This document shows positions 1 to 64,000 of a stretch of DNA of 64,000 nt, one piece after another. The translations under genes were made by a program, and so were the position numbers. Under the pieces are notes generated by a model. The model saw only the letters and a program-made list of their open reading frames with translations, did not search any database and was not told where the DNA came from. Positions within the stretch are counted from its first letter, which is position 1, and each line of letters begins with the position of its first letter. The DNA comes from an uncultured Candidatus Saccharibacteria bacterium. GTDB lineage: Bacteria; Patescibacteriota; Minisyncoccia; Phycocordibacterales; UBA9973. The stretch spans positions 1,286 through 65,285 of the forward strand of contig CAZDGL010000001.1 in NCBI GenBank assembly GCA_964505155.1, read 5' to 3'.

Positions 1-368
1 TTAAATCAAAAATAGGTAGATCAGGTACCTCATTGTTCATTACCTGAATCATATAGGCCATGTCCTGCTCATCGAGCACACCTGCAACAGTTTGCCAAAA
101 TCCAGACATGTGTGGACTATTCAGAGTTGCAAAAGTATCTACACCATAACGTGTGTGCATTCCGTCCTTGAATACACCGAACTTCACTTTCCAAGCTGAT
201 CGATCTTTCCAGATAACCTGATATGCTTTACCCGGAACCATCACTGGAGTACCATCAGAATTTCGCTGATGATTCCAGTATTCGATTTCATAAGATGAGA
301 CCAGATAATACGGAGCATTTTTCTGGTGTTTCTTCAACCACTTATCTGTGAACTCGGCTTCACTCATC
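1..368 (-). CDS. hypothetical protein, partial (runs off window start)
   Basis: ATG at 366..368 (minus) opens a frame that stays open to base 1 (MSEAEFTDKWLKKHQ...); it is absent from the ORF track only because no stop lies inside the window. Confidence 0.4.
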
Positions 369-516
369 AATAATCGTTCCCATTTCGCTTATCCCTCAGC
401 TTTATTATTCGTTCATGTTCTTTCATTCGTTTAACATCCAGATACGCTATCCAACCAGCGAATGTGAAAACTGCAACATAAAGAGGGTAAACAATATACC
501 ATGGTGCTAGCATTTG

Positions 517-906
517 TCAACCCCACATTTGAAACACAGGAGTAATCCATTCTGGTGCTTTGGTTCTAGCAAAAAGAACCACACCCATAATATCCTTGAA
601 TGGAACCTTCTGTTTAACCAAGTGAACCCTAGCTTCTTCCATAGAATATCCGGTAGTCAATACGTCGTCTACCAGCAAGAACTTCTTGCCTGTATAATGC
701 TTATACGGCTTTAGAGTCTCGGCTATTTTAGTTCCACCAGAAGGGACTCCATATACATCATAGAATTCCTCCATATTATTGAGAATCAACATAGCAAAAG
801 TATCGATCTCTTCGTCTGTCAGATTGTCGCATTCGATTTTGAACCCAGAAGGTTCACCTGAATGCATGACAAACTGTTTCCGTTGCAACCAATCACTCAT
901 CGTCAT
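517..906 (-). CDS. phosphoribosyltransferase-domain protein (type I PRTase fold)
   Basis: PRPP-binding-like motif FLLVDDVLTTGYSM in a 129 aa ORF. Confidence 0.55.
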   Translation of the reverse strand: MTMSDWLQRKQFVMHSGEPSGFKIECDNLTDEEIDTFAMLILNNMEEFYDVYGVPSGGTKIAETLKPYKHYTGKKFLLVDDVLTTGYSMEEARVHLVKQKVPFKDIMGVVLFARTKAPEWITPVFQMWG

Positions 907-1087
907 TGACCCACATAGTAAAAATTCTGTCTCTAGGAATGATGCATATAGTCTTCATTCCCGAGGACATCGGTCCCATACTGTTGCGAAAATGAAAACA
1001 CTTCGATGTTTCATTATACCAGTAATCATCACATAGAATCGGTAAGTTACTTTTCCAGTCATCAGCAAGAGTTACGGTAATTCTCAT
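893..1087 (-). CDS. small hypothetical protein
   Basis: 64 aa ORF whose start overlaps the gp43 stop, suggesting translational coupling. Confidence 0.3.
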   Translation of the reverse strand: MRITVTLADDWKSNLPILCDDYWYNETSKCFHFRNSMGPMSSGMKTICIIPRDRIFTMWVNDDE

Positions 1088-3636
1088 TCAAATAGATCCT
1101 CTAATGTATCCACATGTACTGTGTTCCAACCCACTGCGTTAGCAATGATTTGAACAGGTTCTCGATATCCCTTATCGAATTGCGTATGATAATCTATAAG
1201 CTTCTCGATATTCAATTCCTTCGGTAGTTCATCAATAAATCCAATAATATTGGATCGAAGTATATTAGGTTCTTTAAGCCACAGATACTTGATCTTATCG
1301 GATTCCACAATCAATGGGTAGTCTTTGTCAAATCCATTGGACTTGATATAGTTGTTATAGACTATAGCCGCACGAACATGTGCTGGACATCCTGATCTAT
1401 ACAACGTTTTAGAATCCGAATACTTCTCAATATTGTTGCATTGCTTGACGAGTGCTATTTCTTTATAGGAAACATCCTGTTTTGTGATACGAAAGGCTTC
1501 GTCCACACATGCAACAAGCTCTTCCTTCGTACCGGACACCATAATCTCGATAGCCTTCTTCATAGGAGGCTTATAGACTTCTGGTGTAGATCCCTTCTGA
1601 ATCTCCAATCCCATGATTTTCAACTTGGGAGTCTTGTATCGGACACCTTCGTCGTCATATGAATTGATGATGTAGCGCTTCTTCTTCGTCCAGATACCTA
1701 TATCCGCAAGAGATTCTCGCTTCATGTGAAGTGCGCTCTTATAGGAATTCAGATATTCTGCGAGATCGTCGCACGAATCGTCAATGACCTTCTGGAGCTT
1801 TTCCTTACATACCTTATCCATGAAATCGATAATCTTCTGGATATCGGTATCAGGCTTCATCACCTTATCGATCAGAGGCTTCAACGTGATATAGCATGAA
1901 TCGGTGTCTAGGTAAAGAACAAACTTCACGTCCTTCGTTCCGCAGACCTTGTTGAGATATTCGTTGATGACCTTCTCAACCCACAAAATTGAAAGCTTTC
2001 CAGTCACAGTAATTCCTGTTGCCTGTCGGACATCATAGTGACGGAAGTGTTCGTTTCCTGTGGCTCCGTAGGCCGAATTAAGGGATACTTTCAGAGCATT
2101 CTGCAGATTCGAATAGGTGGATGCTTCGTTCTTGAGTTGTTCAATCAACTCAATTGCTGTGGTTTCGTTCAGCTTCTTTTTAGCATCCGACATCATTCCC
2201 TTGAACTTCTTACGGTTTGCATACATTTCTTCCATGATCACCGAAAGAAAGCTCTGCTTGTCACGTCTGAATAAGTGACCGTTAGCTGCTAGAGCCAGAT
2301 TGTACTTTTTGAGAATTGAAGTATCAATCTTTTTGTTGAGAAGATTATCTACAGTGATATCATTGAAAGCCATCCACTCGCGGATCTCTTGTGGATAATC
2401 TGCTGGATCCAGAATGGTATCTGGACCAATATTTGAAAGAATGATTAGGTGTGGATATAGGGAGTCAAAGTCAAAGGACACGATATATTCGTGCTTTCCG
2501 GTAATCGGTTCTTTGACATAGGCACCTTCATACTTTTCCTTCTTCTCTCGGTCCTTCTGAGGTGGAACTACGATGTTGTCGCGCTTCAGACGATTGAAGA
2601 TGATAGCATCCCACATTGTAACCTGCTGGAAAGCGTCCTCGAAATTCACCTTTGCCTGATATGCCAGAGTGAAAACCAGCGACAGCACGTTCAGCTTGGC
2701 ATCCATCCGATCAATCAGACGAACGTCCTGAATGTTGTACTCAATGAATTTCTGGGGATTAGTTAGATGGAGCTTTCGGATACCACCTTCTTCTGTGATT
2801 GGAATCTTTCGTTCGTTTAATTCGATAAAAGCAATCGTGTCCAGCTTGTGATTTGGCTTGGATACTCCACCGGGAACGAACTTCTTATACATATCCAGAT
2901 AGTCGAGAATTGCAATTCCAATTATCTTCTTTGTGTGATAAGATTTGTCAATGGTGATGTGAACTTCTTTTTCGTAAACAATTCCCCATGGTGATAGTGA
3001 GTCAGCTTTCTCCTTACCGAAGAGCTTCTCAATTCTAGCATGTAGGTAGGGAACGTCGAAGCCTGCGATATACCAACCTGTGAGCACATCCGGGTAATCG
3101 GATGTCCATAGATTGAGGAAACGGAGGATTAGATCTGCTTCATCCCGACACTTGTAGTAGATGACATCATCGAACTTGTTTTCGTATTCAACGCACGAGA
3201 ATACATGATATTGTTCGTTCAACTGCAGCGTGATAGCTGTGATTGCTTCACGGGGATTTGCTGCCTTAGGGAATCCATAGACGGATTCTGTTTCAATATC
3301 GATCTTGGCAATCAGGAGCTTCTTGATATCGTACTCGACGTGTTCCTGTGGGAATTGCTCCGATATGAAGGCATATTCGTGCCTCGTATTGCCGAACCAA
3401 TGGAAGTTATCGATCTTCGAATATTCGTCCACGAACTGCTTACAGTCATAGATTGAATCAAAGTGGATTGGTTCGACGGAGCGACCATCAATCGTTTTGA
3501 ATCTAGTTTCTTTATCCGACAAAAGATAAAGGGTAGGAGCGAATCCTACCCTTTCTGAAATCCGTTCTCCATCTTCAATACCTCGATAGAGAATTTTGCC
3601 TTTGTGTAATTGTACGTTGGTGTAAAAATCTGTCAT
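1084..3636 (-). CDS. 43: DNA polymerase, family B (T4 gp43-like)
   Basis: 850 aa; exonuclease motif IAKIDIETE; polymerase motif LYLDTDSCY (YGDTDS-type); collinear with T4 gp43. Confidence 0.95.
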   Translation of the reverse strand: MTDFYTNVQLHKGKILYRGIEDGERISERVGFAPTLYLLSDKETRFKTIDGRSVEPIHFDSIYDCKQFVDEYSKIDNFHWFGNTRHEYAFISEQFPQEHVEYDIKKLLIAKIDIETESVYGFPKAANPREAITAITLQLNEQYHVFSCVEYENKFDDVIYYKCRDEADLILRFLNLWTSDYPDVLTGWYIAGFDVPYLHARIEKLFGKEKADSLSPWGIVYEKEVHITIDKSYHTKKIIGIAILDYLDMYKKFVPGGVSKPNHKLDTIAFIELNERKIPITEEGGIRKLHLTNPQKFIEYNIQDVRLIDRMDAKLNVLSLVFTLAYQAKVNFEDAFQQVTMWDAIIFNRLKRDNIVVPPQKDREKKEKYEGAYVKEPITGKHEYIVSFDFDSLYPHLIILSNIGPDTILDPADYPQEIREWMAFNDITVDNLLNKKIDTSILKKYNLALAANGHLFRRDKQSFLSVIMEEMYANRKKFKGMMSDAKKKLNETTAIELIEQLKNEASTYSNLQNALKVSLNSAYGATGNEHFRHYDVRQATGITVTGKLSILWVEKVINEYLNKVCGTKDVKFVLYLDTDSCYITLKPLIDKVMKPDTDIQKIIDFMDKVCKEKLQKVIDDSCDDLAEYLNSYKSALHMKRESLADIGIWTKKKRYIINSYDDEGVRYKTPKLKIMGLEIQKGSTPEVYKPPMKKAIEIMVSGTKEELVACVDEAFRITKQDVSYKEIALVKQCNNIEKYSDSKTLYRSGCPAHVRAAIVYNNYIKSNGFDKDYPLIVESDKIKYLWLKEPNILRSNIIGFIDELPKELNIEKLIDYHTQFDKGYREPVQIIANAVGWNTVHVDTLEDLFE

Positions 3637-3965
3637 TAGACCCTTAGGTTTACGATTGGTTGGGTAGGCATCAGGATGGAAGAATGCCGCTCCTTGTAGT
3701 TCTTCACCAATTCAGGAGACACTTCTTCGAACTTGAATGCAATAGAGTTGTCACTGATGTCAATGCTGACATTCTTCCCATCCTTAGCATACGGAAGGAA
3801 ATCCAGCAAGACAATTCCGAGCCCAGTCTGAGTTGGTTGAAGGATAATTCGGTCGGGATTTCGAACCGTCACTCGACCATTGTAAAGTACGGTCTTTTCA
3901 TCAACTTCACCGATGATCTCTTCACCTGTGTTCAGCTTGATCATCATAACCTTAGTTTCGCTCAT
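3636..3965 (-). CDS. hypothetical protein
   Basis: 109 aa ORF, start overlapping the upstream gene stop. Confidence 0.4.
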   Translation of the reverse strand: MSETKVMMIKLNTGEEIIGEVDEKTVLYNGRVTVRNPDRIILQPTQTGLGIVLLDFLPYAKDGKNVSIDISDNSIAFKFEEVSPELVKNYKERHSSILMPTQPIVNLRV

Positions 3966-4240
3966 TTGGACTCCTTAATGATTTTTCGTAGATCTGGACG
4001 AGTTTCCGAAACATCAATCACGATCCACCGATATGCTGGTAGCGTGACCTTCTGTTTGGTTTCGTGGTGATTGTAGTAATAGAAATTTTCGGGATCAGGA
4101 AACTTACCGATAAGCTCCCATAGACCATCATATGCTCGCTTTTTGGCAGCGAATTCCAATGCGTCAGAACGCGTCATTATCAATTCCAATGTTATTGAAG
4201 GGAAATGACAGGTGTTTAACGTGCTGATCCTGTCAAGCAT
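3962..4240 (-). CDS. hypothetical protein
   Basis: 92 aa ORF. Confidence 0.35.
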   Translation of the reverse strand: MLDRISTLNTCHFPSITLELIMTRSDALEFAAKKRAYDGLWELIGKFPDPENFYYYNHHETKQKVTLPAYRWIVIDVSETRPDLRKIIKESK

Positions 4241-4271
4241 CGAAATGGTCTGCGTGGGAGGATTTGACTCC

Positions 4272-4772
4272 TCACACTAAAGAGTGGTCTGGACAGCAGG
4301 GATCGAACCTGCGATCTGAAGTTTCCAAAACTCCCGGATTACCCCTTTCCCATGCCCAGATATATTCATCTATAATAGGTTGAATTTCTTGTTTATATCG
4401 ACTGTGAACATATTGATGATGTGTTGGACACAATGGCACTAAGTTTTCTGGTCGATTGTCACTATGGTCTTCGTTAACGTGATGTGCGGCAACGATCTTT
4501 TCTTCACCGCATATCAAACACTTTTTTCCATGATAAAAGAAACATGTTGATTGATAACTATCTTGCTTCCAATTACCATGTTTGTCTCCTGTTCGAAAAT
4601 ATGTATTTGAACAAGAATAACTACAAGTTACTGATTCACTTGTAAATTCTTTTGAACAAACAGGACATTTTTTAATTCCTTGACATGCTAACAAATGTCT
4701 GTTTAAAGAATTATTAGCAACTAATTTTCTACATTTCTGGCATTCTATTTTTGGATATTTTCTTGGTGACAT
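4272..4772 (-). CDS. HNH endonuclease (putative homing endonuclease) with N-terminal Cys-rich region
   Basis: HNH motif CLICGEEKIVAAHHVNEDHSDNRPENLVPLCPTHH; the C-terminal 29 codons read through tRNA-Pro; a CATAAATA motif plus an SD-containing hairpin lie upstream (4775..4798). Confidence 0.7.
   Translation of the reverse strand: MSPRKYPKIECQKCRKLVANNSLNRHLLACQGIKKCPVCSKEFTSESVTCSYSCSNTYFRTGDKHGNWKQDSYQSTCFFYHGKKCLICGEEKIVAAHHVNEDHSDNRPENLVPLCPTHHQYVHSRYKQEIQPIIDEYIWAWERGNPGVLETSDRRFDPCCPDHSLV
4285..4359 (-). tRNA. tRNA-Pro (anticodon UGG)
   Basis: Manual cloverleaf: acceptor CTGGGCA/TGTCCAG (one G.U), anticodon stem GGAGT/ACTTC, loop TTTGGAA, T-arm GCAGG-TTCGATC-CCTGC, CCA encoded. Confidence 0.7.
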
Positions 4773-5140
4773 TTAGATCCTCTTCGGATCTATTTATGTT
4801 ACCAGTTTGAAATATACTCCAAATCAGGTAGGGACGGCCAGACTCCCCTACACACAGTTATTCTAAAAGCAATATGGAGGTTTTTATGATGGGATAACCT
4901 CCAACCCCAATATATCCAATTTTATTCCAATCTAATCAACAAAGCCTCTCAGTCTTAGCTGAGATTGGATAGGCTATTGTAGCCATTTACGCGCTTCGCG
5001 TTGCGATCTACATGATAGTCTCCATATCTTGATCAAAACCCCCATCCTCTAGTCCGCGTGGGGAGTCGCTTTGGATATGATTATATTTAGCTCCCTTTAG
5101 AGGAGAATGCAAGGGATTTTTTCGATCCCTTGCAGATTTT

Positions 5141-5716
5141 TTAGTCGTGCTCGAATTCCTCGACGTTGATACCTTCACGCGTGACATAAACGGCAACGTG
5201 ATTACCGAACATTGCTTGATAGACATCTTCTGGAATATCCTCAAGCGTCTTCACAAATTCCGAGACCAGATCAATCTCGTCCCGAACTTCCTGTGGAAGA
5301 GCTTCGTATAAAGAAACCTGTTCTTCATACCAAATCAGCCTGTCGCGATTTGCAAAAGCATAGTCCGATGGCTTTCGCATATTGTGTTCGATTGCATCGT
5401 CCTCAAAGATATATGGACGAGGATGGTCACCATACTCTTCGTGCTCTTCGGAATTAACATAGGAATCCCGAACCGCATAGATCCCATTGCGACTAAAATA
5501 GCATTCATCACCGTCATTAAAGTATGGAGTATACTGAGTCCATGTCAGCATATGTAGGTGGGGTGCATACTTGAAGATGTTCTGGAACATATCATGAGCA
5601 GACTTCTGGAATTCTTCCATCAAAGCCTTCTGGGCTTCCTTGAATGAATCCACAAGCTTCTTATGCTCGACACTTACCTTATTCACGATATTGCGTACTT
5701 CACTACTATCAGTCAT
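5141..5716 (-). CDS. hypothetical protein
   Basis: 191 aa ORF; a GC-hairpin with a T tract lies downstream (5100..5140). Confidence 0.4.
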   Translation of the reverse strand: MTDSSEVRNIVNKVSVEHKKLVDSFKEAQKALMEEFQKSAHDMFQNIFKYAPHLHMLTWTQYTPYFNDGDECYFSRNGIYAVRDSYVNSEEHEEYGDHPRPYIFEDDAIEHNMRKPSDYAFANRDRLIWYEEQVSLYEALPQEVRDEIDLVSEFVKTLEDIPEDVYQAMFGNHVAVYVTREGINVEEFEHD

Positions 5717-6122
5717 TTAGTTCTCCATTGAATGTCATAACTTGTTTGAGTTTTTGTTCTCGCTTCGCTTCAGAACCAAGCATCCACGGTTCTATCTGCA
5801 TGGTGCGGAACCATTTTTCCATGGAAGGGATCTCTCCCATGTCTTCCATTACGTGCTGTTCACCCACATCACGTACGGAAACCTTCTTCCCATCGGAATT
5901 GGTGATTACCGTACCGAACACTCGTTCGGCAACAAAGATGCCGAATGCCGAATGAAGGATTGCTCGATGTCGAACGTCGGCAATCACCTGTTTGGTAGAA
6001 TCGAAGAAATCATGAATAGGAAGATAATCTTCAGGGATTCCACCAAATCGTTTTGCTGAACTGCGTGCATGAATGTATGGTTTAATTGTCGTATCTCCTA
6101 TATAATAAGAAAGGGAAACCAC
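5709..6122 (-). CDS. hypothetical protein
   Basis: 137 aa ORF. Confidence 0.4.
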   Translation of the reverse strand: MVSLSYYIGDTTIKPYIHARSSAKRFGGIPEDYLPIHDFFDSTKQVIADVRHRAILHSAFGIFVAERVFGTVITNSDGKKVSVRDVGEQHVMEDMGEIPSMEKWFRTMQIEPWMLGSEAKREQKLKQVMTFNGELND

Positions 6123-6703
6123 TAATGTTTTATACAGTATATAAGATCACCAATAGAGTCAATCAAAAAACATACATAGGAATGCACAAAACTAGTATCA
6201 TCAACGATGATTACATGGGTTCTGGTGAACTTATAAAAAACGCTATTAAGAAATATGGTATAGACAATTTTATCAAAGATGTTCTTTTCATTTATGATAA
6301 TAAAGAAGACATGAAAAATAAAGAAATTGAACTGGTAAACGATGAATACTTAAATAGTGGAATGACTTACAACCTATGTTATGGTGGTCATGGTGGTTCT
6401 AGAAGAAAAGGTGTTATTTTAACTGAAGAGTTAAAAACTAAGATTTCAAAATCCGTAAAGATAGCTATGAACAACCCTACATTAAAAGCTCATCTTTCTA
6501 AAAAAAGACTGGGAAAGAAAGCCAGTATGAAAACTCGACAAAAATCATCTAAGAGTCACAAAACTCTTAGATGGATCTCTGATATTGAAAATCAAAAATC
6601 CATCTTTGTTCATTTTCACGAAGCAGAAAAATTAATCTCTACTGGAAAGTGGATTCAAGGAAGAAAATATGGATTTGATCCAAGACATGGAAAGGATTCA
6701 TGA
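6086..6703 (+). CDS. GIY-YIG homing endonuclease (Seg-like) with NUMOD3 repeats
   Basis: N-terminus MFYTVYKITNRVNQKTYIGMHKT...YMGSG (GIY-YIG); C-terminal NUMOD3-like repeats TEELKTKISKSVK / HLSKKRLGKKASMK. Confidence 0.75.
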   Translation: MSYLLYNKKGKPLMFYTVYKITNRVNQKTYIGMHKTSIINDDYMGSGELIKNAIKKYGIDNFIKDVLFIYDNKEDMKNKEIELVNDEYLNSGMTYNLCYGGHGGSRRKGVILTEELKTKISKSVKIAMNNPTLKAHLSKKRLGKKASMKTRQKSSKSHKTLRWISDIENQKSIFVHFHEAEKLISTGKWIQGRKYGFDPRHGKDS

Positions 6704-6717
6704 TCCGTACTTTCCCA

Positions 6718-6951
6718 TCACATAAAAGAAGCCAACGAAGGCAACACAGCAGCAAAAGAATTCATTTCGTTCTCATTATCAAACTGATAGAGGATCTCTC
6801 GTTGAAAGTTCTCAATACCATGTTTAGCAATAGCACGTTGAAGATGTTTTCCTGAACCCAAGTATCCGTCGTCTAGAATTTCAGTCTGGTGCTTTCCTCG
6901 ATAAACTTTCCTATCTATTAAGTTAGTGGTCTGGTATACAATGTAATGCAT
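6718..6951 (-). pseudogene. truncated GIY-YIG endonuclease (catalytic domain only, 77 aa)
   Basis: The first 60 aa match the 211 and 218 aa paralogs almost exactly (MHYIVYQTTNL...YLGSG...ENFQREILYQFDNE) and then diverge and stop; a convergent GIY-YIG gene lies immediately downstream. Confidence 0.6.
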
Positions 6952-6958
6952 TAAAAAG

Positions 6959-7003
6959 AAATCCCTAGAATCCGTTTACTATTATTTAGGATTCTAGGGA
7001 TTT
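6959..7003 (-). promoter_or_regulatory. 15-bp-stem hairpin with conserved loop CTAAATAATAGTAAAC (late-promoter-like) sequestering the SD
   Basis: aaatccctagaatcc / ggattctagggattt stems; the loop is identical to the 40081..40095 loop; the stem sequence covaries with the paralogous hairpins. Confidence 0.6.
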
Positions 7004-7008
7004 CAATG

Positions 7009-7093
7009 CGGAAGGTTAGGGAGTCGAACCCTAGCTACCTTGCGGTAGGCTTCAGCTTTCCAAGCTGGCACATTACCACTCTGTCAACCTTCC
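7009..7093 (-). tRNA. tRNA-Ser (anticodon GGA), type II
   Basis: Acceptor GGAAGGT/ACCTTCC, 3-bp D-stem, anticodon loop TTGGAAA, long variable arm CTACC-GCAA-GGTAG, T-loop TTCGACT; 27:43 C.A mismatch. Confidence 0.6.
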
Positions 7094-7098
7094 AAAAA

Positions 7099-7186
7099 TG
7101 GAGGAGCATTCGGGGATCGAACCCGCGCTACCTTTCGGTAGACCTTCGCTTAGCAAGCGAGTACATTACCACTCTGTCAATACTCC
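7099..7186 (-). tRNA. tRNA-Ser (anticodon GCU), type II
   Basis: Acceptor GGAGTAT/ATGCTCC, anticodon stem CTCGC/GCGAG, loop TTGCTAA, long variable arm, T-arm GCGGG-TTCGATC-CCCGC, CCA encoded. Confidence 0.7.
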
Positions 7187-7197
7187 AGTGAAGATAT

Positions 7198-7599
7198 TTA
7201 TGCTCCTTCAGCAACCAACAGCGAAGTTTCTGGATTCAGAATCATTCGGGAAAGCTGAACCACAGTAGTCTGACTCTCAGTTGCGAATCCATAGAGTGCA
7301 AGAACTTCCATGAGTGCGGTTGCGAAAGCCTCCGTCGTGGCATCAAAGGCATCGGTGACCAGCTTCGAATCCGGATCCGAATTGCGGATTTCGTCACCAT
7401 CGTAATCCAGCGTCGACAGCTTGTTGAAGACGATAGCATTGCGGATCTGAGTATTCAGATCGCTATCTGGATTGATAATATCCAGAAGGAAGTTGGTATA
7501 AATTCGATCCAGTAGGATGTTCGCACCCTTCTTCACAGTTTCGTGCTGCTCAACCGGAAGGTTTTCGGTCAGTGCTGCAATCAAAGTTTCACGGCTCAT
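7198..7599 (-). CDS. hypothetical protein
   Basis: 133 aa ORF. Confidence 0.4.
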   Translation of the reverse strand: MSRETLIAALTENLPVEQHETVKKGANILLDRIYTNFLLDIINPDSDLNTQIRNAIVFNKLSTLDYDGDEIRNSDPDSKLVTDAFDATTEAFATALMEVLALYGFATESQTTVVQLSRMILNPETSLLVAEGA

Positions 7600-7916
7600 A
7601 TAATCTCTCCATAAACGTTGGTTAGGTGTTTCAAGTGGTGTTTCCCCACCGAAACTGATTCGGTAGGACTTAGACGTCCCTGCAGAATAGGAGCGTCATC
7701 CCATTCCCTGTAGTAGTTGGGAGTGAACAATTCATATCCCGATTTCTCGAAGTCTGCAAATGGTTTGATAGCATCCGCAACACGCAAGAATTGCATGTGA
7801 CTTTCACGCAACATACCGACAAGCTCATAGAGGACGACCTTCTTAGTATCGTCCCCTACATCATGAATAATCGATTCCACGAAATCGGCAAACAGAGGGA
7901 GCTTATTCACATTCAT
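7596..7916 (-). CDS. hypothetical protein
   Basis: 106 aa ORF overlapping the previous stop. Confidence 0.4.
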   Translation of the reverse strand: MNVNKLPLFADFVESIIHDVGDDTKKVVLYELVGMLRESHMQFLRVADAIKPFADFEKSGYELFTPNYYREWDDAPILQGRLSPTESVSVGKHHLKHLTNVYGEII

Positions 7917-8058
7917 GCATCGACGTCCTTGATTGAGGGATTAAACGGAACTTCCATAAGCTCGTTTAGAATCTCTCTATCAAGCTTTCTCAATTAATAG
8001 TCGATCTGTCTGCGAAGATCAAGCAGGAAATCAATAAGCTCGGATCTTTCTTTGTCGT

Positions 8059-8457
8059 TCACTCGTCACTCTCCAAAAAGTATATGAAGTTCTTGTCTGC
8101 GGTGAAATTCGTAATGACGATGTTATAATACCCTTCGTCGGGTACGTCAAACGAAATCTCCTGCACACATCCCTTTTCTAAGGCACCTGCAATAGGTTCA
8201 CTCTCGTCTTCCTCGGTGGACGGATCGTCCATAGGAGCAACAAAAATTCCGAAATTTACTTCATCTTTTGCTTCACAATCTGGTGAAACTAGCGTAAGTG
8301 TGCTATGACTGGAAGGATCGAACTTGTTCAGGAATACAAGAGAAGAATTGGCAAACAACTTCCCACTGACGAACATCGGATATCCCTGCGGTGCAGCGAA
8401 TGCACCGACAGTCAACATACCAACGATAGCTGAACTTAGAACCAGATTTTTAAGCAT
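8059..8457 (-). CDS. secreted or periplasmic protein with signal peptide
   Basis: An internal Met gives MLKNLVLSSAIVGMLTVGAFA (signal-peptide-like) then an acidic mature region; the track ORF extends to 8511. Confidence 0.45.
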   Translation of the reverse strand: MLKNLVLSSAIVGMLTVGAFAAPQGYPMFVSGKLFANSSLVFLNKFDPSSHSTLTLVSPDCEAKDEVNFGIFVAPMDDPSTEEDESEPIAGALEKGCVQEISFDVPDEGYYNIVITNFTADKNFIYFLESDE

Positions 8458-8462
8458 TGTAG

Positions 8463-8657
8463 TCACTCCTTTTTGTTGTAGAACAATTCCGCTCCTGCGA
8501 CAAGCATACATCCGCTTGCTGAGCCAACGATAATAACTGCGAGAATGAATTGGAGGATAGTTTCCATATTTTCCATTACTCCTGATGCGAACGAGGCAAG
8601 ACCAAGCGAAGCAGTAGCAAAGATGAAAGCACGCATAACAAAAAACCTCTCGTTCAT
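8463..8657 (-). CDS. small hydrophobic membrane protein
   Basis: 64 aa ORF with two hydrophobic segments. Confidence 0.3.
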   Translation of the reverse strand: MNERFFVMRAFIFATASLGLASFASGVMENMETILQFILAVIIVGSASGCMLVAGAELFYNKKE

Positions 8658-8791
8658 TTCTGAAGAGAGGTTAGCTCATTTCTACAAAAGAGTCAAGTGG
8701 TTTTTAAAAGAAAAGTGGTGCTTCTAGAAGAAATCGAATCTTCGACTATCCCTTACCAAAGGATTATTTTACCATTAGAACTATAGAAGCA

Positions 8792-8867
8792 TGGTGCTTT
8801 CAATCAGGTTCGAACTGATGGCCTTTGCCGTGTCGAGGCAACGCTCTCCCAACTGAGCTATGAAAGC
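8792..8867 (-). tRNA. tRNA-Val (anticodon GAC)
   Basis: Acceptor GCTTTCA/TGAAAGC, D-arm GCTC-AGTTGGGA-GAGC, anticodon stem TTGCC/GGCAA, loop TCGACAC (C33), T-arm ATCAG-TTCGAAC-CTGAT, CCA encoded. Confidence 0.55.
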
Positions 8868-9214
8868 AAATTTAAGTGATCGGTAACCCCAATAAATTCA
8901 TCCCGATAATCTGGACCGATTGCTGCGCAGGTTAGAGTCGGTACACCATCGAATACGGTTCGACCTTCGTCCACAATAATAGCGGTAATCAATCCACGGT
9001 ACTTTGCTACATCAACAACCTGAAGCAACTCTTCCTCAGATTTGACTTCCAACACTACCTTAGTGAAGGAATCATTATAAAGCCACTCTAAAACGCGAGT
9101 ATCATCCATATTTTCGACGGTTGCCTTCAGTGAAGCATGTGCTCCCTGAGAAACCATCTTTCCTGCTCCCATACCAATATCAGTACGCATCAGGATAATC
9201 TGCTTTAGGTCCAT
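8858..9214 (-). CDS. peptidyl-tRNA hydrolase, PTH2 family
   Basis: IILMRTDIGMGAGKMVSQGAHASLKA matches the PTH2 signature (R.DL.MGKGK..AQ..HA); ATG at 9212..9214 with a GGAAGG SD; the track uses an upstream TTG. Confidence 0.75.
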   Translation of the reverse strand: MDLKQIILMRTDIGMGAGKMVSQGAHASLKATVENMDDTRVLEWLYNDSFTKVVLEVKSEEELLQVVDVAKYRGLITAIIVDEGRTVFDGVPTLTCAAIGPDYRDEFIGVTDHLNLLS

Positions 9215-9231
9215 GACCAACCTTCCAAAAA

Positions 9232-9305
9232 TGGTACCCAGTGAGGGAATCGAACCCCCGATGTCGCGGTGTAAACGCGATGCTTTCCCATTTAGCTAAC
9301 CGGGC
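9232..9305 (-). tRNA. tRNA-Val (anticodon UAC)
   Basis: Acceptor GCCCGGT/ACTGGGT (two G.U), anticodon stem TCGCG/CGCGA, loop TTTACAC, T-arm GGGGG-TTCGATT-CCCTC, CCA encoded. Confidence 0.65.
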
Positions 9306-9444
9306 ATAATAAAATCCGCTGCAGTGAAATAAGGCCGGTGCTTATTCCATACTATAACGAGTATGTCTGTTTAGCGACCGTGTCAAGGCATCGTTATATA
9401 CCAAGGATCCAAACGGCACAGAACTACAACTATCTGGTGGAGCT

Positions 9445-10080
9445 TCATCCCTTTCGGAACGAAACCCCTAACTTTCGACCTTTATACCATCCTTCTGGTA
9501 TCTGGTCAAGCTTTTTTATCTTACGATTCTCTGTTCCATTAGTGATCCACATAGATCCGAACTGAGAATTTTTCTCACCTTGTTGGTGAAGGGAATTAGC
9601 TTCACCTATTTTACGCTTATGATCATCTGAAAGATGTGACCCTGTAGAATCATATCCTAAATTTTTTTTAGCCCTATCAGCTAAAGCTTGTCTATGTGCA
9701 GAATTTGATTGTACTTTTAGTTTTGTGGCAATAATACTCTTGGCACGTTCTTCTTCAGTAAATCCAAATCTACGAGGTGTTAAATTATTTTGGTTGATAT
9801 ACCCAAATCCACCTTTACCACCGGGACAAATATTATAAGTGTTTGATAAATTACAAAAATCTTCAGTTACCAATTCAGCTTCCTTAGAGATCATATCGGC
9901 TTCATTATCGAATTGGTAGAGAATCTCTCGCTGGAAGTTCTCAATACCATATTTTTTAATAGCACGTCTGATCTGATTCCCAGACCCTAAGTACCTATCA
10001 TTCAGATCAGAAGTCTGATGCTTACCACGATAGATTTTACCATTAATCAGGTTTGTAGTCTGGTAGACGATATAATGCAT
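9445..10080 (-). CDS. GIY-YIG homing endonuclease (Seg-like), paralog family member
   Basis: MHYIVYQTTNLINGKIYRGKHQT...YLGSG motif; 211 aa; about 70% identical at the N-terminus to 39404..40060 and 6718..6951. Confidence 0.8.
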   Translation of the reverse strand: MHYIVYQTTNLINGKIYRGKHQTSDLNDRYLGSGNQIRRAIKKYGIENFQREILYQFDNEADMISKEAELVTEDFCNLSNTYNICPGGKGGFGYINQNNLTPRRFGFTEEERAKSIIATKLKVQSNSAHRQALADRAKKNLGYDSTGSHLSDDHKRKIGEANSLHQQGEKNSQFGSMWITNGTENRKIKKLDQIPEGWYKGRKLGVSFRKG

Positions 10081-10085
10081 AAAAG

Positions 10086-10132
10086 GGAAACTCCAGAACG
10101 CTTTTGCTATTATTTAGCGTTCTGGAGTTTCC
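10086..10132 (-). promoter_or_regulatory. 16-bp-stem hairpin with CTAAATAATAGCAAAA loop upstream of the GIY-YIG gene
   Basis: ggaaactccagaacgc / gcgttctggagtttcc; loop TTTTGCTATTATTTA; the SD lies in the 3' stem half. Confidence 0.6.
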
Positions 10133-10136
10133 GAAG

Positions 10137-10208
10137 TGGACTGATGGGGGATCGAACCCCAACTACCGCATTGCAAGTGCAGTGTGCTCCCATTATCACT
10201 ATCAGCCC
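10137..10208 (-). tRNA. tRNA-Ala (anticodon UGC)
   Basis: Acceptor GGGCTGA/TCAGTCC (G3.U70), anticodon stem CTGCA/TGCGG, loop CTTGCAA, T-arm TGGGG-TTCGATC-CCCCA; CCA not encoded. Confidence 0.7.
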
Positions 10209-10223
10209 AATAACTAACGAATT

Positions 10224-10297
10224 TGGTACCTGAGCCGCGAATCGAACGCGAGTGGACGGTTCCACAGACCGTCGCTTTACCACTAAGCTACTCAGGC
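10224..10297 (-). tRNA. tRNA-His (anticodon GUG), alphaproteobacterial type (no G-1, G1:U72, A73)
   Basis: Acceptor GCCTGAG/CTCAGGT with G1.U72, discriminator A, position -1 is U; anticodon stem ACGGT/ACCGT, loop CTGTGGA; T-arm TCGCG-TTCGATT-CGCGG; CCA encoded. Confidence 0.7.
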
Positions 10298-10327
10298 ATA
10301 ATCTCTATTACTTATATATGACACTTT

Positions 10328-10582
10328 TCACTCAGTGTCAACGGAAATCTTTTCGAGTGTGGATTTTCTTTTCACTTTGAAGAGTGGGGTAAGTTTGTAG
10401 ACGTAAACCTCATCCTCTTCAAGAAAATCGTCAAGATCGATATTGACGGGATCCTTCACGTCAAAAACGTACATATCCATATTTGATCCATCAGATCCAT
10501 CCAGATCAACCAGAGGATCGATGCCGGTCATTACCACATAGAAATCCTTGATTGAAGGACTTGGTTTCTTCTTAGCTGCCAT
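10328..10582 (-). CDS. hypothetical acidic protein
   Basis: Internal start MAAKKKPSPS with an AAGGA SD; the track's upstream start would lie inside the terminator hairpin. Confidence 0.4.
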   Translation of the reverse strand: MAAKKKPSPSIKDFYVVMTGIDPLVDLDGSDGSNMDMYVFDVKDPVNIDLDDFLEEDEVYVYKLTPLFKVKRKSTLEKISVDTE

Positions 10583-10593
10583 TTCTTTTTCCT

Positions 10594-10625
10594 TTGAAAA
10601 ATGGAGGAGCATTGTCTGCTCCTCC
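10594..10625 (-). terminator. rho-independent terminator (minus strand)
   Basis: GGAGGAGCA-gacaa-TGCTCCTCC followed by ATTTTTC, directly after the SPFH gene stop. Confidence 0.6.
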
Positions 10626-10642
10626 ATGTTTATAGTTTTATC

Positions 10643-11533
10643 TCACTGAGGAGTAGGTGTCAGATTCAGAAATGGTACTGCTGAACCCGGAATCATTTGT
10701 GCAGGAAGCTTTCCGTCCCACCGCTCAGCTTGCGTGAGTCGGATTAGATCCGGACTCTGCTTGAGAGCATCACCCTTGGCACGAATAGCATCAGCGTCTG
10801 CTTCACCTCGGATCCGAACAGCTTCTGCTGAGGCTTTGGCTTCAGCTAGTTGTGAGTCAGCACGTGCGTTTGCTTGCGTCACGGCAATCTCAGCATTGAT
10901 CTTTTCACGTTCGGCATTCTGACGGATCTTCTGAACTTCAACCTCGGCCATCATTCGGGCTTCGATAGACTGCTCATACTCGTCAGAAAAGTCGATATTC
11001 TCAATCTGAACCGAGATAATACTAACTGGACCTTCAACTGCAGCAATGATTGCTTGTTCAATATCAGTATTCAACTTAGCTCGATCCTGAACAATCGTTA
11101 CCGCATTATATCGACCGAACACGTTCTTGGTCTCTTCGTAAACCTTTGGATCAACCAAACGAAGGATCATATTGGATTCAGACCCATACTGTCGATAAAC
11201 CTCGTCTACAAAATCCGGTGCGATAACATAGTTCAATGAAAGTCGGACAGTTGCAGTCTGCTGGTCCTTAGAATATGCTGCAAGTCCACCAGTATACGTT
11301 CCGTCAGAATTCTGTGTTGCGTATGTTCGCACATTATCCCGAACCGAGATATCAACCACGTCATCTAGGAATGGAAGCTTGAATCCCAACCCCGGATTTG
11401 CTACACCCTGAAAAGCACCATTTCGAAGAATAACACCTCGATCACCCTCGTTTACTGTATAGAAACTTCCAAAAAACGTTGAAAGTCCTACGAGAGCAAC
11501 AATAAGAGCTAGTACACCTATTACATATTTCAC
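10643..11533 (-). CDS. SPFH / band-7 (HflK/C, prohibitin-like) membrane protein
   Basis: N-terminal TM then YTVNEGDRGVILRNGAFQGVANPGLGFKLPF...VRDNVRTYATQ (SPFH core) and an Ala/Glu-rich coiled-coil C-terminus; GTG start overlaps the upstream micro-ORF stop. Confidence 0.75.
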   Translation of the reverse strand: MKYVIGVLALIVALVGLSTFFGSFYTVNEGDRGVILRNGAFQGVANPGLGFKLPFLDDVVDISVRDNVRTYATQNSDGTYTGGLAAYSKDQQTATVRLSLNYVIAPDFVDEVYRQYGSESNMILRLVDPKVYEETKNVFGRYNAVTIVQDRAKLNTDIEQAIIAAVEGPVSIISVQIENIDFSDEYEQSIEARMMAEVEVQKIRQNAEREKINAEIAVTQANARADSQLAEAKASAEAVRIRGEADADAIRAKGDALKQSPDLIRLTQAERWDGKLPAQMIPGSAVPFLNLTPTPQ

Positions 11534-11646
11534 TTAGTTTCTCCTTTAGAAGTCTTGAAACGAATATTATCAATACACCACCATATTCCCATCCACAAGA
11601 CGAATGCGATTACGATGATGCCTACTGCTAGAAATAGCTTAGTCAT
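11530..11646 (-). CDS. small membrane protein (38 aa), translationally coupled
   Basis: MTKLFLAVGIIVIAFVLWMGIWWCIDNIRFKTSKGETK; ATGA and GTGA overlaps with the neighbouring genes. Confidence 0.3.
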   Translation of the reverse strand: MTKLFLAVGIIVIAFVLWMGIWWCIDNIRFKTSKGETK

Positions 11647-11725
11647 CTTTTGCGTCCCTTCCACACTGAAGAATAATCCAAATCATTGTTCCAATCAAAG
11701 CCACTGAGGCAAGAAAATAAAGCAT
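11639..11725 (-). CDS. small membrane protein (28 aa), translationally coupled
   Basis: MLYFLASVALIGTMIWIILQCGRDAKDD; its start overlaps the phosphatase stop (TAATG). Confidence 0.3.
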   Translation of the reverse strand: MLYFLASVALIGTMIWIILQCGRDAKDD

Positions 11726-12444
11726 TATGCCATCCACTCCGCATTTGTTTTAAATTTATCCATGAAGTTAAACTTCGAATCAATCTGTACAGTATTGTAC
11801 ATCATCAACTCAAACTCTTCATCTATCACAAGTGCGGACAATAGTCCACCGAAAACGCATGACGTATCGAGATTGATACGATTCTTTCTCCATGTGATAT
11901 CATCCTGTGGAGTATGTCCATGAACAACCTTTTTATCAAATGGATGAGTGTAGTCTAAAAACTTATCGCGGATCCAAAGTGAATCATTCCAGTTCTGGTC
12001 ATTCAGGGAATACGAAGGATTGACTCCAGCATGAACGAAGAAGTGCTTTCTGGTTTCATAATACTGACGAGTATTAGTCAGAAACTTCCAATGTCCTGCA
12101 GGAAGATAATCATACCCTATTGTGGTATAATCAAACCCATAAGACTTGTAGCACTCGGGATAATACTGATAATGACCAATAGATCCTTCGCGCATGGCTT
12201 CCATAAACATATCTTCGTGATTACCACGTAGGAAAACGCATTCTTGACGCATACCATACGCAATAAGTTTATCGATCACTCCCTTGGAATCAGGACCACG
12301 ATCAATGTAATCACCCAAAAAGATGCGGACGTGTTCTGGAAATTGCTTATCCAGAGCATCCAGCATTTCGTTCAGTTCGTTCAGACATCCGTGAATGTCT
12401 CCGATAGCGATATATTTACTCACTAGATTTCTCCGCACATGCAA
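11725..12444 (-). CDS. Ser/Thr protein phosphatase, PPP / metallophosphoesterase family (lambda-PPase-like)
   Basis: GDIHGC, GDYIDRGPDS and GNHE motifs in order. Confidence 0.85.
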   Translation of the reverse strand: MHVRRNLVSKYIAIGDIHGCLNELNEMLDALDKQFPEHVRIFLGDYIDRGPDSKGVIDKLIAYGMRQECVFLRGNHEDMFMEAMREGSIGHYQYYPECYKSYGFDYTTIGYDYLPAGHWKFLTNTRQYYETRKHFFVHAGVNPSYSLNDQNWNDSLWIRDKFLDYTHPFDKKVVHGHTPQDDITWRKNRINLDTSCVFGGLLSALVIDEEFELMMYNTVQIDSKFNFMDKFKTNAEWMA

Positions 12445-12486
12445 AAATATTAAAAAGATAAATAGCTCTATAAGGAGCTATCAAAA

Positions 12487-13131
12487 ATGTACTGTACATA
12501 TCTTACCATTTATTCAGGAAACTTATTGCCACCATTTTATATCGGGTATACTTCTATTTCAAGAATAGAATCTGGGTATAACGGAACAGTAACTTCACAA
12601 CGTTACGGAACAATATGGAAATCAGAACGAAAAGTCAATAAACATCTGTTCAAAACCATCATATTAAAACAATTCCATAACAGAAAAGAAGCATTATTAG
12701 CAGAATGTCAATTACATGAAAAATTAAAAGTTGATAAAAATCCTTTATATATCAACCAATCTTGTCAAAAATCAGACGGATTTACTTGTATAGGACACTC
12801 AAAGGAATCACGTAAAAGAATGTCAGAAACCAGAAAAGGTCGTAAAGGTCCAAATCTCGGTCGAGTATTAACTGAAGAATGGAAAGAAAATATCTCCAAA
12901 GGAAATAAAGGAAAACCAAAATCTGAAACTACAAAGAAAAAAATGTCGGAATCATTTAAAACTAGAAGATGGTGGACTAACGGTATTATTGATAAATTTA
13001 CGTCAGAATACCTCGGTGAAGGATGGAGACGTGGCATGAGAAAAAATCCTAATAGAAAAGGATTTCTTCCCGGTAATCAATATCGATTCAATCCAAAAAA
13101 CCATGATATTCCTGCCAAGCATGATAACTGA
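12487..13131 (+). CDS. GIY-YIG homing endonuclease (Seg-like) with NUMOD3 repeats
   Basis: YCTYLTIYSGNLLPPFYIGYT...; repeats SKESRKRMSETRKGRKG / TEEWKENISKGNKGK; preceded by GATAAATAG plus an SD-containing hairpin. Confidence 0.7.
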   Translation: MYCTYLTIYSGNLLPPFYIGYTSISRIESGYNGTVTSQRYGTIWKSERKVNKHLFKTIILKQFHNRKEALLAECQLHEKLKVDKNPLYINQSCQKSDGFTCIGHSKESRKRMSETRKGRKGPNLGRVLTEEWKENISKGNKGKPKSETTKKKMSESFKTRRWWTNGIIDKFTSEYLGEGWRRGMRKNPNRKGFLPGNQYRFNPKNHDIPAKHDN

Positions 13132-13936
13132 TGTATTCAACAACTCTATGTTTGTCCATTGCGTATAATCCTGCGCAGGCCAGTGAGTTAAGTTCTACGA
13201 TTTTTGGACCGTTCTCCGTCAATGCGACATCGCAGATATAGACAGAATCCGGTTGCCAGATATGGTTAGCCATCTTCCATGCCATATCCATACAGTCCTT
13301 ATCCCAATCATGTCGGATGTCAAGGACATTATCCCATCGGTATTCGGATCCATCGACCACTTCACGATTGACAATCAAAAACCGAAATTCGGCTTTGATG
13401 TTCTTTGCTGAGGAAATCAGGCATAGAGTCTCATCCTGAACACTGGTCAATTGCATGGAGGACGATAGCTCGTCTGCCACATTATCAATAGTGATAACAA
13501 ATCCAGTGAAAGTCTTGAACCCGGATACCGGACGAATGAACACGCAATCTGATTTGAAAATATCAAATACTCGAAGTGGATTATCTCTCACTTCTTTGAA
13601 AGGAAGAATGATGTAGTCCGCATTGAGTAGAGAATTCTTAGGAAGATTTGGGTAATAGAAATTGCAATTCATGTTCTGACCGATGCCGTAGGCACCCGGT
13701 GTGAAACCCATCTTGCATTTGGATACGTATCCATGTGTGCCATAAAGCACAACAATGTCTGCAGAAGTATATGGACCGTAATCCTGAACCTCTGCAAACG
13801 GAATGTATTTAGTTTCATGAAGGGAGCATCCGTGAGCTTTGATAGCTCCTAGAAGATCTCCTACCGTGGATCTAGAATCCAGAATATGAGTGTCAACTGC
13901 CCACGCTACTTGGTTTGGTGTATACCGCATTTTCAT
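13088..13936 (-). CDS. ATP-grasp-fold protein (putative peptide or amine ligase)
   Basis: C-terminal VYICDVALTENGPKIVELNSLACAG resembles the ATP-grasp E.N..PG signature; 282 aa. Confidence 0.45.
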   Translation of the reverse strand: MKMRYTPNQVAWAVDTHILDSRSTVGDLLGAIKAHGCSLHETKYIPFAEVQDYGPYTSADIVVLYGTHGYVSKCKMGFTPGAYGIGQNMNCNFYYPNLPKNSLLNADYIILPFKEVRDNPLRVFDIFKSDCVFIRPVSGFKTFTGFVITIDNVADELSSSMQLTSVQDETLCLISSAKNIKAEFRFLIVNREVVDGSEYRWDNVLDIRHDWDKDCMDMAWKMANHIWQPDSVYICDVALTENGPKIVELNSLACAGLYAMDKHRVVEYISYHAWQEYHGFLD

Positions 13937-14192
13937 ATTCTTCCATAGCTAATCTGGCTTCGTATGCACTAACGTGTACGTCAATTTCCATTTCTAGATC
14001 GAGTCCACATCGGTATCCTGTTTCATAATGGTTCCATACCAACCACGATCCTACGAATTTTCGGACTTGTTCTTTTCTCAAAACAAATCCGAAAATCTTC
14101 CACTCAGGAATCCGAAAGGTGACCAGTTTATCTCGATAAGCTCTGGTTCTATCTGCATCGAGATCTAGATAATGAACATCGATTAGTTCCAT
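13893..14192 (-). CDS. hypothetical protein
   Basis: 99 aa ORF. Confidence 0.35.
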   Translation of the reverse strand: MELIDVHYLDLDADRTRAYRDKLVTFRIPEWKIFGFVLRKEQVRKFVGSWLVWNHYETGYRCGLDLEMEIDVHVSAYEARLAMEEYENAVYTKPSSVGS

Positions 14193-14686
14193 TAGAAATC
14201 ACCATGATAGATGAGAGTATCTACCCGAACCGACTCAAGTGAGTCAAAGTATCCTACCCATGCACCACAGTAGATGGTCTGACCATCGAAATCGAAAGAC
14301 CACTTATCGATGTCCTGCTTCATGGAACGATAGCGAGTCTCGATCTCCGTCTTGAGACGATAGGCATTTTCAAGATTATCAAAGACCATGATAAACTCAG
14401 GGTTCCCGGTAGAATGACCGAAAGAGTCACCCGTCGAATAAGTCAACCACACAAGAATGTATGGCTTCCCAACTTCGAGATCGATATTCTTGTGGGTAGC
14501 TACCAGAGTACCACCTCTTCCAGAAGTGATGTATTCGAGATCCACCGTTCCGTGGTCGGATCTCCATTCACCCCACTCTTCACCAGAGTGCCAATATGAA
14601 CCACCATGAAGGTGATACTTCACATAATAGAGCTTCTCGTCTGGCTTCTGAATCTTCTTCTTGCCCATCAGATTCTCACTTCTCAA
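14192..14686 (-). CDS. hypothetical protein
   Basis: 164 aa ORF. Confidence 0.35.
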   Translation of the reverse strand: MRSENLMGKKKIQKPDEKLYYVKYHLHGGSYWHSGEEWGEWRSDHGTVDLEYITSGRGGTLVATHKNIDLEVGKPYILVWLTYSTGDSFGHSTGNPEFIMVFDNLENAYRLKTEIETRYRSMKQDIDKWSFDFDGQTIYCGAWVGYFDSLESVRVDTLIYHGDF

Positions 14687-15050
14687 ACTTGGATTTCAGC
14701 TTCAGATACGTTGCATACTCTTCCTGCTTCTGTTTGTCAAGACGAGCCTTATCTTCTTTCTTCTTTTGTTTTCGAGCCTCAGCATCCCGGTTCGATTCAA
14801 TAGCTATCCGAAGCTCATACTCATAATCGTTCTCTAAACGATATCCTTCCAGATAGCATTTAAGCTCTGCTGGATCATCATAATATCCAGTTTCAACATC
14901 AGCAGCAAAAATCATATCTTCAGTATGAATGTCCCATTCTGTAGATTTTGATTGAATGAGATCGATTAGCTCGGACGCATTGAGATAGACACATCCTGTC
15001 TTACCAAGGTCGTGCCTAAAATGCTTGTTTTCTCTTTTTTGATTTACCAT
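14676..15050 (-). CDS. hypothetical protein with basic, charged C-terminal tail
   Basis: 124 aa ORF. Confidence 0.35.
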   Translation of the reverse strand: MVNQKRENKHFRHDLGKTGCVYLNASELIDLIQSKSTEWDIHTEDMIFAADVETGYYDDPAELKCYLEGYRLENDYEYELRIAIESNRDAEARKQKKKEDKARLDKQKQEEYATYLKLKSKFEK

Positions 15051-15075
15051 TTGAGATCATCATAAATGAGGAGAA

Positions 15076-15151
15076 TGGTGCCCCTAGCAGGCTTCGAACC
15101 CACGACCTTCTACTTACAAGGTAGCTGCTCTACCAACTGAGCTATAGAGGC
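15076..15151 (-). tRNA. tRNA-Thr (anticodon UGU)
   Basis: Acceptor GCCTCTA/TAGGGGC, D-arm GCTC-AGTTGGTA-GAGC, anticodon loop CTTGTAA (27:43 G.A mismatch), T-loop TTCGAAG, CCA encoded. Confidence 0.7.
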
Positions 15152-15161
15152 ATTATTTGGT

Positions 15162-15425
15162 TTAAACGTATACCGTGATTGTCTTTGAAACAGGAAAGAC
15201 TTCCTTGACTTCAATTTCATCCGGTTCATGTTCGAAAGGTTGTTCGTCTTGATATTCCGTAGCACCCACCGAATAGGTAGTCTTATAGAATTTGCCTTCA
15301 TGTTCGAAAACAACTTCATGCTTGACAGACCACCGATCAGTATCGATAATCTCGTCTGAGATCAACTCAAGATCCACGTCACCCCAACAGACTAATTCCT
15401 GTAGATCATTCTTTTTGAATAACAT
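15162..15425 (-). CDS. hypothetical protein
   Basis: 87 aa ORF. Confidence 0.35.
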   Translation of the reverse strand: MLFKKNDLQELVCWGDVDLELISDEIIDTDRWSVKHEVVFEHEGKFYKTTYSVGATEYQDEQPFEHEPDEIEVKEVFPVSKTITVYV

Positions 15426-15450
15426 TCAATTACCTTTCATAATATGAAAA

Positions 15451-15526
15451 TGGAGGAAGCGGTGGGAATCGAACCCACTTAGCGACTGTTTTGCAGACAG
15501 CGACGTATCCAACCCGTCCCGCAACC
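15451..15526 (-). tRNA. tRNA-Cys (anticodon GCA), acceptor stem with two U.U mismatches
   Basis: Anticodon stem GCTGT/ACAGT, loop CTGCAAA, T-arm GTGGG-TTCGATT-CCCAC, discriminator U plus CCA; acceptor GGTTGCG/CGCTTCC pairs 5 of 7. Confidence 0.55.
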
Positions 15527-15658
15527 TTAAAACTTTATGCAAATGCCGGTGCACATCCTGCTAGGATGAGAAAAGCAATCACGACAGCAAGAACAGCGAT
15601 AATCCGGTCCTTGTTATCGAAGCTAGACCAAGTCGTCTTGGCCCAATTAATTAGTCCA

Positions 15659-15889
15659 TCAAACATCAGAATATCCTTTTTCAAATTCCATTATGTGGTC
15701 TATGATATTTTCATAGGGAGTCTCGGACATCTTGCGAGCAAGTTTAACCAGAGGTTCCCTAGAATGCATTTTCACTCGAATAAAATCTGGTGGTGTATAA
15801 AGGATTTCTCCAGTCTCCAGATATTGAATAACGAGACGCTTATTGTATTTCTTCACAATCGCTGTGACATACAGTCTCGGCCATTCCAT
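15659..15889 (-). CDS. hypothetical protein
   Basis: 76 aa ORF. Confidence 0.35.
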   Translation of the reverse strand: MEWPRLYVTAIVKKYNKRLVIQYLETGEILYTPPDFIRVKMHSREPLVKLARKMSETPYENIIDHIMEFEKGYSDV

Positions 15890-15908
15890 AACAAACGTCC
15901 TTTAAAAA

Positions 15909-15991
15909 TGGAGAGTGCAGAGGGATTCGAACCCACCTTTTCAATTCCGACTACGGATAACTGCTTAGAAGGCAGAACCGATTATGCACCC
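15909..15991 (-). ncRNA. aberrant tRNA-like RNA (canonical acceptor and T-arm plus CCA, non-canonical middle); anticodon-like loop CTTCTAA (UCU)
   Basis: Acceptor GGGTGCA/TGCACTC and T-arm GTGGG-TTCGAAT-CCCTC plus CCA are canonical, but the 46 nt between them cannot form both a D-arm and an anticodon arm of standard size. Confidence 0.4.
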
Positions 15992-16026
15992 ATATGATCT
16001 ATTTATAACCCATTCCATTCCACAAG

Positions 16027-16470
16027 TCAATTATTTTTTTCGGGAACTTCGTATTCAGGAATTTCCAGATCGACCGTAGCGGATTCACCTTCTTGCATTT
16101 GAATCATCAGATCAGGTTCCTGACCTTCGCTTGATTCTTCCAACTGCTTATGTCTGGACAGAATAAGCTTTTCAGCTAGATCGTCCGTATACGGAGTGTG
16201 GCAATAGATTGGCTTTACAGAATTCAACCAAAGATAAATGACTGGTTCATCAAGCTTGAATTCCAAAATCTCACGTCTGATTGATAGATCACATTCCACA
16301 CTCTGACCAGCAGTCATTTTGGACAAATGTAGAATTAATGGTGCTGCGGCAATCATGAAGAACACCGCAAAGACCTTTACCAAGCTTCTGGCATCAGACC
16401 ACAGAATGATGCCAGCAAGCGCGCAGACAACCAGAGTCAGTACAATCCATCCGATATAAAATTCGATCAT
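16027..16470 (-). CDS. membrane protein (2 TM) with acidic C-terminus
   Basis: Hydrophobic segments IGWIVLTLVVCALAGIILW and VFAVFFMIAAAPLILHL. Confidence 0.45.
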   Translation of the reverse strand: MIEFYIGWIVLTLVVCALAGIILWSDARSLVKVFAVFFMIAAAPLILHLSKMTAGQSVECDLSIRREILEFKLDEPVIYLWLNSVKPIYCHTPYTDDLAEKLILSRHKQLEESSEGQEPDLMIQMQEGESATVDLEIPEYEVPEKNN

Positions 16471-16471
16471 T

Positions 16472-17026
16472 TCACTGACCCTTCTTGATTAGAATGTCAA
16501 CCGGAATATCGAGAAACTCACCGAGTTTTCCGTTCTCATCAATACTGAAATTCCACAATGTCACCTGATCCATTGGATTAAGGATGACTTCTTTTTCACC
16601 AACCGATACGACACCACCATTCACCCGCATTTCCAGCTTGGCAGTTACTGGAACCGGATCCAAGCACCTGTAGCAATGCAGATTGATGGCATAATCACCC
16701 TCAGGCTTACCGCGCGAGAATGCATTTTCGTAATTTAAAGGAAGGACATCACCATAGACACCAGTATCGTCTCGGAGCAAATTCCAAACGCTACCAGATT
16801 TTCTGGAAAATCCGATTGCCATATCTCTGGGAGACTTGAGCCACAGATCGACGTCATTGTTTCCTTCTGGCCACATGACAGTAACGATCAAGTCACCGTT
16901 CATGGTATTGCGGTTTTCTTCTGCTATCGGCACAATAGCTGCCACAGCATACATGAAAAACGCAAAAATAACAGCAATTGTACAATATAGAACGTCTCTA
17001 AAAAGAGTCTGTACTGCGTCCTTCAT
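16472..17026 (-). CDS. single-pass membrane protein, possible ExbD/TolR-like partner
   Basis: N-terminal TM (LYCTIAVIFAFFMYAVAAIV) with a preceding Asp, then a soluble domain; adjacent to a MotA/TolQ-like gene. Confidence 0.3.
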   Translation of the reverse strand: MKDAVQTLFRDVLYCTIAVIFAFFMYAVAAIVPIAEENRNTMNGDLIVTVMWPEGNNDVDLWLKSPRDMAIGFSRKSGSVWNLLRDDTGVYGDVLPLNYENAFSRGKPEGDYAINLHCYRCLDPVPVTAKLEMRVNGGVVSVGEKEVILNPMDQVTLWNFSIDENGKLGEFLDIPVDILIKKGQ

Positions 17027-17027
17027 G

Positions 17028-17495
17028 TCATTCTGCCAATTCGATTTGAGTCAATACTATACGATAGTTTACGACGTGCCAAAGCAGGGACGATGCACCC
17101 AGAATTGTACAATAGGAAAGCGTCTTTAGACCACCAGACATTGCTTCACCCATGGCACCCATTTTCTCAGGATCACCGAGTGCCGATAGATCCACACCCT
17201 GAACCATATGCAGGATACCGATGGAGGTACCGATTAGGCCAAGCGTCACCAAATATGAACCGATATCTCCCACATATTGGAACTTAATCTTTATATCGTC
17301 CATTGTAAGATTCCACGCGAAGTAGAAAATGGAAGCCAAACCGAAGAGGAATGTGCTAGCAATGAGATATGATACGTGCGAAGAATCGTCTAGAAATGCA
17401 GGGAGAAGAACCCCAACCTTATAAAGAAAGAATGTGAGACATGCCAAGGCAAAATTCCACACAGTGAGCTTGGCAATCAAAAAATTATGCTGCAT
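17028..17495 (-). CDS. MotA/TolQ/ExbB-family-like 3-TM proton-channel protein
   Basis: TM2 LVTLGLIGTSIGILHMV and TM3 ...ILGASSLLWHVVNYR resemble the conserved G(L/I)xGTxxG and ...YN segments of TolQ/ExbB. Confidence 0.45.
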   Translation of the reverse strand: MQHNFLIAKLTVWNFALACLTFFLYKVGVLLPAFLDDSSHVSYLIASTFLFGLASIFYFAWNLTMDDIKIKFQYVGDIGSYLVTLGLIGTSIGILHMVQGVDLSALGDPEKMGAMGEAMSGGLKTLSYCTILGASSLLWHVVNYRIVLTQIELAE

Positions 17496-17505
17496 AATCT
17501 GTCCT

Positions 17506-17973
17506 TTAAGTTTCGTTGGTCTGATGGTGGGTATACTTGAATGAACGATCCCATTTTGTATATGCTTGGGATAGAATGTAGTTCTCGTCCAGATCGTATT
17601 CGAAATACATCTTGTTGAGAATTCCTAGAACGTCTCCCAACTCAATTTCTAGGAGACGTCGATTTGTGGTCTGTCTTGGATCATCAGGATGATAGGATTC
17701 GTATCCGTGTCGCTTGATCTTCTGAGCAATCATAATTACTTCAGACAATTCTTCCACAAGCATATCGAGCCGCTCTGTTTCAGCAGGAGTCAATCCGTTG
17801 AAGTGGACTTGTGATTCAGCTTCCAAGGCTCGTTCTTTCCAATATTCTGCATCCGTGTTTTCTTTGAACGGATAAAATCTTCCAGCACCATCGGCAATCT
17901 TCACGCTAGCTACTGAAGCCGTGTTCCTAGAAGCCACTTCAGCAGCACCTCTCAATCCAGCATTATCCAACAT
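17506..17973 (-). CDS. MazG-like all-alpha NTP pyrophosphohydrolase (T4 dCTPase gp56-like?)
   Basis: EExxE-type helix LVEELSEVIMIAQKIKRHG and E...LGDVL motifs. Confidence 0.5.
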   Translation of the reverse strand: MLDNAGLRGAAEVASRNTASVASVKIADGAGRFYPFKENTDAEYWKERALEAESQVHFNGLTPAETERLDMLVEELSEVIMIAQKIKRHGYESYHPDDPRQTTNRRLLEIELGDVLGILNKMYFEYDLDENYILSQAYTKWDRSFKYTHHQTNET

Positions 17974-18947
17974 TATAATATTTCCAAACAGTGGTTGATT
18001 GAATCGTTCAAATTATACTTAGGTCTCCATCGCAGGATGGATTCAGCACATCGGGTATCCGGTATTCGAGTCTTCACGTCGTTCGGATATTCCTTGACGG
18101 TTTCAAACTCCAGATCCACACCACGGAAATCAATCAGACCCTTCAGGTATGCCAGATCCGCAATCGTCTGCGCGAGCCTGCGCATGGTGACTGCCTCGGT
18201 GGATCCAAGATTGTAAACCGTGTTGTAGGTCTCCACATCAAACGATAGATTAGCAATCGCTAATGAGGTATCTCGAATATCTGTGAAGCATCTAATCTGG
18301 AACCCATTTCCAATGATAGGAAGCTTCTTGTTCTTCAGGACTACGATCTGGTGGATATAATCAGCAAAGACGTGTGAACTACCGATTTCATACTCGGCAG
18401 TCTCATACGGTGTGATGATATTGAACGGTCTCCAGATTGTATACGGAAGCTGGTATTGCTCCCAGTATGCTTTGGATAGACGTTCACCCACATACTTCGA
18501 AAGACCATAATCCGTCTTGTGGACACGTGAGGTTTCGGTCATCCACTCTTCAGCAGTCTCCAGATTCTCATAGACCATGGAAGAAGAAATGTAAACTACT
18601 CTTTTGACGGTTTCGATGTTATAAGCAGACCGCAGGATGTTGCTGTGCAGCGTGATATCATTTCCGAGAATATCTGCAGGATGAGACGAAAATCCACCGA
18701 CTCCGAAAATCGTGGCAGCACCCTGAATCACATAATCAGGTTGGACTTCACGAAACAAAATGTCTACCACATTCGGATGGATCAAATCCAACTTATGAAA
18801 ATCATACTTGACATTTGCGATATTTCGACGTTGCTTATATCTGGAAAGATTGTCTACACCAACCACATCATGTCCATTGTTTACAAGATGTGGGATAACG
18901 GATTGCATGAGAGATCCTTCGGATCCCGTTACTAAAACTCTGCTCAT
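17973..18947 (-). CDS. NAD-dependent sugar epimerase/dehydratase (extended SDR)
   Basis: N-terminal VLVTGSEGSLM Rossmann motif and catalytic YGLSK (YxxxK). Confidence 0.7.
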   Translation of the reverse strand: MSRVLVTGSEGSLMQSVIPHLVNNGHDVVGVDNLSRYKQRRNIANVKYDFHKLDLIHPNVVDILFREVQPDYVIQGAATIFGVGGFSSHPADILGNDITLHSNILRSAYNIETVKRVVYISSSMVYENLETAEEWMTETSRVHKTDYGLSKYVGERLSKAYWEQYQLPYTIWRPFNIITPYETAEYEIGSSHVFADYIHQIVVLKNKKLPIIGNGFQIRCFTDIRDTSLAIANLSFDVETYNTVYNLGSTEAVTMRRLAQTIADLAYLKGLIDFRGVDLEFETVKEYPNDVKTRIPDTRCAESILRWRPKYNLNDSINHCLEIL

Positions 18948-19100
18948 GTGATTACTTCTTCCGAATAAAAGTGCTAATAATGCCTACTGCTAATATGAAT
19001 AGAAAAATCCAAAGAAATGGAAAGACCAACGGATAATGATGAGCCAACTGTTCACCAAATCTAGCACCCAAACATACTGTTGATAGGTTGCAGGGATCCA

Positions 19101-20492
19101 TCAAAGTATCTCAATTCCATTTAGACTGTTTGGTGTGAATTTTGAAGTGATATCCACTAGGATAACACCCTTCTTGAAGAATCGCTTCCACAACGATTTC
19201 TTATCAGCAAAAACCTTATGTGGAGTCATGACAATAATCATATCGTATTCACCGAAGTTCGGTAGCTTGGAATATTTAGCCACGTAAGGATCGTAGATAT
19301 CGTAGACGATTCCATTGCGCTTCAGAATCTTTGCCATTCTAAATGACAAGGAATTTCGGGTATCATCCGACTCTGGTTTAAATGCGGCACCAAGGATTAG
19401 AACCTTCTGTGGTCGAGGATAAACCTGAAGCTCATTCCACAGATAGTCCACGATGTTTTCATTAATCGTGAAGCTACCACGGATCAGTTCCGAATACGGA
19501 ATCTTACTCAGCAAGAAGTGGCCATCCTTATAGAGGCACGGACCAGCAGCAAATCCCGGCTTATCCATATTCATTCGAGGATAATCGAAATTTGCCAGAT
19601 TGATGATCTTGGTCGCATCGACACCATGCTCGCGACAAATGATATAGAATTCATTCGCAAGTGCGAAGTTCACATACCGATACATGTTGGTGATCAGCTT
19701 CGCTAGTTCGGCTTCTTCCCATGACACGAATCCATAACTGAATTCATCCTGAATAGATTGTTTGGGGAAAAGTCTTTGAACTTTAGCCAAAACATCAGAC
19801 TGGAATTGTCGTGAATAATCGATGGTCATGTCGTATCTCTTATTCGGTGCATCCGAATTCCACTCGTATCCGATGATTTGTGGAAGCTCCTTGAATTCAG
19901 TCAATCCATGTCCCTGTGATACTCGTTCAGGAGCAAAAAACATGAAGTAGTCGATACCATGGACATAACCATAATTAGCTAGCTTCTGGGAAATAGCTCT
20001 GGTGGTACCCGGAATAACCGTAGACCGAAGGACGAAGATGTGTCCCTTGATTTCTCCAATTGAATGGAGATATTCAAAGTAGTTGAAAATATCGTCCACT
20101 GACGGATTGCCGTTCTCATCAATTGGTGTACCGATCATAATGCAGATCATTCTAGCTCTGCGTACGGCTTCTGGATCCGTGGTGAATTCAACCATCCGAT
20201 GATAAAGCTTGGAGCTTAGAAGTGACTCGGCATCGTCCTCTAGATATGGAACGATGCCCATATTGAGCTTATCGACTACTTCCTGATTTTTATCGATGCC
20301 GATTACCTTACGGTAAGACTGAGCAATGGACAAACTGAACGGAAGTCCCACGTGGCCAGCGGCACCAATCACTGCCACGTAATCGTCTCTATCATCTTTT
20401 GTTTGAAGTGATACTCCACCAACATATCGTGAAGAGGTTTGTACTGCCATTTCCATTAATATCTTTCTTCGGTGTTCAGGAAGGTTTCCCAC
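19101..20492 (-). CDS. nucleotide-sugar dehydrogenase (UDP-glucose/GDP-mannose dehydrogenase family)
   Basis: VIGAAGHVGLP (GxGxxG) and catalytic-Cys motif GFAAGPCLYKD; 463 aa. Confidence 0.75.
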   Translation of the reverse strand: MGNLPEHRRKILMEMAVQTSSRYVGGVSLQTKDDRDDYVAVIGAAGHVGLPFSLSIAQSYRKVIGIDKNQEVVDKLNMGIVPYLEDDAESLLSSKLYHRMVEFTTDPEAVRRARMICIMIGTPIDENGNPSVDDIFNYFEYLHSIGEIKGHIFVLRSTVIPGTTRAISQKLANYGYVHGIDYFMFFAPERVSQGHGLTEFKELPQIIGYEWNSDAPNKRYDMTIDYSRQFQSDVLAKVQRLFPKQSIQDEFSYGFVSWEEAELAKLITNMYRYVNFALANEFYIICREHGVDATKIINLANFDYPRMNMDKPGFAAGPCLYKDGHFLLSKIPYSELIRGSFTINENIVDYLWNELQVYPRPQKVLILGAAFKPESDDTRNSLSFRMAKILKRNGIVYDIYDPYVAKYSKLPNFGEYDMIIVMTPHKVFADKKSLWKRFFKKGVILVDITSKFTPNSLNGIEIL

Positions 20493-20683
20493 GTCTGGAT
20501 ATCAGCTATAACATAGGCTTCTGGTGTTTGTTCTGCTTTGTCTTTATAATCTTCCAGATAATCCTGATAGAATTCAGGAGCCATCCCAACAGCATAATCA
20601 CGCTCGTTCTCACCCATGCGATCAGTCATTTCATTAATAAACCGACTTTTGAATTCCATCAGAGTCAACTTTTTGCGTTTCAT
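20456..20683 (-). CDS. hypothetical protein
   Basis: 75 aa ORF. Confidence 0.3.
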   Translation of the reverse strand: MKRKKLTLMEFKSRFINEMTDRMGENERDYAVGMAPEFYQDYLEDYKDKAEQTPEAYVIADIQTWETFLNTEERY

Positions 20684-21217
20684 TTAATTCACAAACTTTC
20701 TAACTTGCCAAGCCCAATCGGTGCAAATACCGTAGCAATCCAATTCTTTGGTTGCGTTGAGGTTGGCTTCCAAACTAATATCTGGATTCCAGTTTTCTGG
20801 AAGCACAGCAATCGAATTCTTATAGACTGGTTGACCGGGATAAGTCCAGATCTTTCCATCGGTCGTCATCACACCAGCGTCCTTATCATGAAAGAACAGA
20901 TATGGAACACATCGAAGATGGAGTAGGTGATTCAGGACCGTGAGATCCTTGCAATGGAAGTAAGTATACGGAGCAATATCGATCACATAGTCAAGAGTTA
21001 CTGGATAATAACATCCACCTTCATGTCCTATAACGAAATCGTGCTTTTCTCCTGCTGCCGAAGATTCAGTATCAATCGTCCATCCAGTAAATGCTAGAGT
21101 GTTGATATCTACCTCAACCATAAATCCAGCATTGATAGCTTGTTCGATAGCTTCCGGTGAGTTTTCGGTTTGGTCGTTTGGACCTTGCATAAGGCCACGG
21201 TGGGCAATGACGATCAT
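20684..21217 (-). CDS. glycerophosphodiester phosphodiesterase (GDPD)-like
   Basis: Internal start MIVIAHRG...ENSPEAIEQAINAGFMVEVDI (HRG...EN...E.D); AGGA SD upstream; the track ORF extends to 21328. Confidence 0.55.
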   Translation of the reverse strand: MIVIAHRGLMQGPNDQTENSPEAIEQAINAGFMVEVDINTLAFTGWTIDTESSAAGEKHDFVIGHEGGCYYPVTLDYVIDIAPYTYFHCKDLTVLNHLLHLRCVPYLFFHDKDAGVMTTDGKIWTYPGQPVYKNSIAVLPENWNPDISLEANLNATKELDCYGICTDWAWQVRKFVN

Positions 21218-21296
21218 TATAGGAGTCCTAGATACATTGATAGAAAGAATACGAACACCAAAAATGCTGAATAGATGGAAATAGCAATAACATACT

Positions 21297-22040
21297 TCAT
21301 TCAGACTTCCAGTCTTTGTACTGCCCATTTGGTGTGTGCTGAAGCTGTTTAGGAATGTTTACTTCCACATGCTCAGACCTAGATTCGATCAAATCCTTCA
21401 CGAAGATGTGAGGACAGAACCTATTATATTTAAGCGTCAATCGTGTCAATTCCTTGATATTAGACATGCTCCACGTCAAATCTTCGATCTTTCTTCGAGT
21501 TGACATGAAAAACATATCCCCGGTTCCCTGACCAGTATGATTGCGGTGAAAGAGAGTATAGAATTTCGTAGGATCCGCGTTTGCAATCACATCAACGATT
21601 TCTGGTCCGACTACCAGATCAGGACGCATTCGGATGACTAGATCATAATCTCGGGATATTCCACCATTTCGGTAAAAGTTGTTCATCCCTTCGTTCATGA
21701 GCCAGAATTGGGATAGTGTATTAACTGGACGGATTTCCTGACAATAAGGCTCGAAGATTTTGGCTTCAGCTATAAAACTCGGTTCATAGAGCTTGAAGCT
21801 CTGAACATCAATATGTTCTGCACCGTAAGTATTTTTAACAGCGTGCCAGTTTATCTTTGGACTTTCTGGATTGATACCCTTCTTTGTAGTATCAGCTTCA
21901 GGAGAAATCCAATATCCCTCATCATCCCATGTAGTTATATAGACCGAAGGTTGAAATGGTTCTAGGATATACTGGTAGGTGTTGATGAAAACCTGTTGCC
22001 AGCACCGCATATGACCAGTCAATACTAGAGCTATTTTCAT
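21297..22040 (-). CDS. putative glycosyltransferase-like protein (paralog of 24767..25492)
   Basis: MKIALVLTGHMR... versus ...KIALCLSGQPR...; family not assigned. Confidence 0.3.
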   Translation of the reverse strand: MKIALVLTGHMRCWQQVFINTYQYILEPFQPSVYITTWDDEGYWISPEADTTKKGINPESPKINWHAVKNTYGAEHIDVQSFKLYEPSFIAEAKIFEPYCQEIRPVNTLSQFWLMNEGMNNFYRNGGISRDYDLVIRMRPDLVVGPEIVDVIANADPTKFYTLFHRNHTGQGTGDMFFMSTRRKIEDLTWSMSNIKELTRLTLKYNRFCPHIFVKDLIESRSEHVEVNIPKQLQHTPNGQYKDWKSE

Positions 22041-22270
22041 TAGATTACTAAGCTCGTTTCACCTTGATGTTTAACCAAGTGCCATGATTTCAAACACTTG
22101 TGACAATACAACGTAGTTCTATAGTAATTCGGATCTTCTATATGATATTCACCTTGCTTATCATAATAATGAAACGAACCCATACACGTACTTGAAGTAC
22201 CTTGATCTTCAATAGTGCAATCATCCCGTTCACACTCAGAAGTTATTTTTATAACATGATGACTTCTCAT
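22040..22270 (-). CDS. Cys-rich small protein
   Basis: 76 aa, multiple CxxC-like spacings. Confidence 0.3.
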   Translation of the reverse strand: MRSHHVIKITSECERDDCTIEDQGTSSTCMGSFHYYDKQGEYHIEDPNYYRTTLYCHKCLKSWHLVKHQGETSLVI

Positions 22271-22442
22271 TCTTCCAAATCCTTCAATCGATATAGTTCT
22301 TCAGCGATTTGATCAGGAATACACGAATATCGGATCCACCGAAGCGGTCCAGTTTCCAGTTTACATTCTGGTCGATCACACATTCCATTGCCAGTCCGCT
22401 TCATGCAAAACTGGTCAAGCCAATCAATCATTTGATCAAAAT

Positions 22443-22883
22443 TTACCACCACCAATGGATCCAGATTTGTTCGTCGTCACCGATACCCTGCTCGCGCAGA
22501 TATTGCACGATAGCATCCACCATCAATGGACCTTCTTCCCACTTATGGGTTTCATCATTCCATCGATCAACTGTGGTACCTTCTTCTACAGTGTCTAGAA
22601 GATTGTTGATTGACGTCTTGAAAATATAGTTGTCGTTTCCAAGCTCACATAATCTCCAAATATCCTGAACTTGAGTTTCTACCTCAACCGGACAATCGGA
22701 CCACTGGGCATCCAGAATATACTGCTTTCGGACAGCTTTGCGATGATTAGGTTCTAGTGGCTTTGACTGCCAATCATCAAACTTGTGATTATATGAGGAT
22801 GTTCTTCCAGACCATTCAACCATTATGATTCTCCAAAAAGTACTTGAGATCTTCTGGGGTTCCAGTTCCCCACATACCCTCAA
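22443..22883 (-). CDS. hypothetical protein
   Basis: 146 aa ORF. Confidence 0.35.
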   Translation of the reverse strand: MRVCGELEPQKISSTFWRIIMVEWSGRTSSYNHKFDDWQSKPLEPNHRKAVRKQYILDAQWSDCPVEVETQVQDIWRLCELGNDNYIFKTSINNLLDTVEEGTTVDRWNDETHKWEEGPLMVDAIVQYLREQGIGDDEQIWIHWWW

Positions 22884-24186
22884 TCTGCTTCACTCTAAAT
22901 TTCTTGCCTTCGGCAATCAGGTAATTGATTGTCGGTGCCACATAGAATTCACCATTGGTGCGATCATCCGCAGTGATCATTTGTTCTACGGAACGACAAT
23001 AATCAGAGCCGCGAGACCAAAAGTAAACACCAACAGTAGCGTTATCAGATATCGGGTTCTTCTCGGCAATGCGCTCCACAAACCCATCGTCTGATAGCTT
23101 TGCAAAGCTCCATTTAGGATGAGTAGATTTGAAGGTGACAATTCCACCGTCGATGCCGTCTGCGGCAAACGCGTACATGACTTCATTTGAATTCCAATCC
23201 AGATACTGATCTGAATTAGCTATCACAAGAGGCTCGTCATTGTCAATGTATTTCCGAGCCAACATTGTGGTACATGCAGCACCTTCGGTTAGACCGTCAA
23301 CCTGAACTACCGTGCATCCCGGTTTGATGAGAGAAAGCATTTGACCGAGATTGTACTTCTCGTAATGCTCCTTCTGGACAATGAAAATATAATTTGCATC
23401 AATATTGAGGTTCTCGACCACCATTTGAATCATAGGCTTTCCCCGAACCTCGATCAGAGGTTTAGGAAAGGTGTAACCTGCAGCAGCAAAGCGCGAACCT
23501 GCACCTGCCATCGGAATGAGTACGTTCATCTTTTTATTAATCCATGGAATCTTAGGAGTGAATTGAGGTAGATCCGAAAAATTCTGTCGGACGAAATCTA
23601 GAGTGAATCCATCCACATTCTCAACCGGAACCAGTCTGGCACCAGAGGCTATTGCACCCTGACGACCGATATGTGAATCTTCTACGATAATGGTAGTCGA
23701 CGGAACCGCGTCCATTGCCATCATACACTGGAAATACATATCCACAGCAGGCTTAGGACGCTTGACATCCTCGTTGGAAATATAGTAATCGATCCACGGC
23801 ATAATTCCCATGAATAGAAGTGCCTGCTTCAACGTCGACCGAACAGAATTCGATGCCACGGCAATATGATAGCCTAACTGCTTAAGCTCCAGAATGATGT
23901 CGATGTTCTTCTGGTTCACATCAATCATGGCATACTCTAGAAGAGTATATTCCTGCTTTGCCTTCCAAATAGCATCATGCAATCCAGCAGGTAATCCCTT
24001 TTTATTAGAAAGCATTTGGAGCTTCTTAGTAGTCGGAAGTCCATCGTAAATAGACAAATGCTCCTCACGAGAAATTACCGCTGATGGGTAATAGTCATGA
24101 AGAGCATTATTGAGAGAATTGTAGTGTATCTCTCTGGAATCTAAAAGAACACCATCGAGATCTAGAATCACTAGTTTATTTGTCAT
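22816..24186 (-). CDS. bifunctional HAD-like hydrolase / sugar-phosphate nucleotidyltransferase
   Basis: N-terminal LVILDLDGVLLDS (HAD motif I) and IVEDSHIGRQGA (motif IV); C-terminal VLIPMAGAGSRF...PKPLIEV nucleotidyltransferase signature. Confidence 0.65.
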   Translation of the reverse strand: MTNKLVILDLDGVLLDSREIHYNSLNNALHDYYPSAVISREEHLSIYDGLPTTKKLQMLSNKKGLPAGLHDAIWKAKQEYTLLEYAMIDVNQKNIDIILELKQLGYHIAVASNSVRSTLKQALLFMGIMPWIDYYISNEDVKRPKPAVDMYFQCMMAMDAVPSTTIIVEDSHIGRQGAIASGARLVPVENVDGFTLDFVRQNFSDLPQFTPKIPWINKKMNVLIPMAGAGSRFAAAGYTFPKPLIEVRGKPMIQMVVENLNIDANYIFIVQKEHYEKYNLGQMLSLIKPGCTVVQVDGLTEGAACTTMLARKYIDNDEPLVIANSDQYLDWNSNEVMYAFAADGIDGGIVTFKSTHPKWSFAKLSDDGFVERIAEKNPISDNATVGVYFWSRGSDYCRSVEQMITADDRTNGEFYVAPTINYLIAEGKKFRVKQIEGMWGTGTPEDLKYFLENHNG

Positions 24187-24371
24187 TTCTTATAGTCTTT
24201 TCTACCCTGTATCTTGTGTGCTTCATCTTTTGTAGGGACTCGATCCCACACGGATCGTTTTAGATACCCTGCTCCATCACACTCGTCACATTCCTTGTCC
24301 CCATAGAAATCCATTCCAAAGGGACCATAGTCTGCAACCTTACCATATCCATCACAATTCGGGCATCTCAT
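24183..24371 (-). CDS. small DnaJ-type zinc-finger protein
   Basis: CPNCDGYGKV and CDECDGAGYL (CxxCxGxG repeats), 62 aa. Confidence 0.4.
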   Translation of the reverse strand: MRCPNCDGYGKVADYGPFGMDFYGDKECDECDGAGYLKRSVWDRVPTKDEAHKIQGRKDYKK

Positions 24372-24498
24372 TTATCATTCCACCACCAATAGGTTTTATA
24401 GATACTCATTATCAACCCAAAGGCAAATAATGCACCGATAGTACCACCTACAATAACACCTAAAAATATTTGAAAATATATGAATATCTCGGCAAGCA

Positions 24499-24801
24499 TT
24501 ATTTGCCGTAATTTCTCACGTATTCCTTGGCTTTCTCCTTGGAAACGTATTCACCATCCCAATCGAGATAGATCGTCACGGCATCGATCACATCAATCAG
24601 TTCACAAATTGCTTCTTTCTGCTCAGGAGTATCATGCTGAGCCATTGCGCTCATTGACACTGGAGCACTAAAATACTTCTCCAGAGCAGCTTTGCTAGCT
24701 TCAGTCGTGATATTCCACGACTTCAGAGTACCCCATTTCAGACCCAGACTTTCAGTTCCCATTTTCTCACCTATAGCTGTTCCATGTTGAAAAATCATCA
24801 C
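24499..24801 (-). CDS. hypothetical protein
   Basis: 100 aa ORF. Confidence 0.3.
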   Translation of the reverse strand: MMIFQHGTAIGEKMGTESLGLKWGTLKSWNITTEASKAALEKYFSAPVSMSAMAQHDTPEQKEAICELIDVIDAVTIYLDWDGEYVSKEKAKEYVRNYGK

Positions 24802-25492
24802 GAAGGATTGCGTGCCAGTTTCCGTTGTACTTACCCGGTGGAAATGGATTGCACATGTCCACGTACACCATATTCACACCTACCAGATTGGACATGTATA
24901 GCTGATTACTCAGCATGTCCTCACCGTTCATTGTCATTCCGAAGGAATAGAAATAGTCGATATTCGTAAACGTATTAGAGTAGCAATCCATGACATTCGG
25001 ACGACCGTACGCGAACATATCCGAACAAAAGTCGTGTGCTGGTGTCATGCGATCCTGAGGCACGTATAGCGTATGGTTCTCTATGGAGTCAAGTTCTAAT
25101 TCTCGATTCAAAGCATAATCAAACCGGGAACGAACGACTACATCATACTCCACACCCTTGCGCAGAGTATGCAGTTTTCGTAGCTGGTTGGCTTCAAATA
25201 CCGAATACCACATGGAATAGGTATTGAATGCCGGGAATTGGGGATTAGCTACCTTGGTATACTTTGAATTGATGTAGGTAGCATTGAGAGACGTATCTAG
25301 TTTAAGACCAGTTGGCTTATATAGAGTCTCAATATCATATAGGAAAGAATCTTTCCAAGTATGAATAAAGACGTCTACGTCATGTTTATCAAGCAAGTTC
25401 TTCTTGTGATATTCATAACCCGCAACATAGCTTCTAGGTTGTCCTGATAGACAGAGAGCTATCTTAAGTTCTTTTTTTGGTGAATCTGTCAA
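24767..25492 (-). CDS. putative glycosyltransferase-like protein (paralog of 21297..22040)
   Basis: Shared N-terminal KIALxLxGxxR block and similar length. Confidence 0.3.
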   Translation of the reverse strand: MTDSPKKELKIALCLSGQPRSYVAGYEYHKKNLLDKHDVDVFIHTWKDSFLYDIETLYKPTGLKLDTSLNATYINSKYTKVANPQFPAFNTYSMWYSVFEANQLRKLHTLRKGVEYDVVVRSRFDYALNRELELDSIENHTLYVPQDRMTPAHDFCSDMFAYGRPNVMDCYSNTFTNIDYFYSFGMTMNGEDMLSNQLYMSNLVGVNMVYVDMCNPFPPGKYNGNWHAILRDDFSTWNSYR

Positions 25493-25688
25493 GGTTTACC
25501 GTCCTATGTGATTTTCGTTCATACACTACTTCATCCTCAAGAATATCTAAATGCTCTTCTAGTATCCGCATCACTTCATCTATAGGATAGACGTCCTGAC
25601 ATCTATTTATAGCGTGTTCCAGAAAGATTAATGCTTGAGTCTGTTCGTAGTATTCTTTGGAATCTCGTTCAATCTGCTTTAGCGACAT
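25464..25688 (-). CDS. hypothetical protein
   Basis: 74 aa ORF. Confidence 0.3.
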   Translation of the reverse strand: MSLKQIERDSKEYYEQTQALIFLEHAINRCQDVYPIDEVMRILEEHLDILEDEVVYERKSHRTVNLDRFTKKRT

Positions 25689-26563
25689 TGTGGAATTACA
25701 CTTCTTTCAAACCAGTTTAGGAATCTCTTTCGAGTCGTCTCCACAATATTCTCATCATCTAGTAGACTTGTACCGCGTATCTTATCGTATAGATCGTCGC
25801 GAGTATCCAGATACTTGATAAATTCTACCACCTCATCGAATGAATCGTAATCATGGCAATTGATGAAGGCATCCGTATTGAAGTCAACCGCAACGGTAGG
25901 GGATCCCCAATAGATAGGTACCGACAATCCGATATAGGCATCCAGAATTTTTTCGGAAACATAACCCGGATAGCTTGAGTTTTCAAAACATATGGTGTAC
26001 TTGTAATTGGATAGGAACCGAATCTTCTGACGGACACCGTCCTCACCGCGAGGGAGAACCCAACCATTCATGTTGTTTAAGTGTGGTCCAGCAGAGTCTA
26101 CCGGACGATACGCGTTCAACTTATGAAAGATCTCGTTGCGTTCTTTGCAGTGTGGATTAGCTACCACGAACGCTGCAAAACGATCATTGTTTCCCCAGAT
26201 ATCTGGCTTACGGTAATCTACGGCATCGTCGTATGAATCGTCTACCAGAATTCCCATCTTATGATAGTGCCATATATTGAGAATATAGAGTGGCAGACGG
26301 AACATGTTCGGATGGATGTTGTGCTCAAACGACAACGCGAAATTACACTTGTAATCCCATGGACGCTGGTTCTCACCTGTATAAAATACCTTCACGCATT
26401 TATCATATTTTGCGTGCTGGTTCTTGTACCCGAAATTGGTATCACCAAAGAACAGGATGTCTGGTTCGATATCATCACGAACGACATCAAAGCGTCCACT
26501 CAACCATTCCATGAAGAATGTGGGAACCGGATCAAAGGTGTCTACGAATCCAATCTTAATCAT
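25679..26563 (-). CDS. GT10-family alpha-1,3-fucosyltransferase-like glycosyltransferase
   Basis: YKYTICFENSSYPGYVSEKILDAY matches the FucT signature (Y/F)x(L/I)xFENSxxxxYxTEK. Confidence 0.75.
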   Translation of the reverse strand: MIKIGFVDTFDPVPTFFMEWLSGRFDVVRDDIEPDILFFGDTNFGYKNQHAKYDKCVKVFYTGENQRPWDYKCNFALSFEHNIHPNMFRLPLYILNIWHYHKMGILVDDSYDDAVDYRKPDIWGNNDRFAAFVVANPHCKERNEIFHKLNAYRPVDSAGPHLNNMNGWVLPRGEDGVRQKIRFLSNYKYTICFENSSYPGYVSEKILDAYIGLSVPIYWGSPTVAVDFNTDAFINCHDYDSFDEVVEFIKYLDTRDDLYDKIRGTSLLDDENIVETTRKRFLNWFERSVIPQCR

Positions 26564-26814
26564 CCGTCAAAATCCATTTCTATCTTCAAACCATCACCAA
26601 TCTTGACAGTTCTTCTGCTCATTCCGACATTCAAAGCTCTAGAGATTTCACGTCCATTGAAACCCATCTCTTCCATAACCTTACGAACGGTTGAAGGACA
26701 AACAGGTTGCTTCATAAAATCTACAAACTGATAGAGTCTAGTGTGAGCTAATTCCTCACGTTCAGATATAGGCACAGATAATATCTCCCGGCACCTGACC
26801 GTCCAAAAACTCAA
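26560..26814 (-). CDS. small HTH DNA-binding protein
   Basis: GFNGREISRALNVGMSRRTV resembles sigma-70 region 4 / LuxR-type HTH. Confidence 0.4.
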   Translation of the reverse strand: MSFWTVRCREILSVPISEREELAHTRLYQFVDFMKQPVCPSTVRKVMEEMGFNGREISRALNVGMSRRTVKIGDGLKIEMDFDG

Positions 26815-27916
26815 ACTTATACTCTGGATTGATTTCGGTCAGAAGGCTCATCGCATCAGAATACTGGACATACGACCATTCAGCAGATCCGAATAGACGC
26901 TTGTCATCAATAATGATGGTATGATCGTTTCGCTTGGAAGCCTTGATTGCTTTCAGTTCGTCAAGCAACGGAGAACCACCGGAACGTCCACCTTTCAGAG
27001 GACCAGACGCATGAGCGTCCAACCAAAAAGTAGCACGGAGATTGTCGTTGTCAAGAGTATCAACGACTTCAGGGAACCAGTCTGCGGAATCGCGTTCTGT
27101 GATGATAATTCGCTTATCGTCTGAAAACTTCTGCTTCGCATTGGTCACCATTCCCTCATTGATATCACAGGACCATATCTCTCGGAACGGAAGTGGCTGC
27201 ATCAATTCAATGGTTTCACCGAGATAGGTTCCGGTCTCCACAAAGACATCATGCAATCCGTACTTTCGTACATCATCAGGATTTAGATGCGATCCATTCT
27301 TCTTAGGCTTCATTATGAAAGGAGTCAACGCTGGACCAGACTTTTCTACCGAATTGCTCTTCTTCCACCAGAATCCACCTGCACCAGTCACCACCATCGG
27401 ATCCGTGAACCGCATCTCACGACGAAACTGCTTTACCTCATCAATCCTACGATGATATGACTGTCCGGCAAAGATGCCTCCCACGCGACAAATCTCGAAG
27501 GCTTCGGAGATTGGTGTGTCCCCAGAAAATATAACAACATCAAATTTAATGTTTCCCAGATTCTCCACAGAATATGGGCAAATCACATGTTCCATGGACT
27601 TGACGTTATTGTGATACTGTGAATACCACTCGGACTTTGGATTATTATAATAGAATGAAACCCTCTCACCCAAGGCATCATGCAGATTTCGGAGCATTTC
27701 ACCCTTGTGATCCTCGATATAGATCGTGAGCTTATCACCCAGACGTCGAATTTCTGGAATCAAATCGACGGTAAGCAGCGTGAGATTGTTGACAAACTTG
27801 CGCTCCTTCAATTCGTCGTAGGATAGATCCATATTCATATAATTGACTGGACCTTCCACTACTGGAATATCCACCACAACTTCTTCCTCGTCATCATTCT
27901 TCAAATCAATGCTCAT
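26762..27916 (-). CDS. putative SAM-dependent methyltransferase (two Rossmann-like halves)
   Basis: VFVETGTYLGETIE...SCDIN (motif I/II-like) and ...FDVVIFSGD...ICRVGGIFAGQ. Confidence 0.4.
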   Translation of the reverse strand: MSIDLKNDDEEEVVVDIPVVEGPVNYMNMDLSYDELKERKFVNNLTLLTVDLIPEIRRLGDKLTIYIEDHKGEMLRNLHDALGERVSFYYNNPKSEWYSQYHNNVKSMEHVICPYSVENLGNIKFDVVIFSGDTPISEAFEICRVGGIFAGQSYHRRIDEVKQFRREMRFTDPMVVTGAGGFWWKKSNSVEKSGPALTPFIMKPKKNGSHLNPDDVRKYGLHDVFVETGTYLGETIELMQPLPFREIWSCDINEGMVTNAKQKFSDDKRIIITERDSADWFPEVVDTLDNDNLRATFWLDAHASGPLKGGRSGGSPLLDELKAIKASKRNDHTIIIDDKRLFGSAEWSYVQYSDAMSLLTEINPEYKFEFLDGQVPGDIICAYI

Positions 27917-28782
27917 CCGATTGCGTACCTTTCGTCAACTAATGCTTTCAATTCTGGATTTCTATCATACTGGTGGACAATATAGAATGGCTCACCGTAG
28001 ACGTTTCTAATTGTTCCATCGGAATCCATCTCAATTCCGTTATCGGTTCGAACCTTGGAGAAATCCTTGGACGGATCCATCATGGTTCCAATCTGTGCTG
28101 CCCACGAATGATCATGGTCAAATATCATGGCATTATGTGGATTCAGGGTACGAACCAGCACATTCAAAGCAGACTGATCCGGACCACCTCCACCGGGAAC
28201 AAACGCTGGACGACCCACGCACATTTGGTAGATCGCTAGACTCAAAGCCTTTATGCTCTTATGTGTTCCAGCTAGAACACCAGCATTGAGGATAGGATGA
28301 TCTAGCATATAATGCAATGTGTCATTTCCGAACGACAGCTTCATGTTATTATAAGACCACGGCTCATCCTTATAGGCTATTCCTTCTGAAGAAAAGATTA
28401 GGATATTTGATCCGTTATCATAAAAATGATCCAGATCAATTTCATTGATGAAAAAATCAGACGGATTTCTCTGAAAAATCACATCCCGAACATCGGTTGT
28501 GATAACGTAACGATATTCCAATTCATCGGAAGCTTTAAGAATTAGATGAAGATCTCTGAATCGATCGACGCAGATATTTTGGGAAGGAGAAAATGGAGCA
28601 GGATTTGGATAGTAGTATCGATCACCATTCTGAGTGCAGAAGTTCCACATCTCATCGGATGGTGTATAATCAAACAGTACGATAGAACCCTTATATCCAG
28701 TTGATTTTAGAGAGAACACCCAATTGTGAACGTGGTGTGGTTGATAGTTTTTGATAAACCCAATTACGAGGTCTTCTTCCAT
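27913..28782 (-). CDS. hypothetical protein (island member)
   Basis: 289 aa ORF, start overlapping the upstream stop. Confidence 0.3.
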   Translation of the reverse strand: MEEDLVIGFIKNYQPHHVHNWVFSLKSTGYKGSIVLFDYTPSDEMWNFCTQNGDRYYYPNPAPFSPSQNICVDRFRDLHLILKASDELEYRYVITTDVRDVIFQRNPSDFFINEIDLDHFYDNGSNILIFSSEGIAYKDEPWSYNNMKLSFGNDTLHYMLDHPILNAGVLAGTHKSIKALSLAIYQMCVGRPAFVPGGGGPDQSALNVLVRTLNPHNAMIFDHDHSWAAQIGTMMDPSKDFSKVRTDNGIEMDSDGTIRNVYGEPFYIVHQYDRNPELKALVDERYAIG

Positions 28783-29513
28783 GGCAATTCTCCATTATAA
28801 AAGTCAAGAGTTTTTTGATTGCCGTCCTCAAAAAACTTCTGGTTAACCGAACCCGGATTTCCGTCCAGACGATACCGAACAGTATACCCACACATAGTTA
28901 TCGGACTTAGTCCAGACCATTTTTGAACTAGCTGAAGAAATCTTCGATCTCCACCCCATCCTGAATTCCATAGATGTCCATATCGTTTAAGGAATTCATT
29001 CTTGAAAATAAAGCATGAGGTATCGACTAGATATCCGTTAAGCTCATTGAACATAATAGGCCAATTGCCTAGAGACTCGCAATCGTCGTCCAGAAGGTAT
29101 TCGTTTTTGGGAGATACGATTTTACGGAAAGAATGACCGAAATGGTCGTCTTGTTCTGTGATAGCTTCGACCATTGACCGAACATGATCTGGTTCGTAGA
29201 GATTGTCCTCATCCAGAAATAGAATGTAATCTTCTGGGACAATCTGGGACATTGCGGCATAGATCCGATGTCCATAATAACCGTTGGCACCTGTATTGAA
29301 TGGTAATTCAATAATGCTTACGTTGCGATAATCCGAACAGGTATCCCGAACGTTGACGTCTCGCTGGATACCATCAATCACCACATAATGAGTTAGCTTC
29401 CCCTTGTAATCCTGATTGAATACAGATTCAACAGCATCACAAAGTTTATCGGTGCCGATTGTAGGAGTGACGACACCGACTGTAGGAGGTTCTTTAACTA
29501 TAGAGTATTTCAT
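28764..29513 (-). CDS. GT2-family glycosyltransferase
   Basis: VVTPTIGTDKLCDAVESVFNQDY...YVVIDG and DxD-like ILFLDEDN. Confidence 0.7.
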   Translation of the reverse strand: MKYSIVKEPPTVGVVTPTIGTDKLCDAVESVFNQDYKGKLTHYVVIDGIQRDVNVRDTCSDYRNVSIIELPFNTGANGYYGHRIYAAMSQIVPEDYILFLDEDNLYEPDHVRSMVEAITEQDDHFGHSFRKIVSPKNEYLLDDDCESLGNWPIMFNELNGYLVDTSCFIFKNEFLKRYGHLWNSGWGGDRRFLQLVQKWSGLSPITMCGYTVRYRLDGNPGSVNQKFFEDGNQKTLDFYNGELPWKKTS

Positions 29514-29644
29514 ACACTCTCGCGCGCAACTCTATAGATATCACATCGGGTAATTCCGATGTCAGCTAATTCTCTATCGTTCAAGCTATGAAGCTCTCGG
29601 ATAGTCTGCTTGATCTTACGTCTCTTTTCTAGGTACTTGAACAT
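29510..29644 (-). CDS. DUF1127-family small protein (44 aa)
   Basis: MFKYLEKRRKIKQTIRELHSLNDRELADIGITRCDIYRVARESV carries the L..LSDRELADIG..R.DI core; AAAGAGGA SD; its stop overlaps the GT2 start (ATGA). Confidence 0.6.
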   Translation of the reverse strand: MFKYLEKRRKIKQTIRELHSLNDRELADIGITRCDIYRVARESV

Positions 29645-29654
29645 TTATTCCTCT

Positions 29655-30035
29655 TTAATCTGGATCTCCATACGACAACGGAATGTGATCTTTTTCTGTG
29701 ATGTAAGCTTCCTGAACACCCTTGGACATTAGATGTCGAGCGAAGCTCTGAAGTGTGAGTGCTTTCTTTTTCAGATCGCTATACTTATAACCCGGATTCC
29801 AATAATCAAAAAAGTCATAGCCTGAAAAACTTCCACCATTTGCACGGATCCAACTTTCAGCTTCTTCTCTGGTTTTGATTTCTGGCTTATAAGTGAAAAT
29901 CCACCAAAACGTGGTACGTGGACCAATCAAACTATCAAGAACAGCGATACGCTTTTTTTCTGCCTGATCATCGAACCATTCAATTGCTTTGGTGGCACGA
30001 TTCAGAATGTCTCTGGTTTTTTGCAGTCCCTTCAT
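29655..30035 (-). CDS. hypothetical protein
   Basis: 126 aa ORF. Confidence 0.35.
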   Translation of the reverse strand: MKGLQKTRDILNRATKAIEWFDDQAEKKRIAVLDSLIGPRTTFWWIFTYKPEIKTREEAESWIRANGGSFSGYDFFDYWNPGYKYSDLKKKALTLQSFARHLMSKGVQEAYITEKDHIPLSYGDPD

Positions 30036-30478
30036 TCACACTCCCATATTGCACTGCACAATAGTATTTAGCACATCGTGCAGTCAAAAAGGTATGCTAA
30101 ATCAGCATACCACCTATTAGTTAAAACCAGTTATTGTTGAGGATGGTGACAGCGAGCTTCTCGATACCGGAAGCAATGAGAACCGCAGAGACAAAAAGTA
30201 CGGTTAGTGTAGCAGGTAAGAATGCATACCAGTTTCCATTAAACTGAGTCTTATTCGGCATCCACAGGTTCCTTCTTGTTGTTCTTCAGACGACGCTGAA
30301 TTTCATACTCAGCTGCAGCAGAAGAAAGGGATCCGGACTTGGAAATTTCCACCAACTCGTCGGTGGACTTGGACTTCATAGATTCAGTACGCTTTTTATT
30401 GATAGCCAATTCACTTCTCCATATTGAAAGGTAAACCGTAGGATTAGCCTACGTGGTTTCTGGTGTCAAGCTCTTTTT

Positions 30479-30745
30479 TCAGTTGATTTTTCCAAACAGA
30501 TCGTCACGATCAATGATAACAAAATGCTCGTCTCCGATAGACATCGGGATTTCTTTCTGAGCATTATAAAACACCAGATCTCCTTCATCAAATCCGGCTT
30601 CCTTCACATTCTGTCCGGATGAATAAATCACTCCACGACCTACATGTTGAGGCTTGTCCTGATTGATACGAAGAATACCGTTCTTAACGTAGGTATCCTC
30701 CACCTTCTCCTTGGCAATTACCAAATAATTATCATTCATCTTCAT
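30479..30745 (-). CDS. GroES-like co-chaperonin (T4 gp31-like?)
   Basis: 88 aa from an internal ATG that overlaps the dUTPase stop (ATGA); GroES-like layout ...VKNGILRIN...GVIYSSGQNV...GDLVFY. Confidence 0.4.
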   Translation of the reverse strand: MKMNDNYLVIAKEKVEDTYVKNGILRINQDKPQHVGRGVIYSSGQNVKEAGFDEGDLVFYNAQKEIPMSIGDEHFVIIDRDDLFGKIN

Positions 30746-31263
30746 TTGCCTGTACTCCCTAGACCACCAGTACGATTTCCCTTTTTGGACATTGGCTTCT
30801 TCAGTGGATTCCATTGAATTTCGTCGTTCTTGACGATTTCAATCTGACCGATGCGTTCACCCAACTCGATCTTCTGAGTCAACCCTGTGGCATTATAGAG
30901 GAGCATGTATAGCTCGTCCACATAATCCGAGTCAATGATACCAACCGAATTCGCTACGAGGAATCCACGCTTGAATGCCATGGACGATCTGCTATAAGCA
31001 CGGATGGAATATCCAAACGGAATATCAAAGAACAATCCAGTAGGCACAAGAATTCTGTCGTATGCCGAGAAGATGACGGAGCCATCTTTACCCGGAGCAC
31101 GTTCAAACTTTGAATTCTTATCGGAGTATCCGGTTACTGGTTTGTAACCCTCTAGAGAATTATCCTTCTCAGGAGTATAATATACGTCATAGCAAGCAGA
31201 TCCATCGGTTGCCTGATTCGGAAAAATTCCGAGTCTACTGTAAATTCCCACTTGTTCCGTCAT
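30742..31263 (-). CDS. dUTPase (trimeric dUTP pyrophosphatase)
   Basis: AYSRSS (motif 2), GIIDSDYVDE (motif 3), NRTGGLGSTGK (motif 5). Confidence 0.8.
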   Translation of the reverse strand: MTEQVGIYSRLGIFPNQATDGSACYDVYYTPEKDNSLEGYKPVTGYSDKNSKFERAPGKDGSVIFSAYDRILVPTGLFFDIPFGYSIRAYSRSSMAFKRGFLVANSVGIIDSDYVDELYMLLYNATGLTQKIELGERIGQIEIVKNDEIQWNPLKKPMSKKGNRTGGLGSTGK

Positions 31264-31342
31264 TTTGTGATTTCTTTCCCACTGTGTACTTGCTGATTAA
31301 AATCTGCATTCTTATAAATAAAAAAGAAAGGGATATAAGGAT

Positions 31343-32074
31343 ATGCAGCAATATACACCATACACTTATTTATTAGGATGGTCAACTCCTAAAATATATT
31401 ATTATGGTGTTCGATACTCAAAAAAGAGTAAATGTTTATATTTATCAGGATGTCATCCTGATGATTTATGGAATACTTATTTTACTTCTTCTGAATATGT
31501 AAAAAATACGTATTTATTATACGGAAATCCTGATATAATTCAGATTAGAAAAACTTTCAATACTGCAAAAGAAGCTTTAAATTGGGAAAAGAAAGTTTTA
31601 ACTAGAATGAAATTACATCAGCGACCCGATTTTTTGAATAAATGTGCTGGTGGTAGTATTTTTAATGATGAAGATGTTAGAAGAAAAGTGTCGTTAGCTC
31701 TTAAAGGAAAACCATTTTCTCAAGAACATAAAGATAACATTCGAAAATCAAAACAAAACATTTCTCCTGAAATTCGTGCTAATATGAGCCGAGGACAAAG
31801 ATCCAAATCACCTCCAACAATAGAAACAAGAATAAAAAGATCTAAAAGTATGAAAAAACTTCATTGGTATAATAATGGCAATGAAAGTAAGAGATTACTC
31901 GTATGTCCTGAAGGATGGACCCAAGGTCGACTTACTTTCACTAAAACCACTACTTATATCAAATGTTCAAACTGTGAAAGAAATATATCTAAGTCAAATT
32001 TTCGGAAACATTCGACTTTTTGCCTACGGTATACTTTGACACCAGAAGATAGTCCTTCTTCTCGGAAGCCTTGA
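31343..32074 (+). CDS. GIY-YIG homing endonuclease (Seg-like) with NUMOD3 repeats
   Basis: ...KIYYYGVRYSKKS...; repeats SQEHKDNIRKSKQ / SPEIRANMSRGQRSKS; an exact TATAAATA lies 23 nt upstream (31313..31320). Confidence 0.65.
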   Translation: MQQYTPYTYLLGWSTPKIYYYGVRYSKKSKCLYLSGCHPDDLWNTYFTSSEYVKNTYLLYGNPDIIQIRKTFNTAKEALNWEKKVLTRMKLHQRPDFLNKCAGGSIFNDEDVRRKVSLALKGKPFSQEHKDNIRKSKQNISPEIRANMSRGQRSKSPPTIETRIKRSKSMKKLHWYNNGNESKRLLVCPEGWTQGRLTFTKTTTYIKCSNCERNISKSNFRKHSTFCLRYTLTPEDSPSSRKP

Positions 32075-32402
32075 TTACGGCCAACCCTGAAGCTGGTAGC
32101 TTATCTGCAATCTTCTTCTGATCAATCACCTGTAGCAATCCATAATTTTGGAGATTGTAGGCAATAGTATTTCTGCGCTTACGGTCTTCGTCCGTGAAAT
32201 CCGCGTTCTTTCCATCAAGAAGGAATAGCTCCTTGAAATGAACAATCGCATACTTTCCGCGCTTGTGTAGAATATGACAGGACTGATAAAGCGTCTTCTC
32301 CTTGGTCGACGCGATTCCCATTCTGGTCAATGTCTCTCGTATAATATGGAAGTTTTCTGGCTTATCTAATTCAACCCAAACCAAAGACTCTAAATCAATC
32401 AT
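31989..32402 (-). CDS. regA: translational repressor RegA
   Basis: ETLTRMGIA...LYQSCHIL...IVHFKE collinear with T4 RegA; the ATG overlaps the gp62 stop (TGATG). Confidence 0.85.
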   Translation of the reverse strand: MIDLESLVWVELDKPENFHIIRETLTRMGIASTKEKTLYQSCHILHKRGKYAIVHFKELFLLDGKNADFTDEDRKRRNTIAYNLQNYGLLQVIDQKKIADKLPASGLAVIKASEKKDYLLVSKYTVGKKSNVSENLT

Positions 32403-32806
32403 CACTTACCCTTTTTCTTTTTCTTATCTAATCCACCTGTATCCAATCCCTTTTTCAACTCATCGATCTGATCTTTGGTAAGTATCGTTTGATAATACTT
32501 GGCTTCCGATGCACTGCAATTATAGGCTTTAGAAATGACCGCTAGATCATCATCTTTTTCCTTTTTCATCCACGGTACAAATGGTCGCTTGTACCTTCGA
32601 AGAGAATTATAGAGAAAGTCATAATGAGATTTCTTAGTCACGTTTGGCAATCTATTCATTTCGTTTGCATAGAGAATGCAATCCATATGAAAGGATAATG
32701 CCTTATTGACTACGTACGGAACGTATTCTTTTACGTCCTGTTCGTTATTTAGAATATACTCCTTCTTTACCGTGAGTGACGGTATTACTTCTTTGAATAG
32801 ATCCAT
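32402..32806 (-). CDS. 62: clamp-loader small subunit gp62
   Basis: MDLFKEV..., VNKALSFHMDCILYANEMN and YYQTILTKDQIDELKKGL align with T4 gp62 blocks; located immediately upstream of regA as in T4. Confidence 0.65.
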   Translation of the reverse strand: MDLFKEVIPSLTVKKEYILNNEQDVKEYVPYVVNKALSFHMDCILYANEMNRLPNVTKKSHYDFLYNSLRRYKRPFVPWMKKEKDDDLAVISKAYNCSASEAKYYQTILTKDQIDELKKGLDTGGLDKKKKKGK

Positions 32807-33081
32807 TCATCATCTCTTTAAAAAACCATAGTTTATTAGTTAATCTCTGCTCTGGAGGAATATCCTCCAACTTGATTTTACTAAAGTCTACTCCAGCAAA
32901 GCAATCATCACACATTAGTAATCTGAGCTTTCTACCCACCAATCATGACCACATTGACACTTGTAGTGATAATCTTCGTAGGCTCCATCAGAACTTTCAT
33001 CCAGATAGTATAATATCTCATTCGAGCCACATTTGCGACACTTGAAATTAGGGTTCTCGTCCTTCGTTGACTTCCACGTTA

Positions 33082-33564
33082 TCATACCATACTCCACTCT
33101 GAAGGAGAATGCTCCTTCATCACCATAGCTGCTTCTTTAGGGATATTGCAGAGAAATTTCATGTTTGGTTGGAAGATCGGTACGAGATACATGATCCGAC
33201 CGTCCAACGTTCGCTTCTTCCGGTAGTCCAGAAGAAGCTGTTTCCCTTCAATGATGTAGATCTTATTTTCGGATTTATGTGGCTTCATCCCATTTGGGAT
33301 CGAACAAAACACTACAAGGTCTGCAGCGATGCATTTCGGCCAGTCATTGGACATTCTACCCATTTTGTCGGAATGACGCAAGGTAAAAGCATCCTCAGTC
33401 ACCCATGGTGTCTGGGACTTGACTTCGACGTTTTTGCCACCGATAGTCAAGTCTTTTTCCATATCGAACCAGTCATGAGTAATAACTTTTCTGTCTAGAG
33501 TCTTGAAATACTCAGCTACGAGCTTCTCACCCTCTAGACCTACGACACCACGATCTACGCTCAT
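33082..33564 (-). CDS. hypothetical protein
   Basis: 160 aa ORF between gp44 and gp62. Confidence 0.4.
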   Translation of the reverse strand: MSVDRGVVGLEGEKLVAEYFKTLDRKVITHDWFDMEKDLTIGGKNVEVKSQTPWVTEDAFTLRHSDKMGRMSNDWPKCIAADLVVFCSIPNGMKPHKSENKIYIIEGKQLLLDYRKKRTLDGRIMYLVPIFQPNMKFLCNIPKEAAMVMKEHSPSEWSMV

Positions 33565-33567
33565 TAC

Positions 33568-33780
33568 TCAATCAACAATTTCCCAATCGTCTGAAAGTAT
33601 ATCAGCTTGATTAGCTAACCAACCCGGTTGATATTTACCTTGAGCAGTAAACATTACTATATAAGGTTCGTACTTTTCGTACTCAGTTTCTAAATATAGA
33701 TACATGTTTTTGCCGTTCCATCCAGAACGTCTAACAAAATTTCCATTTTTTAGTTCTTCAATTGCTTGTCCAAAATTCAT
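33568..33780 (-). CDS. hypothetical protein
   Basis: 70 aa; its ATG overlaps the HNH stop (ATGA). Confidence 0.35.
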   Translation of the reverse strand: MNFGQAIEELKNGNFVRRSGWNGKNMYLYLETEYEKYEPYIVMFTAQGKYQPGWLANQADILSDDWEIVD

Positions 33781-34349
33781 TTAAACTCCAACTCTGCCAT
33801 CAATTCGGTTAGACATGCAGCATCAACATGTCCATATTTAATTCTGTTTTCTTTCCACTCTAACATTTGTAAATTATCCTTACTAGCAAGTATTTCAGGT
33901 TGAATAGAATTATTCCATCCATATATAATAGAGATTTTATGATCTAATTGATATCCACCTTCTACACCAGATAATGTTCTAGGATAATTATTAGGATTAA
34001 TTTCATTCATATGTTTAATATATGTTCGTTCTGTCAACACTCTTACTTTTGATAGATAGCTTTTAAATTTACGATTTCTTCTATCTGGATTATAAGATGG
34101 ATGGTTTGAGCCACTTCTATTTTTACCATACCAAGGATTATTTTCACCTTTCCATCTATCTGAAGATATATAATTACCTTGTCGTTTTTGTCCAGTTTGA
34201 GATTTCTGGTATTTTGCTATACTATCATGAGAATCTGCAGTTAATCCTTTATTCCAAGGAGATTTTCCAGTATTATCTGGAAGTATACCTCTAGCAACTC
34301 TTTTTTTAGCAGATTCCGACATTTTGCGTCGGGTTTCGTCTGAAATCAT
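33777..34349 (-). CDS. HNH-family homing endonuclease with N-terminal NUMOD3 repeat; the last 14 codons duplicate the gp44 C-terminus
   Basis: SDETRRKMSESAKKR (NUMOD3); C-terminal LDHKISIIYGWNN...NLQML (HNH-like); ends ...AACLTELMAELEFK, as does gp44. Confidence 0.7.
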   Translation of the reverse strand: MISDETRRKMSESAKKRVARGILPDNTGKSPWNKGLTADSHDSIAKYQKSQTGQKRQGNYISSDRWKGENNPWYGKNRSGSNHPSYNPDRRNRKFKSYLSKVRVLTERTYIKHMNEINPNNYPRTLSGVEGGYQLDHKISIIYGWNNSIQPEILASKDNLQMLEWKENRIKYGHVDAACLTELMAELEFK

Positions 34350-34356
34350 TTAATTT

Positions 34357-34409
34357 CCCTATTCGTCGCAGATTATTGCAGTTATTTATGTTATCTGCGA
34401 CGAATAGGG
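34357..34409 (-). promoter_or_regulatory. 17-bp perfect hairpin with a CATAAATAA-containing loop, sequestering the HNH gene SD
   Basis: ccctattcgtcgcagat / atctgcgacgaataggg; the loop contains (minus strand) CATAAATAACTG; the 3' stem ends in AGGGA 7 nt before the ATG. Confidence 0.6.
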
Positions 34410-34416
34410 AAATATT

Positions 34417-35352
34417 TTATTTAAATTCTAACTCTGCCATTAATTCCGTGAGGCAAGCTGCTAGGCAAAGTTCTTGATCAGCTACAAAAGCTGCCTTATA
34501 CTGATATTCGTTCAGGGTTATGATTGCCTGTGGTTGTGATTCAGGAACAACAAAATCACCAAGTGCATCAGTCAATCCACGGATGATATGAACTGAATCC
34601 CCATCAGAATTATCAGTCACCCACTTACGCATCACCTTGAAATCCTTGGCCTTCAAAGCAGCTAGAAGTTCAGGAAACTGTCGGATGTTCGGAATTGCCG
34701 CAATAGCGCGAGCATCAATAGGTCCAAACTTGGAGATCTTTTCAAGTTCACCAAGGATCCGTCGATAGTCCGGAAAGAACTTCATGATGAACTGGACGAC
34801 GGCTTTTTGTTCGTACTGAACGTCATTGTCCTCAAGAATGACTTTGATGCGTTCCATGAACGCTGCTGCCATAGCAGGCTTTTCCTCCTTGCGCAGATTG
34901 AAATCCACGTTCGGACATCTGGAATGGATAGCCTCAATCAACTTGGCTTTGTAGTTGCAAGTCAGAATGAAGGATACGTTCGATGAAAATTCTTCAATCG
35001 AACCACGAAGTGCTCCTTGAGCATCCGCTGTCAGACCATCAGCTTCATCGATTATCAGAACCTTCTTGCCACCGTCAAGAGAAATCGTGGAGGCATAGTT
35101 TCGCATCTTGGTTCGGATCGTATCAATGCCTCTTTCTTCTGAAGAATTGATCTTCATATAGGAAGCACCAATTTCCTTACATAGAGCCTCAGCTACGGTT
35201 GTCTTTCCAATGCCCGGTCCACCGAAGAATAGCAGATTAGGAAGGTTGCCTTCTTTGACGTAACCCTCGAATACTTTCTTGAGTCTATCAGGAATGATGC
35301 AATCATTGATAGTTTGAGGTCTGTATGCCTCTACCCATAAATTTTCTGCCAT
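34417..35352 (-). CDS. 44: clamp-loader large subunit gp44 (AAA+ ATPase)
   Basis: Walker A GGPGIGKTT, Walker B LIIDEAD, RFC-like layout, 311 aa. Confidence 0.9.
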   Translation of the reverse strand: MAENLWVEAYRPQTINDCIIPDRLKKVFEGYVKEGNLPNLLFFGGPGIGKTTVAEALCKEIGASYMKINSSEERGIDTIRTKMRNYASTISLDGGKKVLIIDEADGLTADAQGALRGSIEEFSSNVSFILTCNYKAKLIEAIHSRCPNVDFNLRKEEKPAMAAAFMERIKVILEDNDVQYEQKAVVQFIMKFFPDYRRILGELEKISKFGPIDARAIAAIPNIRQFPELLAALKAKDFKVMRKWVTDNSDGDSVHIIRGLTDALGDFVVPESQPQAIITLNEYQYKAAFVADQELCLAACLTELMAELEFK

Positions 35353-35639
35353 TAAGAAACCCTATTTGCGAACAACTCGGAGAATACAAACTCGACGTAT
35401 TCTTCCTCTTCTTTCACTTCTGCAAAATTGTCCTTGTGATAGGTACGAGCTAACTTGCGAGCTACCTTTTTCTTGATACCAATCTCATCCTCAATCCGCT
35501 GAAGAATGGACTTGATTAGATCTCGCTCACCACCAATGCGAACTAGAGAATTATCGATCTCTATAATCGCATCGTGGAGCTTCTTCTTGTCTTCGGGATT
35601 TAGGTGAGAAGGTTGCACATCATCATTTTCAATAGTCAT
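35352..35639 (-). CDS. hypothetical protein between gene 45 and gene 44
   Basis: 95 aa ORF with overlapping start and stop. Confidence 0.4.
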   Translation of the reverse strand: MTIENDDVQPSHLNPEDKKKLHDAIIEIDNSLVRIGGERDLIKSILQRIEDEIGIKKKVARKLARTYHKDNFAEVKEEEEYVEFVFSELFANRVS

Positions 35640-35644
35640 AACAA

Positions 35645-36307
35645 TTAATCCTTAGCTTTGGACCGAGCAATAACATAGGAGAGACGTCCATCGGACGATA
35701 CGAACTTTCCGGTTCTCTCATGGATTGACACCGTATAGGCATCTGGGATAAAGCGCATCAGATCGAGCTTGAACGATGCATTGAAATCCTCACCCTCGAA
35801 CTTCTCAGGGAGCGTGAATTCCATTTGATTGGAAGTCTCGTCCTTCGGATCTACACCACGAATGGAGAGTACTTCATCAGATCCTGATATTACCACATCC
35901 TTGAGATTAGTCAAAGCGCAAAGTGATAGGATCTTATTGAAATCGTCCTTCTTTAGAACAAATTCCGTGATGGGTTCAGTGATCTTGATATTCTTATCCT
36001 TAGGAATAGATACCACCAGATCCGGTGCCGCAGCACGATAGACCACCTTGAAGCCACCAGAAGAAATGGTAGCAGCATCCTCATCAAATTCCACATTCAC
36101 GTCCTTGAATTCGGATACGCAACTCAAGAATGTTCCCAGATCATAGATAGCAAAATCTAGAGGGAAATCTTCGTCTAGTTCAACCATGGCAAACGATGAC
36201 TTTTGCTCATCACAGGTTCGCTGGTTCTTTCCCGGTTGAAGCACGATACCCGGATTCAACTGAGTAAAGTTCTTCAGAATTTTAATAGTACGTTCAGATA
36301 GCTTCAT
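35645..36307 (-). CDS. 45: sliding clamp gp45
   Basis: MKLSERTIKILKNF...FAIYDLGTFL collinear with T4 gp45 (MKLSKDTTALLKNF...AIYDLNGFL). Confidence 0.9.
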   Translation of the reverse strand: MKLSERTIKILKNFTQLNPGIVLQPGKNQRTCDEQKSSFAMVELDEDFPLDFAIYDLGTFLSCVSEFKDVNVEFDEDAATISSGGFKVVYRAAAPDLVVSIPKDKNIKITEPITEFVLKKDDFNKILSLCALTNLKDVVISGSDEVLSIRGVDPKDETSNQMEFTLPEKFEGEDFNASFKLDLMRFIPDAYTVSIHERTGKFVSSDGRLSYVIARSKAKD

Positions 36308-36492
36308 TCAAAAATTTTCCTGTTCATTAATAATAAGTTGTCTACCAGTCCAAACATACGTCACAAATGTAGTATCTTTTGGAATTACATTGATTTCTTT
36401 TGTTTGGAATTCATCAAGTTCATCATTATAATCTTGGTGAAGAATAGTGGCAACATGATTTGGTGTAGTTTGTATTGTCACTGTAGTTGTCA

Positions 36493-36747
36493 TCACGCAA
36501 TTTCCTGAATAATGAAACGAGTGTTCTTGTTAGCCACACCACTCCAATCATATTCCGATGGTAGATCACTCACTGCTACATCAAACCATGTATCAATCTT
36601 TGGATCACGTCTCTGTTCAATCAATCTTGCTCTGGTACCCGATGGGACATAAGCATTAATAGTCACTGGCATTGTCTTACCCTTTCTTGTTAATAAATGC
36701 TGGAACAGGGTTAGGATACTTTTCAATAATTTCCTTAGCCTTGGCAT
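36493..36747 (-). CDS. hypothetical protein
   Basis: 84 aa ORF. Confidence 0.3.
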   Translation of the reverse strand: MPRLRKLLKSILTLFQHLLTRKGKTMPVTINAYVPSGTRARLIEQRRDPKIDTWFDVAVSDLPSEYDWSGVANKNTRFIIQEIA

Positions 36748-37507
36748 TCAATTCTTCCATCCATCCATCCCGAACTGCTGGTGGTCTGTCGTCTACCCAA
36801 TTTTCACGAATCATGGAATCCCTAAGCACCGTCAGGGACGCAATAGCTTTTGTGATATGGGAAAGTCCTGAAGCAGGATCGATATCCTGTCCTTCATACC
36901 AATCAGTCAAATGACGCAAGGTTGCATCGTAGTAAACGGAGCCGAGGACACCTACTTCACGGTAATTGTGCCGACCGTACTTGCGAGCACCTTCCATCAT
37001 AGCTAGGCCAACCTCGGCCCACACTACCGCTGACACGGTCGAGAACGGAACCTTGGCAATACCTACCGAATCTTTTGGATTAGACGGTTTGGTATTATGC
37101 GTGATTACCACATCGTTTGGAAAGGTGTCAAGGATAAAATCCTCATCACGTGGCATAATTACGTCACCAGATTTTACCCACGGAGACGGACCACATAACT
37201 GAGCAGAATCAACCGATGCCCATGGTGAACGTAGTAGAGAAGAATCTACTGATGGATAGAAATACTCTTGAGAAGGTAATGGACCAACTGCATCAACAAT
37301 AGGTTCTATATACTTAAGATCACCTTCCCAGATCACTGGTTTATCTGGATCCCACGCATCAATAAATTCATCAACGTCAGTCTTGTCTTCCCATCCGAAC
37401 TTGGATCCCACTTGAGTTTTTGGAATCTGGGTAGTCGGATGAATTTCAGGAAGTACTAATTCACTATGCTTTGTAGTCCAAGGATCATAAGCTTCATCAT
37501 TTCTCAT
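36677..37507 (-). CDS. hypothetical protein
   Basis: 276 aa ORF. Confidence 0.4.
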   Translation of the reverse strand: MRNDEAYDPWTTKHSELVLPEIHPTTQIPKTQVGSKFGWEDKTDVDEFIDAWDPDKPVIWEGDLKYIEPIVDAVGPLPSQEYFYPSVDSSLLRSPWASVDSAQLCGPSPWVKSGDVIMPRDEDFILDTFPNDVVITHNTKPSNPKDSVGIAKVPFSTVSAVVWAEVGLAMMEGARKYGRHNYREVGVLGSVYYDATLRHLTDWYEGQDIDPASGLSHITKAIASLTVLRDSMIRENWVDDRPPAVRDGWMEELNAKAKEIIEKYPNPVPAFINKKG

Positions 37508-37511
37508 TCAA

Positions 37512-38324
37512 TTACAATTCTCCAGTAAGTTGTGCTATCTTAGGTAGGTCACCATTGAATTCATAGGTTCCAATATGTCCTGTACGCATCCACGGACAGA
37601 GCCAAACCTGACCACCTATATTTCTCCAATATTGACAGAACATATAATCTTCCGATAGATACCGATGAGTATCTGGATCGATCACCGTGTCAAAAAAGGC
37701 ATGGATATATCGAGATCCATCAAAATGCGTCTGGCCGACATGGTCTGGCTTATAACGAAGGTGTGGATACTCTTCACGGAACTTATCAAAAACTTCGCGC
37801 TTGATCAACATAAATCCGGTGCCGATCTCAAGAACTTCTAGAGGCTCAAGAATTGAGAAATTAGAAGTACCCGGAACCGGATTGAATACATACTCACCAA
37901 TCATCTTCGATAGTTCACCAGCATCGACTTCTGGATTCTTGGTGATTGCTCGCTTGATGTTATTCCAGTTGATGGACTTCTTTGGATACGGACCACCAAT
38001 GATATCCTTATCCAAAGCAATCAATGCAATCACGTCCATTGGATCAAATCGGATATCCGAGTCGATGAACATTAGATGGGTGCATTCCGAACGTAGGAAT
38101 TCATCCGTCAGGTAATTTCGAGCACGCGTGATTAGGGATTCGTTGAATAGGAAGGAATATCTCACCTCGATTCCATATTGAATGCATAATGCCTGTAGAT
38201 CCAAACATGATTTCAGGAAGAGTCCGTGGTTCATGCCACCATACATCGGTGTGCCGATGAAAAGCTTTTTCTTGCGAAGTTCGTCTAGGTTGATTTGAAG
38301 TTCCATTAAAGGATGCGTCTCCAT
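37512..38324 (-). CDS. putative GT-A-fold glycosyltransferase
   Basis: ...HLMFIDSDIRFDP (DxD-type motif) in a 270 aa ORF. Confidence 0.4.
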   Translation of the reverse strand: METHPLMELQINLDELRKKKLFIGTPMYGGMNHGLFLKSCLDLQALCIQYGIEVRYSFLFNESLITRARNYLTDEFLRSECTHLMFIDSDIRFDPMDVIALIALDKDIIGGPYPKKSINWNNIKRAITKNPEVDAGELSKMIGEYVFNPVPGTSNFSILEPLEVLEIGTGFMLIKREVFDKFREEYPHLRYKPDHVGQTHFDGSRYIHAFFDTVIDPDTHRYLSEDYMFCQYWRNIGGQVWLCPWMRTGHIGTYEFNGDLPKIAQLTGEL

Positions 38325-38395
38325 GCAATAAAGGGAAGGAACATTGATTACCCTTTATTTATCACACCTTTTGGGACTTTTCGAAATTTTCTCCG

Positions 38396-38424
38396 TTGAC
38401 AATTTTTCAAAACTAAGGTAGATT
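38396..38424 (+). promoter_or_regulatory. sigma70-type early promoter TTGACA-N17-TAGATT
   Basis: -35 at 38396..38401, -10 at 38419..38424; the ATG lies 25 nt downstream with a GGAG SD. Confidence 0.65.
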
Positions 38425-38448
38425 GGTTTCAACAAATGGAGAACGAAT

Positions 38449-38652
38449 ATGAACACCTACCGGATTGTGAAGCGAGCCTTCAGCGAATACACCGAGATCG
38501 AAACGGTCGAAGGTTGGGTAAACGCAATGGAGCGTGCCAGCATTCTTGAATTCACTCACAACGACGGTGAATATTTGGTTCTCTCGATGGATGAGCCGAA
38601 TAAGACTGAATCTACGGATCCCTATTTCCAGAGTGGTCTGGATTACCTTTAA
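38449..38652 (+). CDS. small GC-rich early protein (MN... family leader)
   Basis: 67 aa; leader and first codons (caaatggagaacgaatATGAACACC) are paralogous to the 62674 gene leader; GC3 far above the genome background. Confidence 0.5.
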   Translation: MNTYRIVKRAFSEYTEIETVEGWVNAMERASILEFTHNDGEYLVLSMDEPNKTESTDPYFQSGLDYL

Positions 38653-38664
38653 GGAGACCCTTCA

Positions 38665-38871
38665 ATGAACATCCGCTATTGGTTCGAAACCCTCAACGAC
38701 GCTCTGGAGTCTGAAGGACTGGTCGAATACTGGCCACTCGGTCTCAACATCGAATACGACCGAACCGTAGCCTTCGCTGCTAATGGAAAGTGGATCTCGG
38801 TCTATCGCGACAGCAATGGACGCTACGAACGTCCGATCCATTATTCGACAAAAATGCAAAACACCTATTGA
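38665..38871 (+). CDS. small GC-rich protein
   Basis: 68 aa, AAGGAG SD, starts MN. Confidence 0.5.
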   Translation: MNIRYWFETLNDALESEGLVEYWPLGLNIEYDRTVAFAANGKWISVYRDSNGRYERPIHYSTKMQNTY

Positions 38872-38896
38872 CACTTTTCAAAAGTTGAGATAGATT
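38868..38896 (+). promoter_or_regulatory. sigma70-type early promoter TTGACA-N17-TAGATT
   Basis: -35 at 38868..38873, -10 at 38891..38896. Confidence 0.65.
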
Positions 38897-38932
38897 GTTT
38901 TCATCAAATCGAAACCGGGAAAGGACATCCCC

Positions 38933-39127
38933 ATGAACGATTTTTCGAAGAAGACCCTGAAGACCCTCGCGAAGCGCGGGATCACCATCTACGGGATCAC
39001 CTTGATCCCTGACTTCAGCAATCCGATGCCTTTCGCGAATGGGACTCGCGGGTACAAGATCAACGACAACGACTGCGGTCGGATCTGGACCTTTCAGGAA
39101 GTCCTCAACGCAGCGAAGGGAGCCTAA
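38933..39127 (+). CDS. small GC-rich protein
   Basis: 64 aa, starts MN. Confidence 0.5.
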   Translation: MNDFSKKTLKTLAKRGITIYGITLIPDFSNPMPFANGTRGYKINDNDCGRIWTFQEVLNAAKGA

Positions 39128-39128
39128 A

Positions 39129-39326
39129 ATGACCGAAATGGCAACCGCACGGTTTATGCGACACTACCTCGAAATCGGTGATAAACTGAAGAGGATTCAG
39201 GAATTCCATGACAATCACTTCGAGGTGGATCCTGATAATATCAACTGGGGAGATTGTGGTTCGGTAGCTCATATCAATATGATGCTGAGTGAGGTTCTCG
39301 ACTTTATCGAACCTGAGCAGAGATAA
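39129..39326 (+). CDS. small GC-rich protein
   Basis: ATG at 39129 with a GGAG SD; 65 aa; the track's longer 39039 start overlaps the previous gene. Confidence 0.45.
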   Translation: MTEMATARFMRHYLEIGDKLKRIQEFHDNHFEVDPDNINWGDCGSVAHINMMLSEVLDFIEPEQR

Positions 39327-39330
39327 GAAA

Positions 39331-39356
39331 AGGAGCCGAAAGGCTCCTTAATTCTT
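39331..39356 (+). terminator. rho-independent terminator (GNRA tetraloop hairpin)
   Basis: AGGAGCC-GAAA-GGCTCCT then TAATTCTT; near-identical to the hairpin at 40726. Confidence 0.6.
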
Positions 39357-39403
39357 GGTGCGGACTAGCGGTAACGATCCGCTTTCTACTCGTTGGCAAC
39401 GAG

Positions 39404-40060
39404 TCATAATTCCTTTATACGAAGCCCGCTAAATTTTCGACCTTTATACCAACCTTCTGGTATCTGGTCAAGTTTATTTATCTTTCGGTTCCTAGTTCCA
39501 TCAGTTATCCACATAGTTCCGAAAGCAGGATTTTTCTGACCGTTTCTATCAACTTTTTGTTGAGCCTCAGATATTTTTCGTTTAATCTCGTCAGATTGAG
39601 TTTTACCTAGTTGAGAATAAACAAAATTTGATGACGGTATATGTTTGATACCTTTTTCTTTTTTTGCTAAGGCACCTTTAATTCCAAGTTCTCTTAGTTT
39701 TTCTTTTGAAAATTTACCTATAGAACTGTCATATCCTTTACGAACATATTCGTTTTTCAAATTTGACGAATTGATGTATTTAAACCCTCCACCGAACCCA
39801 CCTACACAAATATTGTAGGTGTTTGATAGTCCACACCAATCTTCATCTACTAATTCAGCTTCTTTGAGAAGCATATCTTGTTCGGTATCAAAACGATATA
39901 AGATCTCTTTATTAAAATTTTCACGTCCGTATTTCTTTACGGCATGCTTCAAATGAGTACCAGATCCAAGATATCCATCGTCTAAATTCTTAGTTTGATG
40001 GATGCCTCGATATACTTTATCGTTTAAGAGATTGGTAGTTTGGTAGACGATGTAGTGCAT
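39404..40060 (-). CDS. GIY-YIG homing endonuclease (Seg-like), paralog family member
   Basis: MHYIVYQTTNLLNDKVYRGIHQT...YLGSG; 218 aa. Confidence 0.8.
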   Translation of the reverse strand: MHYIVYQTTNLLNDKVYRGIHQTKNLDDGYLGSGTHLKHAVKKYGRENFNKEILYRFDTEQDMLLKEAELVDEDWCGLSNTYNICVGGFGGGFKYINSSNLKNEYVRKGYDSSIGKFSKEKLRELGIKGALAKKEKGIKHIPSSNFVYSQLGKTQSDEIKRKISEAQQKVDRNGQKNPAFGTMWITDGTRNRKINKLDQIPEGWYKGRKFSGLRIKEL

Positions 40061-40065
40061 TTAAG

Positions 40066-40110
40066 GGAGTCCTGATTACCGTTTACTATTATTTAGGTAA
40101 TCAGGACTCC
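40066..40110 (-). promoter_or_regulatory. 15-bp-stem hairpin with conserved CTAAATAATAGTAAAC loop upstream of the GIY-YIG gene
   Basis: ggagtcctgattacc / ggtaatcaggactcc; the SD AGGA lies in the 3' stem 10 nt from the ATG. Confidence 0.6.
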
Positions 40111-40115
40111 AAGGG

Positions 40116-40190
40116 AGCGTCCAGTCGGATTCGAACCGACACTTACTGGTTGGAAGCCAGTCGTGCTTAGCCGTTAAACACTATAGAAGC
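40116..40190 (-). tRNA. tRNA-Gly (anticodon UCC)
   Basis: Anticodon stem ACTGG/CCAGT, loop CTTCCAA, T-arm GTCGG-TTCGAAT-CCGAC, discriminator U; acceptor with one U.C mismatch; CCA not encoded. Confidence 0.65.
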
Positions 40191-40277
40191 ATATGGCCGC
40201 TGTGCTGCATTACACCATAGGGCATCAGGAAAATTGGCTGCCCCACCCAGAATTGAACTAGATCCTGCGACAAGGAT

Positions 40278-40307
40278 ATTTATATGCATTTTATCACGTG
40301 GTGTCAA
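40278..40307 (-). promoter_or_regulatory. sigma70-type promoter TTGACA-N17-TATAAAT (minus strand) upstream of tRNA-Gly
   Basis: Minus-strand TTGACAccacgtgataaaatgcaTATAAAT; transcription would run through a roughly 90 nt structured leader into tRNA-Gly. Confidence 0.55.
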
Positions 40308-40353
40308 CAAAAAAGAATCTTTCAAAGATTTTTCTTTAAGCCGAAGAATCCCG

Positions 40354-40382
40354 TTGACAAATTCAGAGAAATACGCGATATT
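40354..40382 (+). promoter_or_regulatory. sigma70-type promoter TTGACA-N17-GATATT
   Basis: -35 at 40354..40359; weaker -10. Confidence 0.45.
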
Positions 40383-40428
40383 CAGATTATAGAAATTGAG
40401 CCGAAACAAACAACCGAAGGAGACTAAC

Positions 40429-40716
40429 ATGACTGCTACCGCTACGAAGCTTGGTCGCAAGGACGCTCTCACCAGCAAGGTGAAGGCCCACTACCTCACC
40501 AACCTCGACACCCTGACCAACCGCTACTACGCTGGTCGCTTGATGGACGAGGGTTTCATTTCGCAGGAGAATGTCCCTACCGGAAAGCAGGGACGTCCCC
40601 CGGTTCGCTACATCCTGACGGGTAAGGGTAAGGGTTTCCTGAGCCTTGCCTCGAAGTGGAACAAGCAGAAGGACGAGACGGTCATCGAGATTAACCCTTT
40701 CGAGATCAAGCTCTAG
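40429..40716 (+). CDS. GC-rich small basic protein with a GKQGRPP AT-hook-like motif
   Basis: ATG at 40429 with an AAGGAG SD; 95 aa; GC about 57% versus a genome around 40%; TGKQGRPPVRYILTGKGKG resembles the H-NS/Lsr2-type Q/RGR DNA-binding loop. Confidence 0.5.
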   Translation: MTATATKLGRKDALTSKVKAHYLTNLDTLTNRYYAGRLMDEGFISQENVPTGKQGRPPVRYILTGKGKGFLSLASKWNKQKDETVIEINPFEIKL

Positions 40717-40725
40717 AACGGAAGA

Positions 40726-40750
40726 GGGAGCCGAAAGGCTCCCTTTTTAC
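40726..40750 (+). terminator. rho-independent terminator
   Basis: GGGAGCC-GAAA-GGCTCCC followed by TTTTTAC. Confidence 0.7.
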
Positions 40751-40935
40751 TTTGCATACTCAATCAAGAACTGAGTAGGATTGAGTCCTGCATTTCTGAG
40801 ATAGGATTCCGCATCCTGAGGGTTTCGGAATTCCAGAAGCTTGGTTGCTCCAGACTCAGTATACTCCGACATGCTCTGGAGATATTGTCTTCCTTCAATA
40901 CTGAAAATTACGTACATTAGCGTTTCCTTATTCAA
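40747..40935 (-). CDS. hypothetical protein
   Basis: 62 aa ORF. Confidence 0.3.
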   Translation of the reverse strand: MNKETLMYVIFSIEGRQYLQSMSEYTESGATKLLEFRNPQDAESYLRNAGLNPTQFLIEYAK

Positions 40936-41701
40936 AGTCTAGCTGCTCAACGAGTCGCTCGTTAGCCTTGGTGAAGTATTCAGGATCTGCCTCGATACAA
41001 ACCCATTTGCGGTTCGTCTGTCGGGCAGCTACTGCCGTTGTTCCGGCTCCTGCAGTATTATCTAGGATAACTTCACCTTCGTTGCTGTAGGTTCGAATGA
41101 GATACGCGAACAAATCTACTGGCTTCTGAGTAGGATGAAACCCACTCGAATTAGAATCGAAGCGCAGGATTGAATCGGGATAGCCTTCGTATTCTGGTGT
41201 ATAATCCCTATGCGATGGTCTGGTGCCGATATGGCCACCATACTTGCGGGTTCCGTCCTGAACCTTAGGTCGCAATATTTTCTTCAACCCTTGAGGATTA
41301 TATGTCATTCTGGACGATGTCAAGTGCTCATGATTGGTCGTTGCCTTGGAAAATATGAGCACATTCTCATGTTTCTTCAGAGGCTTATTCTTTGCATGAA
41401 CAAATCCTGTGGGCTTGGTCTTCTCCCAGATCAATTCGTATTTGAAGTATTCAATCTGGGAAACGATGCACGCTGTGGTGAATGGTTGAGACGCAGTCAT
41501 AACCACCGTTCCCGTAGGCTTCAGGAGCCTCCAGTATTCATCCCATAGCTGATTAAATGGAAGAACCGAATCCCATCCACATTCCGTGGTTCCGTATGGC
41601 AAATCGACCAGCACCATATCAATCGAACCGGATGCTAGCTGTGGCATCACGTCGAAGCAATCACCCTGATAGAAAGTGCCATCGGGATATTCCTGTTTCA
41701 T
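40928..41701 (-). CDS. DNA methyltransferase, beta-class amino-MTase (CcrM/HinfI-like N6-adenine type)
   Basis: Motif IV VDLPYGTT precedes motif I DNTAGAGTTAVAA; paralog of 43946..44692; ATGA overlap with the gene 46 stop. Confidence 0.75.
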   Translation of the reverse strand: MKQEYPDGTFYQGDCFDVMPQLASGSIDMVLVDLPYGTTECGWDSVLPFNQLWDEYWRLLKPTGTVVMTASQPFTTACIVSQIEYFKYELIWEKTKPTGFVHAKNKPLKKHENVLIFSKATTNHEHLTSSRMTYNPQGLKKILRPKVQDGTRKYGGHIGTRPSHRDYTPEYEGYPDSILRFDSNSSGFHPTQKPVDLFAYLIRTYSNEGEVILDNTAGAGTTAVAARQTNRKWVCIEADPEYFTKANERLVEQLDFE

Positions 41702-43410
41702 TCGGATCCTTTGATAAACGAATAGTTCTTCTCTTTGATAAATTCAATCACTCTATCAAACTTGGACTGAAGCTGTGGTTTGTGGGAAATAATGATCGTG
41801 TTGGTCTCAGGCAGAAGTTTCTGGATTTGTTCAAACTCGTCCATTCCTTCCTCGTCCATGGAGGAATCCATAACCTCGTCCAAGATCAGGAGATTGGTAT
41901 TGATCGAATTCTTCTGCTTGGCAATATCCCTGAAAGCCCACAGAATGGCAAAATCAATTCGCATGGTCTCACCTGCGGACAGGGAGCCATAGCTGATTTC
42001 ATTGTATCCGAACTTGATGGATTCCTTGAAGGTCTCGTCCAGTTTGAATTCGATATCCATTCCCATTTGAGTGATGTATTTGTTGATTTTTTTGTTCAGG
42101 ATTGGAATGTACTTCTTGATGATTTTGGCCTTGATCCCGGTATCCTTGAGAAGCTCAATTGAGGTCTCTAGATCTTCCTTAGTAATAGAAAGAAGATTCT
42201 TTTTCTGCTTGACAAGAACCAGAGCATCCTTAGAATCTTGGAGACGCTCCTCAGTATCACGCTGTAGATCATCAGTTTTAGAAAGCTTGAGAATGTCATT
42301 GGATAGACGCTTTCGTTCGGACTTCTTTGAATCAATGGTGATCTTCAGCTTGGATATCTCGGCATTATAGCGTGCGACATCCTTCGTTAGTCTTTCAAGC
42401 TCCTCGATATCCTGATCGAGCTTCTTTAGCTCTTGCTCCACTTTGGTGATATTGTCAATCTGATTTTCAATAATTCCATCCAGATTGGATATGATGCTCT
42501 GAGAATGGTCGTGCGATATTCCCTGCAGACACGTTGGACACTTGACATTTTCCGTAAAGAAGCTTCTATCTTCTTTGTTTGTGGTAAGCTTCGTATTCAG
42601 CTTAACTCGAACGTCTTTCAATGCTGACCGTCTGGATGGTGCCTTCGTGTATTTCTCAATTTCCTCGGATAGAACCTCAACAAATCCCTTCAGTTCGATT
42701 TCTCGATCCACGGACGCGATGATAGTCGTATCGATTACCTCGATCTGCTTCTTCAGATCCTCGATCTTATCCTCGTTGTTGGATTGAATAGAGTCAATAG
42801 TCTTTTCCAGATACGAAATACGTTCTACCAGATTATCGTATTCATTGGAATTCTTGACAATATCTTCCTTCAGATCCACAAGTCTCTTCTTAGCAATCAC
42901 ATTCATGATTGAAAAGATACGGATATCCAGCAGATCTTCTACTACAATACGACGTTCTGCTGGTGTTAATTCTAGTAGAGGCTTATGAAGTTTGGCAGAT
43001 ACAATATTGATCTGCTTGAATCCCTTATACGAAGACTTCAGAATCGTCTTTTCTAGAATCTCCTGATAGTCTAGAGTAGAAGCTTCCTTGTTTAAAATCT
43101 CTCCATCGCATATGATATCAAATACTGCAGGCTTAAGTCCGCGTCTAATCATGTAGGACTTGCCTAGAGTATCAAATTCTACTTCAACTAGACAATCCTT
43201 CTTGTTGGTCCAGCTAACCAAATCCGGTTTGTTGATATTTCTATACGGCTTTCCATACAACGCAAAAGTCACGGCATCCATCACTGTGGATTTGCCGTGA
43301 CCGTTTTTACCAATGAACAAAGTATTCCGGTGAGAATCGAGTCTCACTTCGGTCATGACGTTGCCAGTACTTAAAAAGTTCTTCCAGCGAATTACTTTAA
43401 TCTTCAGCAT
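41698..43410 (-). CDS. 46: recombination endonuclease subunit gp46 (Rad50/SbcC-like ATPase)
   Basis: Walker A GKNGHGKST, coiled-coil middle, CPTC zinc hook, C-terminal LILDEVMDS (Walker B); 570 aa. Confidence 0.85.
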   Translation of the reverse strand: MLKIKVIRWKNFLSTGNVMTEVRLDSHRNTLFIGKNGHGKSTVMDAVTFALYGKPYRNINKPDLVSWTNKKDCLVEVEFDTLGKSYMIRRGLKPAVFDIICDGEILNKEASTLDYQEILEKTILKSSYKGFKQINIVSAKLHKPLLELTPAERRIVVEDLLDIRIFSIMNVIAKKRLVDLKEDIVKNSNEYDNLVERISYLEKTIDSIQSNNEDKIEDLKKQIEVIDTTIIASVDREIELKGFVEVLSEEIEKYTKAPSRRSALKDVRVKLNTKLTTNKEDRSFFTENVKCPTCLQGISHDHSQSIISNLDGIIENQIDNITKVEQELKKLDQDIEELERLTKDVARYNAEISKLKITIDSKKSERKRLSNDILKLSKTDDLQRDTEERLQDSKDALVLVKQKKNLLSITKEDLETSIELLKDTGIKAKIIKKYIPILNKKINKYITQMGMDIEFKLDETFKESIKFGYNEISYGSLSAGETMRIDFAILWAFRDIAKQKNSINTNLLILDEVMDSSMDEEGMDEFEQIQKLLPETNTIIISHKPQLQSKFDRVIEFIKEKNYSFIKGSE

Positions 43411-43867
43411 GTGATTTTATATACTCTATAGTTCTTTCCAATATTGTCACATCCTCTTTAGAATGTCCAATCATTGTATTGCAATTCACACACAATAATT
43501 TTCTAATTTTTCCAGTATTGTGATTATGATCTACACCTAATGATAATCCATTTTGCGGTGGATTAGAACAAATGAAGCACAAATTGTTTTGCTTTTCTAC
43601 CATTTCTTCGTATTCATCTATTGAAATACCAAATAAATGACGAAGTTTATAGTTCTTTCTTCCTCGAAAACCAAGTTTATCATGTCTTACTTTTCGAGTA
43701 TTCTGTCTTTCTTCTATGGAAAGAGAATGATATTCATTTTTACTCTTTTGAATTTCACACGCTTTACATTTAGGCTTATAAATGAATTCTACCTTTTTAC
43801 CTTTTCGCTGAACATAAAACTCCGAAACTGGTTTAGTAAGCTTACATTTAGTACAGGTTTTTTCCAT
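43397..43867 (-). CDS. HNH endonuclease
   Basis: VDHNHNTGKIRKLLCVNCNTMIGH; CTAAATA plus a hairpin upstream. Confidence 0.75.
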   Translation of the reverse strand: MEKTCTKCKLTKPVSEFYVQRKGKKVEFIYKPKCKACEIQKSKNEYHSLSIEERQNTRKVRHDKLGFRGRKNYKLRHLFGISIDEYEEMVEKQNNLCFICSNPPQNGLSLGVDHNHNTGKIRKLLCVNCNTMIGHSKEDVTILERTIEYIKSHAED

Positions 43868-43945
43868 TCAATACTCCTAGTGGAAATGTTTCTAAGAGTA
43901 TTTAGTTTTTCCATTCTTCCAGCGTACAGTCTTTATTTTCAACAA

Positions 43946-44692
43946 TTAATCAAATTCCAGATAGAGATCAAGCTTGTCGACTGCCTGATTATAATACTTC
44001 GGATCCATTTCCATACAGATCCACTTCCGATTTGTCTGCCGAGCAGCAAATGCCGTTGTACCAGATCCTGCGGTATTGTCCAGCACCAATTCACCCTCAT
44101 TCGTGTAGGTTCGAATGAGATATGCAAACAAATCGATAGGCTTCTGGGTAGGATGCTCCGTATCCGTCACTGATGTAAATTCCAGAACCGAATGCGGATA
44201 GTTGGTGTATTCCTGAATGAATTCTTCACCCGGTTTGATACCCATCTTTCCGTAGTTTGGAGTCTGGTTCTTTCCACCAATGCAGACCTTATTGATCTTC
44301 TTCACACCCTGAGGATTGTAAGTGGGCAGATTTTTGTAGAAAATCAGGACGTTTTCGTGTGATTTCATCGGCATCTTCTTAGCATTCAAGAAGCCGGTCT
44401 TTCGGGATTTGTACCAGATCCATTCATACTTCAGATATTGGATCTGGGACATACCGAGAGTCTTGTCAAATGGTGTCTGTGCGGTAAGCACAATCACACC
44501 ATTTGGCTTCAGGACTCTCCAATACGCTGGCCACAATTCCTCGTATGGAATGATGTTATCCCATGGGTTCTCGGTCGTGCCGTATGGAAGATCCGCTAGA
44601 ATCATATCCACCGATCCCTCAGGAAGCAGTGGGAATACTTTCAAGCAATCATCATTATAGAATGTGCCGTCAGGGAATTCCTTCTTAATCAT
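43946..44692 (-). CDS. DNA methyltransferase, beta-class (CcrM-like), paralog of 40928..41701
   Basis: ADLPYGTT ... DNTAGSGTTAFAA; about 55-60% identical to the other copy over conserved blocks. Confidence 0.75.
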   Translation of the reverse strand: MIKKEFPDGTFYNDDCLKVFPLLPEGSVDMILADLPYGTTENPWDNIIPYEELWPAYWRVLKPNGVIVLTAQTPFDKTLGMSQIQYLKYEWIWYKSRKTGFLNAKKMPMKSHENVLIFYKNLPTYNPQGVKKINKVCIGGKNQTPNYGKMGIKPGEEFIQEYTNYPHSVLEFTSVTDTEHPTQKPIDLFAYLIRTYTNEGELVLDNTAGSGTTAFAARQTNRKWICMEMDPKYYNQAVDKLDLYLEFD

Positions 44693-45047
44693 TATGTTGT
44701 GGAACTTCTCTATATACAGTCACAGGAATTTCATTGAAAGTGACCACAGGTTCCAATATGTAAGGAACACCATTCTTGAACCTATATCCCCAAATTTCTC
44801 CTCTATTATCACCTTCTGCAGACATGAATACGACATCACCATTGACGGAAGGATCATTCAAGGCATCAAGTGCCCAATCTTCCCACAAAAAGTCCTTATG
44901 CTCCATAGCATCGTAGTCGAATTCAAGTCCATACGTTTCGGAATAGCTGATGCTCTGATAGTTTTCTTGAGCAGCTTCAACAAGCTTATCAGCTACGTCC
45001 ATGGACATCTTAAGTGTATTTGTTTTAATTCCAATATTCCAACCCAT
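44685..45047 (-). CDS. hypothetical protein
   Basis: 120 aa ORF. Confidence 0.35.
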   Translation of the reverse strand: MGWNIGIKTNTLKMSMDVADKLVEAAQENYQSISYSETYGLEFDYDAMEHKDFLWEDWALDALNDPSVNGDVVFMSAEGDNRGEIWGYRFKNGVPYILEPVVTFNEIPVTVYREVPQHND

Positions 45048-46140
45048 TCACTCTCCTATTTTTTCAAGTTCTAATGCTTCTCTGTAAATAGAATCCATGA
45101 CACGAATTACCGCGTCCGATCTATTTCCTAAATTCATTCCTTTGATATGTGTAGTTATGTGCTTCGAAGTAGTATCGTTTTCAACAGCTACTACCTCTTC
45201 ATCACCTTCTACTACCACATCTTCCGTCAAATCATCGAATGTCAGCTTCAGAGGCTTAGATGCTTTGATTGCGTCTACCAATGAATTGTAGAGATACGGA
45301 TTTTGCTTGTTCTTTATTATCAATTGGACATAGACATCATTGTAGGATATCCGTCCATCCCGAATTCCCTTGACATCATCGAAGATCCGTTCTTCGGACT
45401 CCTGATTCAAATCATCGTAGACGTATCTACGGAAAACATTAAACGGATTTTCAACAAATTGTAGATCACTAGGATAATCCGTGTCCATGATATGAAAACC
45501 GCGTGGAGTGCCAAAATCTGCCCACGTATAGGCTCCTGTGGCTCCCAGATAGGTTATCGAACCGGACGACGATGGTGTGTGAAAATGGCCAGAAAGCGTC
45601 AAATCAAACTTCTTGAATTTCGCTGGATCCAGACCGTGCTCACACGACAATCCTGAATCCATTTTGAATCCATTGATTTCAAGATGGCCGAAACACATAG
45701 TAGAATGAGTCTCGGCCATCTTCTGCATGGACGCATGATAATTCTCTTCGTTAATCCAAGGCAACAAGAAAGTCTGTATACCACCGACCAAAATATCCTG
45801 TGCTTCGGTGTATATCTTTGCTTCCTTGTGCAGGAGTAACTCTAGAGCATTTAGAGCATTCGTATCCTTGTAGTATACGTCGTGATTCCCGGTTATGATT
45901 GAAAAATCAAATTCCTCAATCGGCTCCAGAAAGTGTGAGTATAGCACCTGCAAAGTCCGAAAGTCAATGTATTTTCGTGAGTCGACCAGATCACCCAAAT
46001 GCCAAACAGAAGAGATACCTTCTTCCTTTAGCTTTGGGAAGAAGGTTCTTCTGAAGAATTTTTCGGATGCTAGGTGAAAAGCTGTGTTATCGTTTCGGAT
46101 CCCAAAAGTGAGTGTCAGTTAGAATAGCAATTTTAGCCAT
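45048..46140 (-). CDS. 47: recombination nuclease subunit gp47 (Mre11/SbcD-like), interrupted by a +1 frameshift at the T4 run 46104..46107
   Basis: Main frame carries motifs II-V (WHLGDLVD, GNHD, GHLE, GHFH). A 17-codon frame from an ATG at 46138 with an AAGGAG SD encodes motif I (LTDTHF) in the +1 frame. Confidence 0.7.
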
Positions 46141-46333
46141 TTACCGACTCTCCTTTCATATTTTGTGTTGATTTATACAAAAGTGTATGTCCCTTGTGTT
46201 GTTTGTTTTTTCCTCTAGAAACTTGAATCACGTTCTAGTATATGCAGTTCTTTCATTCACTGATTCCTTCTTAGGTAGTGCTCTATCAATATAGTCTCTA
46301 ACATCCCGCAATCGCTTTACTAGGACTCCGTAC

Positions 46334-46969
46334 TCATTCGAATTCTTGCTCAAAGAATTCAGCTTCGTTACCAAATCCTGAATCATCACTGGGATCAACA
46401 TCTCTTGGTTCTTCATTACTTACTCCAACTTCTTCCATCTTCAGTTTTTTCTTGGCCTTACGCTCAGTGCGTCTACGCTCCATTTTCTTCTCAAACTTGT
46501 GGATGAATTCATTCAGGTTATCATAAGTCCCATCTTGATTCAAGGAAATGTTTTCCTCTTTTAGATGTTCTTCCAGATCCCAATTATCCACCACGTGATT
46601 GTGATAAGATTTGTACTTGATATAGGAAGTCTTTTCCTCCTCTTCAATTCTTCTCAGGAATGCGTACCACGAAATCGTGGTGAAGTATGCATGAGGGTTC
46701 TTATACTTTTCGATATCGAAATTATCGAAGTAGAGAATGCAGTTCTCGACCGCATCCGACTCCATTTCTTCCTTGAAAGAATAACCTATAAACTTACGAT
46801 TGTAGGTTAGACCCTTGGCAATCTTCAGGATGCATAGGCCACAGAAATCCGGTATTCGTGGTTTAGGATCGTCCTGATCCTCGGCTTCCCGAACCTTGGC
46901 CTTGTATTTCTTGATACTCTCTAGGAACTTTTCGTTATCAACGTAGTAGTTCTTTGGCAATTTTGACAT
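46334..46969 (-). CDS. 55: late-transcription sigma factor gp55
   Basis: KYKNPHAYFTTISWYAF collinear with T4 gp55 KYKNPHAYITQACFNAF. Confidence 0.8.
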   Translation of the reverse strand: MSKLPKNYYVDNEKFLESIKKYKAKVREAEDQDDPKPRIPDFCGLCILKIAKGLTYNRKFIGYSFKEEMESDAVENCILYFDNFDIEKYKNPHAYFTTISWYAFLRRIEEEEKTSYIKYKSYHNHVVDNWDLEEHLKEENISLNQDGTYDNLNEFIHKFEKKMERRRTERKAKKKLKMEEVGVSNEEPRDVDPSDDSGFGNEAEFFEQEFE

Positions 46970-47415
46970 TAATGAAGGTGTTTCTGTTTCGATGCTTCTA
47001 TCTGTGCTTCTTCACGTTCTTCATTTTCAATCATTCCACTGACATACGTCAAATAGGTATACTTCATATGGTCAGGTATAGTTGCATGGGTTAAAATTTT
47101 GTCATCCTTGATAGGGATAATCTGGGTTCCTAGAATATCCGCAGCAATCCATGGTTCAAATATCAAAGCATTCTCACCGTCTACTACAAGATGACCAAGC
47201 TTTAGTGGAAACTGAACCATATAGGTAGCATGAGGATTAGCAATGTCCTTGTTGACAATCGAGGATATTACCATTCCGAAGATCTCGTCTCCGGTTACTA
47301 GCTTCATGTACCGAGCAGTTCCCTTGATGGTTTTTGTATTCTTGACGTCCTTCTGGATTTGCTGCTCTTCTACGGATTCTTCTTCAGGTTCAGGTTTTGC
47401 TTTTCGTGGCATCAT
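46969..47415 (-). CDS. hypothetical protein
   Basis: 148 aa ORF. Confidence 0.4.
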   Translation of the reverse strand: MMPRKAKPEPEEESVEEQQIQKDVKNTKTIKGTARYMKLVTGDEIFGMVISSIVNKDIANPHATYMVQFPLKLGHLVVDGENALIFEPWIAADILGTQIIPIKDDKILTHATIPDHMKYTYLTYVSGMIENEEREEAQIEASKQKHLH

Positions 47416-48952
47416 TTGGTCCTTTTAATTGAATGCTATATGTGCGGACCTTAAATTTCTCCTCTGCATAGATTTCCCGTCGAGCCTCATAATGCTTGAC
47501 CGAATAATTAGGATCCGAACCTAGTTGTAGATCATCGGCAATATCGAACAAAGTTGCCTTGTCCTTAGATTTATGTGGTCTAAGGACTCGACCGATAGAC
47601 TGGAGATTTCTTATACGCTTTTTAGAAAATGAAGCGAAGATAGCATTGTGAAGATTGCGAATGTTTGTACCCATTCGGAGTACACCAAAAGAAGCGATAA
47701 CGATTGAGTTGTCTTCCATCTCAAGTCGTTTTCGAACATACTCACGGTATTCTGTAGATGCGTTGCCGTCGATGTAGTATACATTTCTTCCCTCTGGAGC
47801 ATTGGATTTGATGAGATCAAATAATCCCTTTCCATGTTTCTCAACTAGATGGAATAATATAAGGGTATTACCTTCTAGAGACAAGGCCAAGTTCTTAATG
47901 AAATTATTCCTATTCTGGTTCCCTACTAGAAAGTCTACTTCATCATTATAGTTGAAGGTCTTCTCATTTTTCTTTTTACCATCGTTTCGAAGCTTACGAA
48001 GCCTCTTGCAGGTTTCGGCATCATACTTCAGGATTAGAAACTTGATTTCCAGATCCGCTAGAACACCTCTTTCCATCAATTCGTGAGTCCGAACCAGTTG
48101 TGAGACCGGACCAAATAATCCCACAATCGTGCTGGTAGATGAATCCAGACCATCGAGCGTACCCGTGGCAGATATACGGACGCGAGCATTCACCAGATTT
48201 GACATGATACCGATGAGTGACTTTGCTTGGAATGTGTGAGCCTCGTCACCGATCACGAAATCGAATTGCTTCAGGAATTCCTCGTCCATGTTCTGTAGGG
48301 TTTGCCACGTCGTGATCATCAACTTCTTAGGTGATCGCTTCTCTTTTCCAGAATAAACCTTGTAGCAATAGTCCTCGGAATTCCATGAATCCTCTACGGC
48401 ATAATCATCGAAATCTCCAAACATCTGCTCGACCAGTGCCGTGGTTGGCACGATGAGGACTCCCTTCTTGTATCCATTTGCAAGAAGCCATCGGATAATG
48501 AGATAAATGATAAACGATTTGCCGGATCCAGTGGGAGACAGGAAAGTAAGCCGGTGTTTCCGAATTGCCTTGGTGAAATACTTAATCTGGTAATCTCTTG
48601 CATCAGGACCAAAATCCCACATATGTTGAGGAATATTCAGAGACTTGACAAATTCGAAAGCCTCTTTATAAGAGAATTCGGTGTCGGCATCTCCAGTGAG
48701 ATCCTCGACCGAATATGCGTTATTGCGAGCGAATGCAAGGACTTCGTCCTTCAGACCTCGATAGATCTCACCGTTATATGCCTTGAAATTTCGGATCTTA
48801 CCGTCCCACACTCGTTGCTTGAAAAGCGGAGCAAACTGATAGTTGGGAGCGAAGAAGGTGAAATGCTCACTTAGTTCATTTGATACTGATGGTGATGCGA
48901 TGAGCCGTAGATACGATTCATTGATAGGAAGAATTACGATGTCTGCAGTCAT
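47390..48952 (-). CDS. uvsW: UvsW-like SF2 DNA helicase
   Basis: Motif I SPTGSGKSF and motif II VIGDEAHTF with the helicase C-terminal block. Confidence 0.8.
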   Translation of the reverse strand: MTADIVILPINESYLRLIASPSVSNELSEHFTFFAPNYQFAPLFKQRVWDGKIRNFKAYNGEIYRGLKDEVLAFARNNAYSVEDLTGDADTEFSYKEAFEFVKSLNIPQHMWDFGPDARDYQIKYFTKAIRKHRLTFLSPTGSGKSFIIYLIIRWLLANGYKKGVLIVPTTALVEQMFGDFDDYAVEDSWNSEDYCYKVYSGKEKRSPKKLMITTWQTLQNMDEEFLKQFDFVIGDEAHTFQAKSLIGIMSNLVNARVRISATGTLDGLDSSTSTIVGLFGPVSQLVRTHELMERGVLADLEIKFLILKYDAETCKRLRKLRNDGKKKNEKTFNYNDEVDFLVGNQNRNNFIKNLALSLEGNTLILFHLVEKHGKGLFDLIKSNAPEGRNVYYIDGNASTEYREYVRKRLEMEDNSIVIASFGVLRMGTNIRNLHNAIFASFSKKRIRNLQSIGRVLRPHKSKDKATLFDIADDLQLGSDPNYSVKHYEARREIYAEEKFKVRTYSIQLKGPNDATKSKT

Positions 48953-49398
48953 TAACCTCCGCTTTGGAATTTATTCCAGTCGATCATGGACTTGATTTGC
49001 CACGTTCGATTATTCAATTCCTTAAGCACGAATTTACAAAATTCAACGATCTCATCATGAAAAACCTTCTTCAGTAGGATCTTGATCAAATCCTCATCCG
49101 TCTCCAGATACAAGGCAATATCGGTTTTTAGAATCTTCTTGCGCAGTGGTGGTAGGCCATGTTTTTCCAATTCATCACGGCTCACGATATCCCCACAATA
49201 GTATTCATATTTGACGCGCTTCTTGCGCTTCCATTCTGCTTCGATTGCCTTGGCAATTTTTGAATGGTTGGTCAGAATGCCAGTATATTTGGAATGTAGT
49301 TTCCCGGTCTTGGCATTCGAGGAATTCAGATCAAATTGATCAATTTCCGAATCCTCAGTCCACATACGGACAAGCTCGTCCGAATCCTTTATAATCAT
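48952..49398 (-). CDS. uvsY: UvsY-like recombination mediator
   Basis: LHSKYTGILTNHSKIAKAIEAEWKRKKRVKYEYYCG parallels T4 UvsY LYSKWLNKHSSIKKEMLRIEAQKKVALKARLDYYSG. Confidence 0.55.
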   Translation of the reverse strand: MIIKDSDELVRMWTEDSEIDQFDLNSSNAKTGKLHSKYTGILTNHSKIAKAIEAEWKRKKRVKYEYYCGDIVSRDELEKHGLPPLRKKILKTDIALYLETDEDLIKILLKKVFHDEIVEFCKFVLKELNNRTWQIKSMIDWNKFQSGG

Positions 49399-49447
49399 TA
49401 GCTACTCCACGACGAGTTATCATTATAGCAAGCTAGATATATGCGAG

Positions 49448-49957
49448 TCAAGCACCATTTTCAATAATTTCAAAATAATCATACTGTAGAGTGAGACTGG
49501 ATTTCAGAATTGTATTATCGGGAGTTGACGTATCCATTTCAATCCGGGATAGAGCTATCGGATGACAATTGATGAATTTGATTGCCAGAGAGTCGGTCCA
49601 CGAATTGCTGTAAAGATTCATGAACCCTTCGAAGTACTTACCCTTGGCAGCTTGACGAGCATAATCGGCACGCGTCTTCGCTGGTGCCAGACCGTTCATC
49701 CACTTGAAGGTCTTTAGCCAAACTTTCAATTCTTTGTCCACCGTGAAGGTGATATTCAATTGCTCGAATTCCAACTTGTCACCATGAAAATATATGGTAG
49801 ACAACGGTGATTCTCTCTGTGCTGGTGGTAAACTTACACCGGGAATTGGAATGCCTGTTCCAAAATACTTCAGTTCTGGAATTCCTACAATACCGAACTC
49901 CCACTTGTTCCCTTGTAGCGGATTCATGTTGATATTAGAACTCAATTCTTTGTTCAT
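49448..49957 (-). CDS. hypothetical (possibly structural) protein
   Basis: 169 aa ORF adjacent to the structural region. Confidence 0.3.
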   Translation of the reverse strand: MNKELSSNINMNPLQGNKWEFGIVGIPELKYFGTGIPIPGVSLPPAQRESPLSTIYFHGDKLEFEQLNITFTVDKELKVWLKTFKWMNGLAPAKTRADYARQAAKGKYFEGFMNLYSNSWTDSLAIKFINCHPIALSRIEMDTSTPDNTILKSSLTLQYDYFEIIENGA

Positions 49958-50179
49958 TAAGATCCTTGGATTCGTGTTGCTTTCTTACATGGATCATGCA
50001 GATTTCTCTTGACATGGCCATTTTATGCTGGTAGCGCTACGCGCGTGCGCTGTAATAACTGTTTACTCTTGTTAAGAACAAGATGATTTCTAGTTATTTA
50101 TCTTGTCAACAACAGTTCCTATGCCTTCAGGCATTCGCGTCGATAGACGCGATTATAGAGTACTGTAAGGATTTTTCTA

Positions 50180-50203
50180 CGAAAAATGGCTCCTAGCGGA
50201 GCC
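50180..50203 (-). terminator. rho-independent terminator (minus strand)
   Basis: GGCTCC-gcta-GGAGCC followed by ATTTTTC, downstream of the HNH gene stop. Confidence 0.6.
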
Positions 50204-50232
50204 ACCATCTTGATAGGATTTTGTTGAGAGGT

Positions 50233-50784
50233 TTATTTACAAAGATAAGATATTGCTCTCTTCAAGTATTCTACATTATCTTTAAAATGTCCTAATCCAT
50301 GATTACAATTCTGACATAATAATCCACGAAATCTACCCGTTTCATGACAATGATCAATTGATAATTCTTGTGATGATGGTGAATTACAATCACAAATCGA
50401 ACAAGTTTGTTGAACTTCTAATAAATGAAGAATATATTCTTCATTTTCAACTAATCCTAAAGATCTAATTTTTCGTTTTCTTAAAATAATTTTCTGTTTC
50501 TCTGGGTTATCTTGTTCCCATTTTCTTCTATGATATTCACGACGTTGTTTTTGTTCTTCAGTGGCATTAGCATTACGATATCGTTGGTTTGCAGCTTCAC
50601 ATTCACGACACGTGGATCTTGGTCGTGGAATTTTTCTAGTTCTAATTCTAAAATCATCAACAGGTTTTTTTGTCAAACATTTGACGCAAGTTTTTGTAGT
50701 TTCATTGTATCCGTAGTTACATGAACGACATTTTAGGGAGCGGGAATCTTTTAGGTTCCCACACCCACACAAATCTTTTGGCAT
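50233..50784 (-). CDS. HNH endonuclease
   Basis: IDHCHETGRFRGLLCQNCNHGLGH; CTAAATA at 50816..50822 plus a hairpin upstream. Confidence 0.75.
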   Translation of the reverse strand: MPKDLCGCGNLKDSRSLKCRSCNYGYNETTKTCVKCLTKKPVDDFRIRTRKIPRPRSTCRECEAANQRYRNANATEEQKQRREYHRRKWEQDNPEKQKIILRKRKIRSLGLVENEEYILHLLEVQQTCSICDCNSPSSQELSIDHCHETGRFRGLLCQNCNHGLGHFKDNVEYLKRAISYLCK

Positions 50785-50834
50785 TAATCCTCATAAGAGT
50801 GGGTTTCTTCACTCTTATTTAGTACATTGAGGAT

Positions 50835-51257
50835 CTATACCTTTTTAGCACACTCTGGTCCAATACCACTTGCGAGAGAGGTCGGTGTGGTAAGAAGTCT
50901 GTTGCACCGACCGCATTTACCGCTGTGGGAAATGTTGAGGTTCTCGCGAATCTTACCTTCCTTCAACCCATCCATCATGTAGTTGAAAGCGCGAACCGGG
51001 ATCGACTCCGCAGTCATTTTCGACTTCTTCGTCAGGACCAGAGTCTCGTTGGCACCCATGATCCCGATGTAGGTGTAGTCCGTCTCATTCGAGGGACCAG
51101 TCAGGACCGAGACGAAGGCAATATCCTTGTCCTTCGGACGCTTCACCCGGAAGGTGAAGTGCTTGGCAGTCTTGGTCGACTCCAGCGTGATCGTGGAATT
51201 CCCTGCGAGGAGGAAGGTCTTGGCATCAATCGCGTTGTCAAACATGGGTAGCTCCAT
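50835..51257 (-). CDS. hypothetical protein with C-terminal Zn-ribbon-like CxxC...CxxC
   Basis: 140 aa ORF. Confidence 0.35.
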   Translation of the reverse strand: MELPMFDNAIDAKTFLLAGNSTITLESTKTAKHFTFRVKRPKDKDIAFVSVLTGPSNETDYTYIGIMGANETLVLTKKSKMTAESIPVRAFNYMMDGLKEGKIRENLNISHSGKCGRCNRLLTTPTSLASGIGPECAKKV

Positions 51258-51293
51258 TTGATGAACCTACCATACTTCATTTCTGAAAACTTG

Positions 51294-51959
51294 TCAATAG
51301 AGAATTTGAAAATAACCCGAAGCGAGCCAATTATCGTTCCCAGAATCGGACATGGAAACTGAATAGTTTAACGGTGGGAAAGTGCTAAAGCACCGATATT
51401 TTGCATATAGCTTGGTGTTTACAGATACCACTTCACCATCTTCCGTAATAGACATGGATCTCCCTGATACCGCATTATCAGCACCAAAGATGCCGAATGC
51501 GACAAGAGCAGTTCTGAGTGTCGATATCGATACGTTCTGAGTGGTAGGAGTAGCATTCGTTCCTTGGGACTGAAACGATTGGTTGATGCCAAGAATCTTG
51601 AAGTTTGGTCGAAAGACCATCATGAATTTGTCGTCTTCAAGTCCTGAGATATTATGAAGACCAGTGAAGGTTTGACCAGCTTCGGTTCCGGTTGCCAATA
51701 GATAAGAAAGTTTGGCACGGTGTGAATCACCACCTGTTTCATTGATGATGTTGGTGAATTCTGGAATAGCAGTATCATTGACATCAAAAACCGAACCGTT
51801 TGATTGCTCGATGAGTACCACAAGATCATTATATCGAAGATCTGTTGGTGCCGTGATTTGTTCGGCATTAACGATTGTGCTGGTCACGTACCGCATTTTG
51901 AATACAGAATCAGGATTCGCTTGCGATAAAATTCCTAGATTTTGACCGACTACTGGCAT
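51294..51959 (-). CDS. hypothetical (possibly structural) protein
   Basis: 221 aa ORF. Confidence 0.35.
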   Translation of the reverse strand: MPVVGQNLGILSQANPDSVFKMRYVTSTIVNAEQITAPTDLRYNDLVVLIEQSNGSVFDVNDTAIPEFTNIINETGGDSHRAKLSYLLATGTEAGQTFTGLHNISGLEDDKFMMVFRPNFKILGINQSFQSQGTNATPTTQNVSISTLRTALVAFGIFGADNAVSGRSMSITEDGEVVSVNTKLYAKYRCFSTFPPLNYSVSMSDSGNDNWLASGYFQILY

Positions 51960-53398
51960 ATGATCGATCCAGAAAACAGGAAGTTACCGTTGCCTTCGTC
52001 GTCCATATCAATGGAAGCGTTCGCGGTTGCGGTGTTTGCTGTATGCCATACAACGTATTCGGACGTAGATGCTCGGTGTTCACCATTTGATGTCAAATTG
52101 AATGTTCTAGGAGATACTGCACCAGAAGAACGATATGCGGCAAAAATGATACCCGGAGGAACGACGTTCGCTAGCTGGACACCCTGATCCGCATCGGTTG
52201 CAGCAACGTTATTCAGAGCACCGATATAGACGTTAGAGAACGGTACATTTCCTCGAAAAATGACAATGATGTGTCGATTAGTCGTATCGGCATCAAATCC
52301 GTTCAGGATTGTACCACCTTCGTTTCCTTCAGCAATTTTCATTGACAGTGAAAGTCTGGATGTGGTAGAGTAAGCTCTCGATACAATCGGAATGAAATTG
52401 GTCTGAGCAGCATTGTTTGGAATAGATGCTGCGTTTGCACCGAAGTCATAGAATAAGATCAGATCACCAAACTGAACGTTGGTTGGAACACCTACGGTTC
52501 CGGTTTGGGAGTTTGAAGCATTTACCTGACGGATATCAGACACAGCAACGCGGTTTGTAGGCCCATACGCGTGCCACACGTTCGCTTTCTGCATATGTAG
52601 GCCAGAAGCTACGTATTGTCCAGAAAATTCTAGAGTTGCGTGATAATTTCCGTTTAATAGAACACCATTTGCTGTCGTAATTCTGGTATTGACATTTCCC
52701 CACTTGGCCACATCGATTCGGGTTCCGTTATTGAAAGCAACCTGACCGAAGTTTGGAATCTGGACGTTCGCATTCGCACCTGATACGATGACGTTAGAAG
52801 CTACGAGCTTACCTTTGTCGGTAAGAACTAGTGTATAGTTATTGACGGTTTGTTCATTGATGGTCTGGATCGTGTTATCGATACCGGATACCGAAGCATT
52901 CGTCCAACCATTCGCTGCTGCACCGATAGATACAGCAACGGAATTAGCGATGTTTGCTGCGGAGTTTGCATATCCAAGAGCAAACGAAATCGTAGCATAT
53001 GGACCTAGAGCCGTGGTTAATTCGGAAGAAGTGATGTAGTCATCCAGATCAGTCGTCGTCACATAGTCTGCTAGTTCTGCGGATAGTTCGGCATCTGTGA
53101 CGTAGTCAGCTAGATCCGCAGTGAGGACCAGATCATTGTAGTCGATTCCGGTGGATTTGATTTTGGTGCCATCGGTGGATGCATAAACGGTAAGAACGTT
53201 TACGGTCGTGCCACCATGCGAAGTGACATTACCGGAAGCATTTCCAGAAGGTCCATTGGAAGACGCAGCAACGACGCTCAAATTTATGTATCGGTCACGG
53301 GAACCCTCAGGTTCGTCCATGAGCAACACGTAAATTCGAGCGTTATCTGCGATATCAGATAGTTCGGGGATCGTAGGATCCGAAAGCTTTTTTGACAT
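51950..53398 (-). CDS. fibrous protein with tandem ~13-aa repeats (fibritin/whisker or decoration-like)
   Basis: Repeats TADLADYVTDAEL / SAELADYVTTTDL / DDYITSSEL followed by a Gly/Asn/Thr-rich beta-rich region; 482 aa. Confidence 0.4.
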   Translation of the reverse strand: MSKKLSDPTIPELSDIADNARIYVLLMDEPEGSRDRYINLSVVAASSNGPSGNASGNVTSHGGTTVNVLTVYASTDGTKIKSTGIDYNDLVLTADLADYVTDAELSAELADYVTTTDLDDYITSSELTTALGPYATISFALGYANSAANIANSVAVSIGAAANGWTNASVSGIDNTIQTINEQTVNNYTLVLTDKGKLVASNVIVSGANANVQIPNFGQVAFNNGTRIDVAKWGNVNTRITTANGVLLNGNYHATLEFSGQYVASGLHMQKANVWHAYGPTNRVAVSDIRQVNASNSQTGTVGVPTNVQFGDLILFYDFGANAASIPNNAAQTNFIPIVSRAYSTTSRLSLSMKIAEGNEGGTILNGFDADTTNRHIIVIFRGNVPFSNVYIGALNNVAATDADQGVQLANVVPPGIIFAAYRSSGAVSPRTFNLTSNGEHRASTSEYVVWHTANTATANASIDMDDEGNGNFLFSGSIICQ

Positions 53399-53418
53399 TT
53401 AATCCCTGTGTTCAGGGA

Positions 53419-53895
53419 TTATTTATTCTTTCTGGACAGCTTTTTGTGAAAACGATCCGTGTAAGACATGTCTCCATTGTTGGAATAAGTCTTTCGAATA
53501 TCCTTGATAACGTATGATGGAATCCGAAACCACTTCAGGGTTCGGTACATCCAGTATGGAATATTCCCTCGTTCGTTATTGCATTGCGAACACATCATCA
53601 CGCAATTCTTGAGACCATTCGCTCGCGTCTGAGACGCTGGAATGACATGGTCGAATGTAGCGCGATTGTGTGCTCGCGCATCGTTCTTGAGCTTGCTGTT
53701 GTGCTCTGGGATAAAGCAGAATTTCTTGCAAACAATACAAAATCCCTTCTGTTCGGCATATCGAACCAAAAGGGATCTCGCTCGTTGTCGTCCAAACCTG
53801 CTCTTGCTTTGGTTAAAGGTACCAGCAGAATTGTTGAGCGATTGGATATAGATCTGGACTTCTGACAGTCCAGACCAGTTTGGCTTTTTAAACAT
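53419..53895 (-). CDS. HNH endonuclease
   Basis: FDHVIPASQTRANGLKNCVMMCSQCNNERGN. Confidence 0.7.
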   Translation of the reverse strand: MFKKPNWSGLSEVQIYIQSLNNSAGTFNQSKSRFGRQRARSLLVRYAEQKGFCIVCKKFCFIPEHNSKLKNDARAHNRATFDHVIPASQTRANGLKNCVMMCSQCNNERGNIPYWMYRTLKWFRIPSYVIKDIRKTYSNNGDMSYTDRFHKKLSRKNK

Positions 53896-54677
53896 CGCTT
53901 ACCACGACCCTGTCGTTTACGAAATCATAATGAGTCTTAGCTTGGTTCGCGAAAGACGTGATGTCGAAGACTATCTCATTGGGGTTCAGTTCGACCACTC
54001 GAAAAGCGAAAGAATGCTCGTCATCGAACCCTTCGTCCTGCAGACGATGGACGAAATCCTGAACATCCTGCTCCGTCTCAAACAGAGCCAGATTTTCCGT
54101 ATGACGCTTCTTCATGTGAACCACGAACATGTTTAGATTTCCTTCTCTACCGGAGTCAGGGAGACTCGCTCACCAGTCATGTCTTCCATCATTTCGATGA
54201 TGTGGGTGCAGGAATTGAATTCACCCTGACCCTCACCATAAGGATAGTTCCAAATCCATTTCCCGGTCATTTCGCAGTAGTAGAAAGAACCCCGGTCGAA
54301 TTTGGTGGAGGTTGTCTGGGCTTTGAAGATTTTCATGTCCAACTCCAATTTTCTAAAACCAATCTATCATAGAGATTCTGACAAGTCAACGGTTGACTTC
54401 TGAATTTCGGTACGATATGGTGGTCGAAATCAATGGAGATTGTTATGATCCGGTTGAACAAAGAAGAGCTTGCCACCATCAAAAAGTATGGTGAGAAAGA
54501 AGCTCGTAGGTGGGTTTCCGCTAAGAGCTACATCTTCAAGATCGGTGAACGATATAATATCGATAATGGTCTCGAAAAAACCTCGATCAATAATGTAGAC
54601 AAAAAAAATGGGGATCCGAAGACCCCCATTAGTTGACTTGGTTGGTTCCAAGTTCTTTTTTGCTTAGGTAAGATTTC

Positions 54678-55298
54678 TTAAACTTGATTTAAGATGTAAC
54701 CTTTATGATGTTTGATTCTCTTTTTTGTTAATTCACAAGTATTGTAAAGGTTTTTTCTAGTAACACCTAATTGACGACAGGTTTCGGGAAGATTTGAAGT
54801 GAAAATAACTTCATTCGTATGAATATTCGTTATCTTCCAATTTTTACGATTAGCTTTAGCTGCTTGTTCTTTTTGATAATCAGTTTGTTTTCTACCAAGA
54901 TTTGATTGACGCATACGTTCAATATGTTCATTTATATGAGATTGTTTTTCTTCTTCAGTCTTTTTATTCCATTGAAGTTTCTTAGTTTGACTTATCTTTT
55001 CTTTGATTTCATCTGTCATAGCATTATGAAAAGCTAATTGATTATATCCATTAGGCCAAACACTGTTGTATTGTTCGATATAGAATGATTCTCTATTGGA
55101 TAGGTCATTAGTTTCTTCTAAAACCTCATAATCGAACGCGTCCCAACCATGTTTTCGAATTGAACGATGAAAATAATAGTCTGAATTTCGCACTTCTGCT
55201 TCATGTTTGTGATTACGTTTACGTTGTTCAGGATGAATTGTTTGTCCGATATAGTGTTTACCAGTATTTCGATTAGTGTATTTGTAAATAATACCCAT
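54678..55298 (-). CDS. GIY-YIG homing endonuclease
   Basis: MGIIYKYTNRNTGKHYIGQT...R..HK canonical GIY-YIG; inserted directly downstream of gene 23. Confidence 0.8.
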   Translation of the reverse strand: MGIIYKYTNRNTGKHYIGQTIHPEQRKRNHKHEAEVRNSDYYFHRSIRKHGWDAFDYEVLEETNDLSNRESFYIEQYNSVWPNGYNQLAFHNAMTDEIKEKISQTKKLQWNKKTEEEKQSHINEHIERMRQSNLGRKQTDYQKEQAAKANRKNWKITNIHTNEVIFTSNLPETCRQLGVTRKNLYNTCELTKKRIKHHKGYILNQV

Positions 55299-55404
55299 TA
55301 TTAAGGATCCTTGTTAGTAATTATACCTGATATATAGGTAAAAGAAAGGGGAACCTTTCGATCCCCCTTTAAATTGCTTAGGTATACCTAAGTCATTGTT
55401 TTTA

Positions 55405-56724
55405 CTATGTTAAGTTGCGAACTCTGAAGATACGGTAGTAGATGTTTGCTTGGTTTGCCGTATTACGGTCACCAACAACACCGTCACCTGCTGCGGTTGC
55501 GAATGGGTTAGCGACCATACCGTATCTGGTCATAAACCCGATACGTGGCTGGAAGCTATCTTCTGCAATCGCACGAACCATCTGGAGAGGTACGTATGGG
55601 CAGTAGAATAGTCCTGCGTCATAAGGAGATGAACCCTTATAACCGACAGTTGCTAGTTCGTCACCGTTAGAGGTACCACCGAAGTATGGATCGATGTAAA
55701 CCTTGACAAGTCCACCGTGCATGGTACCAGCAAAGGTATTGCCAGTGTCGTCAACGGTTAGGTCGACCTTCAGCGCAGGAGTGTAGTCAAGGACGGATGC
55801 CATTGAAAGTGCAGAAGCAATGTCTGCAGAAACAATGATGATATTACCCTTACCACGTCTGGTTGACTTCGCAATCTGGTTAGCTTCACGTTCGATCTGG
55901 AAGATTAGACCCTTGAACTTTTCAACTGACCAACGACCACCGGAGTCGGTGTCAAGGTCGTAGGTACCAGCGGTTGTTACACCATTCTGTGCACCAATAG
56001 TTGCAGTCTTATAGATCGTACGAACTGCTTCACGATTGATTTCTGCCAGAATTTCGGTAGAAAGAATGTTAGCTAGTTCGGTTTCCGCGTCGAGATTGTG
56101 GATAGCCTTCAGATCCTGCGCAATTTCCATTGAGTAGGATGCCTTCAACTTACGGCTTCGTGCAGTGACGGTAACCTTATCGATGCTGAATGCCATTTCC
56201 GCAAATGCGTTGTTACCCGCATCACCAAGTGCTTCACCGGATGCAGTTGACATACCATTTGCGGTAGTATATGCACCAGAGTTTAGAAGGTTAGCGACTG
56301 GGTTCGTACCTACGTGCGTGCCGACACCAGCGGTGTTCTGACCAGCGTTAGTAGATGAGAACAAAGTGTCTGCTTCGTTGAAGAGTGCTTCGGTACCAGA
56401 CATGTTCACATAGCGAGACTTCATTGCGAAAATGAGTCCTGCTGGTCCGGTCATTGGCTGAACACCCATGATATCGAAGGACATCAGGTTTGGAACTGCA
56501 CGACGGAGCAAGGAGATCATAATCGGATCGTAGTTCTGAACACCACCAGCAGATACCGAGTTGGTAGGTGCCGCTTCGTTCAACTGACGATTCTGTTCAC
56601 GCTGGTCTCTTTCCTGATTTTCAAGAAGAGCAGCAGTGACTGCCTTACGATATGGATCGCGAATCTTTGGGAGGTCTGGATGATCGAGAACCGGAGCCCA
56701 CTTTTCTAGTAGATTATAAGACAT
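55405..56724 (-). CDS. 23: major capsid protein gp23
   Basis: LLRRAVPNLMSFDIMGVQPMTGPAGLIFAM, KASYSMEIAQDLKAIHNLDAE and GFMTRYGMVANPF collinear with T4 gp23. Confidence 0.92.
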   Translation of the reverse strand: MSYNLLEKWAPVLDHPDLPKIRDPYRKAVTAALLENQERDQREQNRQLNEAAPTNSVSAGGVQNYDPIMISLLRRAVPNLMSFDIMGVQPMTGPAGLIFAMKSRYVNMSGTEALFNEADTLFSSTNAGQNTAGVGTHVGTNPVANLLNSGAYTTANGMSTASGEALGDAGNNAFAEMAFSIDKVTVTARSRKLKASYSMEIAQDLKAIHNLDAETELANILSTEILAEINREAVRTIYKTATIGAQNGVTTAGTYDLDTDSGGRWSVEKFKGLIFQIEREANQIAKSTRRGKGNIIIVSADIASALSMASVLDYTPALKVDLTVDDTGNTFAGTMHGGLVKVYIDPYFGGTSNGDELATVGYKGSSPYDAGLFYCPYVPLQMVRAIAEDSFQPRIGFMTRYGMVANPFATAAGDGVVGDRNTANQANIYYRIFRVRNLT

Positions 56725-56753
56725 TATTGTTTTCCCTTATTTTGTCTTTTTGT

Positions 56754-58037
56754 TTACTTACGAATGCCGCGCGAAATAGCGCTAACATAGTTATTCATTG
56801 GTCCGGTAGTCTCTACAACTCCGCTTTGCTCATTATCTGAAAGTGAATCTTCATTCAAATTGGTAGTCTTTACTGGTGTCTTCTTGAAATAGGTTTCGAA
56901 GACTGTCTCTAGCTTAGCATCGAAATCGTCGTCGTTCTTGTATTCAAGTTCTTCCACCAGCTTGATATATTCTGAAGCCGCTACATCAGTCATTCTAGAT
57001 TCAAGAATCTTGGAAGTGACTAGGGACTTCTTTCGCTCTTCCTTGAGAGCGTTAGTAAGCTGAATATTGGTGTCAGCAACTGCGTTGTACTGATCAACAA
57101 CTTCTTCATACTTACTATATAGATCTTCGTAGATTTCTAGACGCTCTTCTGGAACTTCGATATAGTGCTCGATGAAGAGATTACGTAGACCGACAATAAA
57201 GTCCTCGGTCAATTCGTTACGGATAGAACGTTCCACAACTTCTACATTCTCAGAGAGCCATTCCTCAGCAACGTGGTTCATGTAGGACTCAACCTGTTCG
57301 TTTAGGTTGGTCTGCATTTCTTCCACTGCTTCGTTAAATGCCTTATCGAATGCTTCGGTTAGGGTTTCCGCAAGTGTATTATACTTCGCTTCAACTGCTG
57401 CTTCGAAGATTGTTGCTACGTTGGTCTTGAACTCTTCGGATAGATCCGTGCCTTCAAATAGATTGCCAAGTTCAACTGAGAAATCGACTAGATCTTCGTT
57501 AGTAACTTCGGTCTCTACTTCTTCCTTAGCTAGCTTGTCTGATGCCTTAGAAATTCCCTTGACTCTCTTATCGTCTCTTTTCTTCAATGAAGAAGGTAGA
57601 TCATTTCTATCTGTTATACTAGAAGATGCCTTCTTTACATATGAAGAAAGAGTCTTCTTTGACAATTCCTCAAGGTTCTCTTCCTTGACGTCGACTTCGT
57701 CCTTATCCTTGGACGGCTTCTTCTTGTCACCATCGTCATCACCACCAGAAGAATCGTCGTCATCGTCCTTCTTGTCGTCTTCTTCCTCGGCTTCGGAAAC
57801 TGACTTTAGACCCTTACGTGGATCCTGTGGAGAATCCTTGTCTGCAGGACGCTTGGCAATCTTTGAAATCTTCTTAGCAGGATCGAGATCAGGATACTGA
57901 TTAGCCTTAGATCCGTCCTCACCACCAAGATCGTCAAAAGACGCTCCATCTAGCTTCTGCATTGGATCAGCGTGAGCATTTGCCTTAGACTTGTTAAGGA
58001 TATCTGCTGCTGACTCTTGTAATGACTTGATACCCAT
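56754..58037 (-). CDS. 22: prohead scaffold protein gp22-like (acidic)
   Basis: ATG at 58035..58037 with a GGAG SD; CTAAATAA sits 30 nt upstream; highly acidic coiled-coil; contains LEELSKKTLSSYVKKAS module. Confidence 0.6.
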   Translation of the reverse strand: MGIKSLQESAADILNKSKANAHADPMQKLDGASFDDLGGEDGSKANQYPDLDPAKKISKIAKRPADKDSPQDPRKGLKSVSEAEEEDDKKDDDDDSSGGDDDGDKKKPSKDKDEVDVKEENLEELSKKTLSSYVKKASSSITDRNDLPSSLKKRDDKRVKGISKASDKLAKEEVETEVTNEDLVDFSVELGNLFEGTDLSEEFKTNVATIFEAAVEAKYNTLAETLTEAFDKAFNEAVEEMQTNLNEQVESYMNHVAEEWLSENVEVVERSIRNELTEDFIVGLRNLFIEHYIEVPEERLEIYEDLYSKYEEVVDQYNAVADTNIQLTNALKEERKKSLVTSKILESRMTDVAASEYIKLVEELEYKNDDDFDAKLETVFETYFKKTPVKTTNLNEDSLSDNEQSGVVETTGPMNNYVSAISRGIRK

Positions 58038-58088
58038 TATAGGTTTCTCCAATTTTTTAATTTCGTAGTTATTTAGTAATTTGTAGTT

Positions 58089-58745
58089 TTAGACTAGTTT
58101 AGAAAGATATCGCTTGAACAATGCGATGCCATGAGATTCGATTTCTGTTCTTCGAGCCTCGGTTAGTATCTTCTTTGCTCTATCGTATTCACCCTCGGTC
58201 CACATACCATCAGAAAATACCCATTCCTTGCCTTCCATGATACCCTGAACAAAAGCATCAGGAGCAGACGGATCCGCTACGATATCAATCGTCTTCAGAC
58301 TGAAATCATTGTTGACAAAATCTTCGTTGTTCTGCTTCCGTACGGTTCCTACACCACGCGTCGAGACACCTAACTGAGCACCACCATCCATCAGGTTCTT
58401 TGCAATCTTACCAAATGGAGTATCGAGAATTTCTGCCCGACCAATGAAATCGTTATTGGCCTGAGTCATTTCTCGAATGATGTGGGATACGCGATCCAGA
58501 TTGATTGCTGGACCAGCAGGATGTCCTAGCTCACCTAGAGCACGGTTTGGCTTGATATAGTTTTCATTAAAGCTGTTAGCTTCACGTTCCAGAAGTGAAC
58601 GAGGATAGACGCGTCCGTTGCGGTTCTTCACCTCGGACTGCATAAATTTCCCTTGAATGAAGTATCTCTTTGGTTTAGAATTTGATGCTTCTACGATGAG
58701 GTTTTCGACGTCGTGTACTTCGTCTTCTACGATAAGGATACCCAT
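58089..58745 (-). CDS. 21: prohead protease gp21
   Basis: YFIQGKFMQSEVKNRNGRVYPRSLLE...LGELGHPAG collinear with T4 gp21. Confidence 0.85.
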   Translation of the reverse strand: MGILIVEDEVHDVENLIVEASNSKPKRYFIQGKFMQSEVKNRNGRVYPRSLLEREANSFNENYIKPNRALGELGHPAGPAINLDRVSHIIREMTQANNDFIGRAEILDTPFGKIAKNLMDGGAQLGVSTRGVGTVRKQNNEDFVNNDFSLKTIDIVADPSAPDAFVQGIMEGKEWVFSDGMWTEGEYDRAKKILTEARRTEIESHGIALFKRYLSKLV

Positions 58746-59398
58746 TATAGTCCTATTGCTTTTCTCTTGCGATCAGATCGCTTACGCTTCAGACGTGCTG
58801 AAGTCATTTTTGCCTTGCGCTTGATTTTTCCGAGCTTCTGACCACGCTTACGGTTTCGACGCTCAGTTGGAGACATCCGAACCAATTCGTGGTTCTTGAG
58901 TGAATTTCTGAAAGTATATCCAGCGGTATTAGTCACTCTACGATTACGCTGGACGTTTCCTTTACGGACGCGTGCTCGCACAATCTTCCATCGCTTACCA
59001 GACTTTGATAGCTTGGTTCCGGTTACTCTAGCTTCGTCTAGATCTTCATCTTCCTTAGCAAGTCTTTTTGCTGCTAAGGATATGCCTTGACCACGATTGC
59101 TCAACTTTTTAAACGCTTTGGATTTATCACTTGAATTTCTTGCTACTCTACCTTTAAAAAGCAAATCTGTAGTATCTCCAGAAGCTTTATTTACATATCT
59201 ACCGAGAGTATCTTTAGAAAGTTCGTTGACGTCTTCGTCTTCTTCTACAAGCTCGTATTCCTCGTCCAATCCATATAGATTGAATGCTACCTGTTGCTTG
59301 ATTTCCACTAGCTTTCGTGCTAGAAGTTCTTGAATTCTAGTATTAGCTTCTTCATTGAAGCCTAGAACATCGTTGTTCAAAATCTTACTGACTAGCAT
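58745..59398 (-). CDS. prohead core protein (gp67/68/IP-like), basic C-terminus
   Basis: Contains VNELSKDTLGRYVNKASGD module shared with gp22 and 59603..60265. Confidence 0.45.
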   Translation of the reverse strand: MLVSKILNNDVLGFNEEANTRIQELLARKLVEIKQQVAFNLYGLDEEYELVEEDEDVNELSKDTLGRYVNKASGDTTDLLFKGRVARNSSDKSKAFKKLSNRGQGISLAAKRLAKEDEDLDEARVTGTKLSKSGKRWKIVRARVRKGNVQRNRRVTNTAGYTFRNSLKNHELVRMSPTERRNRKRGQKLGKIKRKAKMTSARLKRKRSDRKRKAIGL

Positions 59399-59606
59399 TC
59401 TCTGCCGAACCTGTCTCTGTTATAGTAACCGTGAAATACTTCTTTAGTGAATCTGAATAGTAGAGTCCCACCGTGATGTTATCCGGGTATTGACGCACCG
59501 ATTTACGCTTTAAAGCTAGTAAAGCAGGTAGTCCGTTTACCGTATCGTTGGTCTTAGTAGAGGTAGCTTCCTTAAGCTCTTCTACTTTTTGTAGGAAACG
59601 ACTCAT
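59385..59606 (-). CDS. small prohead core protein (gp67-like?)
   Basis: 73 aa, position between portal and protease. Confidence 0.35.
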   Translation of the reverse strand: MSRFLQKVEELKEATSTKTNDTVNGLPALLALKRKSVRQYPDNITVGLYYSDSLKKYFTVTITETGSAENASQ

Positions 59607-60265
59607 TTAGTCAGCTTATCGGTTGCCTTGGAAATACCCTTAACTCTCGAACGAGCCTTGCCTGCAGCTTTCACAGACATTTCTACACCCTTTAGTGGTT
59701 CACCACGGGACAATCTAGCTGAATTGCCACCATCTATTCTTCCAGCTTTATAGTCATGCTCCTTTGCATCAGCAGAAGCTTTCTTAATGTAGGAGCCGAG
59801 TGTTTTCTTAGAAAGCTCGTTGACTTCTAAATCTTCTTCCTCGTTAGTTTCATTTCCGTGACGATCTAGATCACTTCTCTTCTTACCATCACGCTTTTCT
59901 AGTTCAGAACCAGCTTTGGTAATTCCAACAAGTCTATTCTTTACTTTCCGCTCACCAGAAGCAGTAGCTACATCCTTGCTTGCCTTACCCAAATAAGAAG
60001 TCAATTTTTTATCAGAAAGCTCGTTGACGTCTTCTTCGTCCACGGTCTCTTCCTTCTTGATCTTCTGTGTTTTTAATTCTTTAGCAACACGAAAAGGTCC
60101 AGTTTGATGCCACTTTCTTTCGTTAACTACTTCTTCCGAGAAAAGCTTTGATCCGATAAGCTTACGCATCTCTCCGACAATGCCGTCGATACGAGCCGTG
60201 ATTATCTTGTTAGATTCTTCAGTGAATGCCTTGACGTCTCTTCTGACAGCGCTATCGACGAACAT
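59603..60265 (-). CDS. prohead core protein with two copies of the NELS(K/D)K(K/T)L.SY..KAS module
   Basis: VNELSDKKLTSYLGKASKD and VNELSKKTLGSYIKKASAD. Confidence 0.45.
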   Translation of the reverse strand: MFVDSAVRRDVKAFTEESNKIITARIDGIVGEMRKLIGSKLFSEEVVNERKWHQTGPFRVAKELKTQKIKKEETVDEEDVNELSDKKLTSYLGKASKDVATASGERKVKNRLVGITKAGSELEKRDGKKRSDLDRHGNETNEEEDLEVNELSKKTLGSYIKKASADAKEHDYKAGRIDGGNSARLSRGEPLKGVEMSVKAAGKARSRVKGISKATDKLTK

Positions 60266-60297
60266 TATTGTTTCCCTTTTTAGATCTTTGGTATTAT

Positions 60298-61953
60298 TTA
60301 TTTTTTTGAAGATTTCTTGTCTTTAGCTGCTGGTGCTGCAGGAGGTTCTGGTGGAGCCGCAGCTACCTGAGCCGATGCCGTTCCATATGCTAGCTTGGAC
60401 TGTTGGTCGATTGAACTATCAGTTGGAACCGCACCCATAATCTTCATATTGGTATCGATATCGTCGTCCATTTCACCTGACGTCTTTTCCTTATCAATCT
60501 GCTTGTCCATTTCCTCGATCTCCTCATCGGTGAATCGTAGGATCTTCTTTCGAATCCATTCCTTCGGTACAAGCTGACCACGAAACTGCATGAATGCACC
60601 CGCTAGAGTCACTCGTTCGTTCCACATTTCCATTTCTTTCAATTCGTCGTAGTAGTTGTCGACGCGGAATTCGTAGGCCACGTCGTGACGCATTTCTTCC
60701 CAGTCTTCTTCGGAACAAACACCCTTGAGGACTAGTTGGATTTTTAGAGCAGCATCAAAGATATCCGAGAATCTCTTCTGGAGACGCTTAATCATCTTTG
60801 AGAACTTGATTTCGTCGCGGTTGATTTCATTGGCACGACCCAGTGAAAATCCCTGCGAAGCTTCCAAACGAGTTAGAGGTACACCAAGAGATTTGAATAG
60901 TTTGCGCTCGAAATAGATGACGTCTTCGATATTACCTAGATTTTCTGCACCCGGTAGAGTATCGATTTCTGTGGAATTACTACCTTCACGACGTGGCAAC
61001 CAGAAATCTTCCGTCATTGCCATAAATTTACGGTCGTTTCGGATTTCACCTGTTTCGGCATCTAAGACAATCTTATCCCGATACATATCCTTGACTGCCT
61101 GAAGATGCTTCATCGCGGTCTTGGTAGGAAGATTTCCTACGTCGATATAGAAGGCACGACGTTCTGGTGCTCTGGCCAAACGATAGATGACCAGAGAATC
61201 TTCTACCATTCGTAGAGAATTTAGAGGCTTGATTGATCTATGGAGATTTGATAGAAGGACTCTTCGGTCTACGTCCATCAAACCAGAAGTTGAACTAATA
61301 ATGGAATCGACTGAGATACGGACACCCAGATTGGAGTATGCCGCACCAATCATTCCCATTTCGTTGTAGAGATAGTACTCGTTGATCTTCTTGATGATAT
61401 CGATACCGGAAATTCTATCCTTCTCGCGGATGATTTCACGGATCTTGCGAAGCTTGCGTGGATCGATGTATCGAAGCTCCTTTATACCATCCTTAGGCTT
61501 TTCCTTATCAATGACAGCATGGAAGAAAATTCGACCATCCACATACCAGCGCTTGAACAACTCGTATCCCTGATTAGAGAAGTTGAGCATTCTGAGGATG
61601 TACTTGAATTCTTCATCAATCTTCTTCTTGACTGAATCTGCCCACTCAAGATTGTCTAGATTAACGGAAACGCAGAGACCAGTTTCGTCTGGAACCACGG
61701 CATCATTGATGATTTCATCAATTGCCGTTTCCATTTCTGGTTGGATTGACATCTTACGATATTTGTTGATAAGATCAATTTCATTCTTGTATGTCGCTTC
61801 CATATTCAAGTGAGTGCCATAGTAGGCACCACGCTGAATTACTAGCGCACCATCATCATTATCTGGTGGGGTAAATGTTTTTTGACGTTCTTGCTCTGCG
61901 TCTTCGGATTTGCGTTTGATTTCAAATCCGAAGAGGTTCCAACCTTCAGCCAT
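60298..61953 (-). CDS. 20: portal vertex protein gp20
   Basis: 551 aa; position between gp19 and the core/protease genes; Ala/Pro-rich basic tail. Confidence 0.8.
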   Translation of the reverse strand: MAEGWNLFGFEIKRKSEDAEQERQKTFTPPDNDDGALVIQRGAYYGTHLNMEATYKNEIDLINKYRKMSIQPEMETAIDEIINDAVVPDETGLCVSVNLDNLEWADSVKKKIDEEFKYILRMLNFSNQGYELFKRWYVDGRIFFHAVIDKEKPKDGIKELRYIDPRKLRKIREIIREKDRISGIDIIKKINEYYLYNEMGMIGAAYSNLGVRISVDSIISSTSGLMDVDRRVLLSNLHRSIKPLNSLRMVEDSLVIYRLARAPERRAFYIDVGNLPTKTAMKHLQAVKDMYRDKIVLDAETGEIRNDRKFMAMTEDFWLPRREGSNSTEIDTLPGAENLGNIEDVIYFERKLFKSLGVPLTRLEASQGFSLGRANEINRDEIKFSKMIKRLQKRFSDIFDAALKIQLVLKGVCSEEDWEEMRHDVAYEFRVDNYYDELKEMEMWNERVTLAGAFMQFRGQLVPKEWIRKKILRFTDEEIEEMDKQIDKEKTSGEMDDDIDTNMKIMGAVPTDSSIDQQSKLAYGTASAQVAAAPPEPPAAPAAKDKKSSKK

Positions 61954-61975
61954 AATTAGTGTCCTTTATGGATTC

Positions 61976-62542
61976 TTAGGATACGAGATCTGCAGTTTCC
62001 CAGAGGTCCATTTCAAAGGTAACAGTAAAGTCCATGACTCTATCGTTATCACCCCAATCGAGAGGAATCTGTTCAACTAGTGCTGGCCATGCAGCTAACA
62101 TACGGTAGGATCTATTAGGTGAACCATCAAACTTTGAAAGCTGATGGACTATTGCGTCTGAAGTATAGTCATATGATGGTGAACCACCTGAGCCACCAAT
62201 ACCCTGAAGTCTAAGATTAGATCGGTGGGTATTAATGGAATTATTCCATGCTTCAAAAGCCTTACGCATTGAGAAGTCTTCGTCGTTGTAAACCGTGACG
62301 GTCCATGTTTCGAAGGTTCTGTTTCCTGCTAGCTTGACGTCTCGACCCTGATATGCTACAGGAGTCGTTCCTAGAGCCTGACCGGGAATCGCTGCTGCAC
62401 GACACATGGTAATGAATTTACGGTTGAAGCCCGGTGACAAATTCTGGACGGAAGTAGGGATATTCAATTCCACTTCGAACAGGTTTGGTCTTGCACCGTC
62501 TTGTGCCATCATGGAACGAAAGTCTGTGATATCTAGTGGCAT
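61976..62542 (-). CDS. 19: tail tube protein gp19
   Basis: ARPNLFEVELN...GNRTFETWTVTVYNDE collinear with T4 gp19; CATAAATAA at 62591..62599 lies about 50 nt upstream. Confidence 0.85.
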   Translation of the reverse strand: MPLDITDFRSMMAQDGARPNLFEVELNIPTSVQNLSPGFNRKFITMCRAAAIPGQALGTTPVAYQGRDVKLAGNRTFETWTVTVYNDEDFSMRKAFEAWNNSINTHRSNLRLQGIGGSGGSPSYDYTSDAIVHQLSKFDGSPNRSYRMLAAWPALVEQIPLDWGDNDRVMDFTVTFEMDLWETADLVS

Positions 62543-62617
62543 ATTGGATCTCCCTACGGATTCTTTCTTGTTGTTTTTAAGGAATTCGGTTTATTTATGT
62601 TTCTGTGAAAAATCCCA

Positions 62618-62646
62618 TTGACAAAATTTGAAAAATGAAGTAGATT
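62618..62646 (+). promoter_or_regulatory. sigma70-type early promoter TTGACA-N17-TAGATT
   Basis: -35 at 62618..62623, -10 at 62641..62646; divergent from the gp19 late motif. Confidence 0.65.
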
Positions 62647-62673
62647 GTGAAAATCAAATCAATGGAGACGGAC

Positions 62674-62910
62674 ATGAACACCGAGACCCTTCATCAGCCT
62701 TCTACCTTCTTCTCGATTGACACTTGCCGCAGCTATTCGACCGAAGCGAACTTGATCAAGGGACTGAACAAGCTTTTCAACAAGGAAGAGATTTATCGCG
62801 CAATGGTGGTCAAGAACCGCGAAGGTCGCTTCACCGCAATCTTCCCAGTGAGTGCCGCTGACGGATACCTTGGTCGCTTCGCTCAGCATGGTTTCATGAC
62901 GATAGGTTGA
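62674..62910 (+). CDS. small GC-rich early protein (MN... family leader)
   Basis: ATG at 62674 (caatggagacggacATGAACACC) paralogous to the 38449 leader; the track starts at a GTG at 62647. Confidence 0.5.
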   Translation: MNTETLHQPSTFFSIDTCRSYSTEANLIKGLNKLFNKEEIYRAMVVKNREGRFTAIFPVSAADGYLGRFAQHGFMTIG

Positions 62911-62922
62911 AGGAGAAAGAAA

Positions 62923-63135
62923 ATGAATCATGACGATTTCTTCAAGCAAGCGGATAACGAAATGAAGTGGTTTGGACGAATCTTCTGGTTCGTGTTCGCT
63001 GTCGCTGCTATAATAATTGTGGGGACTTGGTCCTTCTATGGATTTGTAGCATACAAGGTGATTAGTGATCCTGCGGTAATTGGTCGGACTGCTGGTCAGA
63101 TTATGCAGGGTTTCATAGACGAAACGGAGAAGTGA
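62923..63135 (+). CDS. small membrane protein
   Basis: 70 aa with one long hydrophobic segment FGRIFWFVFAVAAIIIVGTWSFYGFVAY. Confidence 0.45.
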   Translation: MNHDDFFKQADNEMKWFGRIFWFVFAVAAIIIVGTWSFYGFVAYKVISDPAVIGRTAGQIMQGFIDETEK

Positions 63136-63136
63136 A

Positions 63137-63328
63137 ATGTACTTATTGTTTGCTGGATATTCTTACTATCCGAGAGGTGGTATGCATGATATGGTAGGTA
63201 AGTACCCCTCATTAGAGGAAGCAGTTAAAGCATGGGAAGATGATACTGATAGATATGAGAGGTGGGATTGGGGACATGTTTATTGCATAGAAAGTGATTG
63301 CACTATTCGTATGGAAAAGTCTAAGTGA
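63137..63328 (+). CDS. small hypothetical protein
   Basis: 63 aa ORF. Confidence 0.35.
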   Translation: MYLLFAGYSYYPRGGMHDMVGKYPSLEEAVKAWEDDTDRYERWDWGHVYCIESDCTIRMEKSK

Positions 63329-63519
63329 CTTGGTTCGATCTCTGCATACCCTGTAAGATAGGGACTGTGCCTGCATTGGTTAGAGTTGACAAACGTCAAC
63401 CAATCAAGATGTGAAGATTCCTTCGAATTCAGGAGCAGGAGAACGGAAAGTGGGAAAACGTTCTTGTCACTTATGTGGATGACTCTGGATACTTCAGAGC
63501 CGATAGAATGTAATAAAAA

Positions 63520-63537
63520 GGGAGGCATTTGCCTCCC
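63520..63537. terminator. bidirectional hairpin terminator
   Basis: GGGAGGC-attt-GCCTCCC flanked by AATAAAAA upstream and TTTATTGG downstream; serves gp18 (minus) and the cassette (plus). Confidence 0.6.
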
Positions 63538-63552
63538 TTTATTGGTTGTTGA

Positions 63553-64000
63553 TTAGAAGTTGTTTCGAGATCCCACCGCTTCATCGAAGGTGACACCGAG
63601 GTTCACCGCAATGAAGTTCAACTTGATATAGTTGATTGAGTATGCAGGCTTAATGTAAATATCTGCCACAAACTCGTTACGCTGGATGACTGCAGGAGTA
63701 TTGTTGCTTTCATCGCAGACGATTCGGTAGTCGGTTAGACCGCGACGACCCTTGACATCTCTCAAGAATGGTTCTACCAATGCCACGAACTGGCTTCTGG
63801 TGAATCTATCGTTGATCTCGAATAGAGAGTAACGTGCTGCCTTGGAGATAGACTTTCTGAGAACAATGAACAGTCTTCGAACATTGATTCTGTCGAAAGC
63901 AGAAGGCTTAACCAACATGGTCTTGTCACCATATAGGACCGTGCCTTCACCCGGAAATGTTACTACCGGATTGACACCCTTCTTATAAAGCTCGTCACGT
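63553..64000 (-). CDS. 18: tail sheath protein gp18, C-terminal part (continues beyond window end)
   Basis: TRSQFVALVEPFLRDVKGRRGLTDYRIVCDESNNTP collinear with T4 gp18 TRSQFVRLVNPVLEDIRRRRGLYDFRVVCDTSNNTP. Confidence 0.8.
   Translation of the reverse strand, partial: RDELYKKGVNPVVTFPGEGTVLYGDKTMLVKPSAFDRINVRRLFIVLRKSISKAARYSLFEINDRFTRSQFVALVEPFLRDVKGRRGLTDYRIVCDESNNTPAVIQRNEFVADIYIKPAYSINYIKLNFIAVNLGVTFDEAVGSRNNF

What the first reader, a model, noticed from the sequence alone, without database searches (positions are those of the whole stretch)
8858..9214. PTH2-family peptidyl-tRNA hydrolase embedded between two tRNA-Val genes
A 118-aa ORF has the PTH2 signature (RTDIGMGAGKMVSQGAHA), i.e. 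the archaeal/eukaryotic-type peptidyl-tRNA hydrolase rather than bacterial Pth. It sits inside the tRNA island with its stop overlapping the 5' end of tRNA-Val(GAC). Its SD region reuses a 17-nt sequence (caaccttccaaaaatgg, 9218..9234) identical to the junction between the two tRNA-Ser genes (7085..7101). A phage-encoded Pth2 next to phage tRNAs suggests active management of peptidyl-tRNA drop-off during takeover, possibly to counter host tRNA-targeting defences or to recycle phage tRNAs.
Basis: partly seen in the sequence, partly recalled or inferred. Interest (0 to 1): 0.55.

Follow-up and report, generated by a model that had tools for sequence, protein, structure and literature searches.

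The report
Phage Pth2 hydrolase inside tRNA cluster
A T4-like phage carries a small archaeal/eukaryotic-type enzyme gene (Pth2) that should free tRNAs stuck to unfinished peptides; it is packed between two phage tRNA genes, and this kind of phage gene is already known and annotated, so the find is real but ordinary.

Summary
The 118-aa ORF at 8858-9214 (- strand) is a full-length PTH2-family protein: Pfam PF01981 E=2e-26, AlphaFold pLDDT 95, TM 0.84-0.88 to solved Pth2 structures, and the family's Lys/Asp pair is kept. It lies 17 nt after tRNA-Val(UAC). Its last 10 nt, including the TAG stop, are the first 10 nt of tRNA-Val(GAC). The 17-mer repeat is exact.

It reads CCA-TTTTT-GGAAGGTTG, that is a tRNA 3' end, a spacer and the first 9 nt of tRNA-Ser(GGA). 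It is most likely a recombination relic that also supplies the ribosome-binding site.

The gene is under purifying selection (dN/dS 0.14 against a 96%-identical relative).

Phage Pth2 is already known. It is annotated in Myrna, Baka, phiM12 and several jumbo phages, discussed in two papers, and found in at least 234 IMG/VR stretches. About half of 97 fetched loci also have same-strand tRNAs nearby.

The best reading is a peptidyl-tRNA recycling enzyme co-transcribed with the phage tRNAs. A counter-defence role is plausible but untested. The 10-nt overlap is lineage-specific, and two homing-endonuclease ORFs in the same window also run into tRNAs.

Verdict: a new member of a known kind, of low to moderate interest.

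The parts
8858..9214 (-). pth2 coding sequence (118 aa plus TAG stop)
   Evidence: ORF listing and translation. PF01981 E=2e-26, full length. phrog_1866 E=1e-34. AF2 pLDDT 95.1. Foldseek finds Pth2 structures at TM 0.84-0.88. dN/dS 0.14 against L003.
9215..9231 (-). 17-nt leader between tRNA-Val(UAC) and the ATG: UUUUU spacer, then GGAAGG Shine-Dalgarno-like purine run 6-7 nt before the ATG
   Evidence: Sequence read directly. The leader is kept in relative L003 as TTTTTGGAAAGGTTGATCATG.
9218..9234 (-). 17-mer copy 1: CCA of tRNA-Val(UAC) + TTTTT + GGAAGGTTG
   Evidence: Exact repeat, 0.01 expected by chance.
7085..7101 (-). 17-mer copy 2: CCA of tRNA-Ser(GCU) + TTTTT + the first 9 nt of tRNA-Ser(GGA)
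   Evidence: In L003 this junction reads CCA-CTAA-GGAAGGTTG, so the full 17-nt identity is specific to the window.
9232..9305 (-). tRNA-Val(UAC), CCA encoded, directly upstream of pth2
   Evidence: ARAGORN. Rfam tRNA 62.8 bits.
8792..8867 (-). tRNA-Val(GAC); its first 10 nt (8858-8867) encode the end of Pth2 (..L L S stop)
   Evidence: ARAGORN. Rfam tRNA 64 bits. Identical in L003. Junction sequence.
8716..8790 (-). tRNA-Thr(GGT), 1 nt after tRNA-Val(GAC)
8638..8672 (-). Terminator-like hairpin (AACCUCUCUUCA..UGAACGAGAGGUU) followed by U6; probable 3' end of the tRNA/pth2 transcript
   Evidence: RNA fold gives -17.2 kcal/mol, z=-2.3. The consensus scan missed it because of a bulge.
10313..10341 (-). 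Promoter-like TTGACA-17 nt-TATATA just upstream of tRNA-His; candidate start of the tRNA/pth2 transcription unit
   Evidence: Read directly. The same element (TTGACT-17-TATATA) is in L003. Not detected by the scan, which requires T at position 6 of the second hexamer. Weak evidence.
9445..10080 (-). GIY-YIG (SegE-like) homing endonuclease gene between tRNA-Ala and tRNA-Val(UAC); absent from L003
   Evidence: PF19835. phrog_314 E=3e-41. Synteny break.

Best explanation
The ORF encodes an active Pth2-type peptidyl-tRNA hydrolase of a roughly 151-kb T4-like myovirus.

Proposed mechanism:
- It is transcribed on the same strand as the phage tRNAs, probably as part of one precursor: tRNA-His, tRNA-Ala, (homing endonuclease), tRNA-Val(UAC), pth2, tRNA-Val(GAC), tRNA-Thr(GGT), terminator-like hairpin.
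- Translation starts from a short leader whose GGAAGG serves as the ribosome-binding site.
- The enzyme cleaves the ester bond of peptidyl-tRNAs and other N-blocked aminoacyl-tRNAs that fall off ribosomes. This returns free tRNA, host and phage, to the pool while the phage drives translation hard.
- It supplements the host's single essential Pth1 with an unrelated enzyme.

Shown here: family membership, fold, conserved Lys19/Asp82, purifying selection, the physical arrangement, and recurrence of the tRNA neighbourhood in other phages.

Inferred: catalytic activity, co-transcription, and the physiological role.

The 17-mer is best read as a recombination relic in an island full of homing endonucleases, namely a tRNA 3' end, a spacer and the 5' stub of a tRNA-Ser(GGA), which now provides the Shine-Dalgarno sequence. 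The 10-nt overlap with tRNA-Val(GAC) is best read as extreme gene packing.
For: Family, fold and residues:
- PF01981 full-length, E=2e-26. PDB Pth2 enzymes at E=1e-19 to 2e-9.
- AF2 pLDDT 95.1, pTM 0.88. The top 14 Foldseek PDB hits are all Pth2 structures.
- K19 and D82 are invariant across 19 phage and metagenome homologues. They align with S. solfataricus K18 and D86. That these two are catalytic is from memory of Fromant et al. 2005.

Selection:
- dN/dS is 0.14 against L003, and tRNA-Val(GAC) is identical in the two.

Arrangement:
- Gaps of 17 nt and -10 nt to the flanking tRNAs, all on the - strand.
- No terminator-like site lies between 9305 and 8716. A hairpin with a U-run follows tRNA-Thr.
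- Of 97 other pth2 loci, 45 have tRNAs within 3-5 kb, and all 272 of those tRNAs are on the pth2 strand.
- Five further arrangements (six loci) have a tRNA starting 1-9 nt after the pth2 stop. Two have a tRNA ending 2-12 nt before the start.

Literature:
- The same role has been proposed for jumbo-phage PTH2 (PMC7824862).
Against: - No activity, expression or phenotype data exist for any phage Pth2.
- The protein scores below NCBI's cut-offs for the archaeal Pth2 equivalog models: 96.3 against 126, and 80.5 against 82. It is a divergent subfamily, so substrate range could differ.
- About half of phage pth2 genes, including those of Myrna, Baka and phiM12, are not near tRNAs. tRNA linkage is therefore not required for function.
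- I ran no matched random-gene control for the tRNA-neighbourhood enrichment, and the loci are not phylogenetically independent.
- The promoter assignment is weak.
- RNase P processing of tRNA-Val(GAC) would remove the stop codon, which complicates a simple co-transcription model.
Confidence: 0.6

Rival explanations
1. Counter-defence enzyme. Pth2 exists mainly to undo host immunity that attacks charged tRNA or stalls ribosomes. It would deacylate N-acetyl-aminoacyl-tRNAs made by GNAT toxins of the TacT/AtaT type. Alternatively it would release peptides from tRNA fragments left on ribosomes after anticodon-nuclease attack. A non-bacterial enzyme type would be insensitive to any host control of Pth1.
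For: [quoted passage not shown]
- Iyer et al. place jumbo-phage PTH2 among RNA-repair and ribosome-rescue counter-measures (PMC7824862).
- In other phages pth2 sits near tRNA/RNA-repair-type genes: an RNA 2'-phosphotransferase (PF01885) and a ligase in L012, a tRNA adenosine deaminase in Astolliot, a RelA/SpoT-family protein in phiM12, and DUF2828 in L004 and L014.
- Phage tRNA clusters themselves act as anti-defence loci (abstract of PMC13096335).
Against: No defence or anti-defence link has been demonstrated for any phage Pth2. There is no PADLOC hit. This window has no recognisable RNA-repair gene next to pth2. The idea also overlaps the housekeeping explanation mechanistically, since it is the same chemistry on different substrate sources.
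Confidence: 0.25
2. The overlap is a regulatory coupling. The pth2 stop codon lies inside tRNA-Val(GAC), so RNase P cleavage at the tRNA 5' end would turn the pth2 message into a non-stop mRNA. Full-length, untagged Pth2 would then be made only from unprocessed precursor. Pth2 output would be tied inversely to tRNA maturation, or the truncated message would feed the ribosome-rescue pathways.
For: - The 10-nt overlap is real and the tRNA is bona fide at 64 bits.
- The overlap is kept, with an identical tRNA, in L003.
- pth2 abuts a downstream tRNA within 1-9 nt in five other arrangements, so the mRNA 3' end is commonly set by a tRNA.
Against: - An actual overlap is seen only in the window and its 96%-identical relative. 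All other lineages keep the stop outside the tRNA.
- Two homing-endonuclease ORFs in the same window also run into tRNAs: 4272-4772 through tRNA-Pro, and 39404-40060 for 26 nt into tRNA-Gly(GCC). Overlap therefore looks like a tolerated by-product of cassette insertion and tight packing, not something specific to pth2.
- There are no transcript data.
Confidence: 0.1
3. Passenger gene. pth2 plus tRNA-Val(GAC) is a small block spread among related phages by homing-endonuclease-driven co-conversion, and it confers little or no benefit on this phage.
For: - The pth2/Val(GAC) block is 95.4% identical between window and L003, while the flanks are 74-86%.
- Its synonymous divergence (dS 0.13) is well below that of neighbouring genes (0.36 to above 0.8).
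- L003 has HNH endonuclease genes on both sides of the block, each with a replaced tRNA allele and a leftover tRNA fragment.
- The window has GIY-YIG and HNH genes in the island.
Against: - dN/dS of 0.14 and an intact ORF with all invariant residues.
- The family is widespread and conserved in hundreds of phage contigs and 3307 clusters at 50% identity. That is not expected for a neutral passenger.
- Recent transfer and usefulness are compatible with each other.
Confidence: 0.05

Closest known systems
Archaeal/eukaryotic Pth2 enzymes (PF01981; M. jannaschii MJ0051 2ZV3, A. fulgidus AF2095 3ERJ, S. solfataricus 1XTY, human PTH2/Bit1 1Q7S)
   Same: Same length (about 115-120 aa). Full-length profile match. 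Same predicted fold (TM 0.84-0.88). 31-40% identity. The GK-Lys and D-x-G-x-T Asp motifs are conserved.
   Different: Encoded by a bacteriophage whose host should have Pth1. Scores below the NCBIfam equivalog cut-offs for archaeal Pth2. Has DEG instead of DAG after the conserved Asp, and one extra C-terminal Ser supplied by the tRNA overlap.
Previously annotated phage Pth2 genes (PHROG 1866; Mycobacterium phages Myrna gp36 and Baka gp70, Sinorhizobium phage phiM12, Klebsiella phage RaK2 ORF188, jumbo phages Atu_ph07, XacN1, SCTP-2)
   Same: Same family at 36-54% identity, with phrog_1866 at E=1e-34. Already interpreted as a peptidyl-tRNA hydrolase for tRNA recycling or ribosome rescue.
   Different: This one is in a distant aquatic-type T4-like myovirus (major capsid protein 63% to Methylophilales phage Melnitz and Pelagibacter phage Mosig). 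It is sandwiched directly between two tRNA-Val genes with a 10-nt ORF/tRNA overlap. Myrna, Baka and phiM12 have no tRNA within 3 kb of pth2.
Bacterial Pth1 (PF01195), the host-type peptidyl-tRNA hydrolase
   Same: Same expected reaction and substrates (established knowledge; PMC4929431).
   Different: Unrelated sequence and fold. No Pth1 match for this ORF. Works like Pth1 but is not a member.
T4 tRNA gene region with SegB homing endonuclease
   Same: A T4-like phage tRNA cluster interspersed with small ORFs and GIY-YIG/HNH homing endonuclease genes, which drive preferential inheritance or amplification of the tRNA region (abstract of PMC13096335; T4 details from memory).
   Different: To my knowledge T4 has no pth2 in its tRNA cluster. 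Here the block between endonuclease insertion sites carries pth2 plus tRNA-Val(GAC).

Membership tests
PTH2 peptidyl-tRNA hydrolase (Pfam PF01981) | Full-length match to the family profile above the curated gathering score | tested here: met
   92.9 bits against a cut-off of 23, E=2e-26, profile positions 1-115 of 115.
PTH2 peptidyl-tRNA hydrolase (Pfam PF01981) | Pth2 alpha/beta fold as in the solved structures | tested here: met
   AF2 model pLDDT 95.1. The top 14 Foldseek PDB hits are all Pth2 (2ZV3, 3ERJ, 1RLK, 1XTY, 1WN2, 1Q7S). The 13 crystal-structure chains give TM 0.79-0.88; the NMR model 1RZW gives 0.59. The next hit has E=0.3.
PTH2 peptidyl-tRNA hydrolase (Pfam PF01981) | Conserved active-site Lys and Asp (S. 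solfataricus K18 and D86; catalytic role recalled from Fromant et al. 2005, not re-read here) | tested here: met
   Query K19 aligns with K18 and D82 with D86 in the 1XTY alignment. Both are invariant in 19 homologues.
PTH2 peptidyl-tRNA hydrolase (Pfam PF01981) | Hydrolysis of N-blocked aminoacyl-tRNA / complementation of a pth-deficient cell | not testable with these tools
   Needs an enzyme assay or E. coli pth(ts) complementation.
Archaeal Pth2 equivalog (NCBIfam NF003314 / TIGR00283) | Score above the equivalog cut-off | tested here: not met
   96.3 against 126 bits, and 80.5 against 82 bits. It is a divergent phage-type subfamily, not an orthologue of the archaeal enzyme by NCBI's rule.
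Phage Pth2 group (PHROG 1866) | Significant full-length match to the phage protein family profile | tested here: met
   E=9.9e-35, residues 2-117 on profile positions 7-125 of 126. 32 phage records hit by tblastn. 234 IMG/VR stretches.
Bacterial Pth1 (PF01195) | Match to the Pth1 profile | tested here: not met
   PTH2 is the only Pfam family reported at E<=1.
tRNA-mRNA co-transcription unit | Same strand, no intervening terminator, minimal spacers, shared promoter and terminator | tested here: inconclusive
   Same strand, with gaps of 17 and -10 nt. No terminator-like site lies inside the block. A hairpin with a U-run follows tRNA-Thr. Only a weak promoter-like site lies upstream of tRNA-His. 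There are no transcript data.

The most novel reading that the evidence does not exclude
In this phage lineage the ends of the pth2 message are set by tRNA processing. RNase P maturation of tRNA-Val(GAC) would cut off the last 10 nt of the ORF, stop codon included. The mRNA for a peptidyl-tRNA hydrolase would itself become a non-stop message. Production of untagged Pth2 would then be coupled inversely to tRNA maturation and to the cell's ribosome-rescue capacity. More generally, three ORFs in this genome that run into tRNAs would make it a bacterial-virus analogue of mitochondrial tRNA punctuation.
Probability: 0.08. Interest if true: 0.55.

Novelty: new member of a known kind. Interest (0 to 1): 0.25.

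Why it matters
The locus adds a clear, well-supported Pth2 to a poorly sampled group of aquatic T4-like phages. The survey also shows that roughly half of phage pth2 genes sit in same-strand tRNA clusters, often only a few nucleotides from a tRNA. This supports the view that phages carry pth2 as part of a tRNA-supply module.

No phage Pth2 has been tested experimentally. A compact 118-aa example with obvious catalytic residues is a convenient candidate for a pth(ts) complementation test and for asking whether phage Pth2 counters tRNA-acylating toxins.

The identification itself does not change what is known.

Tried and rejected
- Megablast of 8000-11000 against the phage collection found nothing, so there is no close cultured relative.
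- An exact search of IMG/VR for the pth2/tRNA junction (TTGCTTTCATAGCTCAGTTGG) found only giant-virus and other tRNA-Asn genes with the same 5' arm, and no pth2.
- Single-sequence AlphaFold gave a useless model at pLDDT 39. It was replaced by the alignment-based model.
- PADLOC gave no hit.
- I could not retrieve a paper stating the Pth2 catalytic residues. PMC2253226 is not held, and the term search hit Pth1 Lys182 instead. The Lys/Asp catalytic assignment therefore rests on memory.
- Looking up the window's own protein returned only a 1-kb Logan contig. The cluster table shows the protein also sits on a 151,180-bp NCBI/Logan contig.
- In the dN/dS script the 'orf133' pair was mismatched (18% identity) and is ignored.
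- I considered the 17-mer as a general leader or SD motif. This is rejected, because GGAAGGTTG and TTTTTGGAAGG occur as such only at these two - strand sites plus one unrelated + strand site.
- I considered the 17-mer as pure chance. This is rejected (0.01 expected), although CCA and a T-rich spacer are generic. L003 has a different Ser-Ser spacer.
- The sigma-70 consensus scan found no promoter directly upstream of pth2.
- A literature search for ORF/tRNA overlap giving non-stop mRNAs in phages found nothing relevant.

Full report
**1. The observation**

The region was read directly. An ORF runs on the - strand from the ATG at 9214 to the TAG at 8858-8860. It is 118 aa long and contains RTDIGMGAGKMVSQGAHA at residues 10-27.

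ARAGORN finds 12 tRNA genes in the window, all on the - strand. tRNA-Val(UAC) lies at 9232-9305 and tRNA-Val(GAC) at 8792-8867. Rfam's tRNA model scores them at 62.8 and 64 bits, and Val(GAC) is the best-scoring tRNA of the island.

The ORF and tRNA-Val(GAC) share 8858-8867. The tRNA's first ten bases, GCTTTCATAG, supply the last base of Leu116, then Leu117, Ser118 and the stop.

The 17-mer occurs exactly twice, at 7085-7101 and 9218-9234. Shuffles give 0.01 expected matches.

**2. What the protein is**

- Pfam gives one family only, PF01981 PTH2: E=2e-26, 92.9 bits against a cut-off of 23, end to end.
- PHROG 1866 matches at 1e-34.
- The best matches among solved structures are Pth2 enzymes: M. 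jannaschii, A. fulgidus, T. acidophilum, S. solfataricus, human Bit1 and P. horikoshii, at E=1e-19 to 2e-11.
- An AlphaFold model built on 16 homologues has pLDDT 95.1. Its top 14 Foldseek PDB hits are all Pth2 chains. The 13 crystal-structure chains score TM 0.79-0.88, the NMR model 1RZW scores 0.59, and the next hit drops to E=0.3.
- In a 19-sequence alignment of phage and metagenome homologues, K19, Q23, H26, D82, G84 and T86 are invariant. K19 and D82 align with S. solfataricus K18 and D86. I recall these as the residues shown to be essential by Fromant et al. 2005, but I could not re-read that paper.
- The protein scores just below, or well below, NCBI's equivalog cut-offs for archaeal Pth2. 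It is a divergent, phage-type member, not an orthologue of the archaeal enzyme.
- There is no match to bacterial Pth1.

**3. Is it a live gene?**

A Logan contig, L003, carries a 96%-identical copy in a syntenic region. Between the two copies there are about 10 synonymous and 5 non-synonymous changes. That gives dN/dS of 0.14, and tRNA-Val(GAC) is identical.

The family is large. There are 3307 clusters at 50% identity with E<=0.001, and at least 234 matching stretches in IMG/VR viral contigs.

**4. The genome**

The window encodes the following T4-type proteins:

- major capsid protein (gp23-like)
- portal (gp20-like)
- scaffold
- clamp loader (gp44-like)
- gp46/47-like nuclease
- UvsW
- family B DNA polymerase (gp43-like)

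The capsid protein is 63% identical to those of Methylophilales phage Melnitz and Pelagibacter phage Mosig.

No nucleotide-level relative exists in the phage collection. The exact Pth2 protein is on a 151,180-bp contig in NCBI/Logan. This is a distant, probably aquatic, T4-like myovirus.

**5. Anatomy of the locus**

Reading the - strand, the order is:

1. A promoter-like TTGACA-17-TATATA at 10341-10313, conserved in L003.
2. tRNA-His and tRNA-Ala.
3. A 16-bp hairpin that covers the GGAG in front of a GIY-YIG homing endonuclease gene at 10080-9445.
4. tRNA-Val(UAC).
5. A 17-nt leader, UUUUUGGAAGGUUGGUC.
6. pth2.
7. tRNA-Val(GAC), overlapping pth2 by 10 nt.
8. One base, then tRNA-Thr(GGT).
9. 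About 45 nt later, a hairpin followed by U6.

No terminator-like site lies within the tRNA-pth2-tRNA block. Co-transcription of pth2 with the tRNAs is therefore the simplest model, but it remains an inference.

**6. The 17-mer**

On the coding strand it reads CCA-TTTTT-GGAAGGTTG. At 7101-7085 this is the 3' CCA of tRNA-Ser(GCU), a 5-nt spacer and the first nine bases of tRNA-Ser(GGA). At 9234-9218 it is the CCA of tRNA-Val(UAC), the same spacer and the same nine bases, which here carry the Shine-Dalgarno-like GGAAGG 6-7 nt before the ATG. Similarity stops sharply after the ninth base.

In L003 the pth2 leader is kept as TTTTTGGAAAGGTTGATC, although a homing-endonuclease cassette separates it from tRNA-Val(UAC). 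The Ser-Ser junction there has a different spacer, CCA-CTAA-GGAAGGTTG.

L003 also contains an obvious relic. A roughly 33-nt 5' fragment of the window-type tRNA-Val(UAC) is fused to a different tRNA-Val(UAC) allele next to an HNH gene. Cassette insertions in this island therefore do leave tRNA stubs.

The most economical reading is that the pth2 leader is, or was converted from, a 5' stub of tRNA-Ser(GGA). It would be a by-product of recombination that happens to work as a ribosome-binding site. I found no sign that the motif is used elsewhere.

**7. The overlap**

Canonical Pth2 proteins end ...L-K-L-L-stop. Here the frame continues one codon (Ser) into the tRNA.

In five other arrangements (six loci: L028, L041, L052/L053, L056, L079) a tRNA starts 1-9 nt after the pth2 stop. 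In two (L001, L025) a tRNA ends 2-12 nt before the start. A true overlap is seen only in the window and L003.

Two other ORFs in the window also run into same-strand tRNAs. Both are homing endonucleases:

- HNH at 4272-4772, running through tRNA-Pro.
- GIY-YIG at 39404-40060, running 26 nt into tRNA-Gly(GCC).

Overlap is therefore a tolerated outcome of tight packing and cassette insertion in this genome. It is not a pth2-specific device.

It does follow from established RNase P biology that cleavage at the tRNA 5' end would leave a stop-less pth2 message. Whether this matters is unknown. I keep it as the most novel reading that is not excluded, at low probability.

**8. Wider pattern**

Of 97 other pth2 loci fetched (IMG/VR, Logan/JGI/ENA contigs and GenBank phages), 45 have at least one tRNA within the 3-5 kb flanks. 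All 272 such tRNAs are on the pth2 strand.

The loci are not independent, and I ran no matched control. Even so, for genomes of 100-500 kb this is far more than a random gene would show.

Myrna, Baka, phiM12, SCTP-2, Xoo-sp13 and Astolliot have no tRNA near pth2. The linkage is frequent but not obligatory.

**9. Mosaicism**

Between the window and L003, the block running from the TTTTT leader through pth2 and tRNA-Val(GAC) is 95.4% identical. The flanks are 74-86% identical. Synonymous divergence of pth2 (0.13) is well below that of neighbouring genes (0.36 and above).

L003 has HNH genes on both sides of the block, each with a replaced tRNA allele. The window has a GIY-YIG gene where L003 has none.

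This fits homing-endonuclease-driven exchange in tRNA clusters, as known for T4 SegB (abstract of PMC13096335; T4 details from memory). It also suggests that pth2 travels with the tRNAs.

**10. Comparison with what is known, and verdict**

Phage Pth2 is already annotated in many GenBank phages. It is discussed for RaK2 (PMC3622015) and for jumbo phages, where a role in releasing peptidyl-tRNA during ribosome rescue was proposed (PMC7824862). I found no experimental study of a phage Pth2.

The enzyme would work like bacterial Pth1 but is not a member of that family. It is a member of PF01981 and PHROG 1866.

The finding is real, correctly identified and well supported. It is a new member of a known kind. 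The local peculiarities, namely the sandwich between two tRNA-Val genes, the 10-nt overlap and the tRNA-stub leader, are best explained by packing and recombination in a homing-endonuclease-rich tRNA island.

Interest: 0.25.

Noticed in passing
window 4272-4772 (-) with tRNA-Pro 4285-4359; window 39404-40060 (-) with tRNA-Gly(GCC) 39356-39429: Two homing-endonuclease ORFs have no stop before the downstream same-strand tRNA and read into it. One is HNH-like, the other a GIY-YIG paralogue of 9445-10080. The first reads through the whole tRNA-Pro and the second 26 nt into tRNA-Gly. With pth2, that makes 3 of 12 tRNAs overlapped by an upstream ORF.
   Followed up: partly
L003 4075-4982 and 5436-6122 versus window 9232-9312 and 8740-8779: In the 96%-related contig, HNH endonuclease genes sit on both sides of the pth2/tRNA-Val(GAC) block. 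Each comes with a different allele of the adjacent tRNA (Val-UAC, Thr-GGT). A roughly 33-nt 5' fragment of the window-type tRNA-Val(UAC) is left behind. This looks like intron-less homing that targets tRNA genes and brings a replacement tRNA.
   Followed up: partly
window 10086-10132 (-), just upstream of the GIY-YIG gene start at 10080: A perfect 16-bp inverted repeat (GGAAACTCCAGAACGC ... GCGTTCTGGAGTTTCC) followed by CTTTT. Its 3' arm contains the GGAG in front of the endonuclease ATG. This could be a terminator and/or a translational block on the homing endonuclease.
   Followed up: no
window 6718-6951 (-): A 77-aa ORF matching only the N-terminal part of the GIY-YIG homing endonuclease family (phrog_314), directly downstream of tRNA-Ser(GGA). 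It is probably a decayed endonuclease gene.
   Followed up: no
window 36677-37507 (-): A 276-aa ORF with a dATP/dGTP diphosphohydrolase N-terminal domain (PF18909, E=9e-22; phrog_801). PHROG 2252 also matches strongly. Enzymes of this type are linked (from memory) to phages that replace or modify a DNA base. Two N6/N4 DNA methylases lie nearby at 40928-41701 and 43946-44692.
   Followed up: no
window 17973-29513 (-): A run of sugar-nucleotide and glycosyltransferase genes: an NAD-dependent epimerase/dehydratase, a UDP-glucose/GDP-mannose dehydrogenase, a HAD hydrolase fused to an NTP-transferase, a family-10 fucosyltransferase and a GT2. That is unusual cargo for a T4-like phage and may serve DNA or virion glycosylation, or host surface modification.
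   Followed up: no
L010 1205-1957 (phiM12), L012 3921-4445, L019 1090-1539, L004 1-334 and L014 1811-3265: In other phages pth2 lies near a RelA/SpoT-family protein, an RNA 2'-phosphotransferase (PF01885) plus a ligase, a tRNA adenosine deaminase, and DUF2828/DUF7788 proteins respectively. This suggests a looser tRNA-care gene neighbourhood.
   Followed up: no
window 10643-11533 and 13088-13936 (-): An SPFH/Band-7 protein and an ATP-grasp (R2K clade) protein flank the tRNA island. Both are conserved in L003.
   Followed up: no

Follow-up and report, generated by a model that had tools for sequence, protein, structure and literature searches.

Why would three endonuclease genes of one family each lie directly behind a tRNA gene? 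The question was raised by the window (the whole stretch of DNA analysed here, 64,000 nucleotides in length), which comes from a distant T4-like virus with homologues of gp23, gp20, gp44, gp46 and UvsW. No protein from GenBank phages or IMG/VR is more than 42 to 45% identical to its gp43 (DNA polymerase), and a megablast search of the region against GenBank phages gave no match. A reading of the sequence alone (the sequence-only reading) had proposed that the three genes are homing endonucleases with tRNA genes or their 3' flanks as target or insertion site, and that they reshuffle the tRNA cargo of the phage. The loci were compared here with T4 SegB and its relatives and with a related contig that lacks two of the genes.

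Three genes of one family follow tRNA genes in the window

By ARAGORN, the window has 12 tRNA genes, which share the minus strand and have 12 different anticodons. The ARAGORN calls, the Rfam matches and the open reading frames agreed with the sequence-only reading in placing all three family members directly 3' of a same-strand tRNA gene (Ala, Ser-GGA and Gly-TCC). The three loci consist of the following features.

10136..10208, minus strand: tRNA-Ala(TGC) (ARAGORN; Rfam tRNA, 52 bits), upstream neighbour of the full-length Ala copy
10086..10132, minus strand: hairpin of the Ala locus, 17 bp stem and 13 nt loop (fold -29.9 kcal/mol, z -7.7)
9445..10080, minus strand: SegB-like GIY-YIG homing endonuclease gene, Ala copy, full-length ORF of 211 aa
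7008..7093, minus strand: tRNA-Ser(GGA) (ARAGORN, Rfam), upstream of the truncated copy, without encoded CCA
6958..7004, minus strand: hairpin of the Ser locus, 16 bp stem and 15 nt loop (fold -28.9 kcal/mol, z -7.4)
6718..6951, minus strand: truncated SegB-like ORF, Ser copy, 77 aa
40114..40190, minus strand: tRNA-Gly(TCC) (ARAGORN, Rfam), upstream of the third copy
40066..40110, minus strand: hairpin of the Gly locus, 15 bp stem and 15 nt loop (fold -27.9 kcal/mol, z -7.9)
39404..40060, minus strand: SegB-like GIY-YIG homing endonuclease gene, Gly copy, full-length ORF of 218 aa

All three ORFs begin with MHYIVYQTTNL, and the proteins of the other two copies are 56% and 69% identical to that of the Ala copy. 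The spacer is built in the same way at each locus, with 3 nt, a perfect hairpin of 15 to 17 bp with a loop of 13 to 15 nt, 5 to 6 nt, and the ATG. The gap of 5 to 6 nt previously given is correct as the distance from hairpin to ATG but not as that from tRNA to gene, which is 55 nt at the Ala locus, 56 nt at the Ser locus and 53 nt at the Gly locus. The Ser copy is missing the C-terminal half of the GIY-YIG domain and is probably inactive, because its homology to the paralogues stops near codon 65, ahead of the conserved Glu and Asn region. The Gly copy has a weak NUMOD3 match, and its last 26 nt overlap a tRNA-Gly(GCC) at 39356..39429 that was called by ARAGORN only. The Rfam tRNA model does not recognise this tRNA, and it was therefore not counted as a flanking tRNA.

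The genes are relatives of T4 segB

The Ala copy and T4 SegB were found to be 39% identical from end to end (residues 1-204 versus 1-219, E 3e-45), with the alignment covering the YxxY...YRG, RRA, EAELV and TYN positions as well as the C-terminal ...KNSQFG.MWI...IPEGW.KGRK region. When both full-length copies were compared to a T4 set consisting of SegA to SegF and I-TevII, from which SegG and I-TevI were left out, the best match of each was SegB (137 and 132 bits), with a modest margin over SegE (110 and 97 bits) and with SegD, SegC, SegA and SegF ranked below SegE. The Pfam SegE_GIY-YIG model gave 25.9 bits for the Ala copy, just over its cut-off of 25, and 21 bits, below that cut-off, for the Gly copy, while the generic Pfam GIY-YIG model gave 15 bits and was also below cut-off. 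Both copies matched PHROG 314, annotated "homing endonuclease", at E 2.6e-41 and 1.5e-37, and T4 SegB belongs to the same PHROG family. A PDB sequence search gave no match, tblastn with T4 SegB yielded nothing useful, and exact-protein look-ups of the window copy and of P0002, a further paralogue described below, returned no record.

The recognition site of T4 SegB spans 27 bp and lies at the 3' end of tRNA genes, where the T-arm motif GGTTCRANTCC is followed by a degenerate stretch and, in many cases, by CCAR. The main cut falls immediately 3' of CCAR; sites without CCA are still cut, although less well and at a shifted position (PMC2330249). In crosses of T4 with T2L, SegB leads to nearly 100% inheritance of the T4 tRNA region (PMC2330249, Brok-Volchanskaya et al. 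2008). The T4 layout is tRNA-Ile, 41 nt, segB, 5 nt, tRNA-Arg. In T4 as in the window loci, the gene starts 41 to 56 nt after a same-strand tRNA that lacks CCA, and it stops at the following tRNA or close to it. The two systems differ in that the proteins are only 39% identical, and in that T4 has one copy whereas the window phage has at least four. To judge from sequence, the window genes are SegB-like genes in a SegB-like position. This homology supports the earlier proposal of tRNA genes or their 3' flanks as targets or insertion sites; that proposal is in essence the published SegB model, arrived at independently and with SegB unnamed. Because of the full-length homology, the shared PHROG, the T4 layout, and the published SegB biochemistry and tRNA co-localisation, we are fairly confident that these loci are SegB-type free-standing homing endonuclease cassettes, each made up of a hairpin with a candidate late promoter and a GIY-YIG nuclease gene.

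The position behind tRNA genes is specific to the SegB-like subfamily

Within the window, all three minus strand family members fall into three of the approximately 8 "first gene after tRNA" slots available among some 90 minus strand genes (hypergeometric p about 5e-4), and this arrangement is not due to chance. The same position was found elsewhere. All 17 non-redundant full-length homologues from IMG/VR (41 to 51% identity) begin 20 to 83 nt after a same-strand tRNA, mostly 55 to 65 nt, and the tRNAs that precede them are of at least nine isotypes (Gln, Thr, Gly, Ala, Asn, Pro, Leu, Ser and Met). Among cultured phages, five of six homologues lie directly 3' of a same-strand tRNA, and the exception, from Pseudoalteromonas phage XG4, is 460 nt from the closest upstream tRNA.

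Other endonuclease genes of the window are placed differently. Two of them are listed here.

4272..4772, minus strand: HNH endonuclease ORF, reading through tRNA-Pro (4285..4359) with its last ~29 codons
6125..6703, plus strand: distant GIY-YIG gene that abuts the truncated Ser copy in convergent orientation, without a preceding tRNA

The gene at 6125..6703 is SegB-like in its N-terminal domain only. Together with those at 12487..13131 and 31343..32074, it makes up a set of distant plus strand GIY-YIG/HEG-like genes, none of which lies beside the 3' end of a tRNA. A search with Rfam (E ≤ 1) found no tRNA remnants flanking the cassettes or upstream of the plus strand copy. The HNH ORF, which has ATAAATAG 25 nt upstream of its start, had been offered as a fourth endonuclease running into a tRNA; it does read through tRNA-Pro, but it sits 5' of the tRNA with a different geometry, and it is only loosely comparable to the SegB-like pattern. 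Because the HNH and plus strand genes differ in this way, we regard the placement rule as a property of the SegB-like subfamily and not of all endonucleases of this phage. HNH endonucleases are known from phage tRNA regions, for example the F-Tfl enzymes of T5. These resemble the present case in that endonuclease genes are interleaved with tRNA genes, but they belong to another nuclease family, are convergent in orientation and have no homology to the SegB-like genes.

An association of this family with tRNA genes has been reported: SegB homologues were located within 1 kb of tRNA genes in 296 phage genomes, with no isotype preference (PMC13096335, Nat Commun 2026). As far as the available part of that paper goes, both the association and the lack of isotype preference were thus already described at a resolution of +/-1 kb, while a strand and junction rule (positions 74-76), the loss of encoded CCA and a promoter-in-hairpin module were not found stated in it.

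A related contig lacks two of the three cassettes

A 10-kb Logan contig, L072, was found by means of a peptidyl-tRNA hydrolase 96% identical to the one whose gene lies inside the tRNA cluster of the window. It is syntenic with window positions 16680..7008 at 74 to 95% nucleotide identity, agrees with the window in the identity and order of nine tRNA species and ends 16 nt after tRNA-Ser(GGA); the empty-site comparison consists of this one contig. The sequence-only reading had looked to related phages without these genes, and L072 is one: it has no cassette after tRNA-Ala or tRNA-Ser(GGA), two of the three sites, and the CCA is kept at both.

At the tRNA-Ala site, homology between the window and L072 breaks exactly at tRNA position 74 (window 10136, L072 5757) and resumes 7 nt ahead of tRNA-Val(TAC). 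This is not a simple empty site, as an unrelated 64-codon ORF in a 200-nt segment replaces the cassette. The L072 allele reads GGTTCGATTCC...CCAA, a perfect SegB-type site, and the occupied window allele reads GGTTCGATCCC...C followed by TTCGG, without CCA. In L072, tRNA-Ser(GGA) ends in CCAC, and the sequence after the tRNA differs from that of the window (CCA followed by CACTATGAGG). The two tRNA-Ser(GGA) alleles are 97% identical and differ only by one loop base and the CCA, and the junction is therefore pinned right after C74. For the Gly site no empty allele was obtained, since a search with the adjacent methyltransferase gave no relative above 59 to 60% identity. As far as sequence comparison can tell, the presence and absence of the cassette at two sites is consistent with homing into relatives that lack it.

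L072 also carries two HNH genes that are absent from the window and that lie in convergent orientation, abutting the 3' ends of tRNA-Val(TAC) and tRNA-Thr(GGT). The syntenic tRNAs of the window and L072 are 59 to 100% identical, compared to 74 to 95% for the flanking protein genes. The predicted reshuffling of tRNA cargo thus has circumstantial support but not proof; the data fit a remodelling of the cargo by endonucleases. Also present in L072 is a 31-nt piece from the 5' end of the window-type tRNA-Val(TAC), behind which comes a second tRNA-Val(TAC) that is complete and differs from the first.

The cassette begins within the encoded CCA of the tRNA

The start of the cassette was located inside the encoded CCA of the tRNA, after C74 or, at tRNA-Gly, after C75. 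The 3' end of tRNA-Ala(TGC) is ...GTCCA-C, then TTCGG, with the encoded CCA absent, and that of tRNA-Gly(TCC) is ...GGACGC-T-CC, then CTTGG, with no complete CCA. The junction in most loci consists of tRNA positions 1-73, a C, and then A(T/C)AGAG or ATTGAA. In the window, an encoded CCA is present in none of the three cassette-adjacent tRNAs and in all nine of the others. In the IMG/VR loci, it is encoded by 1 of the 17 tRNAs next to a cassette, compared to 180 of the 202 that are not adjacent. The combined counts are 1 of 20 adjacent tRNAs versus 189 of 211 others (Fisher p 1.4e-15). The T4 tRNA-Ile beside segB is also without CCA.

These observations bear on the possibility that dispensable, insertion-tolerant tRNA clusters simply shelter any selfish gene, with the tRNA genes themselves not being targeted. 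Other endonuclease genes do lie in or near the cluster (the HNH ORF at 4272..4772, the plus strand GIY-YIG gene at 6125..6703 and the two HNH genes of L072), and the XG4 homologue stands apart from its nearest upstream tRNA. Such passive accumulation is nevertheless highly improbable, given that the junction is exact to the nucleotide (position 74-75) across more than 20 independent loci of at least nine isotypes, that the cassette is always on the tRNA strand, that the loss of CCA is specific to the adjacent tRNA, and that T4 SegB has been demonstrated to cut tRNA gene 3' ends (PMC2330249).

The cassette junction coincides with the mapped SegB cut position, and by analogy we read it as the footprint of insertion. 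The cassette-adjacent tRNAs retain good T-arm motifs, and any self-protection of the resident copy would therefore rest on CCA loss alone. Such loss is likely a source of partial self-protection, because SegB cuts sites without CCA less well and at a shifted position. No phage CCA-adding enzyme was found among the ten large ORFs scanned. We did not find the CCA-junction rule stated in the literature searched, which is no proof of its being unpublished, and the same literature did not yield the empty L072 sites, the covarying promoter hairpin described below or a number of at least four copies per genome.

The source genome carries additional, divergent copies

A fourth full-length paralogue, P0002, which is 63% identical, was found outside the window on what is evidently the source contig (151,180 bp, NCBI), and the source genome contains at least four full-length copies. 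A related locus from another sample (L073) consists of tRNA-Glu, the hairpin and a gene encoding protein P0003, from which we infer that P0002 has the same context, namely tRNA-Glu, the same hairpin and the gene. The paralogues are 54 to 69% identical and are therefore either old or separately acquired.

The copies might have arisen by duplication or recombination between tRNA genes within one genome instead of by homing between phages. Generic tRNA targets would permit such ectopic spread, and one distinctive loop is common to the four hairpins of the subfamily. We consider this origin quite unlikely, as the identity among the paralogues is only 54 to 69%, P0002 looks by eye to be closer to P0003 from the other sample than to its own paralogues, and the close relative L072 is without two of the copies.

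A second possibility, compatible with homing, is that the genes have been domesticated, such that breaks made in tRNA genes amplify the tRNA array and help the phage to outrun defences that target tRNAs. The precedent is SegB of phage T6, whose breaks were shown to amplify tRNA genes and thereby to overcome the Septu defence (PMC13096335). The presence of at least four full-length copies across the tRNA genes of the genome and of a peptidyl-tRNA hydrolase gene within the cluster would agree with such a function. Against it, no tandem amplification of tRNA segments was detected in the window, where no anticodon occurs twice among the ARAGORN calls. The decay of the Ser copy, which has been overrun by another endonuclease gene, and the variable presence of the cassette between close relatives are both typical of selfish turnover. 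We therefore hold domestication as the main reason for keeping the genes to be rather unlikely.

A covarying hairpin contains a candidate late promoter

The three spacers of the window fold at -28 to -30 kcal/mol, with z scores of -7.4 to -7.9. Each hairpin contains CTAAATAATAG, which was located by motif search at 10107..10117 in the loop and the top of the stem of the Ala hairpin and lies in the loop of the Ser (6979..6989) and Gly (40086..40096) hairpins. The 3' arm of each contains a ribosome-binding site (GGAG, 10 nt ahead of the ATG, in the Ala hairpin, AGGGA in the Ser hairpin and AGGA in the Gly hairpin), and the spacing to the AUG is long, at 9 to 10 nt. The Ser hairpin has 5 further outer pairs, which involve the AUG.

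Covariation was analysed separately for two hairpin subfamilies. Across the four hairpins of the first (the three of the window and that of L073), the loop CTAAATAATAG.AAA.G is invariant while the stems differ; 12 of 16 stem pairs are changed on both sides and 98% of cells are paired, and neither shuffles nor slides of the pairing register came near the observed covariation values. The sister subfamily from IMG/VR has compensatory changes in 8 of its 21 predicted pairs, and there the AUG and the first codons lie within the 3' arm.

At its 5' end the loop reads CTAAATA. Of 102 crude gene calls, 15 have a match to [A/C]TAAATA in the sense orientation at 20 to 62 nt upstream, compared to 2 in the antisense orientation. 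The head scaffold and tail tube genes are preceded by the motif. The sense matches upstream of genes make up 15 of the 29 occurrences in the window, and the motif had the top score of 15 composition-matched permutations. In relatives this position is taken by the canonical T4 late promoter, TATAAATAG, and homologues from enterobacterial phages have sigma-70-like boxes instead of a late promoter. The canonical TATAAATA was considered as the relevant motif of the window and rejected, as it is not enriched there (4 matches versus 2.8 expected). We conclude that the loop motif is likely a late promoter of the window phage, in which case late transcripts would start inside the loop and be without the 5' arm.

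A comparable control is known from T4, where I-TevI, I-TevII, I-TevIII and genes e, soc and 49 have a hairpin that sequesters the ribosome-binding site in its 3' arm, with a late promoter inside it or immediately ahead of it, and only the late transcripts would be translatable. The window hairpins are similar in having a late-promoter-like motif within the hairpin and the ribosome-binding site in its 3' arm. They differ in that the control is here deduced from sequence, covariation and motif statistics, and in that the promoter variant is CTAAATA and not TATAAATA. The ribosome-binding site and start codon of T4 segB are also hidden by a hairpin, and no promoter has been mapped near that gene (PMC2330249). 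The window phage and T4 are thus alike in hiding the ribosome-binding site or the start codon in a hairpin. The stem is 15 to 17 bp here versus about 18 bp and interrupted in T4, and the conserved late-promoter-like loop of the window phage stands in contrast to the lack of a mapped promoter beside T4 segB.

The hairpin could instead be chiefly a terminator or RNA-processing signal of the upstream tRNA transcript and not a translational switch with an internal promoter. U-rich tracts do follow the stems (CCCUUUU, UUUCUUUUU), the hairpin beside the truncated and probably dead Ser copy is still perfect, and tRNAs without CCA require 3' processing. A terminator, however, needs no loop conservation, and here the loop is invariant and the stems are variable; the loop motif is the element found upstream of late structural genes, it is replaced by TATAAATAG in relatives, the 3' arm of the sister subfamily covers the AUG itself, and loops of 13 to 15 nt are outside terminator-scan criteria. 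We consider a role mainly in termination or processing unlikely, and favour the translational switch with its internal promoter.

A model for spread of the cassette

With cleavage specificity, homing and expression timing taken by homology from T4 SegB, the cassettes would spread as follows. The enzyme would bind the conserved T-arm sequence GGTTCRANTCC, present in almost any tRNA gene, and, where a co-infecting genome lacks the cassette, would cut that genome approximately 20 bp further downstream, at the end of the tRNA gene with the encoded CCA. Recombinational repair from the cassette-bearing genome would then copy the cassette in directly behind the tRNA. Insertion would replace the encoded CCA, so that the preferred cut site beside the resident copy would be gone, and the tRNA, now lacking CCA, would have it added post-transcriptionally. 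As the target is generic to tRNAs, the family could therefore occupy many tRNA genes and several sites per genome. Expression is probably T4-style: in read-through transcripts of the tRNA operon the hairpin would hide the ribosome-binding site, whereas a late start 6 to 8 nt after CTAAATA would give an RNA without the 5' arm in which GGAG, AGGGA or AGGA is free and the message can be translated.

A stronger form of this model is that a fixed two-part cassette, consisting of the late promoter in its hairpin and the SegB-like gene, always lands within the encoded CCA, deletes it, thereby blunts self-cleavage and makes the neighbouring tRNA dependent on post-transcriptional CCA addition. In our judgement the chances for and against this form are evenly balanced.

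Significance

The arrangement is real but mostly explained already, because the genes are relatives of T4 SegB. The central idea is known from the work on SegB in 2008 (PMC2330249) and, for the tRNA association, from that of 2026 (PMC13096335). The present loci show the SegB strategy, in which a selfish nuclease is directed against the universally conserved T-arm and the CCA end of tRNA genes, in multiple copies in an uncultivated and distant T4-like lineage. To this they add anatomical detail: the junction is fixed within the CCA, tRNAs at occupied sites have lost their encoded CCA, and the hairpin covaries and has a late-promoter-like loop. If the stronger form of the model is true, invasion by SegB-type genes would in general leave behind a footprint, a tRNA without CCA that has A(T/C)AGAG or ATTGAA after it, which could be used to date and trace the remodelling of tRNA clusters in T4-like phages, and the family could reach many tRNA genes within one genome. 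The finding is relevant to the assembly and exchange of tRNA clusters in phages, and also to the recent proposal that SegB amplifies tRNA genes and so counters host defences that cleave tRNAs.

Apparent exchange of tRNA alleles

The window phage was compared over positions 7008..15526 with L072, a 10-kb Logan contig from a close relative, and the syntenic tRNAs with the same anticodon were found to be 59 to 100% identical. The highest identities were those of tRNA-Val(GAC) (100%), tRNA-Ser(GGA) (97%), tRNA-Cys (93%), tRNA-Ser(GCT) (84%), and tRNA-Ala (77%), followed by tRNA-Val(TAC) (68%), tRNA-Thr(GGT) (66%), tRNA-His (63%), and tRNA-Thr(TGT) (59%). The protein genes neighboring these tRNAs were 74 to 95% identical, and the tRNA alleles appear to have been exchanged independently of their flanks. 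Conservation in the region peaked, at 95% nucleotide identity, in a gene located between tRNA-Val(TAC) and tRNA-Val(GAC):

8858..9220, - strand, PTH2-family peptidyl-tRNA hydrolase gene within the tRNA cluster

In L072, tRNA-Val(TAC) and tRNA-Thr(GGT) are abutted or overlapped at their 3' ends by two genes on the strand opposite to the tRNAs:

L072 5958..6813, HNH gene
L072 7340..7982, HNH gene

A 31-nt 5' piece of the window-type tRNA-Val(TAC) lies just ahead of a different, complete tRNA-Val(TAC) in this contig, which suggests that this tRNA was swapped along with the HNH insertion.

Endonuclease genes and their surroundings

Further nuclease-like genes were found in the window:

6125..6703, + strand, more distant GIY-YIG gene resembling SegB in its N-terminal domain only
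12487..13131, + strand, endonuclease-like gene (PHROG 10820/PHROG 314)
31343..32074, + strand, homing-endonuclease-like gene (PHROG 314)
43397..43867, - strand, endonuclease VII-like gene
50233..50784, - strand, endonuclease VII-like gene, paralogous to the preceding one

A distance of 15 nt separates the end of the first of these from the stop codon of the truncated copy of the SegB-like gene (6718..6951, - strand); the first gene seems to have replaced the 3' two-thirds of this copy. Compared with L072, in which its two neighbors adjoin each other (L072 3480/3481), the second is a clean insertion of 665 nt (window 12423..13087). This gene is preceded at 29 nt by ATAAATAG, and the gene at 31343..32074, which has no tRNA nearby, is preceded at the same distance by TATAAATA. 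Each endonuclease VII-like gene has CTAAATA 38 nt upstream, and the pair may represent either more mobile nucleases or duplicated gp49-like genes.

The last 26 nt of the SegB-like endonuclease ORF at 39404..40060 overlap a tRNA predicted by ARAGORN:

39356..39429, - strand, tRNA-Gly(GCC)

The Rfam tRNA model gave no match there at an E value of ≤1, and the T-arm reads GGATCGTTACC rather than GGTTCRANTCC; this tRNA probably either is atypical or has decayed. It is followed by a terminator-like hairpin, GGAGCC-TTTC-GGCTCC-TTTT.

In IMG/VR loci carrying SegB homologues, some CCA-less tRNAs not adjacent to a cassette also run into junction words like those seen at the cassettes (C|ATAGAATGCA, CC|CTTGGGAACC, and C|ATTGTGG):

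L005 1..908
L006 4215..4932
L012 121..259

Two of the gaps that follow are gene sized (640 to 830 nt), suggesting further cassettes, and the third, of 66 nt, points to a possible solo hairpin.

Hairpin-borne promoter-like motifs at other genes

The late-promoter-like motif [A/C]TAAATA also occupies a hairpin loop 36 to 40 nt ahead of the start of other genes (motif at 34389, 30071, and 50101, - strand), as in GTCGCAGAT...ATAAATA...ATCTGCGAC ahead of the gene at 33777..34349. Such a putative promoter-in-hairpin arrangement is thus not confined to the endonuclease cassettes.

Follow-up and report, generated by a model that had tools for sequence, protein, structure and literature searches.

Hairpins that sequester the ribosome-binding site (RBS), in combination with a late promoter, have been published for I-TevI to I-TevIII, for segB and for mobE of phage Aeh1 (PMC2988022, in which the work of 1988 and that of Gibb and Edgell in 2007 and 2009 are also summarized). 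In the I-TevI-type systems and mobE, the RBS is masked in read-through RNA from early or middle transcription, and transcripts from a late (or middle) promoter in or near the hairpin are translatable. The T4 late genes e, soc, and 49 also carry RBS-sequestering hairpins (PMC2988022), gene 49, which encodes endonuclease VII, being the classic case of such control. SegB, whose gene belongs to the T4 tRNA cluster, cuts the tRNA T-psi-C motif GGTTCRANTCC and drives preferential inheritance (PMC2330249). The segB hairpin was described by Brok-Volchanskaya et al. in 2008 (PMC2330249), and the segB late promoter was predicted by Edgell, Gibb, and Belfort in 2010 (Figs. 1 and 5 of PMC2988022). Finally, Dassa et al. 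(2009) found hairpins before 15 of 16 endonuclease ORFs at marine metagenomic "fractured gene" loci, ten of them with TATAAATA (PMC2677866).

Here, we analyzed a 64-kb window (the whole stretch of DNA under study) in which four long hairpins are probably translational gates of the T4 type on homing-endonuclease genes. The first-pass annotation had proposed for them the logic of the T4 intron ORFs, in which read-through RNA hides the RBS and loop-initiated RNA exposes it. This logic is supported by the predicted folds, by the enrichment of the motif, by the presence of gp55- and gp45-like proteins, and by SegB homology. Its extension to free-standing endonuclease genes probably applies in the window, but it is not new, since gating of this design has precedents in T4 segB and its relatives (PMC2330249, PMC2988022, PMC2677866).

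In T4, segB follows tRNA-Ile, and in the 41-nt spacer between them AGAACATAAATA pairs with TATTTATGTTCT and an inner helix is added, giving a hairpin of -19.4 kcal/mol (z -6.7) whose 5' arm contains CATAAATA and whose 3' arm contains the ATG. The window shares with this system a homologous protein, a position directly after a tRNA gene, a stable hairpin that fills the spacer, CATAAATA or CTAAATA in the 5' arm or at the loop junction, and a translation initiation region in the 3' arm. The geometry differs: the T4 3' arm covers the AUG and the first codons, with the Shine-Dalgarno sequence (SD) in the inner helix and a stem of 12+6 bp, whereas the 3' arm of the window leaders ends 5-7 nt short of the AUG and includes the SD alone. 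Furthermore, the window leaders are perfect palindromes of 15-17 bp with an open loop of 13-15 nt, and three paralogous copies occur in one genome.

The Aeh1 gene mobE, a free-standing HNH gene, is reminiscent of the HNH-like gene starting at 34349 in the window. The I-TevI-type systems and mobE differ from ours in being backed by primer extension, reporter, and mutant data, whereas we infer gating in the window from sequence; moreover, their proteins are not homologous to those of the SegB-like genes. In addition, I-TevI represses its own expression through an operator that overlaps the promoter. Nothing alike was seen in the window, where, by eye, the loop shows no resemblance to a tRNA T-arm target of the kind that an I-TevI-style operator would have. 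The loci of Dassa et al. share with the window the free-standing endonuclease genes and the environmental T4-like or cyanophage-like origin that the window also appears to have, but they involve Vsr-like and other GIY-YIG families, lie inside split-intein genes, and show no tRNA association.

Gene content and the four long hairpins

Pfam and PHROGs gene content identifies the window as DNA of a distant T4-like phage. The Pfam matches include the Gp23 major capsid protein, a T4-type scaffold protein, a portal protein, and a family-B DNA polymerase, to which PHROGs adds tail tube, tail sheath, prohead protease, clamp loader, sliding clamp, a gp55-like late sigma factor, gp46/gp47-like nuclease subunits, and UvsY. 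The capsid protein (gp23) is at most ~63% identical to those of pelagiphages, Methylophilales phages, cyanophages, and Stenotrophomonas phage DLP_6. Megablast of positions 9000-12000 against the phage collection returned no near DNA match, and a look-up of the exact paralog A protein gave no contig. The minus strand carries nearly all long ORFs, replication and structural alike, and the window contains 12 tRNA genes. Endonuclease genes are very dense, with ~12 GIY-YIG, HNH, or endonuclease-VII-like ORFs per 64 kb. Two paralogous DNA methyltransferase ORFs (40928-41701 and 43946-44692) bracket the gp46-like gene and an endonuclease-VII-like ORF, and the gp47-like and gp46-like genes are split apart by this arrangement (40928-44692). 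A second tail-tube-like ORF (49448-49957) lies ~12 kb from the gp19-like gene, with GATAAATA 138 nt upstream.

Three minus-strand GIY-YIG paralogs (A to C; Table 1) are homologs of T4 SegB by BLASTP and alignment. With the Pfam SegE_GIY-YIG model, paralog A scores 25.9 bits (cut-off 25) and paralog C 21 bits, below the cut-off. A repeat search over the whole 64 kb ranks the hairpins upstream of these genes, together with that of the HNH-like gene at 34349, as the four longest perfect inverted repeats of the window (hairpins A to D; 15-21 bp). They are also the only perfect inverted repeats of at least 15 bp (n = 4), and each lies directly 5' of a homing-endonuclease ORF. The window has 26 perfect 12-mer inverted-repeat seeds, whereas Markov simulations (n = 100) yielded 0.3 on average. 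RNA folding of the four hairpins gave -26 to -34 kcal/mol and z = -6.8 to -8.3, none of 200 shuffles being as good. The long stems reported earlier before the GIY-YIG genes starting at 6951, 10080, and 40060 are thus statistical outliers by both repeat ranking and folding. Their pairing is perfect, as had been stated, but the lengths given (15-16 bp) need correction to 17 bp for hairpin A, 16 bp for B, and 15 bp for C; likewise, the HNH gene has the same design, but on a stem of 21 bp instead of 17 bp.

The SD lies in the 3' arm of all four hairpins, in agreement with the placement previously given for the three GIY-YIG genes. At these genes, the SD (GGAG, AGGGA, AGGA) is 9-10 nt upstream of the ATG, a long spacing, and the AUG with the preceding 5-7 nt stays outside the stem; in hairpin D, the 3' arm carries the SD AGGGA, 6 nt before the ATG at 34349. 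An Rfam scan of the window recovered tRNAs only, with no curated family at or above gathering score for the hairpins.

Table 1. Coordinates of the main features (positions in the window)
Feature	Position	Strand	Description
Hairpin A	10086..10132	-	17-bp perfect stem, arms 10116-10132 and 10086-10102, loop 13 nt; -29.9 kcal/mol, z -8.25; between tRNA-Ala and SegB-like ORF
CTAAATA of hairpin A	10111..10117	-	5'-arm/loop junction; putative late start ~10105
Shine-Dalgarno GGAG of hairpin A	10091..10094	-	3' arm, 10 nt before ATG 10080
SegB-like GIY-YIG gene, paralog A	9445..10080	-	211 aa; BLASTP to T4 SegB full length (residues 1-204), 39% identity, E 3e-45
tRNA-Ala(tgc)	10136..10208	-	3' end 3 nt before hairpin A
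Hairpin B	6958..7004	-	16-bp perfect stem, arms 6958-6973/6989-7004, loop 15 nt with CTAAATA 6989-6983; then TTTCTTTTTAA
Truncated SegB-like ORF, paralog B	6718..6951	-	77 aa; likely pseudogene
tRNA-Ser	7008-7093		Hairpin B starts 3 nt after
Hairpin C	40066..40110	-	15-bp perfect stem, arms 40066-40080/40096-40110, loop 15 nt with CTAAATA 40096-40090
SegB-like GIY-YIG gene, paralog C	39404..40060	-	218 aa
tRNA-Gly(tcc)	40114-40190		Hairpin C starts 3 nt after
Hairpin D	34353..34413	-	21-bp perfect stem, arms 34353-34373/34393-34413, loop 19 nt with CATAAATA 34390-34383
HNH-like/NUMOD3 endonuclease ORF	33777..34349	-	Inserted after clamp-loader gene 44
Composite hairpin	50780..50841	-	Before endonuclease-VII-like ORF 50233-50784; ACTAAATA 50823-50816 in internal loop
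ACTAAATA (43906-43899), then 11-bp hairpin	43868..43906	-	SD AGGAG in hairpin; before endonuclease-VII-like ORF 43397-43867
CATAAATA (4798-4791), then 7-bp hairpin (4774-4792)	4774..4798	-	Before HNH ORF 4272-4772; weak short version
GATAAATA (12457-12464), then 8-bp hairpin	12457..12482	+	SD AGGAG in hairpin; before GIY-YIG-like ORF 12487-13131
TATAAATA, without hairpin	31313..31320	+	23 nt before GIY-YIG-like ORF 31343-32074
ACTAAATA before scaffold gene	58070..58077	-	Upstream of gp22-like 56754-58052
CATAAATA before tail-tube gene	62592..62599	-	50 nt upstream of gp19-like 61976-62542
gp55-like late sigma factor	46334..46969	-	phrog_234, E 4e-53; presumed reader of the motif
gp45-like sliding clamp	35645-36307		PHROGs match
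Endonuclease ORF starts	4772, 6125(+), 6951, 10080, 12487(+), 31343(+), 34349, 40060, 43867, 50784, 53895, 55298

Each GIY-YIG hairpin begins 3-4 nt past a tRNA 3' end, as might be expected of intrinsic terminators or 3'-processing signals of the upstream tRNA genes, beside which the endonuclease genes would lie only incidentally. The sequence after hairpin A is CTTTT and that after hairpin B is TTTCTTTTTAA, and a perfect hairpin B is kept on the truncated copy starting at 6951, which also counts against gating. However, the loops measure 13-19 nt, whereas the canonical terminators of this phage have loops of 3-5 nt and T-runs (e.g., 39349-39330 and 30111-30091), and a terminator scan called none of the four hairpins. 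A T-run is absent from hairpins C and D, a run of at least 5 T is present at hairpin B alone, and hairpin D follows a protein-coding gene and not a tRNA. Moreover, neither the conserved TAAATA loop nor the consistent SD in the 3' arm would be explained. From loop size, the scan, and the T-runs, we reject termination as a function common to the four hairpins, and we regard this reading as a whole, with tRNA processing included, as improbable.

Paralog B terminates 15 nt short of the stop codon of a plus-strand SegB-like gene (6125-6703) that converges on it and is 40% identical to paralog A. This plus-strand gene has no tRNA, hairpin, or TAAATA upstream. The 6086-6951 region looks like one in which an endonuclease gene was disrupted or replaced by another. 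The HNH-like ORF 33777-34349 finishes with AACLTELMAELEFK and the stop, and this C terminus is identical to the final 14 residues of the gene 44 ORF (34417-35352); therefore, this cassette sits within a duplication (~45 nt) of the 3' end of gene 44. In the second copy, the TAAATGA stop/start overlap with the next ORF (33568-33780) is preserved.

The last 26 nt of the SegB-like ORF 39404-40060 overlap tRNA-Gly(gcc) (39356-39429), and the HNH ORF 4272-4772 spans the entire tRNA-Pro (4285-4359); several SegB-like ORFs from IMG/VR likewise finish at the following tRNA or within it. From ORFs that run into tRNA genes, tRNA processing would strip the stop codon, and a second control proposed for T4 segB resembles such a removal (PMC2330249). 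The module at 39330-40190 comprises tRNA-Gly(tcc), a hairpin, the SegB-like gene, tRNA-Gly(gcc), and a terminator. It lies ~24 kb from the main tRNA cluster (4.2-15.5 kb) and may be an ectopic copy of the tRNA/endonuclease unit; SegB-driven amplification of tRNA regions is the subject of a 2026 paper (PMC13096335).

The loop motif and the proposed gating mechanism

The loop of each of the four longest hairpins contains (A/C)TAAATA. At the three GIY-YIG hairpins, conservation extends to a 16-mer, CTAAATAATAGYAAAM, present in exactly three copies in the window, all of them at these hairpins, against 0.2 expected, which confirms the conserved loop of the first-pass annotation. The loop positions 3' of TAAATA (ATAGYAAAM) are common to the paralogs and absent at the other TAAATA sites of the window. 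A scan of viral contigs with the 16-mer gave at least 120 loci, none with a flanking stem of at least 8 bp among the matches listed, and these listed matches are chance copies of an AT-rich word.

The minus (coding) strand of the window has 34 TAAATA sites and the plus strand has 8. Sixteen of these 42 sites fall at -60 to -8 from a same-strand start, in windows that make up 4% of positions. Hexamers of the same composition (A4T2) mostly have 0-13% of their sites there, the overlapping ATAAAT reaching 17%. The base before the hexamer makes a difference: 15 of 29 [AC]TAAATA sites fall within these same-strand windows, versus 0 of 13 [GT]TAAATA sites. The suggested late promoter core, (C/A)TAAATA, is thus enriched before start codons, and the motifs noted upstream of late genes 22 and 19 are in place as ACTAAATA and CATAAATA, respectively (Table 1). 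Of the T4 late transcription proteins gp55, gp45, and gp33, the 64 kb encode gp55- and gp45-like ones. CTAAATA late promoters are found in Aeh1, and the -13 position is poorly conserved in other T4-like phages (PMC1524935); NATAAATA is a published late-promoter variant of cyanophages (PMC2984593).

Further copies of the motif lie near tRNA genes and inside a gene. On the minus strand, CATAAATA is found at 7195-7202, 9 nt before tRNA-Ser (7186), and TATAAATA at 40277-40284, 87 nt before tRNA-Gly (40190), while three [AC]TAAATA sites run antisense (minus strand, 31367-31518) inside the plus-strand GIY-YIG-like gene 31343-32074. These tRNA-upstream and antisense motifs could serve downstream minus-strand genes. 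Promoters embedded in T4 seg and mob genes have been described (PMC2988022).

In T4 late promoters, the motif occupies -13 to -6 and transcription starts 6 nt past it (PMC1524935). Applied to hairpins A to D, this rule places +1 at the 3' end of the loop. We evaluated the consequences by SD-specific unpaired probabilities instead of the mean accessibility of positions -15 to +3. When all 80 genes were ranked by the latter, the SegB-like genes did not stand out, as their AUG and spacer lie beyond the stem. In the predicted folds of the read-through leaders of the genes starting at 10080, 6951, 40060, 34349, 50784, 53398, and 43867, the unpaired probability of the SD is at most 0.004, and it rises to 0.32-0.49 in predicted leaders starting 6 nt past the motif. 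For hairpin A, the predicted values are 0.000 in read-through RNA versus 0.40 in late RNA. Predicted leader folding energy goes from ~-38 kcal/mol (read-through) to ~-4 kcal/mol (late).

From these predictions and the gene order, we infer promoter activity, transcription start, read-through transcription, and the translational effect as follows. The terminator scan found no canonical terminator between the endonuclease ORFs and the co-oriented upstream tRNA genes or gene 44, and transcription of these tRNA or replication genes would run into the endonuclease ORFs. In such read-through RNA, the 5' arm would pair with the SD-bearing 3' arm and keep ribosomes off. Late in infection, gp55-RNA polymerase with the gp45 clamp would read the (A/C)TAAATA late-promoter core in the loop. 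Transcripts would then start ~6 nt past the motif, at the loop 3' end, and would lack the 5' arm. Such late RNA would have a free leader of 24-28 nt with the SD open, so that synthesis of the endonuclease would be confined to late infection.

In length, perfect stems of 15-21 bp fall within or close to the range of RNase III substrates, and the hairpins lie at tRNA/mRNA junctions that need processing anyway. They might thus be RNase III-type sites, at which cleavage splits the tRNA from the mRNA and activates or destroys the endonuclease message regardless of any loop promoter. We give this little credence, since relatives including T4 segB have shorter or interrupted stems and the invariant TAAATA would be left unexplained. 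RNase III processing and the gating proposed above could, nonetheless, coexist.

The design also appears in weaker versions. In the composite hairpin of the endonuclease-VII-like ORF starting at 50784, both the SD GAGGA and the AUG are paired. This ORF and the one starting at 43867 recall T4 gene 49, and the ORF starting at 53398, which does not encode an endonuclease, has the same motif-plus-hairpin layout, as in the case of e, soc, and 49. The first-pass annotation had extended the design to the genes starting at 4772 and 12487; motif and hairpin are indeed present there, but the motif lies 5' of a short hairpin of 7-8 bp and not in its loop. The exact motif that it reported before the GIY-YIG gene at 31343 was recovered as TATAAATA (Table 1). 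The endonuclease genes starting at 55298, 53895, and 6125 (+) show no motif-hairpin design. This absence weighs against gating, as do the long SD-AUG spacing and the AUG left outside the stem in the three SegB-like leaders. Finally, on the minus strand at 30040-30111, a hairpin whose loop contains CTAAATA (30072-30065) lies between the canonical terminator 30111-30091 and a 126-aa ORF. The SD of this gene is outside the stem and the fold is marginally better than shuffled sequence (z -2.1), which makes this hairpin, as modeled, a misfit to RBS sequestration.

Stem divergence in paralogs and relatives

The loop served as the anchor for comparing the paralog leaders; a MAFFT/RNAalifold alignment that combined the three with one further leader (L122) was discarded, as it mis-registered an arm of hairpin C and produced spurious broken pairs. 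Among the paralogs, 13-15 of 15 loop positions are conserved, versus 4-10 of 15-16 positions in the stem arms; third codon positions are 0.35-0.48 identical. The conserved loop and the divergent stems therefore indicate that sequence matters in the loop, whereas in the stem only pairing does. Contrary to what had been claimed, the stems are not "entirely different": those of the genes starting at 10080 and 6951 match at 10 of 16 positions, and all 6 differences are compensated.

A protein-guided scan of IMG/VR yielded 24 SegB-like loci. In all 20 of the 20 examined, a tRNA gene ends 20-83 nt before the ATG, and most leaders have an outer stem of 13-19 bp, TAAATA at the 5'-arm/loop junction, and the SD or the AUG in the 3' arm, the stems being all different. 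In a gap-poor covariation alignment of seven of these leaders, TAAATAG is invariant and 8 of 21 pairs show compensatory (both-side) change. In total, 93.9% of cells are paired, against at most 50% in slid-partner controls, and none of 500 shuffles equaled the observed values. In the relatives with an AUG-covering arm, there are 13 G·U cells against 2 A·C cells, as would be expected of pairing that matters at the level of the sense RNA. Among cultured phages, Rhizobium phage RHph_I1_18 and Klebsiella phage Nispero have a segB-like gene placed by tRNA genes, with variants of the hairpin design. Two relatives of the HNH-like gene (34349) carry CTAAATA and a hairpin of other geometry.

The leaders whose 3' arm ends before the AUG stand out in having no G·U among 130 stem pairs (counted over the stems 10086-10132, 6958-7004, 40066-40110, and 34353-34413 and four further loci, L121, L122, L134, and L135). 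Elsewhere, G·U makes up 14 of 142 pairs in the relatives with an AUG-covering arm and 9 of 84 in the tRNA acceptor stems of the window. Furthermore, these perfect Watson-Crick stems diverged about as fast as silent codon positions and without intermediates, which suggests that the two arms change in concert at the DNA level. Because the stems contain no G·U, upkeep at the DNA level is inseparable from selection at the RNA level. Hence, the compensated changes put forward earlier as proof of selection are real, but in stems that are perfect DNA palindromes they carry less RNA-level weight than was claimed; the other evidence stands.

One explanation, which we consider unlikely yet worth stating, is that the hairpin leader is a co-mobilized DNA module of the endonuclease cassette, whose arms evolve in concert by template switching ("quasipalindrome correction") and not by stepwise RNA-level compensation. 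If so, the palindrome might add a DNA-level role, such as a recombination hotspot at the cassette edge, beside translational gating. A stronger form of this idea would have the elements act, or be kept, mainly as DNA palindromes (as a cassette boundary or recombination hotspot, or through template switching between arms), with RNA folding as a by-product. The lack of G·U and the rapid divergence without intermediates would fit, as would the SbcCD-like gp46/gp47 and endonuclease-VII-like proteins that the phage encodes. However, the SD is always in the 3' arm, the promoter-like motif is always at the same sense-strand junction, the AUG-type relatives show the sense-strand G·U bias described above, and the homologous T4 segB hairpin has no known DNA-level function. 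Consequently, we judge the purely DNA-level form very unlikely.

Implications for the T4-like lineage

If the endonuclease genes are gated at translation, as we favor, a classic circuit of T4 would also operate in a T4-like lineage that is distant and looks uncultured. In this phage, since nearly all genes are on one strand, read-through into late-expressed genes should be common. Our understanding of how homing endonucleases are regulated is unchanged by the finding. What it brings is comparative support for the segB-type gate, in the form of three paralogs, ~20 metagenomic relatives, and compensatory stem changes, where the T4 segB circuit previously rested on one predicted hairpin and a predicted promoter. 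In addition, (A/C)TAAATA can be taken as a working late-promoter core for the lineage, as an aid to annotation.
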